In this document: one piece after another, positions 1-56,397 of the stretch | Layout of the letters: each line of letters starts with the position of its first letter | How positions within the stretch are numbered: position 1 is the first letter of the stretch | Assembly (NCBI GenBank): GCA_020341835.1 | Contig: CP070838.1 | Location: 1,544,487 to 1,600,883 of the forward strand | Reading direction: 5' to 3' | DNA from: Thiotrichales bacterium | GTDB taxonomy: Bacteria > Pseudomonadota > Gammaproteobacteria > SZUA-229 | Length of the DNA: 56,397 bases | Translations under genes and position numbers: made by a program | The notes under the pieces: model-generated | What the model saw: only the letters and a program-made list of their open reading frames with translations | Databases searched by the model: none | Told to the model about the DNA's origin: nothing

Positions 1-914
1 TGGTCCGCAAGCCGATACGGGCAAAGGTTCCGGCAAAACCCTTGCGCGCGATGCTCGATGCCGAAGACCCGACACATGTGGTCATCCTCAGCGATCCGCA
101 GAAAACCAGCGCAGATTCGGAAGCCGTGTTTTATTTTCCGGGCTGCGGCTCGGAGCGACTGTTCAGCCAGATCGGACTGGCAACGCTGGCGATGCTGTCA
201 GAAACCGGCGCCCGCACCGTGCTGCCGCCGGGCTACCTCTGTTGCGGCTATCCACAGACTGCCGCCGGGGATGCCAACCGCGGGCATGCGATCAGCACCA
301 ACAACCGCGTTCTGTTCCACAGGGTCGCCAACACGCTGAATTATCTCGATATCAAGACCGTCATCGTCAGCTGCGGCACCTGCATGGACCAGTTGCTCAA
401 ATATGAATTCGAAAAAATATTTCCGGGCTGCCGTTTGCTCGACATACACGAATACCTGATGGAGAAGAACGTCAGCCTCGACCAGACCGGCGGGAAGCAG
501 TACCTGTATCATGATCCCTGCCACACACCGATGAAAACCTACAATCCGGTCAGGGTTGCGTCCAGCCTGATGGGTCAGCACGTCCTGCAATCCGACAGGT
601 GCTGTGGCGAATCCGGCACCCTGGGTACCGCACGGCCCGACATCGCTGACCAGCTTCGCTATCGCAAGCTGGAAGAGCTGGAGCAAGGACTCGTTACACT
701 CACGGGGCGACCCGATAACAATACCGGTCAGGTCAAGCTGTTGACTGCCTGCCCGGCCTGCCAGCAGGGGCTGTCACGCTACCAGGATGACACCGGACTC
801 GAAACGGAATTTATCGTCGTCGAACTGTGCAACCACCTGCTGGGCGCCGACTGGCAGGATGCATTTACCAACAGGATCAACAGTGGCGACGGTATCGAAA
901 GAGTGTTGCTGTAA
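1..914 (+). CDS. C-terminal part of an (Fe-S)-binding oxidoreductase with two CCG cysteine-rich domains (GlcF/HdrD/YdiJ-like); 5' end lies outside the window
   Basis: Frame is open from base 3 to the stop at 912-914. The translation carries two CCG-type cysteine clusters (FPGCGSE..LCCGYP..SCGTC and HDPCH..RCCGESG..CPAC), typical of heterodisulfide-reductase/glycolate-oxidase Fe-S subunits. Confidence 0.7.
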   Translation, partial: VRKPIRAKVPAKPLRAMLDAEDPTHVVILSDPQKTSADSEAVFYFPGCGSERLFSQIGLATLAMLSETGARTVLPPGYLCCGYPQTAAGDANRGHAISTNNRVLFHRVANTLNYLDIKTVIVSCGTCMDQLLKYEFEKIFPGCRLLDIHEYLMEKNVSLDQTGGKQYLYHDPCHTPMKTYNPVRVASSLMGQHVLQSDRCCGESGTLGTARPDIADQLRYRKLEELEQGLVTLTGRPDNNTGQVKLLTACPACQQGLSRYQDDTGLETEFIVVELCNHLLGADWQDAFTNRINSGDGIERVLL

Positions 915-948
915 ACCATGATCAACCGGCATCGCCTCGGGTCAGGCA

Positions 949-1812
949 CTACAGGTTTGAAAAGTGTTCCTGGACGTTTTCCATGATCTCTGCGGGCACA
1001 AACAGATAATCGCTCAACAGCCCTGAATAGGCGTCCACGTCATCAATGACGACGCGTTCACCCGAAAAACCGGTTCCACAGGGTATGTAATTCAGATTCT
1101 TCATCAGCGAATGTGTATCTTCCAGCCTGCTTTTCATCAGCTTCAAATTGTCCGATTCATGCAAGCTAATGTTTATTTCACAAAACACAAGGGGTCTGTA
1201 CTTCTCCAGGGTTCCGGCAAGACCGCTAAGCACATTATATTCAAACCCTTCGACATCGATTTTTATCAGTGATATTTCTTCATCGATAGAGTCAAAAATA
1301 TCATCCCCGTTTACCGAGTAAACCGTCGTCGAAAATTCCTCGCGCCCCTTGCTGAACTCTTTTACCAGCGTGCTGGTGCCGCTATCCCAGGCGGAGGAAA
1401 ACAGGTAACTGATTCGGTCTCCGTCAGCAACTGCGACCGGGAAAATACAGGTTGAAGCGAATCGATTCAAGCGGATTAACTCGAAAACATAAAAAACACA
1501 TGCCGGGTTTGGCTCGAAGCCATAATAAGGTGCCTTACCGTTTATAGCTTTCAACTCAAGCAAAAACTGGCCAACGTTCACCCCCACATCAACCACTGCC
1601 TTGTCGGGGTACAGTTTATGAGAAAGCTCTATTACGTCTCGCATCCATCTGTTTTCCGGCGGGACAAAATGATACCTTCCTATGCCATACAGTAACGGTA
1701 TTTTTACCCGCAGCCCTCGATAGGAAATAGTGGCACTTTTGACACAAAGCTTAGATAACAGAACCAGAATCTCCCTTCTGGCTTTTCTGAGAATCCTTGA
1801 TAAATAACTCAT
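949..1812 (-). CDS. FkbM-family SAM-dependent methyltransferase
   Basis: 287-aa ORF. VVDVGVNVGQF..YYGFEPNP..IKIDVEGFEYNVL matches the FkbM (Methyltransf_21) pattern. AT-richer than its flanks. Confidence 0.75.
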   Translation of the reverse strand: MSYLSRILRKARREILVLLSKLCVKSATISYRGLRVKIPLLYGIGRYHFVPPENRWMRDVIELSHKLYPDKAVVDVGVNVGQFLLELKAINGKAPYYGFEPNPACVFYVFELIRLNRFASTCIFPVAVADGDRISYLFSSAWDSGTSTLVKEFSKGREEFSTTVYSVNGDDIFDSIDEEISLIKIDVEGFEYNVLSGLAGTLEKYRPLVFCEINISLHESDNLKLMKSRLEDTHSLMKNLNYIPCGTGFSGERVVIDDVDAYSGLLSDYLFVPAEIMENVQEHFSNL

Positions 1813-1943
1813 TCCAAATCCTGTCTATCCCGTCAACTCAAACCACGTAAAGAGCACCGTCCGGATTCGCGCTCTTTCAAACAGTATTAATTTCAGTCCG
1901 CAAGCTCTGATATAACTCGCGCTTTTACAGTGACGATAAAGAA

Positions 1944-3893
<1,950 letters not shown>

Positions 3894-3910
3894 TCATTCC
3901 CAGAGGCACA

Positions 3911-4020
3911 GTGGCGAGTGGCGAGGGACGAGTGGCGGGGAAAAAACATTTCAAGTCTGAATCTGGCAGAGTGGCATATCAACGTTTTTCCTCACCACTC
4001 GCCACTCGTCCCTCGCCACT
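3911..4020. repeat. Two inverted arrays of four heptamer repeats (GTGGCGA/GGGACGA type) that include a perfect 21-bp inverted repeat
   Basis: Plus strand 3911-3938 reads gtggcga gtggcga gggacga gtggcgg. The reverse complement of 3992-4019 reads gtggcga gggacga gtggcga gtggtga. Bases 3917-3937 are exactly complementary to 4000-4020, with a 62-nt spacer. Confidence 0.85.
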
Positions 4021-4047
4021 GAAAAAGGCGCAAAGCGCGCCTTTTTC
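4021..4047. terminator. Bidirectional intrinsic-terminator-like hairpin (11-bp perfect stem, A5/T5 flanks inside the stem)
   Basis: gaaaaaggcgc-aaagc-gcgcctttttc. The arms 4021-4031 and 4037-4047 are perfectly complementary. It lies between the divergent thiC and pcm-like genes, so what it terminates is unclear. Confidence 0.5.
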
Positions 4048-4079
4048 AGGTAAAATGCGCGTCCTCAATTCCAAGCTAT

Positions 4080-4775
4080 GTGGTGGGTGTGTTTCGTATG
4101 AGCAACATGGATTTCAACCAGGCCCGGTTCAACATGGTGGAGCAGCAGGTCCGCCCCTGGGACGTGCTCGACCCACGGGTACTGAACGTGATCGGCAACA
4201 TCCCCCGTGAGCAGTTCGTACCCGAAGTGAGCAAGAAGCTCGCCTACGCTGATGTGCGTATTCCGATTGGTCAGTACGGGGGCCGTACATCGCATATGCT
4301 CAACCCGGTGATCGAAGGCCGTATGCTGCAAAGCCTGGCAATCGGTGAAGACGACACCATACTGCAGATCGGTACCGGCACCGGTTATATCACCGCCTGC
4401 CTTGCCACGCTCGGACGCCACGTCGACAGCGTCGATATTAATCCCGAGATGACTGCGATGGCAGAGAAAAACCTGGCCCGGTTCGAGATTACCAATGTCA
4501 ACCTCAGCACCGGTGACGGCTCCAGAAAATGGGAGCAGAAGCGTTATTACGACTGCATCGCAATCATGGGCTCATTCCCCAAAGTCCCCGAATTCTACAA
4601 GAAATCATTGAAGGAAGATGGCGGCCGCATGTTCGTCGTGGTCGGTGAGGCGCCGGTAATGAAAGCCCTGCTGGTCACGCGCATTGGCAAGAATGAATGG
4701 ACCCTGGACGAGATATTCGAAACCTGTATTGAACCTCTGATCAATGCGGAAAAGCCAGCCGAATTCGAATTTTAG
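4080..4775 (+). CDS. Protein-L-isoaspartate O-methyltransferase-family protein (pcm paralogue linked to tolC)
   Basis: MDFNQARFNMVEQQVRPWDV N-terminus and an ILQIGTGTGY SAM-binding motif. The track start is GTG at 4080; the ATG at 4098 is more likely. Confidence 0.8.
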   Translation: MVGVFRMSNMDFNQARFNMVEQQVRPWDVLDPRVLNVIGNIPREQFVPEVSKKLAYADVRIPIGQYGGRTSHMLNPVIEGRMLQSLAIGEDDTILQIGTGTGYITACLATLGRHVDSVDINPEMTAMAEKNLARFEITNVNLSTGDGSRKWEQKRYYDCIAIMGSFPKVPEFYKKSLKEDGGRMFVVVGEAPVMKALLVTRIGKNEWTLDEIFETCIEPLINAEKPAEFEF

Positions 4776-4793
4776 CTGTCTGCTTCAATATTT

Positions 4794-5114
4794 ATGCGTG
4801 AGTTTGAGGCCGAAGAGCTCAAGGACTATCTTGAGTCTGTAGAACAGCAACCTTTATTGCTGGATGTACGCCAGCCGTGGGAATACGAAATCTGCAAGCT
4901 GGATAACAGTGTCCTGATCCCGATGTCGACCATTCCGGCCAATCTCGAACAGCTTGATAAAGACAGGGAGACCGTGGTTATATGCCATCACGGTGTGCGC
5001 AGCCGCCGCGTTGCCTATTACCTCGAACAGGCGGGCTTTACCAATGTGATTAATCTCAAGCGCGGGCTTGACGGCTGGGCAAGAAGTGTCGATATCGACA
5101 TGGCGACCTACTAA
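4794..5114 (+). CDS. Rhodanese-domain sulfurtransferase (single domain)
   Basis: 106 aa with the active-site loop VICHHGVRS and a C-terminal GLDGWA. Confidence 0.85.
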   Translation: MREFEAEELKDYLESVEQQPLLLDVRQPWEYEICKLDNSVLIPMSTIPANLEQLDKDRETVVICHHGVRSRRVAYYLEQAGFTNVINLKRGLDGWARSVDIDMATY

Positions 5115-5133
5115 AAACTAAAGGGCTGAAAAG

Positions 5134-6501
5134 ATGTCACTACGTACCGGTTTTTGCATCGCATTATCCACACTGTGTTTCAGCACGAGCCTTCAGGCAC
5201 TCGACCTGAAAGAAGCGCTGGAACGCGCCGAGCAATACGACGCCACGCTGCGCACGGCAATGGCCGACTACATGGCGGCCGAGGAGCTGTTTCCGCAGAG
5301 CCGCGCCAACCTGCTGCCCGATATCCAGCTCGGCGGCTTCTACCAGCGCAATGACACCAGCCGGGAAAATTCATCCGGCGGCATCATCGGTGACGTCGAC
5401 TCAAATTTCACCACCAAGGGCTACGATGTCACCCTGAACCAGGTGCTGTTCAACAAGGCCTTCTGGGACGCGATGGAACAGAGTGAGGCCCTGGTGGCCC
5501 AGGCCGCCGCCAACTACGAGGTTGCCAAGCAGGACCTGATCCTGCGCACCGCGCGCGCCTACTTCAACGTCCTCGGTGCTCAGGACAACGTTGCCTTCAC
5601 CCGCGCCGAGAAGGAAGCCATTGGCCGCCAGCTCGAACAGAGCCGCGAGCGTTTCAATGTGGGCCTGATCGCGATCACCGACGTGCGTGAATCACAGGCT
5701 TCCTACGACAACGCGGTGGCCAACGAAATCGTCGCGATGAACACGCTGCGCAATAACATCGAGGCCCTGCGCGTGATCATCGGCGACCCGGTCGAGGACC
5801 TGGCGCCGCTGGCCGAAAAATTCCCGTTACTGTTGCCGGAACCGGCCAACATCGATGAATGGCAACGTCTGGCACTGGACAACAACCTGTCGTTGAAAGC
5901 CTCGCGCTTCGGCCTGAGTGCGGCCAAGGAAAACTACGAAGCCAATCGCGCAGGCCATTACCCGATCCTGAACCTGCGCGCGGCCCACACCTTCGACTCG
6001 GCCGACGGCAGCTCGTTTGGCGGCGCCTTCGGTGGCTCCGACAACACCGCCAATTCGGTCGCAGCGCAGCTGAACATTCCGATTTACCAGGGCGGCGGCG
6101 TCACCTCACGGGTACGTCAGGCCAATGCCGAGGTGTGGTCGGCACAGGCGGTTGTCGATCAGGCTATACGCACCACGGTGCAGCAGGTGCGCGATGCCTA
6201 CCTCGGTGTCGAGTCATCGGTGTCATCGGTGAGGGCCTTCCACCAGGCCTTGATTTCGGCGAAGACCTCGGTCGAGGCCACCGAAGCCGGCTTCGAGGCC
6301 GGTACCCGTACCAGCGTCGACGTGCTGCTGGTGCAGGGCCGCCAGTTCGAAGCCGAACGCAATTATGCCCGCTCCCGATATGACTACCTGCTGGTGCTGC
6401 TGGAACTGCAACGTGCGGCCGGCTCACTGACACGCGAGGATGTCTGGCAGATCAATCAATGGCTGGACCCGAACGCCAGGGACGATACGCGCACCTACTA
6501 G
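5134..6501 (+). CDS. tolC: TolC-family outer-membrane efflux channel
   Basis: 455 aa with a signal peptide (..SLQALDLKEALE). Two OEP repeats (LPDIQLGG.., NIPIYQGGG) and a typical TolC N-terminus. Confidence 0.9.
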   Translation: MSLRTGFCIALSTLCFSTSLQALDLKEALERAEQYDATLRTAMADYMAAEELFPQSRANLLPDIQLGGFYQRNDTSRENSSGGIIGDVDSNFTTKGYDVTLNQVLFNKAFWDAMEQSEALVAQAAANYEVAKQDLILRTARAYFNVLGAQDNVAFTRAEKEAIGRQLEQSRERFNVGLIAITDVRESQASYDNAVANEIVAMNTLRNNIEALRVIIGDPVEDLAPLAEKFPLLLPEPANIDEWQRLALDNNLSLKASRFGLSAAKENYEANRAGHYPILNLRAAHTFDSADGSSFGGAFGGSDNTANSVAAQLNIPIYQGGGVTSRVRQANAEVWSAQAVVDQAIRTTVQQVRDAYLGVESSVSSVRAFHQALISAKTSVEATEAGFEAGTRTSVDVLLVQGRQFEAERNYARSRYDYLLVLLELQRAAGSLTREDVWQINQWLDPNARDDTRTY

Positions 6502-6691
6502 TCCGATCCATAGTCAGGGGCGGTAAACCGGGGGCAAGCGGCGAGGCAACAGGTCAATTACAGTATGTGCTCTAATCCGGCTGGATTTCCGGTCGTTAAC
6601 GGTATGCGCACTTTCATGTCCCTTCTTGCCCCGATCTACTCGCCGCTTACTACTGTCAGCCAGCAATCAGTTTGACGACTAAACTACCCTT

Positions 6692-7627
6692 ATGAGCAAC
6701 ATGATCCCGCTGAATGCGAGCGACTACCTGGCACCGCGTTACTGGCCGCTGTGGCTGGCATTTGGTCTGCTGCGCCTGATGTCCGTGCTGCCGATACGGT
6801 GGACACAGACCATTGGATCAGGCCTGGGCATGCTGTTCTACCGACTGGTGCCTTCACGCCGCCGCGTTGCGCGCATCAATATTCGCCAGGCTTACCCCGC
6901 CTATGACGAAGCGCAGATTCGCGCACTGAATATCGCCAGCTTCAAAAGTCTCGGTATCTCCGTGTTTGAAATCGCGCAATCCTGGTGGGGCGACCGTAAC
7001 TACATGCGTTCGGTCTGCGAAGTTGAGGGCAAACAACACCTCGACAAGGCCCTGGCCAGGGGCAAGGGGGTGATTCTGCTCACGGGTCATTTCACCACGC
7101 TGGAAATCGGTGGCATGTTAATGGGGCTGCAGCCCAACCTGAAAGGCGCCTATAACGGCGTCTATAAAAAGGCACATAATCCGATGGTCAATGCTGTGAT
7201 GGCGCATTATCGCTCGACTTTCGGCGACGATCTGATTGATAACAAGAACGTGCGTGCGTTGATTCGCGGCCTGCGCAAAGGCCGCGCCACCTGGTTTGCA
7301 CCTGACCAGGACTTTGCCGACCAGGATATCGTGTTCACGCCTTTTCTCGGCGGAATCGCTTCAACATTGACCGCAACCGCGCGCATGGCCGAGATGACAG
7401 GTGCGGCCGTGGTTCCGTTCTACCCACTCAGGCTCGACAACGGCAAAGGTTACCGGCTGGTCGTACTGCCGGCGCTGGAGGACTTCCCGTCTGACGATAT
7501 CAACAGGGACTCGGCACGCGTCAATAAAGCAATAGAAGACATGGTCCATGCCAATCCTGAACAGTATGGCTGGGTGCACAAGCGTTTCAAGCACAGGCCT
7601 CCCGGAGAAGCCTCGATCTACGAATAG
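6692..7627 (+). CDS. lpxL: Lipid A biosynthesis lauroyl/secondary acyltransferase (LpxL/HtrB family)
   Basis: 311 aa, collinear with E. coli LpxL (PRYWPLWL.., LTGHFTTLEIGG, WFAPDQDF, PEQYGWVHKRFKHRP). Confidence 0.85.
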   Translation: MSNMIPLNASDYLAPRYWPLWLAFGLLRLMSVLPIRWTQTIGSGLGMLFYRLVPSRRRVARINIRQAYPAYDEAQIRALNIASFKSLGISVFEIAQSWWGDRNYMRSVCEVEGKQHLDKALARGKGVILLTGHFTTLEIGGMLMGLQPNLKGAYNGVYKKAHNPMVNAVMAHYRSTFGDDLIDNKNVRALIRGLRKGRATWFAPDQDFADQDIVFTPFLGGIASTLTATARMAEMTGAAVVPFYPLRLDNGKGYRLVVLPALEDFPSDDINRDSARVNKAIEDMVHANPEQYGWVHKRFKHRPPGEASIYE

Positions 7628-7740
7628 AATGTCTACACTTATCGTGTATGAGCGGCTTCGGCCGCAAAAAAGATTGTCGCCAGAATTATTCGCGACTAAA
7701 GTCGCTCCTACGTGTAACGATACTTGACCCAAGCTTTCGA

Positions 7741-8991
7741 ATGTTTTTATACCGCCTGCTTAATTTACTGCTGCTGCCGTTGACCTTCAGTTACATCTGT
7801 CTCAAGGCCGTTCGTCACAACCAGTTGCGTTACCTGAAACAGCGCCTTGGCATCGGCCTGGGCGGTATACCGAAAAACTGCCTGTGGTTGCATTGTGCAT
7901 CGGTTGGCGAGGTAAACACCGCACTGCCGCTGCTGAATGAGTTACACCGGCGCAATCCGCAACAGAATTTCGTAATCACCACCAACACGCCGACCGGGGC
8001 AGAAATCGTCATACGGCAGCAACAGCCATACCTGTTTCACGCCTACCTGCCTTTTGACTGGATGCTCTCGGTGACCTTATTTGTCAGCACACTCAAGCCG
8101 GTGGCGCTGTGCGTGCTCGAAACGGAATTGTGGCCCAACCTGTTCAGCGTTTGCCATAGCAGAAAAGTTCCTGTCGTGATCATTAACGGGCGCCTGTCAC
8201 CAAAAACCACATCGACTTATAAATGGGTGCGCAGGGTACTGGGCCAGCTGCTCCAGCTCACCGAACATGTCTATGCCCGCAGCGAAGCTGACCATGACGC
8301 TTTTATCAAGCTGGGTGCAAACAAAAGCAAGGTCTCGCTCATCGGCAATATGAAATACTCACCGCCTGCCTTGCAGAAAACCGAAGTACCGCGGGTCAAC
8401 CGGGCTTACGTGGTCGTCGCGTCATCCCATTTTGATGAAGAGATCCACATCCTCCGATGCTGGATGCAGCTTGAACGAGACGAATTGCTGGTCATCGCGC
8501 CGCGCCACCCTGAGCGCCGCGAAGAAATTCTCAAACAACTGACAAGCGTCACTGAGGCCATTGCATTACGCAGCAGGAATGACGCCATCACCAGGAACAC
8601 CCGGGTATTTCTCCTCGATACCGTGGGTGAACTCAATAACTGGTTCTCTGCTGCGAAGCTGGTCATTATGGGTGGTTCGTTTATTCCACATGGCGGCCAC
8701 AATCTGCTGGAACCTGCGCATTTTGGCAAGGCAGTCATCTTCGGACCGTCAATGGAAAACTTCAGGGATGAGGCACAACTGATGCTGAACAAGCACGCCG
8801 CTGTACAGGTCGCCTCGTTTGAAAAGCTGTGCGAGCAGTTGCAGCATTTTCTCACCAACCCGCAGGCGCTACAGTCGCTGGAAAACAATGTCCATGAAGC
8901 CATCTCCGGCTTCAGGCATATCGTTGAGGACTATGCCGACGTCGTCAGCCCGCTAATAAACAGCAAGAGCGACGATGAAGTCCGCAAATAA
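7741..8991 (+). CDS. waaA: 3-deoxy-D-manno-octulosonic acid (Kdo) transferase WaaA
   Basis: The ORF 7648-8991 contains the KdtA signature WLHCASVGEVNTALPL. The ATG at 7741 (MFLYRLLNLLLLPL) gives the usual N-terminal membrane anchor. Confidence 0.9.
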   Translation: MFLYRLLNLLLLPLTFSYICLKAVRHNQLRYLKQRLGIGLGGIPKNCLWLHCASVGEVNTALPLLNELHRRNPQQNFVITTNTPTGAEIVIRQQQPYLFHAYLPFDWMLSVTLFVSTLKPVALCVLETELWPNLFSVCHSRKVPVVIINGRLSPKTTSTYKWVRRVLGQLLQLTEHVYARSEADHDAFIKLGANKSKVSLIGNMKYSPPALQKTEVPRVNRAYVVVASSHFDEEIHILRCWMQLERDELLVIAPRHPERREEILKQLTSVTEAIALRSRNDAITRNTRVFLLDTVGELNNWFSAAKLVIMGGSFIPHGGHNLLEPAHFGKAVIFGPSMENFRDEAQLMLNKHAAVQVASFEKLCEQLQHFLTNPQALQSLENNVHEAISGFRHIVEDYADVVSPLINSKSDDEVRK

Positions 8992-9054
8992 ACGCTAATG
9001 GACGCAAATACTAGTCAGTAAACTCAAAGCAAATCATACAGAGATCGTAGTCGA

Positions 9055-9927
9055 TCAGCTTTTGCTGCCGCTAACTCCATACCGCCCGCGACCGTTATAG
9101 CCATCCAGCAATGCATCCCAGTTTTTCTGATCGAAGTGAAAAACCCGGTTCAGGGATTTGAACTTGAGCAGGGAACGCTGCAATCTCGCCAGGTTTGATG
9201 CTTTCCACGAATCACCCAGGTGGCGTATACATCCCTTGTCGAAGTCGATCAGATAAACAAGCTTGCTTTGGATGTCGATCAATATATTGCGCGCATTCAG
9301 GTCGGCATGAAATACGGACGCATCGTGAAAACGACGAATGCAGGCACCGACCGCTTGCCAGCCATCAGTTTCGATTTCTTCAGCCAGCAGGTGGTCAGCC
9401 AGCGTTACTACATCGCCGATCTTCCTTGTAATCAGATCAGCACGATAAAACAGCCCGCGTCTTTCACAGCTTGCGGCAACCGGAACCGGCACTGGAAGCT
9501 CCATCGCACACATCTGCCGCAACAGACGCCACTCCCTGAATGAACGCGACCTGTTGCAACTCCCGCCGATATATTTATCGCCAAGCAGTGCAGCCATCCT
9601 GCCGCCGCGCTGATAGTGTTTAAGCACCAGTTGCTGATCCCGGTAGCTGAAAAATACCGCATGACCCCTGCCTTCGGCCAGCGACTGCTCGTCAGCATCA
9701 CATTTGGCACCGGCTATATCAAATAGGCCTGCATTCGGATGTTCAATTACAGAAGCATCGTATAGGATATGTCGCTTACCTATTCTGACTAGACTTTCGT
9801 TCGTAGATGATTCTGCCACTCTCTTCCGCACCTGATTCAATCTGTATTCTGCGTTTGTCTGCAATTGGTGACGTAACCCATGCACTACCCGTACTGAGAA
9901 CCCTGCAACATCACTGGCCCCAGACAA
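9055..9927 (-). CDS. kdkA: Kdo kinase KdkA (LPS kinase family)
   Basis: Kinase motifs LVLKHYQRGG and FHADLNARNILID. The 290-aa track ORF overlaps the divergent GT9 gene. An internal GTG at 9819 would give about 254 aa, closer to typical KdkA length. Confidence 0.8.
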   Translation of the reverse strand: MSGASDVAGFSVRVVHGLRHQLQTNAEYRLNQVRKRVAESSTNESLVRIGKRHILYDASVIEHPNAGLFDIAGAKCDADEQSLAEGRGHAVFFSYRDQQLVLKHYQRGGRMAALLGDKYIGGSCNRSRSFREWRLLRQMCAMELPVPVPVAASCERRGLFYRADLITRKIGDVVTLADHLLAEEIETDGWQAVGACIRRFHDASVFHADLNARNILIDIQSKLVYLIDFDKGCIRHLGDSWKASNLARLQRSLLKFKSLNRVFHFDQKNWDALLDGYNGRGRYGVSGSKS

Positions 9928-10871
9928 AAATTACCTGGGTCATTGGAAAAAACGAACATGCGGTGGTCAGTGATATTGCCGGCGTCGAGTTTATCATTTT
10001 TGACAAATCCCTTGGGATCGGTGCATACCGCGACATTCGCCGCAAGCTTGCAGGACATCGCTTTGATGTGCTGCTGCATATGCAGTTGTCGTTACGCGCC
10101 TCAATTACCAGCCTGATGGTAAAAGCGGATGTCAAACTGGGTTTTGACCGTGCGCGCGCGAAGGACATGCAGTGGCTGTTTACCAATGAGAAAATATTGC
10201 CGCAAAGTACACGGCAACATGTCGTCGACAGCTTTATCGAGTTTCCCCGGCGCCTGGGACTCAAACCCGTCTTTAAGTGGGACCTGCCGGTTTCTGCTGA
10301 AGCAGTCGAACGCGTCAAACACATGATCAGCGGCGAACGATTTCTGGTAATCAATCCATGCGCCGTTGCCAAATCGCGCAACTGGCGAAACTGGACTGCC
10401 GAAGGTTACGCGGAAGTTGCCGACTTTGCCGCCGAACATCATGGCATGACCGTGTTGCTGACCGGAGGCCCCTCCTCGGAAGAACGCAACATGGCCGACA
10501 CGATTTCCACGATGTGCCGCCGCAAACCCCACAACCTTGTCGGCGGAACTACCCTGCCGGAACTGGTCGCACTGCTTCATCTGGCCAGGGTCGTTATTGC
10601 ACCTGACACCGGTCCCGCGCATATCGCCAGCGCGCTTGGAACACCCGTGATTGGCCTCTACGCCGCTACCAATCCACAACGTGCCGGCCCGTACAATTTC
10701 AAAGACCTGGTTGTAAACAGGTATCCGCAAGCACTGAGAAAATATTACGAGCTGGAAGTCGGCGATGCGCCCTGGGGCAAGCGCATCCAGAATAACGAGT
10801 GCATGGCATTGATCAAACCGGAAGACGTGACCGCGATGCTATCGAGGGCATTGCAGGATTATATCGACTGA
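9807..10871 (+). CDS. Glycosyltransferase family 9 (heptosyltransferase-type; candidate Hep I transferase acting on Kdo-P)
   Basis: 354 aa. ILRLSAIGDVTHALPVL N-terminal motif and C-terminal PDTGPAHIASALGTPVIGLY, typical of GT9. Confidence 0.85.
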   Translation: MILPLSSAPDSICILRLSAIGDVTHALPVLRTLQHHWPQTKITWVIGKNEHAVVSDIAGVEFIIFDKSLGIGAYRDIRRKLAGHRFDVLLHMQLSLRASITSLMVKADVKLGFDRARAKDMQWLFTNEKILPQSTRQHVVDSFIEFPRRLGLKPVFKWDLPVSAEAVERVKHMISGERFLVINPCAVAKSRNWRNWTAEGYAEVADFAAEHHGMTVLLTGGPSSEERNMADTISTMCRRKPHNLVGGTTLPELVALLHLARVVIAPDTGPAHIASALGTPVIGLYAATNPQRAGPYNFKDLVVNRYPQALRKYYELEVGDAPWGKRIQNNECMALIKPEDVTAMLSRALQDYID

Positions 10872-12283
10872 TTGCTTTCCGGCTGATTGTCCTGTTGCCG
10901 CCGCTGTTCCTTCTTGATGATGCACTCCGTGTAATTGCTGGTGATTCCGTTTTGCTTCTGGATTGCAAACTCGTCCATAACCTTGCCTTCATCATTGATG
11001 AAGCGCGTCGTCAGGCGGTTTCCCTCGACATCAATCAGCAGCGAACCTGCTTCTTCCATGGAAACAACCATGGCGGGATGGCTTTGCAGACCATAGTCCA
11101 CCTTGGATGAAGAACCGGAGACAACATATACCGCGCCAGAGTGTGCGATATTCTCTTTCGGTTTCCTGTATTCCCTGAACTGGCCGTGTATGCCTTTGGA
11201 AACGACATTGTTGTCGCTGAATTCATCTGATTTACCGTAATGGCAATCAATCAAATGACTTCTTTCGTACATGTGGCTGTGACCGGACAGCACCAGATCG
11301 ACAGCAGCCGCTTCCAGTATCGGCAACACATTCTCCCTGACCCGTACCATGCGACCGTTGCTGTCTTTTTTGTCATCAGAGTTGTGCGAGCCTTTGCTGT
11401 ATGGCGGGTGATGAAAGGCGACTATCAGCCACTGCTTGGTATTCTGCGCCAGGTCTTGCTTCAACCACGTCAGCATGTCGCTATCCGGTTTCAGGCTTGA
11501 ATCCTGGGAATCGAGTATTACCAGGTGTATGTTTTCATAATCGATCGAGTAATAGTTTTCGGTTCCCGACGGAACACCGCCCGCTTCACCGTTTTCAGGC
11601 AACGTGAACAGCTTGAAATATGTCCAGCGGCGGGCGTCGTGGTTGCCGTAAACCGGCCACAGCGCCTGGTTGCGCAAGATGTTCGGATAGGTATCGAACA
11701 ACGCTGCCTGGAATTGCTCATTCGTACCGGAACGATAGGCGATATCCCCCAGCGCAAGCCAGAGGTTGATGTATTCGTTGTTTTCACGCGGATTCTGCTC
11801 GATCCAGTTCATCATTGCATCGCGCACCGCCAGTGACACCTCGCCAGGCTGACCCGAGTCGCCGATGACCCAGATTCGCGTCGCTTTGCCGGTGACACCC
11901 TCGGGCATGGTGCGAAACCAGTCATACTTCGGCTCGGGATCCTTGTAGCCGCTGATATCACCCACCGAATAGTAGTAGCGCGTATTCGGTTGCAGGTTTG
12001 TGGCTGTAATTGAATGTACCTTGCCGACTGAATCTTCCAGCAGGGTGTAGTTGAGATGATCGGGATGCTGACCGTACTTGAGCACACCCATACGGTTTCC
12101 CCGTGTCTGCCACCTGACCGTAACACTGTCGTCGGTGAGCATTTGCAGATAGGGTGCGCGCTCCCCGGTCAGCTGGCTGCCGAAAAATACAACCCCTGTT
12201 CTGCCGGCAGCATATGCAACAACAATAAATAGAACAAACTTAATAAACCTTTTGATCCAGCTCATCATACCTTTGTAGCACAT
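10859..12283 (-). CDS. Secreted or membrane-anchored metallophosphoesterase, purple-acid-phosphatase-like
   Basis: All five PAP/calcineurin motifs are present in order: GDSG, GDIAY, GNHD, FHHPPY, GHSHMYE. N-terminal hydrophobic anchor FIKFVLFIVVAYAAG. Confidence 0.8.
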   Translation of the reverse strand: MCYKGMMSWIKRFIKFVLFIVVAYAAGRTGVVFFGSQLTGERAPYLQMLTDDSVTVRWQTRGNRMGVLKYGQHPDHLNYTLLEDSVGKVHSITATNLQPNTRYYYSVGDISGYKDPEPKYDWFRTMPEGVTGKATRIWVIGDSGQPGEVSLAVRDAMMNWIEQNPRENNEYINLWLALGDIAYRSGTNEQFQAALFDTYPNILRNQALWPVYGNHDARRWTYFKLFTLPENGEAGGVPSGTENYYSIDYENIHLVILDSQDSSLKPDSDMLTWLKQDLAQNTKQWLIVAFHHPPYSKGSHNSDDKKDSNGRMVRVRENVLPILEAAAVDLVLSGHSHMYERSHLIDCHYGKSDEFSDNNVVSKGIHGQFREYRKPKENIAHSGAVYVVSGSSSKVDYGLQSHPAMVVSMEEAGSLLIDVEGNRLTTRFINDEGKVMDEFAIQKQNGITSNYTECIIKKEQRRQQDNQPESNQSI

Positions 12284-12295
12284 AAAGCGGCGTTA

Positions 12296-14422
12296 TTGGC
12301 CATTATGATACACTACGCAGCCTTAGTAGGATGCTCAAACCCGTTATTTTCCGATTTGTTCAAATCAATGAAATCACTGACAAAATTTCTGCCGAGACTG
12401 CAGCTCTATACGATCAAGGCGGTGCTTTTGTTCCTGCTGGTGCAGACCATACTGAGGATCGTATTCTGGCTCAGATTCAAAAGCCCGCTCGATCCGGTCG
12501 CGGGCAGTGACCTGGTGCATGCGTTCTACCTTGGACTCAAGTATGACCTGCAGGTTTCACTGGGACTGGGCATTCCGATATTACTCCTGGGATGGATCCG
12601 GCCGATCCATCCGGTCTACAGTGAAACCGGAAAGCGGTTGTGGTTTGTTTATACCGGCATCGTTATGCTTGGCCTACTCAGTGTGTACGCGATTGACTTT
12701 GGACACTACGCCTACCTTGAGCAAAGGCTGAACGCAACCGCACTCAGGTTTGTGGAAAACCTGCAGATATCAGCAACCATGGTGTGGCAGACCTACCCGG
12801 TCATCACAGGAAGCCTTGTCCTGCTGTTGCTGGTATATACCAGTCTGTTGCTGTTCAGGTTTGTCAGCGGATATATTCAGCCAATTCCGGGGCAGTATCC
12901 ACGCTGGCACCAGAAAACAGCGGTGGTTTTCCTGACCTTTTTCATTGTGCTGTTTGGCCTGTACGGCAAGATTTCATGGTATCCATTGCGCTGGAGTGAT
13001 GCATTCTTCAGCACTCACGCCTTCACCGGCCAACTGGCAACCAACCCGATCCTGTACTTTTTCAACACGCTCAAAAACAGGGACGAAACCTTCGATATCC
13101 CTGCAGCCAGGGACTCGTATCCGCTGATAGCCAGCTACCTGGGTGTAGATAAGCCTGACACCGACAGGCTGGATTACACCCGGCAATTTGAGTACAAAAA
13201 CAGCCCCGATCGCACGGAACCGAACGTTGTGGTTGTCTTCCTCGAGTCGTTTGCCTCGTATAAATCGGGTCTCGGCGGCAATCCACTGAACCCGACACCA
13301 CACCTGGACAGGCTGGCAGCTGAAGGTCATTTTTACCCGAACTTCTACGTGCCGAGTACCGGTACAGCGCGTTCGGTGTGGACCTTCATCACCGGTCTGC
13401 CCGATATCGAGCTGAACAAAACCTCGAGCCGCAATCCACTCATCGTTGACCAGCACACCATTGTCAACGCCTTCGAAAACCACGAGAAGTTTTATTTTCT
13501 CGGCGGCAGTGCCAGCTGGGCGAATATTCGGGGCATGCTCTCGTCCAATATACCTGGTCTCGAAATCTACGAGGAAGGCAGTTATGAATCACCCCGCGTC
13601 GACGTCTGGGGCATCTCGGATCTGAGCCTGTTCGAAGAGGCGCATAATGTACTGAAGAGCGTCGATGGCCCCTTCTTCGCCATCATACAGACTTCCGGCA
13701 ACCACCGCCCCTATACCATTCCGGAAGACAACAAGGGCTTCGAGGTACTGACGGCTGATGAGCTGGAATTCGATGTGACCGAGTACGGTTTCCTTTCACT
13801 GGAGGAATTCAACTCATTCCGCTTCATGGACCACAGCATAGGGTATTTCATGAAACTGGCCAAACAGAGCCCGTATTTTGACAACACCCTGTTTGTCTTT
13901 TTTGGCGACCACGGCATTCAGGCCGGCACTGGCAAGCACACACCAAAATCCGAGGAACAGCTGAGATTATCCGGACTCCGGGTACCCCTCGTCATGTACG
14001 GACAAGGTATAATTACCGAGCCCGCAGTATTCGACAAGGTGGCAAGCCAGGTTGATTTGCTGCCAACAATTGCTTCGGTTACACAAACCGATTACATTGA
14101 CAGCACCATGGGCAGGAACCTTCTGGATAAGCGCTTCGATGATAATCGTTATGCGTTCACGATTGAGCATGGTGGCGGACGTGCCATAGGACTGTTGACC
14201 GATGACTACTATTTTATGATGCAGTTTGACGGCTCCAACGCGACACTGCACCGACTGGATTCCGACAATCCGAGAGAGGATGTTTCAGCCCGGCACCCGG
14301 AACTTGCGCAAAAACTCGCAGAACACCTGGCCGCCATGCGTGACACAATCCAGTACATGCGTGAAAACAACAAACCGCAGGATATCATCCCGGCCAGAAA
14401 GAGCGGCCAACTGAACGAATAA
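12296..14422 (+). CDS. LTA-synthase/sulfatase-family membrane transferase (OpgB/MdoB-like phosphoglycerol or phospho-substituent transferase)
   Basis: About five N-terminal TM helices followed by an alkaline-phosphatase-superfamily domain ([24 protein letters not shown]). The ATG at 12368 (MKSLTKF) is a likelier start. Confidence 0.8.
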
Positions 14423-14445
14423 CTCAAATCAACAAGGTAGCGAAA

Positions 14446-15387
14446 ATGATCGAGAAAAAGATACTGGTGACTGGTGGCGGCGGCTTCCTGGGCTCACACC
14501 TGTGCGAGCGGCTACTGCAGGAAGGTAATGAGGTGATATGCCTGGACAACTTCTTTACCGGCACCAAACAGAACGTTCTGGAGCTGATGTCGAACCCGCG
14601 CTTCGAACTTTTAAGACACGACGTTACTGTACCGCTGTATATCGAAGTCGATGAGATATACAACCTCGCCTGCCCTGCATCACCGATCCATTATCAGCAT
14701 GACCCGGTACAAACCACCAAGACCTGCGTGCACGGGGCCATCAACATGCTGGGCCTGGCAAAAAGAACCGGTGCAAAAATATTGCAGGCCTCGACCAGCG
14801 AAGTTTATGGTGATCCGGAAGTGCATCCGCAGGTCGAAAGCTACTGGGGCCGGGTCAACCCGATCGGTATCCGCTCCTGTTACGATGAAGGCAAGCGCTG
14901 TGCCGAAACCCTTTTCCTTGACTATTACCGCCAGCACAAGCTGCGCATCAAGATTGCGCGCATCTTTAACACCTATGGCCCAAAGATGCACGCCAATGAC
15001 GGACGCGTGGTGTCAAATTTCGTCGTGCAGGCACTAAAGGGTGAACCAATCACCATCTACGGCAATGGCGAACAGACCCGGTCCTTCTGCTATGTCGATG
15101 AAATGGTCGATGCATTTATTCGCCTGATGAATTCCGACGATGAGTTCATCGGGCCAGTCAACCTCGGCAACCCGGGCGAATTCACCATTCGCGAACTGGC
15201 TGAGAAAACACTGGCAATGACCGGCTCCAGCTCGGAACTGATCAATATGCCGCTGCCGCAGGATGACCCGACACAGCGTCAGCCGGATATTACACTGGCG
15301 AAAGAGAAGCTTGGATGGGAACCGGTGATCAAACTGGATCAGGGCCTCGCCAGCACGATTGACTACTTCAAGTCAGTGGTCAGTTAG
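14446..15387 (+). CDS. UDP-glucuronate decarboxylase (UDP-xylose synthase, SDR family)
   Basis: [44 protein letters not shown]. This is a very characteristic UXS sequence. Confidence 0.9.
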
Positions 15388-15408
15388 GCCGCCGCTGCCG
15401 GAACATCA

Positions 15409-16179
15409 ATGCCGAAAATCAGTGCCTGCATAATTTCTTACAACGAAGAAAAGAAAATCGAGGATTGCCTGCGAAGCCTGCTGCCGGTCGTTGATGAGAT
15501 CGTGCTCATCGACTCGTTGAGCACAGACAGGACGCTGGAGATTGCCGGTAAATACACTGACAATATTTTCAAGCAGCCATTTCTCGGCCACATCGAGCAA
15601 AAAAACCTGGCGGTTGAAAAAGCCACACATGACTGGATTCTCAGCCTCGACTGTGATGAGCGCCTCTCTGAACGCCTGCAACAGTCGATACTGGCCGTTA
15701 AAGACAGGCTTGATAACGCCGATGCCTACTGCATGTCGCGCAAGACGTTTTACATCTATCGCTGGCTCAATCACTGCTGGTACCCCGATATCAAGACACG
15801 GCTGTTCAACCGCGGCAGTTCGCGCTGGGGTGGCACCAATCCACACGATCACATCGAAACACAGGGTCAAAATATCGTTCGTCTCGAGGGTGACATCTAC
15901 CATTACTCGTTCGACAGCATTTCGGACCATCTGCAGACCATCGACAAGTTCACCGAAATCGGCGCAGACGAACTGGTCCGAAAAAACAAGAGCTTTAACC
16001 TGTTCAGCCCGCTGACACACGCATCATGGATCTTCATAAAACTCTATATTCTCAAGCGCGGCTTTCTCGATGGCTTTGCAGGCCTGACAGTATCTGTGCT
16101 GTCCTACATGCACGTATACATTAAATACAGCAAGGCTTATATCAAACGCAAACAGCTAGGCGGCGCACAATCAGACTGA
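15409..16179 (+). CDS. Glycosyltransferase family 2 (WaaE/KdtX-like LPS core glycosyltransferase)
   Basis: 256 aa. ISACIISYNEEKKIEDCLRS..IVLIDSLSTD..LDCDE GT-A motifs. The stop overlaps the next start (TGATG). Confidence 0.85.
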   Translation: MPKISACIISYNEEKKIEDCLRSLLPVVDEIVLIDSLSTDRTLEIAGKYTDNIFKQPFLGHIEQKNLAVEKATHDWILSLDCDERLSERLQQSILAVKDRLDNADAYCMSRKTFYIYRWLNHCWYPDIKTRLFNRGSSRWGGTNPHDHIETQGQNIVRLEGDIYHYSFDSISDHLQTIDKFTEIGADELVRKNKSFNLFSPLTHASWIFIKLYILKRGFLDGFAGLTVSVLSYMHVYIKYSKAYIKRKQLGGAQSD

Positions 16180-17288
16180 TGAACATCCTTGAACTTTGCC
16201 TTTCACCCGGCCTGGGCGGTCTTGAACTTTACGTATTCAGATCGGCACAGGCATTGGCAGAGAACAATCACGTTCTGGCTGTGCTGAATACAGCGGGTAA
16301 ACTGACAGACTATTTCAACGCGCATTCCGACATAGAAGCCAGCTACCTTGAAAAATCATCCAAAGTTCTGCCGCTGTTCAACGCTCGCAAGCTTGCGGCG
16401 ATCATCGACCGAAACGAAATTGATGTAATCCACATGCACTGGGGCAACGACCTCGCACTCGCCGCGCTGGCCAAAAAGCTGTCGCGCGGAAAACCCGCGC
16501 TGGTTTATACGCGCCAGATGAAAATAACCCGCTACAAGACCGATTTCTACCACCGCCTTCTGTACGATCAAATGGACCTGATGCTGACCATTACAAGACA
16601 GCTGGAAAAGGAAGCCAGGACGTTCATTCCCGGGCGCGATGACCGCATAACCACGCTGTATTATGGCGTCAATGCCCCGGCAGAGTTTTTATCGCATGAC
16701 GAGATCCGTCATCAGCGCAGCGAACTGGGCTTCAACGACGACGATTTTGTCACCGGCCTGCTGGGCAGACTGGAAAAAGGTAAAGGCCAGCACCTGCTGA
16801 TTGAAGCGCTGGCAATGGCCAGGCGCGACGGACTGGAGCCGAAGGCGCTGATAGTCGGCCATGAGATGAACCCCGGTTACCGCTCAGAGCTGCTACAACA
16901 GGCAAGAACTCTGGACGTGGACAGCAATATTGTTTTCATGGATTTTGTGCCCGAACCTCAAAAAGTGATGCAACTGTGCGACTGTATTGCATTGACATCT
17001 CGCGAAGAAACTTTCGGTCTGGTTCTACCGGAAGCAATGCGCTGCGGTATTGCGGTAATAGGCAGCAACAAAGGCGGCGTACCCGAAATCATCACACATA
17101 AAAAAACAGGTCTGCTGTTCGAATCATGGAATTCAGCGAGCCTTTACAAGCAAATACACCGTCTATACACTGATGCCGATTTCAGAAAAGCGCTTGCCGC
17201 AAACGGCAAAATCGACGCAGACAGCCGTTTCAATACCGAAGATCATTTCTCTTCCCTGGAACGGCACCTGATCGATGCAGCACACTAA
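16179..17288 (+). CDS. Glycosyltransferase family 4 (GT-B, group 1)
   Basis: 369 aa. The C-terminal E-x7-E region SREETFGLVLPEAMRCGIAVIGSNKGGVPEII is typical of GT4. Confidence 0.85.
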   Translation: MNILELCLSPGLGGLELYVFRSAQALAENNHVLAVLNTAGKLTDYFNAHSDIEASYLEKSSKVLPLFNARKLAAIIDRNEIDVIHMHWGNDLALAALAKKLSRGKPALVYTRQMKITRYKTDFYHRLLYDQMDLMLTITRQLEKEARTFIPGRDDRITTLYYGVNAPAEFLSHDEIRHQRSELGFNDDDFVTGLLGRLEKGKGQHLLIEALAMARRDGLEPKALIVGHEMNPGYRSELLQQARTLDVDSNIVFMDFVPEPQKVMQLCDCIALTSREETFGLVLPEAMRCGIAVIGSNKGGVPEIITHKKTGLLFESWNSASLYKQIHRLYTDADFRKALAANGKIDADSRFNTEDHFSSLERHLIDAAH

Positions 17289-17312
17289 CTATGGCAGACT
17301 AAGCTGTACAAC

Positions 17313-18329
17313 ATGAAGTTCTGGTTCTCAAAAGGCGTCCGGGTCTCCAGGAAAGCACGTAAAGTCATTCGTGATCTTTCACGCGAGCAAATAAAAAAGG
17401 TCGCTGTCATCAGGCATGCCGCACTTGGTGACATGGTGCTTACACGCGCATTCCTGGTTGAAGCTCGTAAAGCGTTCCCGAATGCCGAAATCACGCTCAG
17501 CATCGTCAGTAATTACACGCGCGGGTGTCCTGAAGACCTGGTAGACCGGGTACATATCGTTCATGGCAGGGGTGAGCAGGCCACAGTCACAGACAAAATC
17601 AGGCGTATGAAGGAACTTGGCCCGCAAGACCTGATATTCGACCTGGCGACAACCAACAAGTCTATTAAAACCTGCCTGCTCAACAAGGCCAAACTTAAGA
17701 TCGGTTTTCCCTATCGGGCCGCTCAGGCCAGGTTTGTGTACGATGTAGCCACCTGTCGGAGCGATCTGAATTTCGAAGTTAACGACATGCTGAATCAACT
17801 CCATATATTTGGCGTAAAGACTGCGTATCCTCACCAGTTCAACATGCCGGGGAACGCACTGAAAAAAGATCGTCCCTGCATAATTTATTTCTCAGGCGCC
17901 TCCACACCCGAAAAATGCTGGCCGACAGGAGACTTTACGGCCCTGATCGATCGCATGTCGACTGAATTTCCGAAACATGACCACCTGGTGCTGGACGGCA
18001 TACTGGATTGGGAAAAAGAAAACGTACGCAAAATACTTGACCCGCTACAAAGCCGCGAAAACACCGGATCAGTCCAGGCCGATACCATTGATGATACGAC
18101 CGCACTGATAAAGAGCGCAGATCTTGTGGTGGCTAACGACACCGGCATCAGACACCTCGCCATTGTGTCCGAAATACCGACAGTGGGAATATTTTTCGGC
18201 GACCCCTATCGTTACTGGCCGCGTTACAGTATTCACGAGGTCGCTTTGCCTGCAGTTGATGGGCCGCCAGCGGTCGAGGAAGTCTACGCGATGTGTCGCA
18301 AGGTTTTGAATAATACGGGGCAGAAATGA
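17313..18329 (+). CDS. Glycosyltransferase family 9
   Basis: 338 aa. VAVIRHAALGDMVLT N-terminal motif and NDTGIRHLAIVSEIPTVGIF C-terminal motif. Confidence 0.8.
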   Translation: MKFWFSKGVRVSRKARKVIRDLSREQIKKVAVIRHAALGDMVLTRAFLVEARKAFPNAEITLSIVSNYTRGCPEDLVDRVHIVHGRGEQATVTDKIRRMKELGPQDLIFDLATTNKSIKTCLLNKAKLKIGFPYRAAQARFVYDVATCRSDLNFEVNDMLNQLHIFGVKTAYPHQFNMPGNALKKDRPCIIYFSGASTPEKCWPTGDFTALIDRMSTEFPKHDHLVLDGILDWEKENVRKILDPLQSRENTGSVQADTIDDTTALIKSADLVVANDTGIRHLAIVSEIPTVGIFFGDPYRYWPRYSIHEVALPAVDGPPAVEEVYAMCRKVLNNTGQK

Positions 18330-18341
18330 ACCCTGTGCCTT

Positions 18342-18746
18342 TTACGCATATTCTTCGTACGACTTTTCTTCAATGAAGTTGGAGCCAAGCTTGAGGTTAA
18401 TCGCCCGCTTCACATCTGACCGTTTGTCATTTGTGAAATATACCGCCCGCGCCAGTTCAATAAATCTGTCATCAAATTCCTTGTTTGACTCTTTGTCTCT
18501 GATGTCGTCCTCGATGACCCATAACTTCTCGTTAATGGCTTTCAACTCATCGAATTCCTGCTGGATGTCAGCGCGCGAGAACGGCAGCTTCTCCAGTAAC
18601 GCATTCAGGGCATCAAGTTCTTTATTGATGTTGGCCAGTTTATCCTTGTCGGTGATTCTTTCCTGCTTGATCTCGAGAATGGTTATTTTGTCAAAAAACT
18701 CGCCGATTGAAATTTCGATATTTACACTCATAGCCCGTAGTATCAA
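18342..18746 (-). CDS. Small coiled-coil protein of unknown function (resembles DUF6165-type proteins seen in LPS loci, from memory)
   Basis: About 129 aa from the ATG at 18731 (MSVNIEISIGEFFDKITILEIK..). Very AT-rich, and lies on the opposite strand within a run of GT9 genes. Confidence 0.6.
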   Translation of the reverse strand: MILRAMSVNIEISIGEFFDKITILEIKQERITDKDKLANINKELDALNALLEKLPFSRADIQQEFDELKAINEKLWVIEDDIRDKESNKEFDDRFIELARAVYFTNDKRSDVKRAINLKLGSNFIEEKSYEEYA

Positions 18747-18846
18747 TAATTCACTGTGGGGACAATTATCACCCTATTTGTCAATAAATGCCATTCCGGA
18801 TCGCGGCATTCGAATCGACCTGCCGGATTGAGGGTTCGGGTAATAG

Positions 18847-19866
18847 ATGATGAAAATCCTGGTGATAAGAAATGACAAACTGGGCGACTTCGTGCTGGCG
18901 CTGCCGGCGATTTCACTGCTAAAAAGCCAGTATCCGGACGCCATCATAACTGCCCTTGTTCCTCCATATACCCGACCAGTCGCCGAAATGTGCCCCTCGA
19001 TCGACAATATTGTTATTGATAACGGCGGCAATGCGTTTGAACTAAGCAGACATTTTTCGCCGCATCAATTCGATGCCTCGATTTCACTGTACTCCGAGCT
19101 GCGCACCGCAGCCGCCCTCTGGCTTGCAGGGATCCGTAACAGAGTCGGTCCAGCGACAAAAATCGCGCAGATTTTTCTCAATCGAAGACTCAGACAAAAA
19201 CGCTCGTTGTCGTTGAAGCCGGAATATGAATATAACGTCGACCTGGCAAAATACTACATACAACTGAACGGCGATACACCGGTCACACCCGTAAAGCCAC
19301 CTTACCTGGTACTCGACGACCGGCAAACATTAAGACAGAAGTATATCGAGAGTATCGGCAGCTCACCGCAAAAAAAACTCGTAATTATCCATCCTGGCAG
19401 CGGCGGTTCAGCCGTCAACCTGTCTCTGCAGCAGTACGCGCAACTTGCGAGAACCATTAACCGTGATATCGATTTACATTTTGTTATCACTGCAGGGCCT
19501 GATGAACTGGATAACGCGAACAGCCTGTCCAGGCTGCTGAATGCGGACAATTGCACTGTCTATAACTCGGTTCACGGCCTGGCAAACTTTGTACATTTTA
19601 TAAACATCTGTGATGTCTTCATCAGCGGTTCCACCGGGCCGCTTCATATAGCCGGCGCGCTCAATATCGCGACGGTAGCATTTTATCCGGCTCGACGGTC
19701 AGCGACCGCACTGCGCTGGCAGACCCTGAATGAAACCGGCAAGAGAATATCTTTCTCGCCCGAGCAGTACGTCAAGGCAGCCAGTACGCTGAATATTGAC
19801 ATCGACGAATGTGCGACAGAAATCATCGATTTCATTCGCAGGCTACCAGCAGCCGACAAGGCATGA
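18847..19866 (+). CDS. Glycosyltransferase family 9
   Basis: 339 aa. MKILVIRNDKLGDFVLALPA and SGSTGPLHIAGALNIATVAFY motifs. Confidence 0.85.
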   Translation: MMKILVIRNDKLGDFVLALPAISLLKSQYPDAIITALVPPYTRPVAEMCPSIDNIVIDNGGNAFELSRHFSPHQFDASISLYSELRTAAALWLAGIRNRVGPATKIAQIFLNRRLRQKRSLSLKPEYEYNVDLAKYYIQLNGDTPVTPVKPPYLVLDDRQTLRQKYIESIGSSPQKKLVIIHPGSGGSAVNLSLQQYAQLARTINRDIDLHFVITAGPDELDNANSLSRLLNADNCTVYNSVHGLANFVHFINICDVFISGSTGPLHIAGALNIATVAFYPARRSATALRWQTLNETGKRISFSPEQYVKAASTLNIDIDECATEIIDFIRRLPAADKA

Positions 19867-20942
19867 ACATCAAGGCTGCAATTATCAAACGTCTTGCCAG
19901 AAAGACGTATAAAGGTCAGTTTAATCCAGAAAATTTCAGACAAATACTGATTGTCAGGCCGGCAAAAATTGGCGACACGATCTGCCTTCTGCCGCTGATC
20001 AGAGAGCTGAAGAAGGCGCTCCCGTCTGCAGAAATCGATATATACGCCAGCACCGACAACAATTTCATGTTCCGTTTTGTTCCACAGGTGCGGCACGTAT
20101 ACACCAGGCACAAGCGCCGCAAGCTTGCCAGCACCCTTGGCGAAATTTTCAGAATGCGCGCAAACCACTATGACCTGATAATCGACACCATGGATATCAG
20201 ATTAGGCAAGGTACTGACACTGGCGCTGATCAATGCTGACTGGCTAATCGCAAATAGCGGCTTTCAAAGCCGCTATGGACTTGATAATTCCGACCTGCCG
20301 CTTTACTACCGACTGAACCGCTGGAAACTCGTTCATACAACGGACCGGTTGCTGGAGTACCTGGATCTTCTCGGGATCGAAGAATACGACAGTGCCATGG
20401 AATTCTCCGCTGGTGAGGAGGCGAGTGCGTTCGCCTCTTCCTTTCTCAAGCCGCACAGGCAAAACCGGCTGATTGGATTCAATGCCGATGCCAGCAACCC
20501 GGCACGCTCGGTCAATGACTCGGAAATCATCGATATTTTTCGCGGTATCCGGCAACATGATGAAAACATAAAGATCCTGCTGTTCTGCACGCCTTCACGA
20601 TACCAGCACATGCGGAAATTGGTGGAGACTGCGCAACTCGATAACATCGTTATTGAACGCGGCACGAAAGATATATTTGATGCCGCCGCACTGGCCAGTC
20701 AAATGGATGTGCTTATATCGCCGGACACAAGCTTTATTCACATTGCGTCTGCATTTGATATACCCACTGTCGCAATTTACCCGAACGATCCCGACCACCT
20801 CATATACTGGGGGCCAAGAAGCAGCAGACATGTTGTAATTCAACCCGGGCAGAAGGATGCCAGTATCAGAGGATTCAGTACTGAGAACACCGTCTCAGCA
20901 GCTATTCAGCTTCTCAATGAACGCATCCGCACTGCGACTTGA
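19863..20942 (+). CDS. Glycosyltransferase family 9
   Basis: The track ORF starts at 19809. The ATG at 19863 forms an ATGA overlap with the upstream stop. ILIVRPAKIGDTICLLPL and PDTSFIHIASAFDIPTVAIY motifs. Confidence 0.8.
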   Translation: MNIKAAIIKRLARKTYKGQFNPENFRQILIVRPAKIGDTICLLPLIRELKKALPSAEIDIYASTDNNFMFRFVPQVRHVYTRHKRRKLASTLGEIFRMRANHYDLIIDTMDIRLGKVLTLALINADWLIANSGFQSRYGLDNSDLPLYYRLNRWKLVHTTDRLLEYLDLLGIEEYDSAMEFSAGEEASAFASSFLKPHRQNRLIGFNADASNPARSVNDSEIIDIFRGIRQHDENIKILLFCTPSRYQHMRKLVETAQLDNIVIERGTKDIFDAAALASQMDVLISPDTSFIHIASAFDIPTVAIYPNDPDHLIYWGPRSSRHVVIQPGQKDASIRGFSTENTVSAAIQLLNERIRTAT

Positions 20943-20997
20943 TGACTTTGAGATCGATATAAATATTTCTTGCCGGCATTTTGAAAGCCGAGCGCTC

Positions 20998-21450
20998 TCA
21001 TTTATCGTAACCCATAAATTTCGAAACAAAACGTGCGCGCATACTGCCGAACAAAGAACCAAAATTGACCCGCCTGCTGACAAGCTCGAACTCACCCGTT
21101 GCATCGACCAGGTAACCACCGCCTGTCATTTGATCGGTGAAAAACAGCGACATATGCCTCACATGTGTGGGGTCCGCCCAGGAATCACGTGATGAAAAGT
21201 GGGGAGTTTCCAGGTGGACGGCGGCATTATCGGCTGCAAGCCGATGTATCTCCCGGAAGAAGCCCGCCTGGTCATTGATATGCTCGACGACATGGATAGT
21301 CCTGTTGTAGCTGAAAGTATTGTTTTCTATCTGCCACGGAAACTTCTCCAGATCCCAGACAACGCCCACACCGGGCCAGTCATGGATATCTATTCCGGTA
21401 AACTGCGGATCCTTGGCTCTTCCACAGCCTATATCAAGCTTGTCTTTCAT
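20998..21450 (-). CDS. Small class I SAM-dependent methyltransferase
   Basis: 150 aa with LDIGCGRAKDP (motif I) and HVVEHINDQ. Confidence 0.7.
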   Translation of the reverse strand: MKDKLDIGCGRAKDPQFTGIDIHDWPGVGVVWDLEKFPWQIENNTFSYNRTIHVVEHINDQAGFFREIHRLAADNAAVHLETPHFSSRDSWADPTHVRHMSLFFTDQMTGGGYLVDATGEFELVSRRVNFGSLFGSMRARFVSKFMGYDK

Positions 21451-21619
21451 CTGGATGACCGACCCTTAACAGTATCAGATCTGCCTGTAAACTAACGACA
21501 TTTAGTGCTTCCACGCGCAACGATGACTGCAGTAAATATCGTTCCCCGGCTAGAACATACGGTATTGGAGATATATAATCCTTGAAATTTTCTTTGGCGC
21601 GATCGCCTTATTTCGGATT

Positions 21620-22291
21620 ATGGACTGGACCAAATATACCACAGACCCCTGTGACGCACACACAGAGAAACTGATCCGTGATCATCTGAAAAAGATTCGC
21701 GTTATCGCCCAACAAGACTACATGAGCTGGCTGCTTGCTCGCATCCGGGACAAAAACTGTCTCGATATTGGCGCAATCGAGCATGATCTTTCCCATGCTG
21801 AAAAACCCCACTGGAAGCACAAGCAAATCTCCGACGTCGCATCGCGTGTGGTCGGCGTCGATATACTCGATGAATTTGCACAGATATTGAATCAACGTGG
21901 ATATGACATACGTGTATGTGACGCCACCTCGGATGTCTACCTTGGAGAAAAATTTGACACTGTGATTCTTGGAGACGTGATCGAGCATGTCGAGAATCCG
22001 GCAAACCTGATACGGTTTTCGGTTCGCCACCTGAACGATGGCGGCGAGATAATTGTCAAGACGCCCAATCCATACTATATCGACAATATCATCAAATTCG
22101 CCCGCAACAGGGACTCGGTCAATTTCGAACATATCGCCTGGTATACACCGACGATGGCGCTGGAATTATCCCGCAGAGCGGAGTGCAAGCTGGCAGCGTA
22201 TGTTGTTTTTTCGCGAAAAAGACCGTGGAAGAACATTTTTCCCGGTTCTGACATATTCACCCGAGATTTCGTATACATCTACACCCGATGA
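21620..22291 (+). CDS. Class I SAM-dependent methyltransferase
   Basis: 223 aa with CLDIGAIEHD, VILGDVIEHVENP and GGEIIVKTPNP. Confidence 0.75.
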   Translation: MDWTKYTTDPCDAHTEKLIRDHLKKIRVIAQQDYMSWLLARIRDKNCLDIGAIEHDLSHAEKPHWKHKQISDVASRVVGVDILDEFAQILNQRGYDIRVCDATSDVYLGEKFDTVILGDVIEHVENPANLIRFSVRHLNDGGEIIVKTPNPYYIDNIIKFARNRDSVNFEHIAWYTPTMALELSRRAECKLAAYVVFSRKRPWKNIFPGSDIFTRDFVYIYTR

Positions 22292-22318
22292 ATCGATATC
22301 CGGCCGCAAGATGGATTC

Positions 22319-23425
22319 TTATACCAGGATATCCGCCCAACTGACCTTTTCACGCTCGATATTGAAATAATCCGTTGCCAGACCGATATTGGCTCCGGCG
22401 CGCTCTTTTTCCTCATCTATATTGCGGACAATAAACAACAGCTTCGCCGATAAATCATCAATATCCCTGTCTTCAGCAAGCGTTAGGTGAAATCCCATAT
22501 CGATGAACTCTGGAAACACCGTATTGTTATATGCCAGACAGGGCAGACCGAAATGCAATGCTTCAATAAACGCATTGGCCATGCCTTCACCATAACTGGG
22601 AAACAGGAAGATGTCGCTGGCAGCAAGCACGTCGCTGACGTATTTGACATGCCCGCGCAATGATACTTTGTCTCCAAGCCCGCGGTGTTCGATCGCCTGC
22701 TGTATTTCGCGCTCGGTATTTTCCCCTTCAACACCACCGAGCAGGTTCAATCTGAAATCGATCCCTGCATCAGCAAGCGCTCCGCACGCACACACAGCAT
22801 CCAGTTGACCCTTGGCTGGCGCAATTCTGCCGACATGGGTAATTACCAGCTCACGGCAATCAGCTTTTGGCTCGGGGCGAACGTCGGCAAACTCGAATGA
22901 CGGGAAAATGATACGATACTTCACACCTTTGGTTGGCGGCACGATTTTCCGGACGTTCTTCAACAAGTGTCGTGACAGGGCGACGTGGTAATTCACCTGC
23001 GAATATACCAGCCTGTGCAGCCAGTCGTTCTTTGATTTACTTTTAGTGGTGCCATGTCTGACAATGATGTTCAGATCAAAACCGAGAAACGCAAAATGCA
23101 GCGTCTTTAATTCCGAGGCGCCGAAGAAGATTACGTTGCCGATACCGCGCTTCCTCAATAGCTGCCTGACTCGAACCAGCATGGCAATGCTGAACGCGGT
23201 ACTGGAGAAGCTGACGCCTTCGCATAAAAAATTACCCGAATACCTCCGCGCAAGCTCCTGTATAAACGAACCTTGTTTACAAAAAAGCACAACTTCAAAG
23301 CTGTCACTCAAGCGGTTTGCCAGTTTCACCGAATCATGCTCCATCCCGCCCATACCACCGGAAAAGCACATTATGGCCACAGGTTTCGATGATTTGTTCT
23401 TCATAAGCGCTTGATGATAACTCAA
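22319..23425 (-). CDS. Glycosyltransferase family 4
   Basis: 368 aa. FLFPSYGEGMANAFIEALHFGLPCLAYNN is an E-x7-E region. Confidence 0.85.
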   Translation of the reverse strand: MSYHQALMKNKSSKPVAIMCFSGGMGGMEHDSVKLANRLSDSFEVVLFCKQGSFIQELARRYSGNFLCEGVSFSSTAFSIAMLVRVRQLLRKRGIGNVIFFGASELKTLHFAFLGFDLNIIVRHGTTKSKSKNDWLHRLVYSQVNYHVALSRHLLKNVRKIVPPTKGVKYRIIFPSFEFADVRPEPKADCRELVITHVGRIAPAKGQLDAVCACGALADAGIDFRLNLLGGVEGENTEREIQQAIEHRGLGDKVSLRGHVKYVSDVLAASDIFLFPSYGEGMANAFIEALHFGLPCLAYNNTVFPEFIDMGFHLTLAEDRDIDDLSAKLLFIVRNIDEEKERAGANIGLATDYFNIEREKVSWADILV

Positions 23426-23491
23426 TACGTTTTCCAGGTCGGCATCACCTTAATTTATGCCATATCGCCTGGCAAGCAGCAGCCCGGCAAC

Positions 23492-24841
23492 CTAACGAGC
23501 TCCCTCCGGCACTTCGTCAGAGCGTGTCATCCAGATAAATATCACGACACTGCAAACGATGAACACCGATGTCCAGTTGTTCCTTACAAACGGGTGCTCG
23601 GTAAGCGATGCCAGAATGAACGATGCACTTAGCAAGACCTGGAACTTCCATGCCTGACCCGCTCTATGGCGTGATTTCACTGCAACATAAAACGGGTAGA
23701 ACAGTAGTAGTACAATCAGCACCGTGCCAACAATGCCTTTGTCACCCAGGTAACTGAAATAGACACTGTGCGTATGGGTGGGATTACCCAGGTCTGCACC
23801 TTTCTGGTATACCATTACATTCAGCCTGCCCTCCTTGACGTACCTGTTATGGACAACACCGGCATTTCCAACACCATGCCCGAACACAGGCTTTTCCTCG
23901 AAGGCATACAGGGCGCCGCGCCACTGCTCCAGACGGAAGCCGATTGATGTGAACCTGATCGGCTTGCTTCTGTCGGCGTTGAAGTATTCAACCGGCTCTT
24001 CGAACACTCTTGAAAACCGTGCGTTTACGTATTCGATCCCGGAGAGAAAATACAGCATTGGCAGCAACGCGATGCTGACAAAGACCAGCCTTCTTGCGCC
24101 GATAGCCTTGATTGTCCTGATCGCACCACCCTGCAAGATAAAAATGAGCATATACAGCAATATTAATGACAACCACGCGTTCCTTGTCACGGAAACGAGC
24201 GCACCCAGTGCCCCGAACACGGCACCCGCCAGGCACAGCATCCGCATCTTTCTGCTGTCTTTATAGTATCCATAGGCCGCAAAGCTGAGCACAGACCAGA
24301 GCACTGAGATGTTGCCCTGAAAGATATGGCCGTAAATACCCTCGGCGAATATCATTCCAACATCGCCACTAATATAACGCAGCATAAAGTCGACGATACC
24401 CGTTACCCCGATGATAACCGCGCCAATCGGTACCGCCGCCAAAAAGTATTTCCATATACCGGGTATACCGCGCAAATACAGATACACCGGCACCGCGAAC
24501 AGCAGGCGAAGGTCACCGGAAAAAAACCAGGAATGTGAAGCCCGGGTCCAACCGGCAAGAACGTTTGAGATCACTGTCGTCAGCACGTGGAGAACGATAA
24601 TCGCCAGGAAAATTTTCTCTTCTTTTTTCAGATCGAGGCGGTAATGCTTGATCGAAAACAGTGAAACCAGCACCAGCAGAACATAGGTTGATGACGCCCA
24701 GTGTCTGACGGTATTGGTGAACAGCGGGAAGAGAAAAACCAGTGCAATGCCAAGATGCATCCAGTTATATTGATAATCCTTTAAATTCTGTCTGGTCAAC
24801 ATCAGCTTTTCACCGGGCAAGCATTCTTGCAAAGACATCAT
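23492..24841 (-). CDS. O-antigen ligase-family (WaaL/Wzy_C-like) polytopic membrane protein
   Basis: About 10-12 predicted TM helices with a large loop containing HNRYV../HTHS. Its position between waaF and a GT4 fits a ligase. The start probably lies at 24802 (MLTRQNL) rather than 24841. Confidence 0.65.
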   Translation of the reverse strand: MMSLQECLPGEKLMLTRQNLKDYQYNWMHLGIALVFLFPLFTNTVRHWASSTYVLLVLVSLFSIKHYRLDLKKEEKIFLAIIVLHVLTTVISNVLAGWTRASHSWFFSGDLRLLFAVPVYLYLRGIPGIWKYFLAAVPIGAVIIGVTGIVDFMLRYISGDVGMIFAEGIYGHIFQGNISVLWSVLSFAAYGYYKDSRKMRMLCLAGAVFGALGALVSVTRNAWLSLILLYMLIFILQGGAIRTIKAIGARRLVFVSIALLPMLYFLSGIEYVNARFSRVFEEPVEYFNADRSKPIRFTSIGFRLEQWRGALYAFEEKPVFGHGVGNAGVVHNRYVKEGRLNVMVYQKGADLGNPTHTHSVYFSYLGDKGIVGTVLIVLLLFYPFYVAVKSRHRAGQAWKFQVLLSASFILASLTEHPFVRNNWTSVFIVCSVVIFIWMTRSDEVPEGAR

Positions 24842-25832
24842 CTGCCCTGACTTGTGTCAGACAGTTATAGTGGCCGTACTTGCACGTTCTGGAAAAACAG
24901 GGACTGCATGACAGTCTTTTGTAATGTATCTCGGCGGAATCGGTTAACGGCGGTGTGTACTCCGGTGTTGACGAACCGTATATTACGTTCACCTTTACAT
25001 CCATCGCGGCCGCAACATGCATCAGACCGGAGTCGTTACTCACGACCTGCTCCACGCACGCGATCAGATCAATCACATCAACGAGCTCGGTTTTACCGCA
25101 GAGGTTGTGCACATCCCCGGTAGCACCTTGTGCAATCGCATCGCCGAGCGCAACTTCTTTGGTCGAGCCAAACACCCATACCTGGTATCCCTGCTCAACC
25201 AGCAACCGCGACAGTTGCGCGAAATAGTCTGTCGGCCACTGCTTGGCAGGACCGTACTCGGCGCCGGGCATGAATCCGATAACCGGCTTGTCCAGACGAA
25301 GCTTTAGACTGTTCAGCAGGCTGTCGATATGTTGCTTGTCTGACTGTAATTCCGGATAGGAAATCTCCGGTGCTTCAGCAGCGCACTCGGATTGCGGGTA
25401 AGCATGAGCGACATATCGCTGCACCGTCTGTTTCAGTACTTCGGTATCCAGCATGCGGACATCGTTCAACAGGCCATATCGCATCTCACCCCGGTAGCCG
25501 GTACGCACCGGCACGCCTGCGAAAAAAGGCACCAGTGCCGATTTCCAGGATCTCGGCAAAACGATGGCGTGACTGTAGTTGTTCGCCTTCAGCGAACGTC
25601 CGAGCCGGGAACGCGCAGCGAGGCTGAATTCACCGTGCTGCACCGGCAGGGCAATACCCCGTCGTACTTGCGGCATGCGCTGCAAAACCGGCAATGACCA
25701 CTCCGGCGACACCACATCGATCTCACACTCGGGATAGAGCTTTTTCAGAGCAATGAACAATGACTGCGCCATGACCATATCGCCAACCCAGGAAGGCCCG
25801 ATGATCAGGTATCGTCGGCTCGATGCAGGCAT
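24810..25832 (-). CDS. waaF: ADP-heptose:LPS heptosyltransferase II WaaF
   Basis: YLIIGPSWVGDMVMAQSLF N-terminus and SNDSGLMHVAAA. Near-canonical WaaF/RfaF. Confidence 0.92.
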   Translation of the reverse strand: MPASSRRYLIIGPSWVGDMVMAQSLFIALKKLYPECEIDVVSPEWSLPVLQRMPQVRRGIALPVQHGEFSLAARSRLGRSLKANNYSHAIVLPRSWKSALVPFFAGVPVRTGYRGEMRYGLLNDVRMLDTEVLKQTVQRYVAHAYPQSECAAEAPEISYPELQSDKQHIDSLLNSLKLRLDKPVIGFMPGAEYGPAKQWPTDYFAQLSRLLVEQGYQVWVFGSTKEVALGDAIAQGATGDVHNLCGKTELVDVIDLIACVEQVVSNDSGLMHVAAAMDVKVNVIYGSSTPEYTPPLTDSAEIHYKRLSCSPCFSRTCKYGHYNCLTQVRADDVFARMLAR

Positions 25833-25839
25833 GATGTAC

Positions 25840-26613
25840 TCAGTCCAGGTTGCGGGTCACGCGGTTGCAGATTTCGACATTCGATCGCAGATGTTCCGGA
25901 TTGATCGTACCCACAATCATGCTGCTGACACCGGGCTGTGTCAGCACATACCTGAATGCATCTTCCACACTCTCGGCGTGCCCGCTTTGCAGACCCTTCT
26001 TGATGACAACACCCTTGTTCAACGCCAGCGCGCGTTCGATTACCGGCAGCTCGGCGTCCGTCTCGAGATTGAAGGTCGCCATCACCACATCGGTGTGCTC
26101 CACGACCCAGAGCCCACCCTCGACGGTTTTGGTCGACATGCCGAACGCACGTATCAGTCCCTGCTGCTTCATTTTCTCCAGCGTTTCGAGCGCGGCCTGA
26201 TTTTCAATAATATCCATATCATTACCATCTGAATGCACCAGCACGATATCAACGCTGTCCCTGTTTAGTTTTTTCAGACTGCGCTCAACCGAACGGCGGG
26301 TGTGTTCAGCCGTAAAATCAAATCTGGATTTTCCGTTTTCGAAGATTTCTCCGACCTTGGTCATGATCACCCAGTCATCCGCATGTGGCAGTAATTGCCC
26401 CAGGCGCTGTTCGCTGTTGCCATAGGCCGGCGCAGTATCGATGAAGTTAATACCAAGATCCCAGGCCTGCATAAGCAGACCCCTGACATCCGCATCGCCA
26501 GGAATCTCGAAACCCTGCGGATACTTGACCTGCTCGTTACGACCTATCTTGACTGTACCCAGCCCCAGCGGAGAGACATCGATACCGGTCGAACCCAGCG
26601 CCCTGAGCTTCAT
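25840..26613 (-). CDS. Aldo/keto reductase
   Basis: MKLRALGSTGIDVSPLGLGT..GINFIDTAPAYGNSEQRLG. The ATG at 26613 forms an ATGA overlap with the stop of the upstream gene. Confidence 0.85.
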   Translation of the reverse strand: MKLRALGSTGIDVSPLGLGTVKIGRNEQVKYPQGFEIPGDADVRGLLMQAWDLGINFIDTAPAYGNSEQRLGQLLPHADDWVIMTKVGEIFENGKSRFDFTAEHTRRSVERSLKKLNRDSVDIVLVHSDGNDMDIIENQAALETLEKMKQQGLIRAFGMSTKTVEGGLWVVEHTDVVMATFNLETDAELPVIERALALNKGVVIKKGLQSGHAESVEDAFRYVLTQPGVSSMIVGTINPEHLRSNVEICNRVTRNLD

Positions 26614-27800
26614 ACACCGTTCCACCTTGCCGGCTCGCACCATGGGTACTTTGCGAACGGCGGCGCAGGCCATGCAGGCAATTCATTGTCTGTCTTCTCA
26701 ACGGTCGAGCAATAATCAACGATCTGCTGCGCCAGCAATGGCGCCAGCGCCAGCTTGGTCGGCCACGCGGTGATGATGTTGCCCTGCTGTGTGGCATAAA
26801 AAGTATCCGGTCGGTGCCCGTCGGCGTGCCTTACCTCGGCACGGTCGATGTCGAGGACACCCCACTGCGCGGTATCCAGTTTCTGCCACGGGATCAACTC
26901 GGCCAGTTCCCGCTGCGCCCTGGCGATCTGCTCTTCATCGGTACGATTGACACCGTCTTCTGCAAGCTGCCCACCCAGATACCAGACGATGTTGCCGTCA
27001 TCATCGGTGTGGGAGGTAATCGTAACGCGTGGATTGATACCTGCGCCCATGCAATGCGCGAACACCTTGTTGACCAGGCCGCCGCGCATCATCACCATCT
27101 TCAATGGCCTCAGCTGCATCACGGGTTTCTGCAGGCCGGCAGCTGAAAGCAGTGACTGGTTGCCCTGACCGGCCATCAGAACCAGTTTGGAGAAATTGAG
27201 CTCGCAGCCCTGACCGTCGGTCGTCTCGACCAGCAGACTGGAAACCTGCGGCCGAATACTGTCTTTCCTGACTGCAACGATCGAGCGCATCGAAGGTTCG
27301 GCCAGCGCCTGCAGGACACTGATACAGTCGAATACCGGCTCATCCAGCCGGTAAATACTGCCCCTGAAATCCCTGTGCTGGAAAATAGCCGGACGCTGTT
27401 GCGGCTTCAACGCAGTGGTGCGTGCACGCATCACGCGGCTGGCAAAAAAACCGGTGATTTTTGACGTCAGGCTGGTTGTTGACCACAGATAGTGCGCATC
27501 GGAGATCATCACGGCCTTGCGTAAATCCACTTCACCCTTGCCGGCATGACAGGCACGCCATATCGACGGCATCGCCGACACCGCTTCTGACGATGCGGTC
27601 AGTTTGCCGGTCAGGGCGTACTTGGTGCCGCCGTGAATAATGCCCTGGGAATACCGTGTCTGGCCGGCACCGAGCGCGTCGTCCTCCAGCAATACAGCAT
27701 TGAATCCCTGATCACGCAGTCGCGCCAGTGTCCACAAACCTGCGATACCGCCGCCAACGATAACTGCATCAACATCAACCTTCACGCTGATGTCTCCCAT
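26610..27800 (-). CDS. FAD-dependent oxidoreductase (DAO/glycerol-3-phosphate dehydrogenase-like)
   Basis: Has the N-terminal dinucleotide fold VDAVIVGGGIAGLW..LLE. A GTG at 27785, preceded by GGGAGA, is an alternative start. Confidence 0.85.
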   Translation of the reverse strand: MGDISVKVDVDAVIVGGGIAGLWTLARLRDQGFNAVLLEDDALGAGQTRYSQGIIHGGTKYALTGKLTASSEAVSAMPSIWRACHAGKGEVDLRKAVMISDAHYLWSTTSLTSKITGFFASRVMRARTTALKPQQRPAIFQHRDFRGSIYRLDEPVFDCISVLQALAEPSMRSIVAVRKDSIRPQVSSLLVETTDGQGCELNFSKLVLMAGQGNQSLLSAAGLQKPVMQLRPLKMVMMRGGLVNKVFAHCMGAGINPRVTITSHTDDDGNIVWYLGGQLAEDGVNRTDEEQIARAQRELAELIPWQKLDTAQWGVLDIDRAEVRHADGHRPDTFYATQQGNIITAWPTKLALAPLLAQQIVDYCSTVEKTDNELPAWPAPPFAKYPWCEPARWNGV

Positions 27801-27805
27801 AGGTA

Positions 27806-28042
27806 CTAGCCCGCATTTCTCACCAGGATCTCGGTAGCAGGCGCAGAAAGCGCCGCTCTGGAGGGATAAGCGTAGCCAAAGCTACGGTTTGAGTGAAGAG
27901 CAAGCTTACGGACATGAAGACCAGCCTGGACCGTGATAGGCTTGCTCGAATAACACACTGAAGTTCTGATCATCCTGGTTTTTCTCCAAAGGACCAATGT
28001 CCTATCAGTATCCTACGCCGCCTGGTGAGAAATGCGGGCTAG
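27806..28042 (+). ncRNA. Structured intergenic element bounded by perfect 22-bp inverted repeats; candidate 6S-like RNA (alternative: MITE)
   Basis: ctagcccgcatttctcaccagg (27806-27827) is the exact reverse complement of 28021-28042. Internal hairpins: ggcgc/gcgcc 27840-27854, cgtagc/gctacg 27871-27886, gagcaagc/gcttgctc 27898-27947, aggac/gtcct 27990-28003. On the plus strand the 5' end AUUUCUC and the segment CGGUUUGAGUGAAGAGCAAGCU recall E. coli 6S (AUUUCUC.., CGGUUGGUGAGCAUGCU). No covariance-model search was run. Confidence 0.4.
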
Positions 28043-29466
28043 CTCCTCCCGCGGATGGTACCGATTATTTCGGTTGTCGATACACCTTCAACATAGGACA
28101 GCACCCTGACCTCACCACCATGCTCACGAACGCAATTACCACCCGGTATCTTGTCCGGATCATTATCCCCGCCCTTGACCAGGATATCCGGCAGAACCTC
28201 GCATATCAGCCGCGTCGGTGTGTCTTCCTCGAACGGCAGCACCCAGTCAACACATTCGAGCGCAGCCAGCATGCGCATGCGATGAGCCAGTGGATTGACC
28301 GGACGGTCTTCACCCTTGAGTTTGCGTACCGTCTCATCGATATTCACCGCGACGACCAGGCGATCGCCCTGATCGCGCGCCTGCTGCAGATAGGTTACAT
28401 GCCCGGCGTGCAGGATGTCGAAACAGCCGTTGGTCATTACAATGACTTCGCCACGCTGATGGCATTGACTCACCGCTGTGATCAGCTCCTGCTGAGTGAC
28501 GACGCCACGCTTGACCGCGATATGCCTGTGAATCTCCTGGTAGAGTTCTTCAGTAGAAACGCTGGCGGTACCCAGTTTGCCGACCACGATACCCGCTGCC
28601 AGGTTGGCGAGTGTGACGGCATTGCGCGTATCATCACCCGCAGCCAGCGCGGCTGCCAGTGTGGAGATCACGGTATCGCCCGCGCCAGTGACATCATAGA
28701 CTTCACGCGCGCGCGTGGGCAGGTGATACACCTCGCCGTCATTCTGAACCAGCGTCATGCCATGTTCACTGCGTGTTACCAGCAAGGCATCAAAACCGCA
28801 CTGCCGGCACAACTGCTGACCTTTTTCGACCAGCTCATCTTCATTCTCGCAAACACCGACGACCGCTTCGAACTCGGACAGGTTGGGTGTAACCAGGCTT
28901 GCACCCGAATATTTATCAAAGTCCGTACCCTTGGGATCGATCAATACCGGGATTCTTTTTTCCCTGCAAAGAGCGATCAGTGATTGCACGTTGCGCAAGG
29001 TGCCCTTGCCATAATCGGAGCAGACCACAACATCGTGCTGATCGAGCAGCCTGGCAAACTCGGTTTCCTGCCCGGAAATATCCTGGCCGATGAAGCCGTC
29101 TTCAAAGTCAAGCCTGATCAGCTGCTGATGACGACTCATCACGCGAAGCTTGGTCACCGTGGCGTTTTCGCCGAGGCGCACCAGGCTGGTGGCAACGCCT
29201 GCAGCCTGCAGGTTTTTTTCCAGCGCATCGGCTGCATCGTCATTACCCGTCAAGCCCAGCACGGTTGCCTGTGCTCCGAGCCGGGCGATATTGAGCGCAA
29301 CGTTGCCGGCGCCACCGGGACGCTCTTCGGTATCGCGGATATGGACCACCGGAACCGGCGCTTCAGGTGAAATGCGGGACGCCGGGCCCTGCCAGTAACG
29401 GTCCAGCATCAAGTCGCCAACGATCAGCACCCGAGCCTGCGAAAAATCCGGAATATCTACGTGCAT
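28039..29466 (-). CDS. hldE: Bifunctional D-beta-D-heptose 7-phosphate kinase / heptose 1-phosphate adenylyltransferase HldE (RfaE)
   Basis: 475 aa. N-terminal ribokinase-like domain (VLIVGDLMLDRYW.., DVTGAGDTV) and C-terminal cytidylyltransferase domain (TNGCFDILHAGH). Confidence 0.95.
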   Translation of the reverse strand: MHVDIPDFSQARVLIVGDLMLDRYWQGPASRISPEAPVPVVHIRDTEERPGGAGNVALNIARLGAQATVLGLTGNDDAADALEKNLQAAGVATSLVRLGENATVTKLRVMSRHQQLIRLDFEDGFIGQDISGQETEFARLLDQHDVVVCSDYGKGTLRNVQSLIALCREKRIPVLIDPKGTDFDKYSGASLVTPNLSEFEAVVGVCENEDELVEKGQQLCRQCGFDALLVTRSEHGMTLVQNDGEVYHLPTRAREVYDVTGAGDTVISTLAAALAAGDDTRNAVTLANLAAGIVVGKLGTASVSTEELYQEIHRHIAVKRGVVTQQELITAVSQCHQRGEVIVMTNGCFDILHAGHVTYLQQARDQGDRLVVAVNIDETVRKLKGEDRPVNPLAHRMRMLAALECVDWVLPFEEDTPTRLICEVLPDILVKGGDNDPDKIPGGNCVREHGGEVRVLSYVEGVSTTEIIGTIRGRS

Positions 29467-29545
29467 TTACAACCGTGGTGTGGGCATTGCCCATCGTCTG
29501 ATTCGGTGGGCGATACCCAGCGTACAAGTATTGCAGCAGCCAAGA

Positions 29546-29755
29546 TCAATCCTTGAGCACGTATTCGGCGCCACAGTAGGGACACCTGGCAGAGCCGTGG
29601 TCCTCGACAGGAATATAGACCTGCGGATGTGAATTCCACAAGCTGCTGCCACGCATGGGGCAATGCACGGGCAGATCATCGCGCGTCACTTCATAACGCG
29701 ACTGTTTGTTCGGGGTTTCAAGACCTTTCTGGGTTGCGGTATTCGGATTAGGCAT
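29546..29755 (-). CDS. Zinc-finger (zf-CHCC type) small protein
   Basis: 69 aa. The HCP..(x27)..CPYCG arrangement is typical of the small Zn-finger protein often found next to ilvE. Confidence 0.75.
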   Translation of the reverse strand: MPNPNTATQKGLETPNKQSRYEVTRDDLPVHCPMRGSSLWNSHPQVYIPVEDHGSARCPYCGAEYVLKD

Positions 29756-29774
29756 CGGCTTTCCTCAATAAACT

Positions 29775-30707
29775 TTAAGCGTCGTTGACCAGCGTCAGCC
29801 ATTCCGGATGCCTGTCCAGACGGCCATGTACGACATCAAAATACAAGGTCTGTAATCTTTCCGTAACCGGGCCCCGACCGCCGTTTCCAATGGTACGGTT
29901 ATCAACTTCCCTGACCGGTGTTACCTCGGCCGCCGTCCCGGTAAAAAAGACCTCGTCAGCAATATAGACTTCATCACGTGTAATACGCTTTTCACGTACC
30001 TCGTAACCGGCATCGCTTGCCAGCCTGAAGATGGTGTTACGGGTAATACCGTTCAATGCCGATGTCAGGTCCGGGGTATAGATAACATCATCGCGCACGA
30101 GAAAAATATTCTCACCGCTGCCCTCGGCAACATAACCTTCCGCATCGAGCAACATGGCTTCATCGTAGCCGTCTGTCAGCGCCTCGTTCAATGCCAGCAT
30201 CGAATTGATATAGTGCCCGTTTGCCTTGGCCTTGCACATGCTGATATTCACGTGGTGGCGCGTGAAGCTCGATGTCTTGATACGAATGCCGCGCTCGAGG
30301 TTTTCCTGACCAAGGTAAGCCCCCCATTCCCAGGCCGCAACGATAACGTGGACCTTGAGGTTATCAGCGCGCAACCCCATTCCCTCGGCCCCGTAAAAAC
30401 ACATCGGCCTGATATAGGCGGTATCCAGATTATTCTCACGCACCGCAGCGCGCTGCGCCTCGTTAATCGTATCCCTGTCGAACGGTATTTGCATCATCAT
30501 GATCTGCGCCGAATCGAACAGTCTGTCTGTATGCGCCTGCAGACGAAAAATTGCTGTGCCTGCTTCAGTTTTATAGGCACGCACACCCTCGAACACGCCC
30601 ATGCCATAATGCAGCGTGTGCGTCAGTACATGAACCCTGGCTTCACGCCAGGGAACCATTTCACCATCAAACCAGATGACGCCGTCGTGGTCGGCCATGG
30701 TTTGCAT
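29775..30707 (-). CDS. ilvE: Branched-chain amino acid aminotransferase IlvE
   Basis: 310 aa with VLTHTLHYGMGVFEGVRAY and TAAEVTPVREVD. Confidence 0.95.
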   Translation of the reverse strand: MQTMADHDGVIWFDGEMVPWREARVHVLTHTLHYGMGVFEGVRAYKTEAGTAIFRLQAHTDRLFDSAQIMMMQIPFDRDTINEAQRAAVRENNLDTAYIRPMCFYGAEGMGLRADNLKVHVIVAAWEWGAYLGQENLERGIRIKTSSFTRHHVNISMCKAKANGHYINSMLALNEALTDGYDEAMLLDAEGYVAEGSGENIFLVRDDVIYTPDLTSALNGITRNTIFRLASDAGYEVREKRITRDEVYIADEVFFTGTAAEVTPVREVDNRTIGNGGRGPVTERLQTLYFDVVHGRLDRHPEWLTLVNDA

Positions 30708-30745
30708 ATCAGTCTCCAGTCAAACTCGTTTATCCAGCTCCAGGC

Positions 30746-33655
30746 TCAGGATTCAACACCCTGATCTGCCTCAACCTTCGATACAACCAGCCGGTTCCAG
30801 ATTTCGGTCACCATATCCAGATGGGGTTGCAGTTTTTGCTTAATATCCGCAGGCAACTCGACTTCCAGCGCCTGCCTGTTCGTCTGCTGTCGAAACAGCT
30901 TGTACGCAGATGCGAGATTATTCGCTTCTTCACTGCTGTACCAGCCAACCGCCGCCAGGTACTCGATAAACTCCAGTGTGGAACTTACGCCGAGTATCTC
31001 GGGATGTGCTGCGGTATTGAGCAACACCCCGGCCTGGGTGGTAAATTCAATATCGACCATACCCCCGCGGTCCTGCTTGATATTGAATTCCGACTCGTCA
31101 CGACTGGCCAGATGCGTGCGCATTTTCTCCCGCATTTCGACCACATCGGCACACAGCTTCGCCGGGTCGCGAGTGACTTCAAGCACAGACTGTCGGATTC
31201 TAGCAAACTCCTGACCCACTGGCTCGCTTCCGGTAATGACCCTGGTACGCAACAATGCCTGATGCTCCCAGGTCCAGGCCTTGTTTTTCTGGTAATCCTC
31301 GAAGGCGCTGACGCTGCTGACCATCATCCCTGCGCGTCCGTCAGGCCGCAGCCGGGTATCGGCTTCATAGAGTATGCCCGAATGGGTACGGGTACCGAGT
31401 ATATGCAGCACTTTCTGCGCAACCCGACTGAAAAACTGGGTATTATCGATGCTCTTTTCACCGCTGGTATACTGTTTCTGGCCCGAGCTGTCATGCAGGA
31501 ACACGATATCCAGGTCCGAGCCGTAACCCGTTTCCAGCCCGCCCAGCTTGCCATAGGCGACGATCGCCATGCCCGGGTGATATTCGCGGCCGTCAACGAT
31601 ACAGACCGGGCTGCCGTGGCGTTTGCAGACAGCATCCCAGGACAGCTGAAACACTTTCTCGAGCACGACGTCAGCGATCGTGCTCAGCTTGGCGCCTACA
31701 TCCCAGATTTCGTGGACGTGTATTACGTCGGTTGCTGCCAGCTTGAATATCTCGGTGCGTTTAAAGTGCCGCAAGCGCTCCATCTGCTGCTCGAGATCAT
31801 CCTCATCAACCTGCGACATCAGCCGCTGCAGTTCGGTCGTCAGCTGCTCGCGATCGTTCTGCCTGAACAGCTCCTGTGAATCGAGCAGTTCATCGAGCAG
31901 GATCGGGTAGCGTGCCAGCTCATTGGCAAACCACTGGCTGGCAGCACACAATTCGAGCATCTGATGTTGTGCAACCGGGTATTCGAGCAGCAGGCTGATA
32001 TAAACCGGGCGGCCAACGATGGCAGACAGAATTTCGAGCACCCGGTCCAGCAAGACCAGCGAATTTTCATAGCTCACCAGCTGTTTCAGCAATTTAATCA
32101 GCAACTGCTGCAAACGACGCAGACCGTCCTCGGACAGCGTGCGTATTCTGGCCGAACCCTTGAAGCGCTCAAGCACATCAAGCAGATCACCGGCATTGTC
32201 ACTGCCGGCCTGCTCAAGCCAGTGAGCCAGGTCTTCGGTGTGGTCCTCACTGCTCCAGAACAGCTGCAGCGCGTGAATACTGTCAGTCTCGGGCTGCTCG
32301 CCGGGCGCGATCACGGAGTCAAACACGGCCATTACCGCCTGGCGGTGCCGGTCCAGCTCCTGCATCAGCGCATCCCAGTCGTCGCATCCCATTGCCAGCC
32401 GGATGCGTTCCCTGGATAGTGCATCAACCGGCAGTGTCTGCGTCTGCTGGTCTCGTTCCATCTGCAGCCTGTTCTCCAGTTTGCGCAAATACAGGTAAGC
32501 CTGCCTGAGCTGCTCTGACTCATTCTGCTCCAGATAGCCAAGCGCGGCCAGCTGGTTCAATACCTCCAGGATACTGCGCAGCTGCAGCTCGGGCATCGGC
32601 CCACCGCGGATCAACTGGAACGTCTGGCCGATAAACTCGATTTCGCGGATGCCACCGCGACCCAGCTTGATATTGTTGTGCATGCCCTTGCGGCGCATCT
32701 CGGCTTCGATCATGGCTTTCATTTCACGAATGGATTCAAAAGCGCCGAAATCCAGGTAGCGACGATAGGTGAAAGGTCGCAGCATCGAAGCCAGGTACTT
32801 GCGCTCGGCCTCCCTGCCGCCGATGATCTTGGCCTTGATCATGGCATAGCGCTCCCAGTCACGGCCCTGCAGCTGGTAATACTGCTCCATCGCATTGAAG
32901 TTCATCGCCAACGGACCACTCTCGCCGTTAGGCCGCAGACGGGTATCGACACGAAAGACAAAACCATCGGCGGTAATCTCGTCCAGCAACCTGACCAGTT
33001 TTCTCGCCATACGCACGAAAAACTCGTGGTTGGACAAACGCCGCGCACCTTCGGTTGTACCCTCTTCCGCATAGGCAAAAATCAGATCGATATCGGAGGA
33101 AAAATTCAGTTCGCGTCCGCCCAGCTTACCCATTGCCAGTGCCAGCATCTCCTGCGCCTCGCCCTCAGCGCTTGTCGGTACACCCAGTACTTCCACGGTT
33201 TGCTGGTAAACGTGTTGAAGCCCCTGCGCGATGACCGCCTCGGCAAAATCGCTGAGTTCATGCAGCACCTGTTCTACACCGGCAAGACCGGCCAGGTCGC
33301 GCCAGGCAATACGCACCATTTCTGCCTGCCGCAACTGTCGCAAGCTACGCATCAGCTCGTCCTCACTCGCGCCCGCCTGCTCGATCGACTGCGCAACCCG
33401 TTGCTGATAATCTGCTGGTGTGCGCCCGGATTCGAAACCCTCGCTGGCGAGTTGGTCCAGCATCTCGGGTCTGCGGATGCACGCACGCGCGACAAACTCG
33501 CTGCAGGCCCAGACCTTCCCCATCACCGACAGATCGATATTCGGGCTCAACCGCCCGGAATCACCGCTGCCAGACCAGTCCTGCCAGTAATTTTGGACAG
33601 TTGGCTGCAATGATTCAGGAACGAAGGTCAGCAGTTGCTCAGGCGTAGCACTCAT
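30746..33655 (-). CDS. glnE: Bifunctional glutamine synthetase adenylyltransferase / adenylyl-removing enzyme GlnE
   Basis: 969 aa with two nucleotidyltransferase domains (GKLGGRELNFSSDIDLIF and GKLGGLETGYGSDLDIVFL). Confidence 0.95.
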   Translation of the reverse strand: MSATPEQLLTFVPESLQPTVQNYWQDWSGSGDSGRLSPNIDLSVMGKVWACSEFVARACIRRPEMLDQLASEGFESGRTPADYQQRVAQSIEQAGASEDELMRSLRQLRQAEMVRIAWRDLAGLAGVEQVLHELSDFAEAVIAQGLQHVYQQTVEVLGVPTSAEGEAQEMLALAMGKLGGRELNFSSDIDLIFAYAEEGTTEGARRLSNHEFFVRMARKLVRLLDEITADGFVFRVDTRLRPNGESGPLAMNFNAMEQYYQLQGRDWERYAMIKAKIIGGREAERKYLASMLRPFTYRRYLDFGAFESIREMKAMIEAEMRRKGMHNNIKLGRGGIREIEFIGQTFQLIRGGPMPELQLRSILEVLNQLAALGYLEQNESEQLRQAYLYLRKLENRLQMERDQQTQTLPVDALSRERIRLAMGCDDWDALMQELDRHRQAVMAVFDSVIAPGEQPETDSIHALQLFWSSEDHTEDLAHWLEQAGSDNAGDLLDVLERFKGSARIRTLSEDGLRRLQQLLIKLLKQLVSYENSLVLLDRVLEILSAIVGRPVYISLLLEYPVAQHQMLELCAASQWFANELARYPILLDELLDSQELFRQNDREQLTTELQRLMSQVDEDDLEQQMERLRHFKRTEIFKLAATDVIHVHEIWDVGAKLSTIADVVLEKVFQLSWDAVCKRHGSPVCIVDGREYHPGMAIVAYGKLGGLETGYGSDLDIVFLHDSSGQKQYTSGEKSIDNTQFFSRVAQKVLHILGTRTHSGILYEADTRLRPDGRAGMMVSSVSAFEDYQKNKAWTWEHQALLRTRVITGSEPVGQEFARIRQSVLEVTRDPAKLCADVVEMREKMRTHLASRDESEFNIKQDRGGMVDIEFTTQAGVLLNTAAHPEILGVSSTLEFIEYLAAVGWYSSEEANNLASAYKLFRQQTNRQALEVELPADIKQKLQPHLDMVTEIWNRLVVSKVEADQGVES

Positions 33656-33798
33656 CAGGAATCGATATCACTGGTTACTGTCAATTGTTTCAACGGGAAA
33701 AAATCCGGCACGATTGTAACTGATATCGGCACGAAGCCGAGACCGTTACAAAGATTATTATCTTGCTTGATCACGGCACTCATGTATATGCTGTCGTT

Positions 33799-34953
33799 AT
33801 GATTCAAAAAGCACCCGGCATCATCGAATTGCTGCAACAACTGATCGCGCTGCCCTCAATCAGCTGCACCAAACCGGAACTGGATATGGGTAACCGCCAG
33901 GTCATCGATACCCTGGCGGAATGGCTGGAAAACCTGGGTTTCAGTACAAACATAATGCCCCTCAATGATGATGGCAACAAGGCGAACCTGGTCGCCTCCA
34001 TTGGCAAAGGCCGCAATGGCCTGGTGCTTGCCGGACACACCGACACAGTTCCGTTCGATGAAAATCGCTGGGAATCTGACCCCTTTTCGCTAACCGAGTC
34101 AGATAACCGTCTGTATGGGCTTGGCACTGCCGACATGAAGTCTTTTTTCGCGCTGGTCATCGAAGCCATCCGTGATCTCGACCTGTCGAAGCTGCACCAC
34201 CCCCTGATCATACTGGCAACTGCCGATGAAGAAACCAGCATGAGCGGCGCGCGCGCACTTGGAACCAACGATATCGCCGGCGCACGTTTTGTCGTGATCG
34301 GCGAACCCACCGGATTAAGGCCGGTGCGCATGCACAAGGGCATGATGATGGAGGCCATTACGTTGACCGGCCTTTCCGGCCATTCCAGCGATCCATCGCT
34401 GGGCAACAGTGCGCTGGAAGCCATGCACCGGGTCATGACCGAACTGCTCGAGTGGCGCGCGACCTTACAGGCCTCAAACAGAAATCCATTATTCGAAGTG
34501 CCGGTCCCGACGATGAATCTCGGACATATCCACGGCGGAGACAATCCAAACAGGATCTGCGGGCATTGTGAGCTGCAGATCGACATCCGCCCGCTGCCCG
34601 GCATGAAACTGTCCGACTTGAGGTTCGAACTCGAGCAGCGCCTGCAAGCATCACTGGCTGGCAGTGGTATAAGTTACAGAACTGAGGCCCTGTTCGATGG
34701 CGTTCCCGCAATAGAAACAGCGGCCGACTCAAAACTGGTAAAAGCCGTTGAAAAACTGACCGGAAAGTCCTCGGAAGCGGTTGCCTTTTCCACTGAAGCA
34801 CCGTTTTACAATGGCATGGGTCTGGAGACCGTCGTGCTGGGACCCGGCCACATCAGCCAGGCGCACCAGCCCGACGAGTTCCTCGCCATGGACCAGATAA
34901 GGCCAACCATCCAGCTGATTCAGGACATAGTCAGACGGTTTTGCATGCCATGA
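33799..34953 (+). CDS. argE: Acetylornithine deacetylase ArgE
   Basis: Collinear with E. coli ArgE (LAGHTDTVPFD, LYGLGTADMK, ILATADEETSM, LNLGHIHGGD, GPGHISQAHQPDEFL). The ATG at 33799 is preferred over the track start at 33763. Confidence 0.92.
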   Translation: MIQKAPGIIELLQQLIALPSISCTKPELDMGNRQVIDTLAEWLENLGFSTNIMPLNDDGNKANLVASIGKGRNGLVLAGHTDTVPFDENRWESDPFSLTESDNRLYGLGTADMKSFFALVIEAIRDLDLSKLHHPLIILATADEETSMSGARALGTNDIAGARFVVIGEPTGLRPVRMHKGMMMEAITLTGLSGHSSDPSLGNSALEAMHRVMTELLEWRATLQASNRNPLFEVPVPTMNLGHIHGGDNPNRICGHCELQIDIRPLPGMKLSDLRFELEQRLQASLAGSGISYRTEALFDGVPAIETAADSKLVKAVEKLTGKSSEAVAFSTEAPFYNGMGLETVVLGPGHISQAHQPDEFLAMDQIRPTIQLIQDIVRRFCMP

Positions 34954-35138
34954 CTCCGGTTTCGCCATGCATATCCGCGAATTCATATTCCAATTAAGGG
35001 AAATAAATTGGCGAAAGAAATGTCGTGAATTCTGCCATTGCCAGGGTAACAATAACCCTGCTGCCGCATGCTGATAGACGTAACGCCATCAATCAGCAAC
35101 GGACCAGTGCAAGCACAGAATATCAGCGCAGGGTTCGA

Positions 35139-36098
35139 TTAGAAGCCTGATTTATGACGCCAGCCTTCATTAACCAGAGTGATTTCAGTAGCTTCATCAG
35201 GCCCAGTGTAACGATCAAACAAGCTGTCAAATGAATCCACAGTGCAAAATTCGTTCGCACCAGCCGGGTCCAGATAATGCGTGAATAACGACATGATTAT
35301 TTCGCAATACTGATCGCGCTCACAGCCAGCGCGGTTGATGCTGTATGGCCAGAATTCGCCCACTACCGGCACGCGATAACGACTAATAACCTCCTTCGAA
35401 CCGACAAAAAAGTCGTAGTCATGTCCCTGTATATCCATCCAGATCAATCCAGGTCGTTCTTTCGCGAAAAATCCCTTGCCGATCAGACTATCAAGCCTGC
35501 GTGCATCGACATTGGCGACTTCTCGCCGCTCTTCACGAAAATACCCTTTCTCAAACGACCTGCGTATTCGATGGTCACCGAAATTTTCATCAGACAGCTC
35601 CATCTCGACCTGGCCATCCTCACTTGACAAAGCCAATTGCAGACATTGCACATCTTCCGAGTAACCATTCTGGGCAATATTTTTCTCGAGAAGCCTGAAA
35701 TTTGATGGCACTGGTTCAAACGCTATTACATTCCTGAACATTGTGAATTTCATCAGCGCCAACGTAATCAGCCCAATGTTAGCACCAATATTCAGCGCTA
35801 TTCCCGGCCGCTCCTCATCAATATAGCCATTATCCACCAGCAGCCGCACCCTTTGCTTGACAGCATCAACATCATATTCGCGACGAAAGTAGATATGTTT
35901 ACCGACAGCTTTGTCTTTTGAGTAAAAAGTAACTAATCCGTTAAGGGAATCAATCGTCACCTCCCGACGCGGCCCACGATGTAATAGCCACCAGCGTAAC
36001 TTCTCCAGCTTCGTTGGTTTACCTTTGTTTACTCTGTACACCATGTCCTCAGTCCAACAGTTTTTGCTCAGATGGTTTGCAGTATAACCATTTTCCAT
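35139..36098 (-). CDS. FkbM-family SAM-dependent methyltransferase
   Basis: 319 aa with ALNIGANIGLITLAL..VIAFEPVPSNFRLLEKN..IWMDIQGHDY. AT-richer than its neighbours. Confidence 0.75.
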   Translation of the reverse strand: MENGYTANHLSKNCWTEDMVYRVNKGKPTKLEKLRWWLLHRGPRREVTIDSLNGLVTFYSKDKAVGKHIYFRREYDVDAVKQRVRLLVDNGYIDEERPGIALNIGANIGLITLALMKFTMFRNVIAFEPVPSNFRLLEKNIAQNGYSEDVQCLQLALSSEDGQVEMELSDENFGDHRIRRSFEKGYFREERREVANVDARRLDSLIGKGFFAKERPGLIWMDIQGHDYDFFVGSKEVISRYRVPVVGEFWPYSINRAGCERDQYCEIIMSLFTHYLDPAGANEFCTVDSFDSLFDRYTGPDEATEITLVNEGWRHKSGF

Positions 36099-36226
36099 GT
36101 GATTGATAATTAAACGCAGACCGAGAAGCCCAACAGAGCATGACTACACATACAGCCAATGTCACCAGGTCACTTTAAGATAGCAGTAACCACTGTCCAA
36201 AACCGGCGACAATCTCATCCGGCCAG

Positions 36227-38203
36227 TTATTTCGGCTTGAATCTTCGAACTGCACGTATGTATCGCTTGAGGAGCGCCTCGCTGTTATCGCAACTATAAC
36301 GCAAGCGTTCATAATCATCGGTTATCATTGCCAGCTCGCGCCGCTTGCTCGGCAAAAGCTGCATAACACGTGAAAGGAACTCCGTGGCACCTTCATTTGA
36401 CCTGTGCCGGATACCAACCTTCTCCAGCTTGCTGCAGAATTTTTCATAATATAACTTGATCTCGTCCCTGCGGCGTACCGGTTCCCGGTGAATCACCCAC
36501 CAGGCAACCAGGCTGCCGGCAACCGTCATCAACAACACCAGCCCCATCAGCAGATTGCTGCTGGTAACATTATTGAATCCGAGTAAACGGAGCAGTTCCT
36601 TCTGGCGGTCACTGTTAAACCCGACGATCCACTGGTTCCAGCTGTTACGGAAACTGTCCAGCATGTAACGGGCACGCTGAAAAACCACATTGTCTGAAAT
36701 CAGAATCGCAGGCAACAGATCGTGCTCGAGGCCGGCGTTTTCTATCCCGCGTTCTATCCGTGTTGGTGAAACCGCGGCTGTCGGGTCAACACGCACCCAG
36801 CCTTCATCTTCAAGCCACACTTCCGCCCAGGCATGTGCATCAGACTGGCGTACGATCATGTAATCGTCGAAGGGATGCATGGCACCGCCCTGATAACCCA
36901 CGACAACCCGTGACGGTATGCCCGCTGACCGCATCAGATACACGAAGGCACTGGCAAAATGCTCACAGAATCCACGGCGCGTGCTGAACAGGAAATCATC
37001 CATTGCATGCTCGCCCAGCAACGGTGGCGACAGGGTATAGGAAAACGCCTCGTTGCTGAAATATCTCAGCACATTGTTAATGTATGCATTACTATCCCGA
37101 TTCGATTCAATAAACAGCTTGCTGGCGAACTCTGCAGTATCCTGGTTCAGGCCTTCGGGCAGGGCGAGATTCTTGCGCCGCTCCGGCTCAAACAAACCGC
37201 CGTTTTCCGCACCGATATCAGACCGCAGCTGATAGTTCAGTACATCCGTCACCGGGCTGGCCGCGACCAGATGCATTTCCCGCGTGGCCAGCAGCGATCT
37301 GTCGTGCTGTATCGGCAGCTCGAGCGCATACAACCAATGCTGGTTGTGCGGTTCCAGCATCACCGTATAGCTGTATATTGTTTCAACAACATCTTCAGAA
37401 ACAATCAGCGGCCTGGCGAACGCAGGCGCATTCTCCATACGCCAGGTTCTGCCGTCATAGCTGGACAACGCAAGTCCGCGCCAGTACAAATCCGATCGCG
37501 GCGGCGGCTCGCTGTCGAATTGCACTCGAAACGCCACTTCGCCGGAAGCAATCAGGCGATTAATACTGCCGGGTGACATTTCTTCCGAAAGACCGGATGT
37601 CGCTGACCCGGCGTCTCTGGGCAAACCCCATAACGGGCCCGGCATGCGCGGAAACAGCACGAACAGGATCAACATCAACGGCACCGCCTGTGCAATCATG
37701 CGAAATGATTGATGGAGCCGCGCCTGTAATCGCATTGTTCCCAGGCGGTCACTGAACACAATCAGCAGGGATGTGAGATACACAACAACGACAAAAACAT
37801 GCGCTGCGATCAAAAGGCTCTGTGAATAGAAAAACTTGCTTGCGACCAGGAAAAATCCCATGAAGATAACAATTGCAATATCCCGGGTCGACTTCATTTC
37901 GAACAGCTTGAGAAAGGCGAGCAGCAGCAGCATGGCCGAACCCGGCAGTTGGCCGAGTATGGTGCCGAATGACAGCATTAACACCACTACCACCAGCACA
38001 GTCATTACAGCCAAAGCCCATCGACCAGGCCTTGCAGCCTTCCCGTTGATAATCAGCAATGCCCAGACGGTGAAAGCAGCAGTAAGCAGCAGCACCATGA
38101 CGGGCATATGCGGATACAGCGGCAGCGCCACAACGTGAATGCCCAGCAACAGCGGTGCGATAGGTTTGGTGAGCCTGTCTGCCGACAAAACGACTACCCC
38201 CAC
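36227..38203 (-). CDS. tgpA: TgpA-like transglutaminase-domain membrane protein (DUF3488 + transglutaminase core)
   Basis: 658 aa. About six N-terminal TM helices, then a catalytic region RRGFCEHFASAFVYLMRSAGIPSRVV..DAHAWAEVW (Cys-His-Asp triad context). Confidence 0.85.
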   Translation of the reverse strand: MGVVVLSADRLTKPIAPLLLGIHVVALPLYPHMPVMVLLLTAAFTVWALLIINGKAARPGRWALAVMTVLVVVVLMLSFGTILGQLPGSAMLLLLAFLKLFEMKSTRDIAIVIFMGFFLVASKFFYSQSLLIAAHVFVVVVYLTSLLIVFSDRLGTMRLQARLHQSFRMIAQAVPLMLILFVLFPRMPGPLWGLPRDAGSATSGLSEEMSPGSINRLIASGEVAFRVQFDSEPPPRSDLYWRGLALSSYDGRTWRMENAPAFARPLIVSEDVVETIYSYTVMLEPHNQHWLYALELPIQHDRSLLATREMHLVAASPVTDVLNYQLRSDIGAENGGLFEPERRKNLALPEGLNQDTAEFASKLFIESNRDSNAYINNVLRYFSNEAFSYTLSPPLLGEHAMDDFLFSTRRGFCEHFASAFVYLMRSAGIPSRVVVGYQGGAMHPFDDYMIVRQSDAHAWAEVWLEDEGWVRVDPTAAVSPTRIERGIENAGLEHDLLPAILISDNVVFQRARYMLDSFRNSWNQWIVGFNSDRQKELLRLLGFNNVTSSNLLMGLVLLMTVAGSLVAWWVIHREPVRRRDEIKLYYEKFCSKLEKVGIRHRSNEGATEFLSRVMQLLPSKRRELAMITDDYERLRYSCDNSEALLKRYIRAVRRFKPK

Positions 38204-38326
38204 CTGCAGCAGACCAGCGGAAAAGAATTCGTGCTCATTTTCACACTGGCAATTGCGAGCACCGGCAAACGTGGTGAATCGCTCACTGACAAACCGGCCT
38301 GCAACTGTTCTCGGACAGTATCCACT

Positions 38327-39334
38327 CTACTCCCTCCCGTACAGCGCCAGCGTCTTCAAACAATGCTGATAATGCCTGACGCCGTGGTCGGGACTGATCT
38401 CGACACCCGGCAGTCGCAAACCATAATGCCATTGCCCGGCCTCGGCATCGATCACCAGGCGCGCCATAATCGAAAGCCGCGCCTCTGTACCGCTGGCAGC
38501 GATCGCATTCCATTCTATCCACTGCATCTCCGGCTTGCCGCCGGTGAACTCCTTGGTGTGTAACTGGGCGGTTCGTGCAGCCGCCTTCCATGACACCCTG
38601 CGCCAGGAATCACCCGTCCGGTACTTGCGTAATCCTGCAAACTCCTCGATTCCATCCCCGTATAAATCGCTTTCACCATCGGAAACGGCGTCACTAAGCG
38701 GCAGCTCGGCAACCTTGACCGGCTTCGGATAGACAACACATTCCATGTTCAAATCGATCCACGTCCACGCCACGAACAAACCTGTAGGAAACTCTGTACT
38801 CAAGCGAAACCGGCCCGAGCGGAGCAAGCCGCGATGTTTCGCTTTTCTTTTGAAATGAAGCTGTCCGACACTTTCCGCTTTCACGTCGATGACTTAGTGC
38901 TCCTGGCCTTCCTGGCTGATTGCTATCGAGTACCGCGTCAGCTGATCACGGTTTTCGAGCTGAACGGTAAAGCTTGCGTTTTCACCGCTGAATACCGGCG
39001 AACTCCCCCCAGCACGCAGCTTCAATCCGGCGAGATTTCGCCAGGTCGCAAACATCGCGACATTACCAACACCAACAAGCAGAAATACCAGCACGAAGCC
39101 CAGACTCTTGCCGTAATTGACCGAGCCCAGCAGCAGAATAATAAGAAGCAAACAGAACAGAAGACCGATATTTGTCGGCAGGATATACACCCTGTTTTTA
39201 TCCAGCACGACCTCGCCATCGTAAGGCCCGCTGCGCCGTAACATAAAGTTGAACGCGGGATTACGCACAAAATCAGTCAGCCTTGTTCGAGAAACGAGTG
39301 GCAAGGATCCGCTCTTCAGGGAACAGGAACACAC
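38327..39334 (-). pseudogene. DUF58-family protein (MoxR partner) interrupted by a single in-frame TAA
   Basis: ORFs 38894-39334 (TM N-terminus) and 38327-38884 (DUF58 core EEFAGLRKYRTGDSWRRVSWKAAARTAQLHTKEF) are in the same frame. They are separated only by a TAA (38894-38896) plus three sense codons: ..QEGQEH*VIDVKAESV.. Confidence 0.7.
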
Positions 39335-40266
39335 GCGGCGATGAAATCAGCAGCACTCTGATGTTTGGTATCAAGATCGTCCGATGTTTTTACAAGCCGG
39401 TGATTTACCACAGCGGGCAACACTTCCTTGATATGTTCGGGCAGCACAAACTCCTTGCCATCGATCAATGCCAGAGCCCTGGCCGAGTTCAACAGCGCAA
39501 GGCCGCCGCGCGGAGACAGCCCGACCTCGAACATCGGTGAGCTGCGGGTGAACTCCAGCAACGCCTGCACATAATCGAGCAAAGCATCAGCCACGAAGAT
39601 ATCCGCTGCCTGCCTCTGGATGGAAGTCAGCTTGCTTGCATCCAGAACCGGCTTGATATGTTCAATCATGTCGCGCCGGTCCTCGCCCTGCAGTAATTCA
39701 CGCTCCGCCTCCTTGCCCGGGAAACCAAGGTGAAGACGCATCAGAAAACGGTCCAGTTGTGACTCCGGCAACGGGTATGTCCCGATTTGATGCACTGGAT
39801 TCTGCGTCGCGATGACAAAGAACGGTTGCGGCAGGTCGCGGGTCTCGCCTTCCACCGTCACCTGGAACTCTTCCATCGCTTCAAGCAATGCACTCTGGGT
39901 CTTGGGCGTTGCCCGATTGACCTCATCGGCAAGAATGAAATGTGAAAAAATCGGGCCCTGGTGAAATTCGAACAGCGCCCGTTCCCGATCGTAGACAGCA
40001 ACACCGAGTACGTCGGCCGGTAGCAGATCAGAAGTGAACTGAATGCGCTGGAAGTCGAGCCCCATGACCTGCGCAATGGCGTGCGCCAGCGTCGTTTTAC
40101 CGACACCCGGCAAATCCTCGATCAACAGGTGCCCTCGCGCGACCAGACAGGTGAGCGCCAGCCGTATCTGGTCATCCTTTCCGAGTATTATCCTGCCAAT
40201 TTGTTCTGCGGCGTGTTGCAGTATTGCGGTTGCAGCACTGCGCACCTTGGGATCGGTCGCTTGCAT
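39316..40266 (-). CDS. MoxR-family AAA+ ATPase
   Basis: 316 aa with GHLLIEDLPGVGKT (Walker A), ILADEVNRA (Walker B) and the typical MoxR C-terminus. Confidence 0.92.
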   Translation of the reverse strand: MQATDPKVRSAATAILQHAAEQIGRIILGKDDQIRLALTCLVARGHLLIEDLPGVGKTTLAHAIAQVMGLDFQRIQFTSDLLPADVLGVAVYDRERALFEFHQGPIFSHFILADEVNRATPKTQSALLEAMEEFQVTVEGETRDLPQPFFVIATQNPVHQIGTYPLPESQLDRFLMRLHLGFPGKEAERELLQGEDRRDMIEHIKPVLDASKLTSIQRQAADIFVADALLDYVQALLEFTRSSPMFEVGLSPRGGLALLNSARALALIDGKEFVLPEHIKEVLPAVVNHRLVKTSDDLDTKHQSAADFIAACVPVP

Positions 40267-40414
40267 GATGATGCCGGCACATCCGTAAAGAGTTGTTCTT
40301 GATATTCCTTATATGTAGACCAAAATCGGCCGCCTTGTTTCCTCAAAAGCCGTAAATCCGAACGTGCCAGATAGAGCGCAAGCACAGGAGTCAGGCTGAT
40401 GAAACCTGTACTGG

Positions 40415-42397
40415 CTAGAAAATACCAAAAAGCTTCTTTTCTTCCTTGTGTTTCCGCAGGATATCGACGATCGCGGACTTGTCGCCCAGCTCAGCCAGCG
40501 TAATCGCCTGTTCACGTTTATCATTGCGCAAGTCAATGTCTGCACCCGCATCCAGCAGCACCTTGACGGTTCCCGCGCTGTCGGCCAGCACCGCCAGAAT
40601 CAGCGGCGTATTGCCAACGCCATTTTTTCCGTTTACGTCAGCACCCTTGCTGATCAGCATGCCGACCGTGTCGGCATTGCCCTTGCTTGCAGCGAGCATC
40701 AATGGGGTATTGCCATCTTCGGCTGCCACATCAACCTCGATCCCTTTGGCTATCAACCGCGCCGCCACTGCAGGCTCTTCCCGGGCTGCCGCCTTATGCA
40801 ACAATGAAAATCCGTTTTTGTCGCGCCGGTTTATATAACGGTATTTTTTCAGTAACAGACCAACCAGATCCGCGCTGCCTGACTCAACCGCATACCACAG
40901 TGCATCATGCCCTGATTCATCCTTCAAACCGACTTCTCCGCCGGCGTTCAACAGGCGACCAACGGTTGATAACGGCATGCCGCTCGCCGCCATCATCATT
41001 TCACCCTTGCCGTCTATGAGCTTGTTGGTCGGCCTGGCACCTGCATCCAGCAGCATTTCTACGGTTTTCTCATGACCGCTCTCGATAGCATAAAACAGTG
41101 CGCTGCGTTTCTTGCTATCAACCGCAACGACATCGGCACCTGCATTCAGCAGCGCAACAACGACCTTGTCCTTACCGTTGTCACTGGCCCACATCAATGG
41201 GGATTTACCATTGCGGTCAGGCTTGTTTACATCAGCCCTGGCGGCAATAAGCTGATCCGTTATTTTGTCATGGCCCTGTATTGCCGCACGTGTCAGCGGT
41301 GTATGCCCTTCCCTGTCACGCTGGTTTGGATTTGCACCTTTTTCCAACAGCAAAGCCAGCACGTCGTCCTGACCACGCCATACCGCGATCATCAACGGGC
41401 TCCAGTTCTTGTATACATCTTTGGCACCGGTATTGATTGCCGCCAGTTTCTGCTTTGCCGTCAGCGTTTCCTTGCGCGCCACAGGCAGGCGGGCACCGTA
41501 TTTCTGTAACAGGCTAACGGTGGATTGATGTTTCCCCTTGGCAGCCAGCTCTATTGCATTTTCACCATTACGATTTTTGGTCGAATGTTTTGCCTTGCTT
41601 TTTAACAGCTCGTTGACAGTGTTTTTATGTCCCCTGGCGGATGCCAGCATCAACGCCGTATTACCATTCGCATCAATATTATTGAGACTGGCACCATAAC
41701 CAATCAACTCGCGTACGATCAGGGTTTCACCGAGGGAAGCCGCCAGCATCAACGGCCTGTCCCTGTAGGCATCAACCGCATTGGCATCGGCGCCGTTAGC
41801 CAGCAACAGACTCACCATATCCCCGTTTTTCCGGCTGATCGCCTCCATCAATACCGAACGATTGTACTCATCCCGGGCATTGACGTCAGCGCCCTTTTCC
41901 AGCAGTTTTTTCACCGCGGCCGCATCACCCCTGCTGACTGCTAGCAGTATCGCTTCGTCCGGCTTCATATCAGCAAAATTCAGAGCATCGCCTTTATCAC
42001 CGAGCAGACTCAATCGTTTGGTCGCGTTCCGGTAACCCTGGTCGGCAGCCGCCTTGTACCAGAACACCGCCTTCACCAGGTCTTTCTTGACACCGATACC
42101 TTCTTCATAGAGAACACCCAGGGAATACTGAGCCCGCTTGTACCCTTGCGTGGCGGATTTTTTCATCCAGTACGCTGCCTTTTTGCTGTCCTCACGTGTT
42201 CCCTGGCCATTGCGGTACATGACTGCCAGATGGTACTGCGCTTCCTTGTCCCCGTTTTTCGACAGCGGCTCCAGTATCTTCACCGCTTTGGTAAAGTCCC
42301 TGGCACGAATCGCCATTTTCGCATCTGTAAGCGTTGCGGCCTCAGCGATAAAAGCCAGCAGCAGTAGAATCAGGGGTAATAATCTGTATCGACGCAT
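40415..42397 (-). CDS. Secreted Sel1-repeat + ankyrin-repeat protein (about 15 ANK repeats)
   Basis: Signal peptide MRRYRLLPLILLLLAFIAEAA. Two to three Sel1 repeats (AQYHLAVMYRNGQG.., AQYSLGVLYEEGIG..). These are followed by about 15 units of the G-x-T/S-P/A-L-x-x-A..G-x-x-x-x-V-x-x-LL-x-x-GA-D-x-N type. Confidence 0.9.
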   Translation of the reverse strand: MRRYRLLPLILLLLAFIAEAATLTDAKMAIRARDFTKAVKILEPLSKNGDKEAQYHLAVMYRNGQGTREDSKKAAYWMKKSATQGYKRAQYSLGVLYEEGIGVKKDLVKAVFWYKAAADQGYRNATKRLSLLGDKGDALNFADMKPDEAILLAVSRGDAAAVKKLLEKGADVNARDEYNRSVLMEAISRKNGDMVSLLLANGADANAVDAYRDRPLMLAASLGETLIVRELIGYGASLNNIDANGNTALMLASARGHKNTVNELLKSKAKHSTKNRNGENAIELAAKGKHQSTVSLLQKYGARLPVARKETLTAKQKLAAINTGAKDVYKNWSPLMIAVWRGQDDVLALLLEKGANPNQRDREGHTPLTRAAIQGHDKITDQLIAARADVNKPDRNGKSPLMWASDNGKDKVVVALLNAGADVVAVDSKKRSALFYAIESGHEKTVEMLLDAGARPTNKLIDGKGEMMMAASGMPLSTVGRLLNAGGEVGLKDESGHDALWYAVESGSADLVGLLLKKYRYINRRDKNGFSLLHKAAAREEPAVAARLIAKGIEVDVAAEDGNTPLMLAASKGNADTVGMLISKGADVNGKNGVGNTPLILAVLADSAGTVKVLLDAGADIDLRNDKREQAITLAELGDKSAIVDILRKHKEEKKLFGIF

Positions 42398-43701
42398 TAT
42401 GCGGTTCCGTACTTTGTTTCTACTTCTATACCGATAGACTTGAGAAATGGTGTTGGCAGAATACCGCCGGCACAGACAATGACCGCGTTGTTATCAATCG
42501 TTATATCCTTGTCATTGGCATTGATCGTAACCTTGTCATCGGTAATCTCTTTTACATTTGAGCTCATCAGCACATTCATTCGCCCTGCCTTCTGCGCATT
42601 GGCCACCTTGACCCGGTTTTTCTCCTTGGCCCGGGAAAACGCTTCGCTGCGGTAAGACAGGGTTACGGTTGTACCGGATTCTTCCGCGATACTCACTGCC
42701 GCTTCGAGTGCGCTGTCACCACCGCCAACCACGAGGACATGCTGACCACGGTACTGCTCGGGGTCTATCAGGCGATAGACCACTTTGGTTTTGTTCTCAC
42801 CGGGTACGCCCAGCGTACGCGGCGTTCCACGGCGCCCGATAGCCAGTAACACTGCGCGGGATTTGTAGTTGTTTTGCGTGGTCTTTATCCTGAAACCCTT
42901 TCCATCAGCTTCGATATTCTCCACTCGCTCGTTATCGCTTATCACCAGGCCTGTCGAACTGATGACACCCTCCCAGTATTCCATCAGGGATTCCTTGGTG
43001 GTTTCGCGAAAACGCATCTTGCCCACCAGTGGCAGCTGCACCGGCGCGGTCATTACAATTTTCCCACGCGGATAATGCGATACCGTTCCGCCCACCGTCT
43101 CCTGCTCCAGGGTAGCGAACCTGAGCTTACGCGCCTTGGCTGCCAGCGATGCACCGATACCCGCGGGACCGGCACCGACGATAACAAGATCAAGCTGTTC
43201 TTTGCGCCCGATACCATCGAGTTTGCTGATCGAATCAACGGCCATCACTCCTTGCGTAACAGCGTTCCTGATCAACCCCATGCCCCCCAGTTCACCCGCG
43301 ATAAAGATACCCGGCACATTGGTTTGAAAGTCCTGACCAACGTGCGGAATATCGACGCCACGCTTCTCGGTACCGAACACCAGCTCGATGGCATCAAACG
43401 GACAGGCTTTTTTACAGGCGCCGTGACCTATACAGTGCGTGGGATTAACCAGGTGCGCCTTGCCATGAATCACTCCCAGAACCCCGTGGCCGTGTTCAGG
43501 GCAGGCCTTGACGCAACTCGCGCACCCAAGGCAGCGATTACGGTCAATGACAGGATGCAAGGATGCAGGTTCGGTCAGCCCGGATGCAACGGCTTCTTCC
43601 AGAACCTGTCGACTGGTGCGCTGCTTTTTCGTCCGCTTCCACAGGTAAATGGCGAGTATCAAAAACAGCGGCACGGAATAGAGCCACATCAACTGGGACA
43701 T
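42397..43701 (-). CDS. Membrane-anchored ferredoxin-domain / FAD- and NAD(P)-binding oxidoreductase (thioredoxin-reductase-like fold)
   Basis: N-terminal TM (LYSVPLFLILAIYLW). One canonical CLGCASCVKACP motif and one degenerate CIGHGACKKACP Fe-S motif. GxGxxG sites LVIVGAGPAGIGAS and VLVVGGGDSALEAA. Its TAA stop shares one base with the ATG of the ankyrin gene (TAATG). Confidence 0.85.
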   Translation of the reverse strand: MSQLMWLYSVPLFLILAIYLWKRTKKQRTSRQVLEEAVASGLTEPASLHPVIDRNRCLGCASCVKACPEHGHGVLGVIHGKAHLVNPTHCIGHGACKKACPFDAIELVFGTEKRGVDIPHVGQDFQTNVPGIFIAGELGGMGLIRNAVTQGVMAVDSISKLDGIGRKEQLDLVIVGAGPAGIGASLAAKARKLRFATLEQETVGGTVSHYPRGKIVMTAPVQLPLVGKMRFRETTKESLMEYWEGVISSTGLVISDNERVENIEADGKGFRIKTTQNNYKSRAVLLAIGRRGTPRTLGVPGENKTKVVYRLIDPEQYRGQHVLVVGGGDSALEAAVSIAEESGTTVTLSYRSEAFSRAKEKNRVKVANAQKAGRMNVLMSSNVKEITDDKVTINANDKDITIDNNAVIVCAGGILPTPFLKSIGIEVETKYGTA

Positions 43702-43819
43702 GTCGATAACTCCGCAACAAGCACACTGTCACTCAGGGAAAGTGCATATATGACTGGCATGATGAAATAAACTGCGTTAGAACTGGTGATTCTTTTGTAC
43801 ATGCAATATAGCAGAACTT

Positions 43820-43840
43820 GTGCAAAATTTTCCGACAAAT
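43820..43840. promoter_or_regulatory. Copy 1 of a 21-bp direct repeat in the divergent control region (candidate operator)
   Basis: gtgcaaaattttccgacaaat. 19 of 21 bases are identical to 43959-43979. A third partial copy, aattccgacaaac, lies at 43945-43957. Confidence 0.35.
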
Positions 43841-43958
43841 CAGCTGAATTCCCACGGAAAAACAGGGTAAACTAGAGCCTTCAAATGCGCACAAAAACTC
43901 CCATAAGGTATTGTTTTTAGCTATATCTCCTTGATATTGGAAACAATTCCGACAAACG

Positions 43959-43979
43959 GTGCAAAATTCTCCGACATTT
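43959..43979. promoter_or_regulatory. Copy 2 of the 21-bp direct repeat (candidate operator)
   Basis: gtgcaaaattctccgacattt, 139 bp downstream of copy 1 and about 95 bp upstream of the ATG at 44073. Confidence 0.35.
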
Positions 43980-44072
43980 TTATAGTGCTCTACTAGACTG
44001 AGCTTGGCAGATCGCTATAATTCGCATGGGAATATTTTACCAAAAAAATAACATTTGAAGGTACACCCTGGT

Positions 44073-44996
44073 ATGAGCAACGTAAACACTCTTGAGGGCA
44101 GCCAGGCTACACACCAGTTAAAGGATGACTCCTCCGAACGGTCATCAAACGGGCTAGTCAAGGCAATAAAAAAACCAGTCGCATTGACACACGAGCATCT
44201 GTTCACTATCAGTGTCGTCGCGATTTTGATATATGGCTGGAGCCGCCGGGATGATAACTACATCAGCGCCGAGAACGGTGCCGGATATATCCTGGGGATC
44301 GTCGGCGGCAGCCTGATGCTGCTGCTGATCCTTTATCCGATCAGCAAAAGAACCGAGTTACTCAAGCGGCTGATACCGATGCGCTTCTGGTTCGGCATGC
44401 ACATGCTGTTTGGCATCATTGGTCCGGTAATGATTCTGTTTCATTCTAATTTTCATATTGGCTCGATGAACAGCACTGTTGCACTGCTCAGCATGTTACT
44501 GGTGGCGTTCAGCGGACTGATTGGCCGCTATATCTATACCCGTATTCATCACGGCCTGTACGGCAAACGCATCACCCTGGGGGAACTCAAGCAGGAAGCA
44601 GAAGCACAGCACTCAGAGCTGCTACGCATTTACAGGCTGGACAAAAAGCTGAATCAGCGACAGACCTCGATGGAAACCAGGGCATTACAGAATTATACAG
44701 GCGTGACCAGAACCCTGATCCATGGCCTGTTGTTGTCGATTGATTCACGTCGCCTGCGCTCCAGAACCAGAAAACTGTTAAAGGCAGCCTGCAATCGGGA
44801 CGCGCTGAAAATGACACCCAACAAGGCTGCTGTGATCATGGGATTCGTTGACCGATACTCGGCTGCACTGCACAAGATCGTCGTTTTCCGGATCTACGAA
44901 CGACTGTTTTCGTTCTGGCATGTCCTGCATCTGCCGCTTTTCATCATGATGATTATCACCGCGATCATTCATATTTTTGCGGTACACATGTACTGA
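44073..44996 (+). CDS. His-rich five-TM inner-membrane protein, candidate di-haem-b transmembrane electron carrier
   Basis: The track ORF starts at TTG 44055; the ATG at 44073 is preferred. Two TM helices each carry an H-x13-H pair (GMHMLFGIIGPVMILFH and HLPLFIMMIITAIIH). It is the first gene of the cytochrome operon. Confidence 0.7.
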   Translation: MSNVNTLEGSQATHQLKDDSSERSSNGLVKAIKKPVALTHEHLFTISVVAILIYGWSRRDDNYISAENGAGYILGIVGGSLMLLLILYPISKRTELLKRLIPMRFWFGMHMLFGIIGPVMILFHSNFHIGSMNSTVALLSMLLVAFSGLIGRYIYTRIHHGLYGKRITLGELKQEAEAQHSELLRIYRLDKKLNQRQTSMETRALQNYTGVTRTLIHGLLLSIDSRRLRSRTRKLLKAACNRDALKMTPNKAAVIMGFVDRYSAALHKIVVFRIYERLFSFWHVLHLPLFIMMIITAIIHIFAVHMY

Positions 44997-45021
44997 TCGA
45001 GACCGTGCCTGACCACCTGAC

Positions 45022-46620
45022 ATGCGATCACATTTACATGGCTGTTGCCGGCTCATTCTCACACTCTCGATCATGCTCATTGCACTCGACAGCCATGCAG
45101 ACAACCTGAAGTCCCTGTTGATGCCGGGCCCCGTTATCAAGGCCCATGAAAAATACGAACAGCAATGTGATAAATGCCACGACACATCGGACAAGTCCAG
45201 GCAGGGCCGCTTGTGCATGGATTGCCACGACCATAAAAACATCCTCGAGGATATCAACAAGAAATCAGGCTTTCATGGCCGCCTGCCTGGACCACAGAAA
45301 ACCGACTGCAAACACTGCCATACCGAACACGAAGGCAGAAATGCAAAAGTCATCCTGCTGGACCCTTCAACATTCGACCACTCGAAAACCGATTTCGAGT
45401 TAAAGGGTATACACGCAAAAACCAACTGCAAGGCCTGCCACAAGCCTGAGAAAAAATACCACGAAGCCCCACAGGACTGTTATAGCTGCCACGAGAAGGT
45501 GGATGTACATGAGGGCGAACACGGCAAGAAATGCGGCGACTGCCATTCACCAAAGAGCTGGAAGCAGAACGCGTTTGATCATGACGAAAAAACCGATTTC
45601 CCGTTAAAAGGCGCACACAAGGAGACACTGTGTTCCTCCTGTCATCTGAATCAGAAATTCAAGGACACGAACAAAAACTGCATCGGCTGCCACAAGATCC
45701 AGGACATCCACCAGGGCGGCTACGGCACGAAGTGCGAGCTCTGCCACACATCGGAAAAATGGGACGAGATACATTTTGATCACGGCAAGGAAACCGAATT
45801 CAAACTGCTGGGTAAACACAAGCAGGCCTCATGTAACAGCTGTCATACTGCAGAAACCCTGAAAAAGAACAGGAAAACGAAAAAGAAACTGCCCAGGGAC
45901 TGCTACGGTTGCCACAAGCATGATGACAGCCATAAAGGCAGAAACGGGGAGAAATGCCAGGACTGCCATAATCCGAAATCATGGCAAAAGTACAAATTTG
46001 ACCATGACCGGAAAACCGAGTTTCCACTGCGCGGCAAGCATAAAGATTTGAACTGCTCCTTCTGCCACAAGGGTGACATCGAAAAAGACAAGCCGAAAAA
46101 AGACTGCATCGGCTGTCACAAAAAAGATGATGTCCATCATGGCAAACAGGGCGAGCAGTGCGACAACTGCCATAACGAAAAAGGCTGGCACGACAAGATC
46201 TTTTTCGACCACGACCTGTCAAGTTTTCCACTGATTGGCATGCATGCCGCGATCCAGTGTGAAGAATGTCATCTGACATCCGTCTACAGATCAACCGACA
46301 GCGAATGCAATGACTGCCATGCGGGTGATGATGTACACAAAACACGCCTCGGTACCGACTGCGAAACCTGCCACAACCCGAACTCCTGGGAAAACTGGCT
46401 TTTTGATCATGACCAGGCGACACAGTTTGAAATCGACGGCGCCCACGAGGACCTGGGTTGTTATGACTGCCACAGGACAAAATCAAAGGGAAAACTCAAG
46501 GCATCTCGCGACTGCATTTCATGCCATCGCAGTCAGGATGTCCACAGTCGACAGTTCGGCAGGCAGTGCGGAAATTGTCACAGCACCACAAGCTTTAAAG
46601 ACGTCAACCTAAAACGATGA
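45022..46620 (+). CDS. Periplasmic 21-haem cytochrome c built from seven trihaem c7-like units
   Basis: Signal peptide ..LIALDSHA/DN. I counted exactly 21 CxxCH motifs, arranged as seven repeats of the form FDH..T.F.L.G.H....CxxCH / CxxCH..D.H.G..G / CxxCH....W. Confidence 0.92.
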   Translation: MRSHLHGCCRLILTLSIMLIALDSHADNLKSLLMPGPVIKAHEKYEQQCDKCHDTSDKSRQGRLCMDCHDHKNILEDINKKSGFHGRLPGPQKTDCKHCHTEHEGRNAKVILLDPSTFDHSKTDFELKGIHAKTNCKACHKPEKKYHEAPQDCYSCHEKVDVHEGEHGKKCGDCHSPKSWKQNAFDHDEKTDFPLKGAHKETLCSSCHLNQKFKDTNKNCIGCHKIQDIHQGGYGTKCELCHTSEKWDEIHFDHGKETEFKLLGKHKQASCNSCHTAETLKKNRKTKKKLPRDCYGCHKHDDSHKGRNGEKCQDCHNPKSWQKYKFDHDRKTEFPLRGKHKDLNCSFCHKGDIEKDKPKKDCIGCHKKDDVHHGKQGEQCDNCHNEKGWHDKIFFDHDLSSFPLIGMHAAIQCEECHLTSVYRSTDSECNDCHAGDDVHKTRLGTDCETCHNPNSWENWLFDHDQATQFEIDGAHEDLGCYDCHRTKSKGKLKASRDCISCHRSQDVHSRQFGRQCGNCHSTTSFKDVNLKR

Positions 46621-47927
46621 GCGGTACGCCACTGATGAGCCAGAACACCAGAACAAGAATCATCGGCTTCACGATCACAGCGCTATGCCTGCTGGTAGTG
46701 TCCAGTCTGATCATACTGACCAATTCGGCAAGCTATGCCGCTGACGAGACCAAGGGTTTTGACCATTTCACCACCGGCTTTCCGCTGAACGGCAAGCACC
46801 AGTACATCGACTGCTCCAGCTGCCACATCGGTGGCCAGTTCGCCGGCACGCCGCTGGAATGCGTGTTGTGCCATAACGACAGTCGCGCACCCGGAAAGAA
46901 TCCAGACCATCTTCCCAGCAGCAACATCTGTGATGACTGTCATACAGAAGACAGTTGGCGGGGAGCGCGATATGACCACAGCAGTATCATCGGCCCCTGC
47001 ACGAACTGCCACAACAACGTTGTTGCACTCGGCAAGTCACCGTCGCATATTCTGTCAACAGCACAATGCGAAGACTGTCATAATACAATCACTTTCACCC
47101 GCGTCGGCCGGGTCGACCACGTCTCAGTTATCGGCAGCTGCAGCTCATGTCATAACGGCGTGATATCCATCGGCAAACACCCGGGGCACATACAGACCAC
47201 ATCTGAATGCGATATCTGCCATAACACGATCACATGGCGCGGCGCCGGCTTTGACCATTCCACGGTTACGCAGCCCTGTGCGACCTGCCATAACGGCGTG
47301 ACTTCAACAGGCAAACATCCTGGACACATACAGACCACGCTGGATTGCGAGTTCTGTCACAATACAACGTCATGGCTGAACGCGCGTTTTGATCATGCCG
47401 CAGTGACGCAACCCTGTTCCGCCTGCCACAACGGTGTCACCGCAACCGGCAAACCGGCGAACCATTTGCCAACCACAGGTGAATGCAACAGCTGTCACTT
47501 TACCAACTCCTGGACCAACATCAGCTTCGATCACTCGACCGTGACCGGTCTGTGTTTGAGCTGCCACAACGGCTCGATCTCGACCGGCAAATCGACAACG
47601 CATTTTGTCACGACACTGGATTGTGACCGCTGCCACAGTACAGCAACCTGGATCCCATTGATCCTGTTCAGGCACGACTCACCTGACTATCCGGGCGACC
47701 ACCGCACGACGGTACTTTGTGTGGACTGCCACCGTACGAACAACCAGGTGATCGCATGGCCGTTCCCGGCCTATCAGCCTGACTGCGCCGGTTGTCATGC
47801 CGACGATTATCTACCGGCACCTCATGACAACCAGACGGTCGATGTGCTGCGCGATTGCGCCGGCAGCTGCCACATCGGCGGAGTCACCCGTAGCGCCGAG
47901 CATCGTACCAGCGCCGCCGGCTGGTAA
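46617..47927 (+). CDS. Multihaem cytochrome c with 15 CxxCH plus one CxxxCH (CAGSCH), built from about 46-aa dihaem tandem repeats
   Basis: ATGA overlap with the upstream gene. Signal peptide ending SASYA/AD. Motifs counted by eye. Six units of the form CxxCHNGxxxxGKxxxHxxTxxxCxxCHxxxxWxxxxFDHxxVxxx span aa 82-360. Confidence 0.9.
   Translation: MSGTPLMSQNTRTRIIGFTITALCLLVVSSLIILTNSASYAADETKGFDHFTTGFPLNGKHQYIDCSSCHIGGQFAGTPLECVLCHNDSRAPGKNPDHLPSSNICDDCHTEDSWRGARYDHSSIIGPCTNCHNNVVALGKSPSHILSTAQCEDCHNTITFTRVGRVDHVSVIGSCSSCHNGVISIGKHPGHIQTTSECDICHNTITWRGAGFDHSTVTQPCATCHNGVTSTGKHPGHIQTTLDCEFCHNTTSWLNARFDHAAVTQPCSACHNGVTATGKPANHLPTTGECNSCHFTNSWTNISFDHSTVTGLCLSCHNGSISTGKSTTHFVTTLDCDRCHSTATWIPLILFRHDSPDYPGDHRTTVLCVDCHRTNNQVIAWPFPAYQPDCAGCHADDYLPAPHDNQTVDVLRDCAGSCHIGGVTRSAEHRTSAAGW
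46860..47696 (+). repeat. Six in-frame tandem coding repeats (period about 138 nt) inside the 15/16-haem cytochrome gene
   Basis: Units 3 and 4 are about two-thirds identical at protein level by eye (CSSCHNGVISIGKHPGHIQTTSECDICHNT.. versus CATCHNGVTSTGKHPGHIQTTLDCEFCHNT..). Confidence 0.8.
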
Positions 47928-48009
47928 ACGATGTAACACAACGAGCATGAGAAGCAGGAACCGACTGACCTGAGTTAAGCATCTGAGCCAATAATAAGAA
48001 TAACTAACA

Positions 48010-50064
48010 ATGCCTTCAGCCACGATACGCCAGCAGCTTGTGACAGCCGTAGTCAGTACGGTTGTGTTCCTGTTTCTGCTAATCGTTGCTGTCGAATCTC
48101 ATGCCGCGAGCAAATCATCTGAATCCTTCGTGATCGTGCTTGCATCAGCACCCGGCACGAACCTGAACTGGAAGCCGAAAAAAAACCCCCTGTTCAAGGG
48201 CCGCACCATCTATGTCACCCGGGCGACCGTAAAAGGCAAACCCTGGGAGAGGCTGAACCTGGGCTTCTTCAGCAGCCGCCAGAAAGCCGTGCTGGTGATG
48301 AACGATGTTCAGCACCAGTACCCTGGTGCCTGGCTCAGGGAGGTTACAGCTGACGAAGTCCAAAGGGCCAGCGGCAAGGCACTGGTCGCTCCCACTGCGA
48401 AGCCGGCACCAAAATCTTCAACAGCCATCGCCAATACCTCGACATTAACGGACGAGCAACTCGATAGCCTGATGCAGCGCGCAAAAAATGATTTCAAGAG
48501 CAACAACTATGCGCAGGCAATTCGTTATCTGAAAGCAATTATCGCTGCAGGCGATCACAAATATTCAATGGAAGCACTGGAACTGCTTGGGCTGTCACGA
48601 CAGCGCAAGGGGCAGAATGCCCATGCCGCCAGGATTTATCGCGAATACCTCGAAAAATATCCCGAAAGTGAAGGCGCTGTGCGTGTCTCACAACGCCTGA
48701 CCGGACTGATGACAGCCACCCAGGAACCCAGGGAAAAAATTCATATGGAAGCAGAAGCGAAGCCGGTGTCCAGCACATCCGTGTTCGGCAGCTTTTCTCA
48801 GTATTACCGCAGGGACAGGGCCGAGGCGGATGATCTGGATGAATCACTGACCACGCTGTCGCAGCTGATTACATTTCTGGATCTGACAACCCTGCACCAG
48901 TCAGCGCGATTTGACCACCGTTTTCAGTTCGTCGCCGATGATACCTATGATTTTCTGGAAGAGGAAGAACAGAACTCGTTCCGGTTTATTGAAATGTATT
49001 ACGACCTGGGTTCGAGAATGACCGGCACATCGGGCAGGATCGGCAGGCAGGCTTTACGCCTTGGCGGCATCCTGAGAAGGTTCGACGGTATCTCGGCAGG
49101 TTACCAGTTCACACCGGGCATGCGCCTCAATCTGCTCGGCGGTTACCCGGTAGATATTGACAACAATACCTCGATCAATGAGCACAAAAAGTTTTATGGC
49201 GTGACCTTTGAAACCGGCACCTTCCTGCAGCACTGGGACATGAATCTGTTTTACTTCGACCAGAGCATCGATGGCATCGATGACGCCAGCAATGTCGGCA
49301 CAGAAGTCCGTTACAACGACAGGACCACTTCTCTGTTCGGCATGGTTGATTACAACCTGGACTACAAGGAACTGAACATCCTCCAGTTCAATGCCAACCT
49401 GCTGTTCGACCGGGGCCGAGCGGCCTACATGAACGCCTTCATGCGCAAAGCACCGGTGCTTTCCACCAGCAACGCACTGATCGGGCAAACGGAAGAAACG
49501 ATCGAGGAACTGCTGCAAACGCTGAGCATCGAGCAGGTCTACCAGCTGGCACGCGATCGCACCGCCGACAGCGCCACTATCACCATAGGCGGCTCGTCGC
49601 CGATCAGTGCGAAGTTCCAGACCAATGCGGATATCACTTTTTCCAAGGTTACCGGCACCCCGGCTTCGGGCGGTGTACCGGAAACACCCTCGACCGGTAC
49701 CGATTACTTCATCAGCGCACAGATCGTCGGTAACGACCTGATACTGAAACGAGATACCGGTGTGCTCGGTATACGCTATCTCGACAGCAGACTGTCAAAC
49801 ACCTGGGCGTTTATTGCCAATACCCGAATTCCGATATCACGCGACTGGCGCCTGAACCCGCGTCTGCAGTATGACATACGCAAACTTACCGACGGCCGCT
49901 CTCAGGACAAGCTCAGATTGCTGGTAAGAACCGATTACAGGTACTTGAACAAGATTCGATTTGATCTCGAACTCGGCTACGAGAACACCAGTGATGAACT
50001 CAACGGCCAATCACTCGGCACCAATAATTTCTTCCTGATGGCTGGCTACCGCTGGGATTTTTGA
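48010..50064 (+). CDS. Outer-membrane beta-barrel protein with an N-terminal SPOR-like domain and a TPR segment
   Basis: Signal peptide ..AVESHA/AS. SPOR-like segment FVIVLASAP..WERLNLGFFSSRQKAVLVMNDVQHQYPGAWLREV. TPR-like segment NNYAQAIRYLKAI..ARIYREYLEKYPESEGA. The C-terminal roughly 400 aa have an alternating-hydrophobic pattern and end in the OMP beta-signal FFLMAGYRWDF. Confidence 0.75.
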   Translation: MPSATIRQQLVTAVVSTVVFLFLLIVAVESHAASKSSESFVIVLASAPGTNLNWKPKKNPLFKGRTIYVTRATVKGKPWERLNLGFFSSRQKAVLVMNDVQHQYPGAWLREVTADEVQRASGKALVAPTAKPAPKSSTAIANTSTLTDEQLDSLMQRAKNDFKSNNYAQAIRYLKAIIAAGDHKYSMEALELLGLSRQRKGQNAHAARIYREYLEKYPESEGAVRVSQRLTGLMTATQEPREKIHMEAEAKPVSSTSVFGSFSQYYRRDRAEADDLDESLTTLSQLITFLDLTTLHQSARFDHRFQFVADDTYDFLEEEEQNSFRFIEMYYDLGSRMTGTSGRIGRQALRLGGILRRFDGISAGYQFTPGMRLNLLGGYPVDIDNNTSINEHKKFYGVTFETGTFLQHWDMNLFYFDQSIDGIDDASNVGTEVRYNDRTTSLFGMVDYNLDYKELNILQFNANLLFDRGRAAYMNAFMRKAPVLSTSNALIGQTEETIEELLQTLSIEQVYQLARDRTADSATITIGGSSPISAKFQTNADITFSKVTGTPASGGVPETPSTGTDYFISAQIVGNDLILKRDTGVLGIRYLDSRLSNTWAFIANTRIPISRDWRLNPRLQYDIRKLTDGRSQDKLRLLVRTDYRYLNKIRFDLELGYENTSDELNGQSLGTNNFFLMAGYRWDF

Positions 50065-50103
50065 TACACGCAAAAACATAGTCTTTTTATCGCTGCCGCA
50101 GTT

Positions 50104-50739
50104 TCAGGGCTTGACCGCAACCAGTTGAACGACAGCACCCCTGCCGGTGTGGAACCTGCCCTCGACGACATCCCGCTCGCATTCAACGGCATGGCTGAAA
50201 TTCAGCCCCTCGAATTCCACTTCGAGAGCATCCAGCGACATGGTCATTTCTGATACCGGCGGACCGCCGGTTCCCCGCCCGATCTGATCCGGAGTATAGG
50301 CTTCGAGCACAAGCATACCGCCGGATTTAAGCCCCGTTACGATTTTTCGATGCAGCGCTCTTCTGATATCAGGCGGGACATGGGCAAAAATGGATATAAT
50401 CGCATCCCAGCTGTCGACTTCAATATCAAAATCCGCCAAGTCCTTAACCAGCGTTGTTATCGTTACACCGTGTTCCTGTGCCAGCCTTTCAGCCTTTGTC
50501 AGGCCAATCGCAGAGGCATCAACGGCTGTCACTTCATGACCGTGCTCTGCAAGGAAAACCGCGTTCCTACCCTCCCCTTCTGCGAGACACAATGTTCTGC
50601 CTCTGGGAATGATTTCAACCTGACTGGTCAGAAATTCGTTCGGCTCCTTGCCATAGGCATACTCCGGCATGTTATAGCGCTCATCCCACATTCGATCGAC
50701 CTCTATCAAACCGGTAACGGATGAAATCCGTATCGCCAC
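50104..50739 (-). CDS. Class I SAM-dependent methyltransferase (TehB/TPMT-like)
   Basis: RTLCLAEGEGRNAVFLAEHGHEVTAVDAS motif I region. The likely start is the ATG at 50691 (MWDERYN). Confidence 0.8.
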   Translation of the reverse strand: MAIRISSVTGLIEVDRMWDERYNMPEYAYGKEPNEFLTSQVEIIPRGRTLCLAEGEGRNAVFLAEHGHEVTAVDASAIGLTKAERLAQEHGVTITTLVKDLADFDIEVDSWDAIISIFAHVPPDIRRALHRKIVTGLKSGGMLVLEAYTPDQIGRGTGGPPVSEMTMSLDALEVEFEGLNFSHAVECERDVVEGRFHTGRGAVVQLVAVKP

Positions 50740-50845
50740 CTTCGATCGTTGACAACGGCCTTAGATTATTCATGAATTCGTAACACAATCGACATATCCG
50801 CAGACTATAAAGCTCTGCGTTTCATTTATTTAACAGGAGAAAAAC

Positions 50846-51004
50846 ATGCTAACCGAAGTTGACGTAAAACGCATCATGGCAGCCAAAATGCAACTGGCGG
50901 AGTCGATTACAGATCACTGGGACATAGAGCAGAGCGATGACGACGAGATATTCGAGGTGATGGAAGAAGATACTTCTGTCACAGAAACCAACGGGCTGAT
51001 GTAA
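50846..51004 (+). CDS. Small acidic hypothetical protein (52 aa), absent from the ORF track
   Basis: The ATG at 50846 is preceded by AGGAGA at a 6-nt spacing. Translation: MLTEVDVKRIMAAKMQLAESITDHWDIEQSDDDEIFEVMEEDTSVTETNGLM. No homology could be assessed. Confidence 0.35.
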   Translation: MLTEVDVKRIMAAKMQLAESITDHWDIEQSDDDEIFEVMEEDTSVTETNGLM

Positions 51005-51016
51005 ACCAGCATCAGC
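50995..51016. terminator. Weak hairpin between convergent genes (7-bp stem)
   Basis: gctgatg-taaaccag-catcagc. It overlaps the stop codon of the small ORF. The U-tract is poor on both strands. Confidence 0.25.
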
Positions 51017-51062
51017 TCATTGGTCTGCCAGTCTATCTTCCGGACCCCAACCTCGTTTAACC

Positions 51063-51284
51063 TCACTTCCAGAACCGTCCAACCAGATAGATGATCAAGG
51101 TAAAAACGACCGAAACCACGATCATCGTGACCACCGGGAAGTAGAAGCGTACATTCTCGCGTTCGATTCGTATATCGCCCGGCAAACGGCCAAACCATGA
51201 CAGCCACCCGGTATTGGCAAGCACGCCGGCGATAATCAGCAAAATACCGCCGATAATGAGCCAGGTTCCAAATGATTTAGGCAT
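51063..51284 (-). CDS. DUF2905-family small membrane protein
   Basis: 73 aa. The motif ..FGRLPGDIRIERENVRFYFPVVT.. and two TM helices are characteristic of DUF2905. Confidence 0.75.
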   Translation of the reverse strand: MPKSFGTWLIIGGILLIIAGVLANTGWLSWFGRLPGDIRIERENVRFYFPVVTMIVVSVVFTLIIYLVGRFWK

Positions 51285-51315
51285 GCCGTAGCCTCTTTAT
51301 CAGGGAACGCGATAA

Positions 51316-51822
51316 TCAGACTGACCAGCCGGATACTGTAATGTTGTAGAAATGAGGAATGTCATATACATACTCATCAAGCTCGTTCCAGGTACTAACA
51401 CCGTCGCCTTCAACTTCGACTTCTTCGAGACTTAACTCCAGCCCCAGCCTGTCAGCAGCCGCTTTGAGCTTCTGATAACCGGGCGTGGCTTCGATATCCC
51501 CGGGTGTCAGCTCGCTGAACTGAGAAAGCTCGAACCTGGACATGTCTTTATCGAGCAAGGTGTAGGTAATGCTGCCTTTTGGCTCAAATGACTGCCTGCC
51601 CGGATGCGGGTAATGCCCCCGCCTGTCCTGCTCGATATCCTGTTCCAGCCCGGCGCTGATTCTGGCAAGCTCATTGCTGAACCAGTGTTTGAGTTCCGGC
51701 AATGTTTCCTGCTCTGTTTTATTGAAAAGCGCAAGATAGACGATCCCACACAGTAAAACAACAATTAATAAAGTCGTCATATTATCTTTCATCAGACGAA
51801 CCAGGAACAAGGTCGCACGCAA
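51316..51822 (-). CDS. Hypothetical membrane-anchored protein
   Basis: A single N-terminal TM (TTLLIVVLLCGIVYLALF) followed by an acidic soluble domain. The start is probably at 51792 or 51780. I recognised no family. Confidence 0.5.
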   Translation of the reverse strand: MRATLFLVRLMKDNMTTLLIVVLLCGIVYLALFNKTEQETLPELKHWFSNELARISAGLEQDIEQDRRGHYPHPGRQSFEPKGSITYTLLDKDMSRFELSQFSELTPGDIEATPGYQKLKAAADRLGLELSLEEVEVEGDGVSTWNELDEYVYDIPHFYNITVSGWSV

Positions 51823-52686
51823 TCAGTGCCCACCCATCTCCCGGGAATTGACCAGCGCCTCATAAGACTGAACCCAACCCACAGGGAAATTCCCAAGATA
51901 GAACCTTGCAGGTTCATAATGGTTTTCCGCCGTAAATGGTGCCTGAAACCTGTCAGAAACAAGGTCCTCCCTGACAAAGAACGCATTCACGCCAGTAATA
52001 TTGCAGCCCACAAGACAGTATCCTTTCCTGGACAGATTAACTTCAAGAAATTTCAATGACGCCCCGTAACTATCGTTATGCCTGAATACATGATTTTCAT
52101 CATAGTCCATGCAATAAAGCACTGGCGGGAAAAACTTTGCGTTATATTCGATAACAATCACCCTTGGATTTACGCATTCAATCGCCTCAAGCACATGATA
52201 ATCATTGCCATCTATATCGACTGACAGCAGATCGATCTCATCATGATCAATATTCTCTGATATGGTCACATCGATATTATCCTTTGTTATAAATGAATGA
52301 ACGACCTGCAGCTGACCTTTATTAATGATACTCGAAAAATTACTTGTTATTCTGTCGACATACTTTTTATACGCATCGATCCATAAACCCGTCCAGCCGT
52401 CGAACAACAATGCCAGTGTGTTGTTTTCAAGCGGGTCAACGCCAAATTCCACAAACACCTTGTTCGTCACGCCAATCCGGTTGAAAATCTCCCTGATAAT
52501 TCCATCCTCATCGCTTTGAGAATACATCCTGCCTCCAAATGGAACCAGGTTTTTTGGATCCCTGTAGCGCTCGCTGCTTTTAATATTATTTATCTCCTGA
52601 ACAACCAGAAGTTGTTTTATGATGTCTGTATTAACCACCAGTTTTTTGATCAGGCTTCTTTTCTTTCTTAAAAATCTTCTAAACAT
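51823..52686 (-). CDS. FkbM-like SAM-dependent methyltransferase (tentative)
   Basis: YSQSDEDGIIREIFNRIG..FVEFGVDP..NTLALLFDGWTGLWIDA and LLSVDIDGNDYHVL resemble the FkbM-like family. Markedly AT-rich. Confidence 0.5.
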   Translation of the reverse strand: MFRRFLRKKRSLIKKLVVNTDIIKQLLVVQEINNIKSSERYRDPKNLVPFGGRMYSQSDEDGIIREIFNRIGVTNKVFVEFGVDPLENNTLALLFDGWTGLWIDAYKKYVDRITSNFSSIINKGQLQVVHSFITKDNIDVTISENIDHDEIDLLSVDIDGNDYHVLEAIECVNPRVIVIEYNAKFFPPVLYCMDYDENHVFRHNDSYGASLKFLEVNLSRKGYCLVGCNITGVNAFFVREDLVSDRFQAPFTAENHYEPARFYLGNFPVGWVQSYEALVNSREMGGH

Positions 52687-52847
52687 TGCGGTGCGTACCC
52701 CAGGTCAATTTGACAGTTTTTGCGCTGTCAGAATACCCTTGCCAGTCTCTGCAGCTTAACTGTGCGACTGGTAAAAATATCGACAAAAATGCTGATTATA
52801 ACGCTGTTAACACTTTAATTGTCAGACAGAAAGGCCACCCCCCAGAA

Positions 52848-53471
52848 ATGGGTAAATGTGACACTCCTGCTACGCAAGACACTGAATTACTGCGATATTT
52901 GCCTATACCAGCCACACAGGATTGGCACACAACCTTATATGATAATACAATAGACTTTCGCTACCTGTGTGCCGATATTCAACAATTACAACAATATGCA
53001 ATACTGCCAGGTGTCGCTTTGATCAGGGATTTTTTCAAAAACCTGCTATCGCTTGAAGGCCGCTTGAACAGAATTGGCTTTCTTCATTCGTTCGTTCTCA
53101 TTCTGTGCCTGTTTGTTTTGCTTTCGATCATCAATCATGAATATATTCGGCGCACCGACAGCGCATTGACGGTTTATCTATATGTGAAAAGCCTGCAATC
53201 GATATTGTTGCTCGCCTTGTGGACACCGTCGATAATCAAACGCTTGCACGATATCGGCTTCAGGGGAAACTATGTCTGGATCGCATGGGTTGCACTGCTT
53301 ATGGATGCGCACAACCTGATGCTGCTGAATATTCATATTGCCGCTTTCCTGCAGAAAATTCAGCTGATCATGTTTGTTTTCTATGCGCTGGTCCTGATCT
53401 ACTATGTGTTCCTGTTTTTGATGCCGGGCAGCAGGGATGTTAACGAATGGGGTGAGCCTCAGGAATTCTAG
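52848..53471 (+). CDS. DUF805-domain inner-membrane protein
   Basis: C-terminal LEGRLNRIGFLHSF..IKRLHDIGFRGNYVWIAWV..PGSRDVNEWGEPQ matches the DUF805 (YhaH-like) pattern. The track start is TTG at 52686; the ATG at 52848 is preferred but uncertain. Confidence 0.7.
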   Translation: MGKCDTPATQDTELLRYLPIPATQDWHTTLYDNTIDFRYLCADIQQLQQYAILPGVALIRDFFKNLLSLEGRLNRIGFLHSFVLILCLFVLLSIINHEYIRRTDSALTVYLYVKSLQSILLLALWTPSIIKRLHDIGFRGNYVWIAWVALLMDAHNLMLLNIHIAAFLQKIQLIMFVFYALVLIYYVFLFLMPGSRDVNEWGEPQEF

Positions 53472-53563
53472 GGCACCGGATCTTTTACCGCGCTGCTTGC
53501 GGCGCTACACGATATGGTCTTTAATCTTTTTCAGGTCTAAATTTCAACAGACAGGAAGCACTC

Positions 53564-54160
53564 ATGCAAACATCAACGATTGTGGTCCTGGTCATCATCG
53601 CGGTGATCATTCTTTATATCATCAATATCTTCAACAGCCTTGTCAGTTTGCGCAATCGTTACAAGAACGCTTTCGCTCAGATCGAGGTTCAGCTCAAACG
53701 CCGCTACGATTTGATCCCGAACCTGATCGAGACCGCCAAGGGCTATATGAAGCATGAACGGGAAACACTGGATTCGGTGATTAAAGCCCGCAATGCTGCC
53801 GCCAGCGGACTCGCGGCCGCTGCAGCGGATCCTGGCAATGCCGCCGCGATCAGGGAACTGATCGGCGCTGAAGACGCGCTCACCGGTGCGCTGAGCAGAT
53901 TCAATGTTGTGATGGAAGCTTACCCGGATCTCAAGGCCAACCAGAACATGATGCAATTGAGCGAAGAGCTGACTACCACCGAGAACAAGGTGGCGTTTGC
54001 CCGTCAGGCCTTCAACGATTCGGTCATGGAGTACAACACCTACAAACAGTCGTTCCCACCGGTCATCTTTGCTGCAACCTTCGGGCACGCGCAGGATGCC
54101 ACTCTGCTCGAATTCGAAGACAGCGCGGCTATCCAGGAAGCACCCAGGGTTTCCTTCTGA
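53564..54160 (+). CDS. LemA-family protein
   Basis: 198 aa. N-terminal TM, then [47 protein letters not shown], a canonical LemA sequence. Confidence 0.9.
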
Positions 54161-54180
54161 GGGTACATTAAAGCGAATTT

Positions 54181-56103
54181 ATGAATTTTTTCAGTGCGCA
54201 GGATCACGCCCGTCGGAATACCGGCAGGCTGATTGCCCTGTTTCTGCTAGCGGTTGTTTCACTGATTGTGATGACCAATCTGCTCGTCATGTTCGTATTC
54301 GGCTATCTAGGGGCGGACCAGGCCGGCACCGTCCCTGTCATGCAGCTGATGCAGCACCTCGACTGGGGAGTATTTCTGACAATTGGTGCTGCGGTAACGC
54401 TCGTCATCTTGCTGGGAAGCCTGTACAAAATCGTAGCGCTTTCCGGCGGCGGCGCTCGAGTCGCAGAAATGCTCGATGCCGAACTGGTCGTCAGCGGCGA
54501 CCCGGACTTCAAAAAACAGCGCCTGCTCAACGTCGTCGAAGAAATGGCCATTGCGTCCGGCACGCCTGTACCTCCGGTATACCTGCTCGAAGAGGAAGGT
54601 ATCAATGCATTCGCCGCAGGTTACAGGCCTGGCGATGCCATCATCGGTGTAACGCGCGGCGCCATTGAAAAACTGAGCCGCGAACAGCTGCAGGGCGTCA
54701 TTGCGCACGAATTCAGCCACATACTCAACGGTGACATGAAGCTCAATATTCGGCTGATCGGATTATTGCACGGCATTTTACTGATCGGCATGATCGGTTA
54801 TTACATTCTCAGGAGCAGCTCGCATTCATCGCGTTCGAAGAACAGTGGCGGCGCCGCCGTTCTCGGTCTGGGCCTGGTCGTCGTTGGCTACGCGGGGACT
54901 TTTTTCGGCAACCTGATCAAGGCTGCCGTCAGCCGACAACGCGAGTATCTTGCCGACGCATCAGCAGTGCAGTTCACCAGAAACCCGGACGGGATCGCCG
55001 GAGCGTTGAAACGCATCGGTGGCGAGGCTGCTGGCTCGATCATCGAAAATCCTTCCGGCGTGCAGATCAGCCACGCACTCTTCAGCCAGGGTATCAAAAC
55101 CTGGCTGGGCAGCCTCTATGCAACCCATCCACCACTGGACAAACGCATCTACAGCATCCAGCCGGGCTGGGACGGCGAATTTGACTATTCCCTGCCCGCG
55201 ACCACTGATCAGGCCGCACCTGAAAGCCCGACACCCTCCGGTACACCCGGCGAGCAACAGTTCGCGACCATGGAGGCGGTTGCTGCGGCAATGACCAGTG
55301 GCGCAATCATTGAAAGGATCGGACAGCCCACACCATCACTGCTGGCTTACGCCCACAAATTGATCGATGACCTGCCGCCCGAGTTCTCAACAGCGGTAAA
55401 CGATCCTTATGCAGCGCGAGCAGTTATTTATTTTCTGCTGCTGGACAAAGACCGTGCAGTGCATGTTGAACAGCTCGAACATCTCAAATCCTCAGCCGAT
55501 GCCGGTGTGTATGAAGAAACCATGAAGCTGGTACGAGCCGGCTTTGAACTGAAAAAAGAATATCGTTTGCCGCTGGTTGACATGGCACTGGCCACCCTGC
55601 ATCAGTTATCAGTAAAGCAATACCGATTATTCAAGCAGAATCTGAATACACTGATAGAAATCGACAGCAAGGTCAGCCTGTTCGAGTGGTCGATACGAAA
55701 AATCGTATTCCATCACCTGGATCCGGTGTTTGACAAAAAGCCCGGAACCGCGCGTCAGAATCTCGTTCTCGAACAGACAAACGATGCCTGCGCCGTGCTG
55801 CTGTCTGTCCTGGTTTACTCAGGCAAGCAGCAGGGTATCAGCAATGAAAAGGTGTTTGATCTCGCCAGCGAGGAGCTCAACGGTTTGACAGTATCACTGC
55901 TGCCAAAAAGTGAAATCACGCTGGACAAACTCAACAGCGCGCTCGACCGACTGGTGAGTCTGAAGCCCCTGGAAAAACCCCTGCTGCTCAAGGCATGTGC
56001 GATTTGCATTACCGCTGATCGGCAGGTGACCTCTAGTGAAGTCGAGATATACCGGGCAATCTCGGCCATACTCGATTGCCCGGTACCACCGCTGGTCGTG
56101 TAA
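54181..56103 (+). CDS. M48-family zinc metallopeptidase (HtpX-like) with a long C-terminal extension
   Basis: HEFSHILNGD (HExxH) between TM segments. The pairing with an upstream LemA gene is a common arrangement. Confidence 0.88.
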   Translation: MNFFSAQDHARRNTGRLIALFLLAVVSLIVMTNLLVMFVFGYLGADQAGTVPVMQLMQHLDWGVFLTIGAAVTLVILLGSLYKIVALSGGGARVAEMLDAELVVSGDPDFKKQRLLNVVEEMAIASGTPVPPVYLLEEEGINAFAAGYRPGDAIIGVTRGAIEKLSREQLQGVIAHEFSHILNGDMKLNIRLIGLLHGILLIGMIGYYILRSSSHSSRSKNSGGAAVLGLGLVVVGYAGTFFGNLIKAAVSRQREYLADASAVQFTRNPDGIAGALKRIGGEAAGSIIENPSGVQISHALFSQGIKTWLGSLYATHPPLDKRIYSIQPGWDGEFDYSLPATTDQAAPESPTPSGTPGEQQFATMEAVAAAMTSGAIIERIGQPTPSLLAYAHKLIDDLPPEFSTAVNDPYAARAVIYFLLLDKDRAVHVEQLEHLKSSADAGVYEETMKLVRAGFELKKEYRLPLVDMALATLHQLSVKQYRLFKQNLNTLIEIDSKVSLFEWSIRKIVFHHLDPVFDKKPGTARQNLVLEQTNDACAVLLSVLVYSGKQQGISNEKVFDLASEELNGLTVSLLPKSEITLDKLNSALDRLVSLKPLEKPLLLKACAICITADRQVTSSEVEIYRAISAILDCPVPPLVV

Positions 56104-56117
56104 GCGGGTGGTTGGTG

Positions 56118-56397
56118 CTAGCTACCGGCTTCATCAATAAACGCGTAGCCATCCCGATAGCTTTTATAGATAAACCGGTATCCGAGTTGCTTCAAACGCC
56201 TGTTGCTGCAGCGTTTATTCTGATCGCTATCGAGTGGCAATACGGCTTTTTCAGGCGCTGTTACACCAAGCCTGGCTGAAAGGTAGCTGTAGACCTCCCA
56301 TTTAGGCGCCGGATCATCGTCAGATGCCAGGTATACCGAGTCGAGCTCGGTTCCGGCGATCATACGCGTGGCAATGAAATACAGCACAGCAATGCAA
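56118..56397 (-). CDS. C-terminal fragment of an SDR/NAD-dependent epimerase-like oxidoreductase (YeeZ-like); N-terminus lies outside the window
   Basis: The ORF runs off the right edge. The C-terminal ..NKRCSNRRLKQLGYRFIYKSYRDGY resembles YeeZ-type SDR proteins. Confidence 0.55.
   Translation of the reverse strand, partial: CIAVLYFIATRMIAGTELDSVYLASDDDPAPKWEVYSYLSARLGVTAPEKAVLPLDSDQNKRCSNRRLKQLGYRFIYKSYRDGYAFIDEAGS

Follow-up and report, generated by a model that had tools for sequence, protein, structure and literature searches.

The window, a 56,397-nucleotide stretch of the genome of a Thiotrichales bacterium, contains a PCC3-type porin–multihaem-cytochrome cluster that lies within a conserved six-gene module; published descriptions give four genes. 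What the analysis establishes is the gene content, the motifs, the repeat architecture, the domain composition and the linkage across phyla. The module consists of two divergent operons, operon 1 (+) encoding an inner-membrane protein (IMP), a 21-haem cytochrome, a 16-site cytochrome and an outer-membrane protein (OMP), and operon 2 (−) encoding a flavoprotein and an ankyrin protein, laid out as follows.

40415–42397, − strand: secreted Sel1/ankyrin-repeat protein, 660 aa (Pfam, signal peptide, gene adjacency)
42397–43701, − strand: membrane-anchored FeS-flavoprotein, 434 aa (Pfam, structure matches, conserved Cys/His)
43702–44072, no strand: divergent control region, 371 bp (direct repeats and a sigma-70-like site)
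44073–44996, + strand: PCC3-type IMP, 307 aa (motifs, TM segments)
45022–46620, + strand: periplasmic 21-haem cytochrome c (cyt1), 532 aa (CxxCH count, Cytochrome_C7)
46617–47927, + strand: T/S/G-rich 16-site cytochrome c, 436 aa (motifs, composition, Cytochrome_C7)
48010–50064, + strand: OMP, 684 aa (AlphaFold2 model, TPR/SPOR, β-signal)

The five open reading frames from the flavoprotein to the OMP, described in a first-pass annotation, were all recovered at these positions, together with the ATGA overlap at 46617–46620 between the two cytochrome genes. The conserved unit reaches further left than that annotation proposed and includes the Sel1/ankyrin gene, whose ATG overlaps the flavoprotein stop codon; this gene and the SPOR-TPR domains of the OMP had both been overlooked. 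The divergent spacer, given earlier as 353 bp, measures 371 bp with the IMP start at the ATG at 44073, which is favoured by homolog alignment; the shorter value fits an upstream TTG at 44055. Three direct copies of GTGCAAAATTyTCCGACA lie in this spacer (43820–43837, 43937–43954 and 43959–43976), and TTCCGACA-type boxes recur in the same orientation in the equivalent spacers of loci L001 (three copies), L003, L004, L006–L009, L036 and L058. A sigma-70-like site at 43994–44021 (+) is not above chance, with one found and 0.9 expected from shuffles.

The IMP has five TM helices, with WxxxHx13H in TM3 and TM5 and SGxxG in TM4, and a 120-aa basic helical loop predicted to be cytoplasmic. Neither the four His nor the two Trp nor the SG varies among 28 close and 53 diverse homologs. 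Loop charges indicate an N-in topology that places one His pair near each membrane face, and the protein is predicted to bind two haem b. Neither Pfam nor NCBIfam assigned it a family, the only matches being sub-threshold (DUF4405, Ferric_reduct and Ni_hydr_CYTB), and a profile search of the PDB returned no matches. The AlphaFold model is weak (pLDDT 67), and its fold search gave no significant neighbor, with NOX5-TM at rank 28 (E 3.9). The family is large, with 2701 clusters at 50% identity.

The two cytochromes carry 21 and 15 CxxCH sites plus one CxxxCH, the count given in the first-pass annotation, and no CxxCH-type motif occurs in the other proteins of the gene set. Cyt1, with 25 aa per haem, consists of c7-like tri-haem units of ~67 aa, repeated seven times in tandem, whose alignment shows three conserved distal His per unit; it matches Pfam Cytochrome_C7 in six stretches (3.5e-27) and would be long enough to bridge the periplasm. 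The second cytochrome combines 15 CxxCH with CAGSCH in alternating 23-aa one-haem units (one haem per ~23 aa; Cytochrome_C7, 1.7e-19), and its orthologs range from 7 to 47 haems. It corresponds to the 'extracellular' cytochrome of PCC3, with a predicted surface location. The signal peptides proposed for both cytochromes agree with N-terminal hydrophobic stretches, found also on the OMP, and no lipobox is present at the N-termini of the cytochromes or the OMP.

The OMP comprises, in order, a signal peptide, a divergent SPOR domain (~39–123), TPR repeats (~148–237) and a β-barrel (~254–681) that ends in ...FFLMAGYRWDF; the β-signal noted earlier is thus genuine, and a GYRWDF-type end is kept in orthologs. 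TPR_6 was found in 30 of 34 family members and SPOR in 14. The AlphaFold2 model (pLDDT 77.5) has about 22 strands and a helical insert at 485–516. A fold search returned generic barrels only (TM ≤ 0.27), with MtrB at rank 10 (TM 0.25). A polysaccharide-export barrel, the outcome against which the first-pass annotation had weighed its reading, was considered and rejected, given about 22 strands and matches to generic barrels only. The PCC3 porin of Sideroxydans lithotrophicus ES-1 is annotated 'Sporulation domain-containing'.

PCC3 was defined as a four-gene cluster with a quinone-pool model (He et al. 2017, PMC5566968; Hoover et al. 2023, PMC10734462), with examples in ES-1 (Slit_0867–0870 and Slit_1446–1449), Leptothrix cholodnii SP-6 and tubeworm endosymbionts (PMC5566968, PMC10734462). 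Judged by published motifs and descriptions and not by direct alignment to the reference proteins, the window cluster has every sequence-level feature of PCC3 (He et al. 2017, PMC5566968). The resemblance, pointed out in the first-pass annotation, extends to the four core genes, the 5-TM IMP with two WX3HX13H motifs and SGXXG, the 21-haem periplasmic cytochrome (in PCC3 its repeats measure ~66 aa, at about 26 aa per haem) and the T/S-rich outer cytochrome, whose period is ~23 aa and whose haem number varies. The Riftia-symbiont example shares both the seven ~67-aa repeats and the 23-aa outer-cytochrome period, the L. cholodnii porin has a 22-strand barrel like the OMP, and the ES-1 locus combines a SPOR-annotated porin with an adjoining pyridine-nucleotide oxidoreductase gene, as here. 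The window cluster differs from published PCC3 in its FeS-flavoprotein gene, present in >90% of related loci, in its Sel1/ankyrin gene, present in relatives except ES-1, and in the porin SPOR-TPR domains, which the cited PCC3 papers do not discuss. That literature, to mid-2026, still terms PCC3 functionally unverified and offers transcriptomes and proteomes only, in line with the earlier statement that no experimental characterization was known.

The flavoprotein was correctly described as a minus-strand, TM-anchored ferredoxin/FAD/NAD(P) oxidoreductase: it combines a TM helix at the N-terminus with a ferredoxin domain of the 2x[4Fe-4S] type (Fer4_10, 2e-11) and a Pyr_redox_3 domain (8e-45) with the FAD and NAD(P)H glycine motifs GAGPAG and GGGDSA. 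The ferredoxin domain contains one Cys4 and one Cys3His site; all 54 orthologs share C57, C60, C63, C67, C90, C96 and C100, and 53 of them keep H93. The nearest solved structures are YpdA/Bdr 7a7b (5e-25), TrxR and TrxR-type FNR. Because the FAD and NAD(P)H domain is of the TrxR/YpdA type but lacks the redox-active cysteine, electrons probably leave through the fused ferredoxin domain. Basic loops in the IMP, together with a K/R cluster past the flavoprotein TM helix, place the flavoprotein and the 120-aa IMP loop together on the cytoplasmic side.

Co-occurrence in other genomes, on which the first-pass annotation had staked its reading, was observed widely: some 140 related loci carry this gene set, so the arrangement is far beyond chance. 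In 104 of 106 loci the IMP gene stands immediately before the cyt1 gene. Of the 99 informative loci, those whose sequence extends 2 kb or more upstream of the IMP gene, 92 have a flavoprotein gene linked to it, and these span Gammaproteobacteria, Alphaproteobacteria, Nitrospirota and Nitrospinaceae. This linkage persists through four different gene arrangements, including loci L044, L051 and L074, in which all six genes lie on a single strand; in alphaproteobacterial loci, ccmF, ccmG, ccmH and ccmI sit between the flavoprotein and IMP genes. The cluster also occurs in heterotrophic Paracoccaceae. The flavoprotein is the best conserved protein of the set, with a median identity of 65–70% to the window protein versus 41–53% for the IMP. 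In ES-1, the neighbor of the PCC3 porin (Slit_0866), whose orthology to the flavoprotein is judged by annotation only, is a pyridine-nucleotide-disulfide oxidoreductase, and its product was detected by proteomics. No flavoprotein gene adjoins ES-1 cluster 2 (Slit_1446–1449) or lies within 10 kb on either side in L055, and no IMP–flavoprotein fusion was found among long representatives.

The sixth gene encodes a protein with two Sel1 and about 15 ankyrin repeats (Ank_2, 6e-97; Sel1, 2e-21) and, in the window protein and its orthologs, an N-terminal signal peptide. Of the 83 loci that leave room for it, 79 have this gene immediately after the flavoprotein gene and in the same orientation, and the distant loci L044, L050 and L055 retain an identical Sel1+Ank architecture; no ankyrin gene is found beside Slit_0866 in ES-1. 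Cyt1 orthologs have 21 (43 loci), 18 (8) or 27 (1) haems, and the ankyrin protein changes in length with them: 494–513 aa with 18 haems (n = 8), 641–685 aa with 21 (n = 59) and 961 aa with 27 (n = 1). These length classes do not overlap, and the relation covers about three independent lineages, with a single member in the 27-haem class.

Three known systems offer points of comparison. MtrCAB, MtoAB and PioAB follow the same logic of a β-barrel sheathing a multihaem protein of the periplasm, to which a second one on the outer surface may be added, and share bis-His haem chains with the window cluster. They carry 10 and 10 haems versus 21 and 16 here, where the periplasmic cytochrome is long enough to dispense with a soluble shuttle and the inner-membrane partner resembles neither CymA nor ImoA. 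The earlier claim that MtrA-like decahaem and lipoprotein cytochromes are missing holds by family searches and the lipobox check: an MtrA/DmsE-family assignment was rejected at 44.5 bits against a cut-off of 192, and the window cluster contains neither an MtrB/PioB-family match nor a lipoprotein MtrC. The polymerized c7 'nanowire' cytochromes of Geobacter (GSU1996 type; TIGR04257) string tandem tri-haem domains into a linear haem chain. Cyt1 shares such c7-like domains but has seven units instead of four, all apparently bis-His, and its gene is embedded in a porin/IMP operon.

In NADPH oxidase and other ferric-reductase-domain (FRD) systems, such as E. coli MsrQ-Fre, a cytoplasmic NAD(P)H flavoprotein feeds a two-haem-b membrane protein. 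Two His pairs on two helices holding two stacked haem b, as predicted for the IMP, and export of electrons to the periplasmic side, as proposed here, are common to both. The IMP, by contrast, matches the FRD family significantly neither in sequence nor in fold, and has five TM helices instead of six; the flavoprotein is a TrxR/YpdA two-dinucleotide enzyme with a fused 2x FeS ferredoxin instead of an FNR-type domain, and the acceptor would be a 21-haem wire in place of O2, Fe(III) chelates or MsrP.

We give about an even chance to the reading in which the six-gene module is a PCC3 conduit fed outward by a split, NOX-like (MsrQ-Fre-like) transmembrane electron input made of flavoprotein and IMP. 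Electrons would pass from NAD(P)H through FAD, two FeS centers, and the cytoplasmic-side and periplasmic-side haem b to the 21 c-haems, and from there cross the outer membrane to reach the 16-site cytochrome and an acceptor outside the cell. The SPOR-TPR-anchored barrel would enclose the two cytochromes where they meet, and the ankyrin protein may run alongside the periplasmic haem wire and scaffold or sheathe it. Such a path from NAD(P)H to the wire would bypass the quinone pool and make the flow outward. Haem b binding, protein contacts, NAD(P)H specificity, outer-membrane crossing, flow direction and acceptor are all inferred here. Bioenergetics favors the outward direction: Fe(II)-range donors could pass electrons inward to NAD(P)+ only uphill, against the membrane potential, and outward transfer is downhill. 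So does expression in ES-1, where PCC3 genes are down-regulated, not induced, on Fe(II). Against it, an outward NAD(P)H-fed flow would dissipate energy, and many hosts are lithotrophs, for which electron uptake is the favored idea; the missing flavoprotein genes at L055 and ES-1 cluster 2, and the failure to find an IMP–flavoprotein fusion among long representatives, count against the flavoprotein input, the weak IMP model with its insignificant fold and family matches against haem b binding, and the missing ankyrin gene beside Slit_0866 against the ankyrin protein as a module partner.

The published model, put forward by He et al. 2017 (PMC5566968) and kept in later papers, instead has the conduit take up electrons from Fe(II), minerals or other donors, with the IMP acting as a cytochrome b would and delivering them to the quinone pool, and the flavoprotein and ankyrin protein as accessory or loosely related. 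Many hosts oxidize Fe(II), sulfur or nitrite, paired HX13H motifs are also found in quinone-reactive cytochromes b, and ES-1 cluster 2 and L055, which lack a flavoprotein neighbor, fit this view. We nonetheless consider it unlikely: ES-1 PCC3 genes are down-regulated on Fe(II) and their proteins are constitutive or undetected on magnetite, the IMP shows no supporting signs of a quinone site, heterotrophic Paracoccaceae carry the cluster too, and the model leaves unexplained why the FeS-flavoprotein gene is the best conserved and most tightly linked.

Two further explanations appear quite improbable, each to the same degree. The flavoprotein and IMP could maintain apocytochrome cysteines or haem iron in the reduced state during attachment of 37 haems, with the ankyrin protein as an assembly chaperone and the conduit joined to the respiratory chain otherwise. 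The interposed ccm genes, the very high CxxCH load and the frequent use of repeat proteins as chaperones speak for this, but ordinary Ccm/DsbD systems suffice for other multihaem proteins, the constant position of the IMP gene before the 21-haem gene fits a redox partner, and the stoichiometric scaling of ankyrin length with haem-unit number points to a structural partner more than to a catalytic chaperone. The cytochromes could also form a periplasmic capacitor, redox buffer or oxidant-detoxifying store that never crosses the outer membrane, the SPOR-TPR barrel serving as an anchor or as an unrelated pore for export or secretion. A capacitor role was earlier proposed for PCC3 haems, the location of the 16-site cytochrome rests on prediction, and the barrel lacks specific MtrB similarity and could be plugged by its helical insert; polysaccharide exporters include TPR–barrel fusions. 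Yet the barrel has about 22 strands against 16–18 in PgaA, BcsC and AlgE, PelBC and AlgE score no higher than other barrels in the fold search, and the OMP gene is kept with the cytochromes across phyla, even if relocated. The outer cytochrome, T/S-rich and strongly length-variable, has features typical of surface proteins.

A cytoplasmic NAD(P)H entry point, the most speculative idea of the first-pass annotation, thus gains comparative support from its linkage across phyla and several rearrangements. The flavoprotein and the ankyrin-repeat protein are unreported partners of PCC3, absent from its four-gene definition, and their almost constant company with the conduit suggests that cytoplasmic reducing power feeds the haem wire.

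The five open reading frames described in the first-pass annotation were found at their claimed coordinates, and the module contains a sixth gene, a 660-aa open reading frame whose start codon overlaps the stop codon of the flavoprotein gene.

40415-42397 (-), ankyrin protein, with Sel1 and ankyrin repeats
42397-43701 (-), flavoprotein
43820-43837, direct repeat GTGCAAAATTyTCCGACA in the divergent spacer
43937-43954, direct repeat, same orientation
43959-43976, direct repeat, same orientation
44073-44996 (+), IMP, inner-membrane protein
45022-46620 (+), cyt1, 21-haem cytochrome of 532 aa
46617-47927 (+), cyt2, 16-site cytochrome of 436 aa
48010-50064 (+), OMP, outer-membrane protein of 684 aa

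The haem-binding sites are as first counted, with 21 CxxCH in cyt1 and 15 CxxCH plus one CxxxCH in cyt2, and the ATGA overlap between the two cytochrome genes is real. A hydrophobic, signal-like N-terminal segment is present on cyt1, cyt2, and OMP. Neither cytochrome has a lipobox, in line with the earlier view that the locus encodes no lipoprotein cytochrome, and the OMP C-terminus ...LMAGYRWDF was confirmed and is kept in orthologs. The sole numerical correction concerns the divergent spacer, which measures 371 bp and not 353 bp, because homolog alignment backs the ATG at 44073 as the IMP start. Promoter and terminator scans performed no better than on shuffled sequence. Among the related loci compared with the window (L001-L142), the closest relatives carry TTCCGACA-type boxes in the same orientation in equivalent spacers (three in L001; also L003, L004, L006-L009, L036, and L058). 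The repeat boxes are probably the binding site of a regulator.

The porin-cytochrome c cluster type PCC3 was defined purely from genomes (He et al. 2017, PMC5566968): an outer-membrane β-barrel, an inner-membrane protein of ~300 aa, and two large multihaem cytochromes c are encoded together. The window has this gene composition, in an order that recurs in related loci. The PCC3 inner-membrane protein is described as having five transmembrane helices, with WX3HX13H on TM3 and TM5 and SGXXG on TM4 (PMC5566968); IMP has exactly these motifs, at residues 112, 153, and 288 of its 313-aa form, and five hydrophobic segments. All four His, both Trp, and the SG are invariant in alignments of 28 close and 53 diverse homologs. 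Loop charges of +4 and +14 on the predicted inside loops and about 0 on the others indicate an N-in, C-out topology. Residues H110 and H286 are predicted to lie near the cytoplasmic face and H124 and H300 near the periplasmic face, with a 120-aa helical loop predicted to be cytoplasmic. This geometry is that of a two-haem transmembrane wire with putative haem binding.

As in di-haem cytochromes b and NOX enzymes, IMP has two His pairs ~13 residues apart on two transmembrane helices, one pair per membrane face. Unlike ferric-reductase/NOX proteins (PF01794) and other di-haem cytochromes b, it lacks a significant profile or fold match. Specifically, the window protein has no Pfam match at E <= 0.1 and no NCBIfam match, and a profile search of PDB sequences found none. 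Its AlphaFold2 model is weak (pLDDT 67), and a fold search of the PDB with this model returned nothing significant (NOX5-TM at E 3.9), so a NOX or cytochrome-b fold is not demonstrable. Sub-threshold Pfam matches among the 53 diverse members went to DUF4405 (16 members, best E 0.008), Ferric_reduct (2, best 0.021), and Ni_hydr_CYTB (2, best 0.042). The IMP family comprises 2701 clusters at 50% identity (E <= 1e-3). A search of its long representatives for IMP-flavoprotein (Rosetta-stone) fusions found none, only TPR, SPOR, or unannotated extensions.

Cyt1 is a tandem array of seven tri-haem units of ~67 aa, in which three additional His per unit are conserved, and its 25.3 aa per haem agrees with the ~21-haem periplasmic repeat cytochrome with an aa:haem ratio near 26 that typifies PCC3. 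The Riftia-symbiont PCC3 cytochrome likewise has 21 haems in seven ~66-aa repeats, at 26 aa per haem (He et al. 2017). The second PCC3 cytochrome is described as T/S/A/G-rich and low-complexity, with one haem per short repeat, and is predicted to be extracellular (He et al. 2017). Cyt2 resembles its Riftia-symbiont counterpart in being T/S/G-rich (T 11.7%, S 9.2%, G 7.8%) with short one-haem repeats, here alternating units of 23 aa. Its haem number varies freely among orthologs, from 7 to 47 CxxCH, with most counts odd. Composition, IMP motifs, and cytochrome repeat architecture all match the published descriptions, bearing out the resemblance to PCC3 noted at first pass; the original finding is real, was rightly interpreted, and adds one more example of this predicted type. 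The locus differs from MtrCAB, MtoAB, and PioAB in having no MtrA/DmsE-family decahaem, as had been held; TIGR03508 scores of 44.5 bits (cyt2) and 15.3 bits (cyt1) fall far below the cut-off of 192.2.

The AlphaFold2 model of OMP (pLDDT 77.5) is a barrel of about 22 strands; 22 strands were predicted for the PCC3 porin of L. cholodnii (He et al. 2017). The barrel is preceded by a SPOR domain of divergent sequence and by a short TPR region with 2-3 TPR-like hairpins; among 34 family members TPR_6 was found in 30 and SPOR in 14. A homolog in a siboglinid endosymbiont MAG is 57% identical. Unlike MtrB/PioB, which have 26-28 strands, OMP has no Pfam match to that family, and its TM-score against MtrB (6r2q_B) is 0.25, no better than against ushers, TonB-dependent receptors, LptD, or porins. 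A polysaccharide exporter of the PgaA, BcsC, or PelB/AlgK-AlgE kind (16-18 strands, long TPR array) was rejected on strand count, the 2-3 hairpins, and fold scores, PelBC (TMq 0.16) and AlgE (0.20) fitting no better than generic barrels. For a barrel of 22 strands, the standard n-strand formula gives a backbone diameter near 4 nm. TonB-dependent receptors have a barrel of that size with a 15-18 kDa plug inside, and thus, on geometric grounds, a slim haem chain could pass through OMP.

Across loci L060-L142, bigger OMPs (range about 570 to 1120 aa) tend to go with bigger outer cytochromes (e.g. L062 12614-19573, L063, L066). One gammaproteobacterial locus has an extra 1099-aa cytochrome with 36 CxxCH directly 3' of the OMP gene (L022, 11539-14838, +). 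Additional outer cytochromes beside PCC3 porins are reported from some Leptothrix genomes (PMC13386937).

The product of the minus-strand gene is built as first read: it has a transmembrane helix at the N-terminus, a ferredoxin domain for two clusters, and a flavin domain of the Pyr_redox_3 family (Pfam E 8e-45). A K/R cluster after the helix places the protein body in the cytoplasm. Among solved structures, the best matches to the flavin domain are YpdA/Bdr (7a7b, 5e-25), thioredoxin reductases, and ferredoxin-NADP reductases of the TrxR type; the domain carries the motifs GAGPAG (FAD) and GGGDSA (NAD(P)H). Unlike YpdA/Bdr and thioredoxin reductase, it has no redox-active Cys or CxxC, though both dinucleotide folds are present, and it scores 160 against the YpdA family TIGR04018, whose cut-off is 340. 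No catalytic Cys is conserved in the flavin domain, the only Cys outside the ferredoxin domain being the variable C410; the flavoprotein is therefore not a disulfide reductase. The ferredoxin domain displays the sites C57-x2-C-x2-C-x3-CP and C90-x2-H93-x2-C-x3-CP, with all seven Cys present in 54/54 orthologs and His93 in 53/54. [NiFe]-hydrogenases, which pass their electrons to a cytochrome b, offer a known case of a His-ligated [4Fe-4S] cluster placed where electrons leave.

We compared the open reading frames of all related loci (59 from genomes by IMP profile, three by exact-protein look-up, and 80 from metagenomes) with the window proteins. The cyt1 gene lies directly 3' of the IMP gene in 104 of 106 loci. 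The flavoprotein gene is present in 92 of the 99 loci with at least 2 kb of sequence upstream of the IMP gene. Five of the seven exceptions are short contigs; in L069 the partner ankyrin gene stands at the very end of the available sequence, and only in L055 is the flavoprotein gene truly missing within 10 kb on either side. The gene set proposed at first pass recurs across phyla, with hosts among Gammaproteobacteria (many labelled Thiotrichaceae), Paracoccaceae, Hyphomicrobium, Nitrospirota, and Nitrospinaceae. The flavoprotein-IMP linkage is kept through four layouts: the flavoprotein gene divergent from and adjacent to the IMP gene (83 loci), divergent with ccmFGHI inserted (Alphaproteobacteria), every gene on one strand (L044, L051, L074), or the flavoprotein gene 3' of the OMP gene (L075, L094, L096). 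The flavoprotein is also better conserved than any other protein of the module, with a median identity to the window protein of 65-70% versus 41-53% for IMP. In the alphaproteobacterial loci L042, L047, L050, L052, and L056, genes for ccmF, a ccmG-like protein, ccmH, and ccmI occupy about 5.4-9.7 kb (locus coordinates) between the flavoprotein and IMP genes; there the OMP gene is upstream, and the 18-haem gene is not followed by a second cytochrome gene.

Genes common only to the closest relatives were, for that reason, left out of the module. These are the MoxR/DUF58/transglutaminase genes upstream, and a methyltransferase gene and LemA/M48 genes downstream.

36227-40266 (-), MoxR AAA+ ATPase, DUF58, and TgpA-like transglutaminase genes, directly adjoining the module
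38327-39334 (-), DUF58 gene, with an in-frame TAA at 38894-38896 (...QEGQEH*VIDVK...)
53564-56103 (+), LemA-family gene, then a gene for a 640-aa M48-peptidase-like membrane protein (family names by sequence reading)

The MoxR-DUF58-TgpA genes are probably unrelated neighbours, since only six close relatives have them. DUF58 is one intact open reading frame of about 325 aa in L004, L006, L007, L009, L029, and L036, and its interruption in the window points to a pseudogene or else to an error in sequencing. The LemA and M48-like pair is 77-94% identical in L002, L005, and L006.

In the ankyrin protein, a signal peptide is joined by two repeats of the Sel1 type and some 15 of the ankyrin type. 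Of the 83 loci that leave room for it, 79 have its ortholog directly 3' of the flavoprotein gene; it travels with that gene through every rearrangement, and the Sel1-ankyrin architecture is kept in the most distant loci. Cyt1 haem numbers in the genome loci are all multiples of three (21 in 43 loci, 18 in eight, and 27 in one), and the ankyrin protein, counted from its signal peptide, falls into length classes that follow them.

Length of the ankyrin protein by cyt1 haem number
18-haem cyt1: 494-513 aa, 8 loci
21-haem cyt1: 641-685 aa, 59 loci
27-haem cyt1: 961 aa, 1 locus

These length classes do not overlap, though they are phylogenetically non-independent and the 27-haem class has n=1. Each tri-haem unit corresponds to an increment of roughly 150-165 aa, or 4.5-5 ankyrin repeats, and within the 21-haem class the relation is kept even at only ~30% ankyrin identity. 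In contrast, the haem number of the outer cytochrome ranges freely (7 to 47). The relation is a strong hint, not proof, that an ankyrin solenoid may run along the haem wire. In the paper library searched, the papers listed on multihaem, porin, and EET systems do not mention ankyrin.

In papers as late as mid-2026, PCC3 is still a four-gene cluster, "functionally unverified" or "uncharacterized", and a 2026 peat preprint mentions neither PCC3 nor flavoproteins, NADH, FAD, tetratricopeptides, or the inner membrane. The cluster in the Methylobacter bioanode paper is MtoAB-like and not PCC3. Sideroxydans lithotrophicus ES-1 has two PCC3 clusters, and our comparison with it rests on annotation lines in a proteomics supplement. 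The porin of cluster 1, Slit_0867, appears in UniProt as "Sporulation domain-containing protein". Beside it lies Slit_0866, a pyridine-nucleotide-disulfide oxidoreductase by annotation, detected as protein in ES-1; its placement reproduces the layout of L096, downstream of OMP, and by that annotation it is a putative ortholog of the flavoprotein. No ankyrin gene is next to Slit_0866, Slit_0865 being a Na+/H+ exchanger, and the genes flanking cluster 2 (Slit_1446-1449) are unrelated. The ES-1 PCC3 genes are down-regulated on Fe(II), and their proteins are constitutive or undetected on magnetite.

The best-supported reading, to which we give about an even chance, is that six components together conduct electrons across the envelope, with a split NOX-like input at the inner end. 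Electrons would pass from NAD(P)H to FAD, two FeS clusters, and two haems b, and from there to the 21 c-haems of cyt1 and the barrel with its 16-site outer cytochrome. Thermodynamics and expression in ES-1 both favour outward flow: reducing NAD(P)+ with electrons brought in from Fe(II)-range donors would be uphill and opposed by the membrane potential, and PCC3 is not induced by Fe(II) in ES-1. The published model of PCC3, quinone-coupled electron uptake, shares the four-gene core with the window; given the flavoprotein linkage and the ES-1 expression, we consider it unlikely. Two further proposals are very improbable: that the flavoprotein-IMP pair serves cytochrome maturation, and that the cytochromes are a purely periplasmic capacitor.

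A bolder form of the outward conduit, doubtful and put here only tentatively, takes PCC3 as a trans-envelope bacterial "NADPH oxidase" and not an iron-oxidation device, with the ankyrin solenoid as a molecular ruler or insulating sheath. Cytoplasmic NAD(P)H would discharge through the FeS-flavoprotein, the membrane protein with its two haems b, and a 21-haem wire spanning the periplasm, around which the co-scaled solenoid would lie, to extracellular acceptors such as O2 (yielding superoxide), Mn or Fe oxides, or humics. Extracellular, NAD(P)H-stimulated superoxide production is widespread and so far unexplained in marine heterotrophs. If true, the "NADPH oxidase" proposal would provide a molecular basis for this activity and for indirect Mn(II) oxidation in marine heterotrophs such as roseobacters, and the first repeat-protein sheath on a haem wire.

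For the PCC3 family, the analysis adds two unreported conserved partners, the flavoprotein and the ankyrin protein, making a module of six genes instead of four, together with the relation between haem number and ankyrin length and a revised, testable model. The flavoprotein, of all partners of IMP the best conserved and the most tightly linked to it, shifts that model from quinone-coupled uptake to a pyridine-nucleotide-coupled path, probably outward. PCC3 clusters are widespread, and genome surveys routinely count them as putative iron oxidases; if the pyridine-nucleotide model is true, inferences of "iron oxidation potential" from PCC3 markers would need revision.

Follow-up and report, generated by a model that had tools for sequence, protein, structure and literature searches.

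The periplasm of Shewanella and Geobacter, ~20 nm wide, is crossed via diffusing small cytochromes, and MtrA, with 10 haems and a length of ~8-10 nm, is too short for this compartment and depends on soluble carriers together with CymA. A single polypeptide spanning the periplasm would be a solution unlike the diffusing cytochromes of these two genera, and such a wire is a hypothesis already published for the cytochromes of PCC3-type porin-cytochrome clusters (PMC5566968, PMC9900912). The periplasmic PCC3 cytochromes have a median haem count of 21 (He et al. 2017, PMC5566968) and are characterized by a low amino acid-to-haem ratio and internal repeats, as in the protein of the Riftia endosymbiont, a gammaproteobacterial tubeworm symbiont, whose seven 66-aa repeats hold 21 haems in all (Supplementary Figure 1B of PMC5566968). 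They are accompanied by extracellular cytochromes rich in Thr, Ser, Ala and Gly, by a beta-barrel porin of the outer membrane encoded alongside, and by an inner-membrane protein (IMP), shared with PCC4, of ~300 aa and five transmembrane (TM) segments, with SGXXG in TM4 and a WX3HX13H motif in each of TM3 and TM5 (PMC5566968). PCC3 cytochromes modelled with AlphaFold come out long and linear (PMC9900912), and no PCC3 component is known to have been tested by experiment (PMC9900912; bioRxiv 10.1101/2025.02.27.639646). Among proteins of solved structure, the closest reference is GSU1996 (3OV0), the Geobacter sulfurreducens dodecahaem, in which the haems lie 3-5 Å apart and one haem per domain is His-Met ligated (PMC10138318).

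The window examined here, a stretch of 56,397 nucleotides from a Thiotrichales bacterium (contig CP070838.1), contains an ORF at 45022..46620 on the forward strand (start ATG 45022, stop 46618-46620) that, by its motifs, encodes a 21-haem c-type cytochrome of 532 aa composed of seven trihaem repeats, with Pfam matches to PF14522, PF14537 and PF02085, predicted to be the periplasmic subunit of a PCC3 cluster. Exactly 21 CxxCH motifs are present, at residues 49, 65, 96, 136, 153, 171, 204, 220, 238, 271, 294, 312, 345, 362, 380, 413, 429, 447, 480, 498 and 516, corresponding to 25.3 aa per haem, whereas 20,000 shuffled versions of the protein averaged 0.35 motifs, with at most 4; the count and the density of about one haem per 25 residues proposed in an earlier sequence-only reading of this DNA are thereby confirmed. 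The protein is rich in Lys and Asp, and 42 of its 44 cysteines lie within CxxCH, the remaining two (C8 and C9) belonging to a Sec-type signal peptide (aa 1-26, 45022..45099, +) that has a hydrophobic segment at aa 4-23 and ends ...DSHA|DN at a cleavage site deduced from the sequence. A lipoprotein was also considered and ruled out, as no lipobox follows the hydrophobic segment. In 20 homologues of 57-80% identity, none of the 21 CxxCH motifs varies, nor do 22 additional His, and the only Met residues of the mature protein, M34, M66 and M407, do not recur per repeat.

The seven repeats measure ~66-74 aa each. The first (aa 28-114, 45103..45363, +), holding haems C49, C65 and C96 and the invariant H42, H71, H85 and H103, is divergent, with 28-36% identity to the others, while repeats 2-7 share 33-53% identity among themselves; both the FDH-patterned sevenfold division and the divergence of the first unit had been recognized from the sequence beforehand, and they hold under the regular-expression split and the consensus. 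The six regular repeats (45364..46617, +; aa 115-183, 184-250, 251-324, 325-393, 394-459 and 460-532) begin clearly at FDH residues 118, 185, 252, 326, 395 and 461, each with three invariant His outside the haem motifs, and the consensus built from 49 repeats reads FDHxxTxFPLxGxHxxxxCxxCH-x11-CxxCHxKDDxHKGxxGxxCExCHxxxxWK. Since TRF detected no tandem duplication of DNA within the gene, a recent expansion at the DNA level was rejected and the repeats are old. Haem counts among homologues are 21, 24, 27, 30, 33, 36 or 39, and these steps of three indicate that the unit of growth is three haems.

Whether these units deserve the name c7-type, as had initially been suggested, is less straightforward. 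Three CxxCH motifs per ~65-80-aa unit, arranged head-to-tail, are what c7 polymers have, and the Pfam Cytochrome_C7 model (PF14522) scored 94.5 bits against a cut-off of 24.8, whereas the NCBIfam model of the c7-type nanowire trihaem domain (TIGR04257, 'nanowire_3heme') gave no match to the 21-haem cytochrome at E <= 0.01. A repeat profile searched against the PDB retrieved GSU1996 as the best solved relative (E = 4e-10), with this protein and its fragments as the top matches, but the best single-domain match reached an i-E of only ~0.008 and nine- and sixteen-haem c3 polymers scored almost as high; phmmer with the whole protein retrieved nothing from the PDB, GSU1996 being reached by repeat profiles only. 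Comparison with PpcA by hhalign gave 21% probability, and the two alignments placed the structural domain in different phases, the one to GSU1996 giving (c,a,b) and the one to PpcA (a,b,c).

The order of ligands bears on the same question. In c7 proteins, two distal ligands (HxxH) precede haem I, one (His or Met) separates haem I from haem III, and haems III and IV have none between them. In the repeat described here, H6 and H18 lie ahead of haem a and H49 falls between haems b and c, with no such His separating a from b, so that, as a pattern in sequence, the 2|1|0 order of c7 is absent in every cyclic phase. Structure prediction was of limited help: the full-length AlphaFold2 model, made with 20 close homologues, had a pLDDT of 35.5 and was unusable, and a 7-haem fragment model (pLDDT 83.5) found no match at E < 1 in a Foldseek search of the PDB, apo models of coil-rich cytochromes being poor queries. 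It is possible, at somewhat less than even odds, that the repeats form a separate trihaem family within the broad, c3-like class III, which the c7 models match mainly through CxxCH spacing and composition; the faint per-domain similarity to GSU1996 and near-equal c3 scores, the silence of TIGR04257 and Foldseek, the low PpcA probability, the divergent ligand order and the conflict of register all point that way, while the PF14522 score well over its cut-off, the lead of GSU1996 and its fragments among PDB matches, and an FDH or F-P-x-x-x-x-H before a haem that recalls the N-terminus of c7 and c3 point towards c7. Of the original label, the Pfam assignment and the place of GSU1996 as nearest solved relative stand, whereas per-domain similarity, TIGR04257 and ligand order do not agree with it, and "c7" should be applied cautiously until a haem-containing structure exists.

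Immediately upstream of the 21-haem gene, at 44055..44996 (+; likely start ATG 44073), lies an IMP gene whose product of ~300 aa has about five hydrophobic segments, presumably TM helices, and bears WFGMH-x13-H at residue 112, SGLIG at 153 and WHVLH-x13-H at 288, as in the PCC3 membrane protein. Its four motif His are invariant in 24 sequences and make it a putative di-haem-b carrier, the b-haems being predicted from these motifs. It matched no Pfam or NCBIfam model, and its profile found no relative with a solved structure in the PDB; the IMP family comprises 2,377 representatives. Kinship with the FRD family was considered and rejected, since hhalign against E. coli MsrQ returned a probability of 0.15%, leaving the H-x13-H motif as the sole likeness.

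Downstream, the start of a second cytochrome gene (46617..47927, +) overlaps the stop of the first (ATGA). Its 436-aa product has 15 CxxCH motifs and a Thr/Ser-rich composition (Thr 11.7%, Ser 9.2%, Gly 7.8%, Lys 1.8%) like that of extracellular PCC3 cytochromes, and is predicted to be the extracellular subunit; TIGR03508, the model of MtrA/DmsE decahaem cytochromes, matched this 15-haem neighbour under its cut-off and did not match the 21-haem protein. The next gene (48010..50064, +) encodes a secreted protein of 684 aa with a signal-like N-terminus, a TPR region of weak matches and a C-terminal ...YRWDF, presumed to be the outer-membrane barrel (porin).

Two further genes are transcribed divergently from the reverse strand. 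The first (42397..43701, -) encodes a membrane-anchored FeS-flavoprotein with 2x[4Fe-4S] and FAD/NAD(P)-binding regions, matching Pfam Fer4 families and Pyr_redox_3 (E = 8e-45) as well as, below cut-off, the YpdA/TrxR-like models of NCBIfam; its N-terminal TM helix is followed by KRTKKQR, and it is proposed as the cytoplasmic partner of the IMP. The second (40415..42397, -) encodes a 660-aa protein with a signal-like N-terminus, read as a signal peptide, and with Ank_2 and Sel1 repeats in Pfam. The intergenic region between the flavoprotein and IMP genes (43702..44054) is presumed to be shared regulatory DNA and holds one promoter-like site (43994-44021, +; 10/12 matches), in a scanned region whose total of such sites is no more than chance; promoter and terminator scans likewise gave counts not above those of shuffled sequence.

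Taken with the density and repeats of the 21-haem protein, the cluster matches PCC3, which is already described and widespread, and the present cytochrome adds one further member. The reading we favour, with a probability of about 0.65, is that it serves such a PCC3-type cluster as its multihaem subunit in the periplasm.

Conservation of the neighbourhood is extensive. In the 54 loci with sufficient upstream sequence, the IMP and ankyrin protein were always kept and the flavoprotein was kept in 53; in the 39 with sufficient downstream sequence, the second cytochrome accompanied the gene in 38 and a homologue of the presumed 684-aa outer-membrane protein in 37. The same layout occurs in a siboglinid symbiont and, in part, in Methylotenera, and both of these sources of homologues are close to taxa named by He et al. 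More than 5,000 relatives of the cytochrome were found, the nearest being from uncultured Thiotrichaceae and gammaproteobacterial metagenome-assembled genomes (75-77% identity). The initial impression that such a protein would be unusual for a gammaproteobacterium is thus mistaken, as the nearest ~30 loci are gammaproteobacterial and the Riftia endosymbiont has a protein of the same 21-haem, seven-repeat design (PMC5566968).

Beyond the Proteobacteria, a core trio of flavoprotein, IMP and ~20-haem cytochrome recurs, in different gene order, in Bacteroidota, Neomarinimicrobiota, Marinamargulisbacteria and Planctomycetota, while in Proteobacteria, and in a few phyla besides, the ankyrin/Sel1 protein is conserved alongside the cluster. 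Neither the FeS-flavoprotein nor the ankyrin/Sel1 protein is mentioned in the PCC3 literature examined. A context search started from the flavoprotein is of less value here, the 120 matches listed all being at least 72% identical and so not independent; among long IMP homologues, no fusion with the FeS-flavoprotein was found, the N-terminal extensions being TPR, SPOR or of no recognised domain. We hypothesize that flavoprotein, di-haem-b membrane protein and trihaem-repeat cytochrome form the conserved core, and that the published four-gene set is incomplete.

The analysis shows the gene, its motifs and repeats, how far these are conserved and which genes are linked to it; how many haems the protein binds and through which ligands, how long it is, what it contacts and which way electrons move are inferred. 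After Sec export, it would receive 21 covalent haems, probably all bis-His, and fold into an elongated haem chain of roughly 17-21 nm, a length scaled from that of other multihaem cytochromes. It would contact the 5-TM protein predicted to hold two b-haems at the inner membrane, and the barrel protein and the 15-haem surface cytochrome at the outer membrane; a chain touching both membranes could therefore allow the periplasm to be crossed without diffusible carriers, and a role as a periplasm-spanning wire is plausible. By analogy with MtrA, part of the cytochrome may lie inside the barrel, which would leave less length for the periplasm.

The c7 polymers of Geobacter have also been assigned a different function. 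GSU1996, GSU0592 and the 27-haem GSU2210 of Geobacter are seen as periplasmic capacitors (PMC10138318), a capacitor role for PCC3 has been raised by Hoover et al., and GSU1996 is the nearest solved relative of the present repeats; the 21-haem cytochrome might accordingly store electrons and buffer fluctuating external donors or acceptors instead of forming a fixed bridge. The tight, conserved linkage to the IMP, second cytochrome and presumed outer-membrane protein nevertheless favours a fixed conduit, and storage as the principal function appears quite unlikely, although the two roles are not mutually exclusive.

A further question is the source or destination of the electrons. He et al. proposed uptake from extracellular Fe(II) or minerals, with the IMP passing electrons to the quinone pool (PMC5566968), a scheme in which the flavoprotein is irrelevant. 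Carriers of PCC3 include Leptothrix cholodnii SP-6, Methylotenera, Amphritea atlantica and Sideroxydans. PCC3 carriers do occupy iron- and sulfide-rich habitats, some of them also with Cyc2 (PMC5566968), and one of the PCC3 copies of Sideroxydans CL21 shows a rise of its IMP gene during iron oxidation; however, both PCC3 clusters of Sideroxydans ES-1 are down-regulated on Fe(II) (PMC8788666) and most carriers are not known iron oxidisers (PMC5566968). The flavoprotein, moreover, stays beside the IMP and cytochrome in distant phyla and gene orders, and because of this retention a scheme that gives it no part is hard to sustain. The quinone-linked uptake model is accordingly regarded as doubtful for this cluster.

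The conserved flavoprotein instead hints at an NAD(P)H-linked conduit, in which the membrane-anchored FeS-flavoprotein would probably serve as the cytoplasmic link between the chain and NAD(P)H or some comparable donor or acceptor. In its full form, which we advance tentatively and as rather speculative, PCC3 would be a quinone-independent, NAD(P)H-linked conduit over the whole envelope, with the FeS-flavoprotein and di-haem-b protein acting as a split NOX/Fre-like unit hard-wired to the periplasm-spanning 21-haem cytochrome and, through it, to the barrel and surface cytochrome; the periplasmic ankyrin/Sel1 solenoid could provide a scaffold or sheath. If true, the pyridine-nucleotide pool would have a direct connection to electron acceptors or donors outside the cell. 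The PCC3 cytochrome family is abundant among symbionts that oxidise sulfur and among bacteria of sediments.

Set against known systems, this conduit would resemble the FRD proteins with their flavin partners (NOX/FRE, MsrQ-Fre) in that TM3 and TM5 of the IMP bear two H-x13-H pairs and a cytoplasmic flavoprotein is encoded nearby, which together would carry NAD(P)H electrons across the membrane. It differs in that the IMP has no detectable similarity to MsrQ or any solved FRD protein and that the flavoprotein is TrxR/YpdA-like with 2x[4Fe-4S], not a module of the ferredoxin-NADP reductase type. With MtrA/MtoA of the MtrCAB and MtoAB systems, the proposed job is the same, a periplasm-facing multihaem wire joined to a barrel in the outer membrane (and, for Mtr, to a cytochrome at the surface), but here it would fall to a 21-haem protein without a match to that family.

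GSU1996, a linear haem chain and, among solved structures, the top match to the repeat profile, is likewise a periplasmic single polypeptide of repeated trihaem units, yet it has four c7-type domains instead of seven units, lacks the His of FDH, shows weak similarity per domain and has not been reported within a porin-cytochrome cluster; its single His-Met haem per domain has no counterpart here, where three His per repeat are invariant and no Met is conserved. Closest of all are the PCC3 proteins themselves, such as Slit_0869 of Sideroxydans lithotrophicus ES-1 and that of the Riftia endosymbiont. The present sequence is new (best database match 80% identical, no exact copy on record), its surface cytochrome has only 15 haems where the family median is 34, and its conserved FeS-flavoprotein and ankyrin/Sel1 protein are absent from published PCC3 gene lists; in common are 21 haems at ~25 aa per haem, seven ~66-aa repeats with the first weaker, a host within the Gammaproteobacteria, and neighbouring genes for a ~300-aa IMP bearing SGXXG and, twice, WX3HX13H, for a further cytochrome rich in Thr and Ser, and for a putative outer-membrane protein.

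The 21-haem cytochrome is encoded by an intact, conserved ORF at 45022-46620 (+) that runs from an ATG start to a TGA stop and specifies a protein of 532 aa, including a signal peptide and 21 sites for haem attachment. The sequence-only reading had counted 21 CxxCH motifs over this length, and the exact count bears it out: 20,000 shuffles of the same residues gave a mean of 0.35 motifs and a maximum of 4, and 42 of the 44 cysteines lie within the motifs, the remaining two being in the signal peptide. Splitting by a regular expression anchored on F-x-H...H-x(3-6)-CxxCH yielded six clear trihaem repeats (starting at residues 118, 185, 252, 326, 395 and 461) after an N-terminal trihaem unit that diverges from them; among repeats 2-7 the pairwise identity is 33-53%, and to unit 1 it is 28-36%, as expected from the earlier description of seven trihaem repeats with a divergent first. 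The repeat pattern proposed at that stage likewise agrees with the consensus derived from 49 repeats of the protein and its homologues, FDHxxTxFPLxGxHxxxxCxxCH-x11-CxxCHxKDDxHKGxxGxxCExCHxxxxWK. Because no DNA-level tandem repeat was found within the gene, the duplication of these units is regarded as old.

The surrounding genes identify the system. Upstream lies a membrane protein of about 300 aa (44055-44996, +) with about five hydrophobic segments, WFGMH-x13-H at 112, SGLIG at 153 and WHVLH-x13-H at 288, whose four invariant histidines are spaced as in di-haem-b proteins. Downstream, a 436-aa cytochrome with 15 CxxCH motifs, Thr/Ser-rich and Lys/Glu-poor (46617-47927, +), is followed by a secreted protein (684 aa) bearing a TPR region and the C-terminus YRWDF, the presumed outer-membrane barrel (48010-50064, +). 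This arrangement corresponds to the porin-cytochrome cluster type PCC3. Besides a porin, PCC3 has two multihaem cytochromes, one extracellular and rich in small residues, the other periplasmic with a median haem number of 21; its fourth component is an inner-membrane protein of ~300 aa whose five TM helices include TM4 with SGXXG and TM3 and TM5 each with WX3HX13H (PMC5566968). On sequence grounds, the 21-haem protein is thus assigned as the periplasmic cytochrome in a cluster of PCC3 type. Its stop codon overlaps the start of the 15-haem gene (ATGA, 46617-46620), and the flavoprotein (42397-43701, -) and ankyrin protein (40415-42397, -) ORFs, divergent from the membrane-protein gene, have one base in common (42397); these overlaps point to translational coupling in both arms of the divergent cluster. 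The remaining window is ordinary chromosomal DNA (ThiC, LPS synthesis, GlnE, TgpA/MoxR), in which no further multihaem ORFs were found. The genes for a TgpA transglutaminase-like protein and a MoxR-type AAA ATPase (36227-40266, -), just past the ankyrin gene, look like an ordinary module unrelated to the cytochromes.

Within the gene for the putative surface cytochrome, 47151-47454 (+) is a tandem repeat at the DNA level, present in 2.2 copies at 74% matches; each 138-nt period codes for 46 aa with two haem sites. The haem number of this subunit varies widely across loci, from 10 to 43. In contrast to the 21-haem gene, this gene seems to be expanding recently.

The 21-haem family is large and widely distributed. 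An exact-sequence lookup returned no identical record, and a 90%-clustered database holds 5,294 relatives at E <= 1e-5, the best being 80% identical. Among the top 120 (P0001-P0120), 83 proteins carry 21 haems and the others 24, 27, 30, 33, 36 or 39, apart from a few that deviate by one or two; counts falling almost only on multiples of three imply growth by trihaem units, and show that whole units are gained and lost. The phylogenetic survey, scanning one genome per species, recovered 72 loci, the closest (75-77% identity) in uncultured Thiotrichaceae and Gammaproteobacteria MAGs and others in Candidatus Thiodiazotropha, Sedimenticolaceae, Methylococcaceae, Nitrospirales, Omnitrophota and Hyphomicrobiaceae; remoter relatives extend to Bacteroidota, Neomarinimicrobiota, Planctomycetota and other groups. 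The initial impression that such a protein is unusual for a gammaproteobacterium was therefore wrong, as the nearest loci are gammaproteobacterial and PCC3 was already known from Alpha-, Beta- and Gammaproteobacteria, with tubeworm endosymbionts and Amphritea atlantica (21 haems) among its carriers (PMC5566968).

The proposal that the modules are of c7 type survives in part. The protein passes Pfam Cytochrome_C7 (PF14522; 94.5 bits, cut-off 24.8) and does not match the c7-type NCBIfam model TIGR04257 ("nanowire_3heme"). Against the PDB, the 49-repeat profile places the Geobacter dodecahaem GSU1996 (3OV0) first at E = 4e-10, a whole-sequence value summed over several weak repeats with a best single-domain i-E of about 0.008, followed by the fragments 3OUQ, 3OUE and 1RWJ; a 7-haem profile likewise ranks GSU1996 first, and nine- and sixteen-haem c3 polymers reach E-values of about 1e-5 to 1e-7. 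Alignment of the repeat to PpcA (query identical to 1OS6) by hhalign reached a probability of 21%, and a model of residues 158-322, spanning seven haem sites and built on 42 equivalent fragments (pLDDT 83.5), gave no Foldseek match in the PDB with E < 1. Furthermore, HMMER aligns GSU1996 domain A with the last haem of one repeat and the first two of the next, hhalign aligns PpcA with the three haems of a single repeat, and this disagreement means that alignment does not fix the phase of the structural domain. Each repeat has two invariant histidines before the first haem and one between the second and third, whereas in c7 and GSU1996 haem I is preceded by two ligands and followed, ahead of haem III, by one; one haem per GSU1996 domain is Met-ligated (PMC10138318), whereas no Met recurs per repeat here. 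Across 20 homologues (57-80% identity), all 21 motifs and 22 other histidines are invariant, a number that would suffice for bis-His ligation of every haem, and all 21 are probably so ligated. The repeats are best read as a trihaem family of the c3/c7 superfamily with GSU1996 as nearest solved relative, a strict c7 or PpcA type being only a possibility.

Linked to this set are the two divergent genes. In the flavoprotein (434 aa), KRTKKQR follows an N-terminal TM helix, and there are two CxxCxxCxxxCP ferredoxin motifs and a TrxR/YpdA-like FAD/NAD(P)-binding domain that reads as lacking the redox-active CxxC; the 660-aa Sel1 and ankyrin repeat protein has a signal peptide. Linkage was counted only at loci with a cytochrome at least 40% identical and at least 4.5 kb of upstream (n = 54) or 5.5 kb of downstream sequence (n = 39). 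Upstream, the membrane protein occurs in 54 loci and the flavoprotein in 53 (50 divergent); downstream, a second cytochrome occurs in 38 and the outer-membrane protein in 37. The ankyrin protein is present at 54/54 of these closer loci, which would tie a periplasmic ankyrin solenoid to a cytochrome cluster. The layout is identical in a Galathealinum tubeworm endosymbiont; in Methylotenera, flavoprotein and membrane protein stand immediately upstream of a 27-haem homologue, and Nitrospira CG24C has the flavoprotein and a Sel1 gene at a distance of about 8 kb. In Bacteroidales, Bacteroidetes, Neomarinimicrobiota, Marinamargulisbacteria and Planctomycetota, where the cytochrome is only ~27-33% identical, the flavoprotein and a protein bearing WX3HX13H twice still adjoin a 17-20-haem cytochrome, in a different gene order. 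That flavoprotein, membrane protein and cytochrome have stayed together despite such rearrangement speaks for a functional trio. No protein of the cluster is better conserved than the flavoprotein (best match 88%, against 80% for the cytochrome). He et al. 2017 mention neither FAD, pyridine nucleotide, 4Fe-4S, ankyrin nor cytochrome c7 (PMC5566968), neither Hoover et al. (PMC9900912) nor the CL21 preprint connects PCC3 with a flavoprotein, and no paper in the library searched combines PCC3, ankyrin and multiheme; an entry in Table 1 of PMC9900912 may represent the same flavoprotein linkage. The link to the conserved flavoprotein merits experimental follow-up.

The linked flavoprotein hints at NAD(P)H or a similar carrier as the cytoplasmic terminus, and not, or not only, the quinone pool proposed by He et al. 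If only potentials are considered, electrons would run downhill from NAD(P)H outward. Some observations call for caution. In Sideroxydans ES-1, PCC3 genes are lowered on Fe(II) (PMC8788666). The membrane protein, whose family numbers 2,377 representatives at E <= 1e-3, showed no sequence relation to FRD proteins or solved structures, and its long homologues included no fusion to the flavoprotein. In some homologues (P0255, P0291, P0360 and others) the N-terminus is extended by 200-400 aa, with TPR, SPOR or no recognised domain; these extensions may be true fusions or mis-called starts.

A wire across the periplasm is plausible and is not a new interpretation, since He et al. proposed that such proteins are molecular wires able to bridge the gap between both membranes (PMC5566968) and Hoover et al. 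2023 repeated the periplasm-spanning idea for 21-, 24- and 27-haem versions in Gallionellaceae, whose AlphaFold models are long and mostly linear (PMC9900912). The mature holoprotein of ~71 kDa would form a linear haem chain, one end meeting the membrane protein and the other entering or meeting the barrel and the 15-haem surface cytochrome. By proportion to MtrA (10 haems within about 100 A; cited in PMC5566968) and GSU1996 (12 haems in line, 3-5 A apart; PMC10138318), the chain would measure roughly 17-21 nm, close to the quoted periplasm width of ~200 A (PMC7096707).

The locus is a previously unrecorded example of a known, bioinformatically defined family. A described counterpart is the periplasmic protein of the Riftia endosymbiont, with 21 haem motifs, an aa-to-haem ratio of 26 (PMC5566968, Supplementary Figure 1B) and seven ~66-aa repeats at 51-115, 125-190, 192-257, 259-325, 327-393, 395-460 and 462-526, of which the first has the lowest score (PMC5566968); the 21-haem protein shares this architecture almost to the residue.
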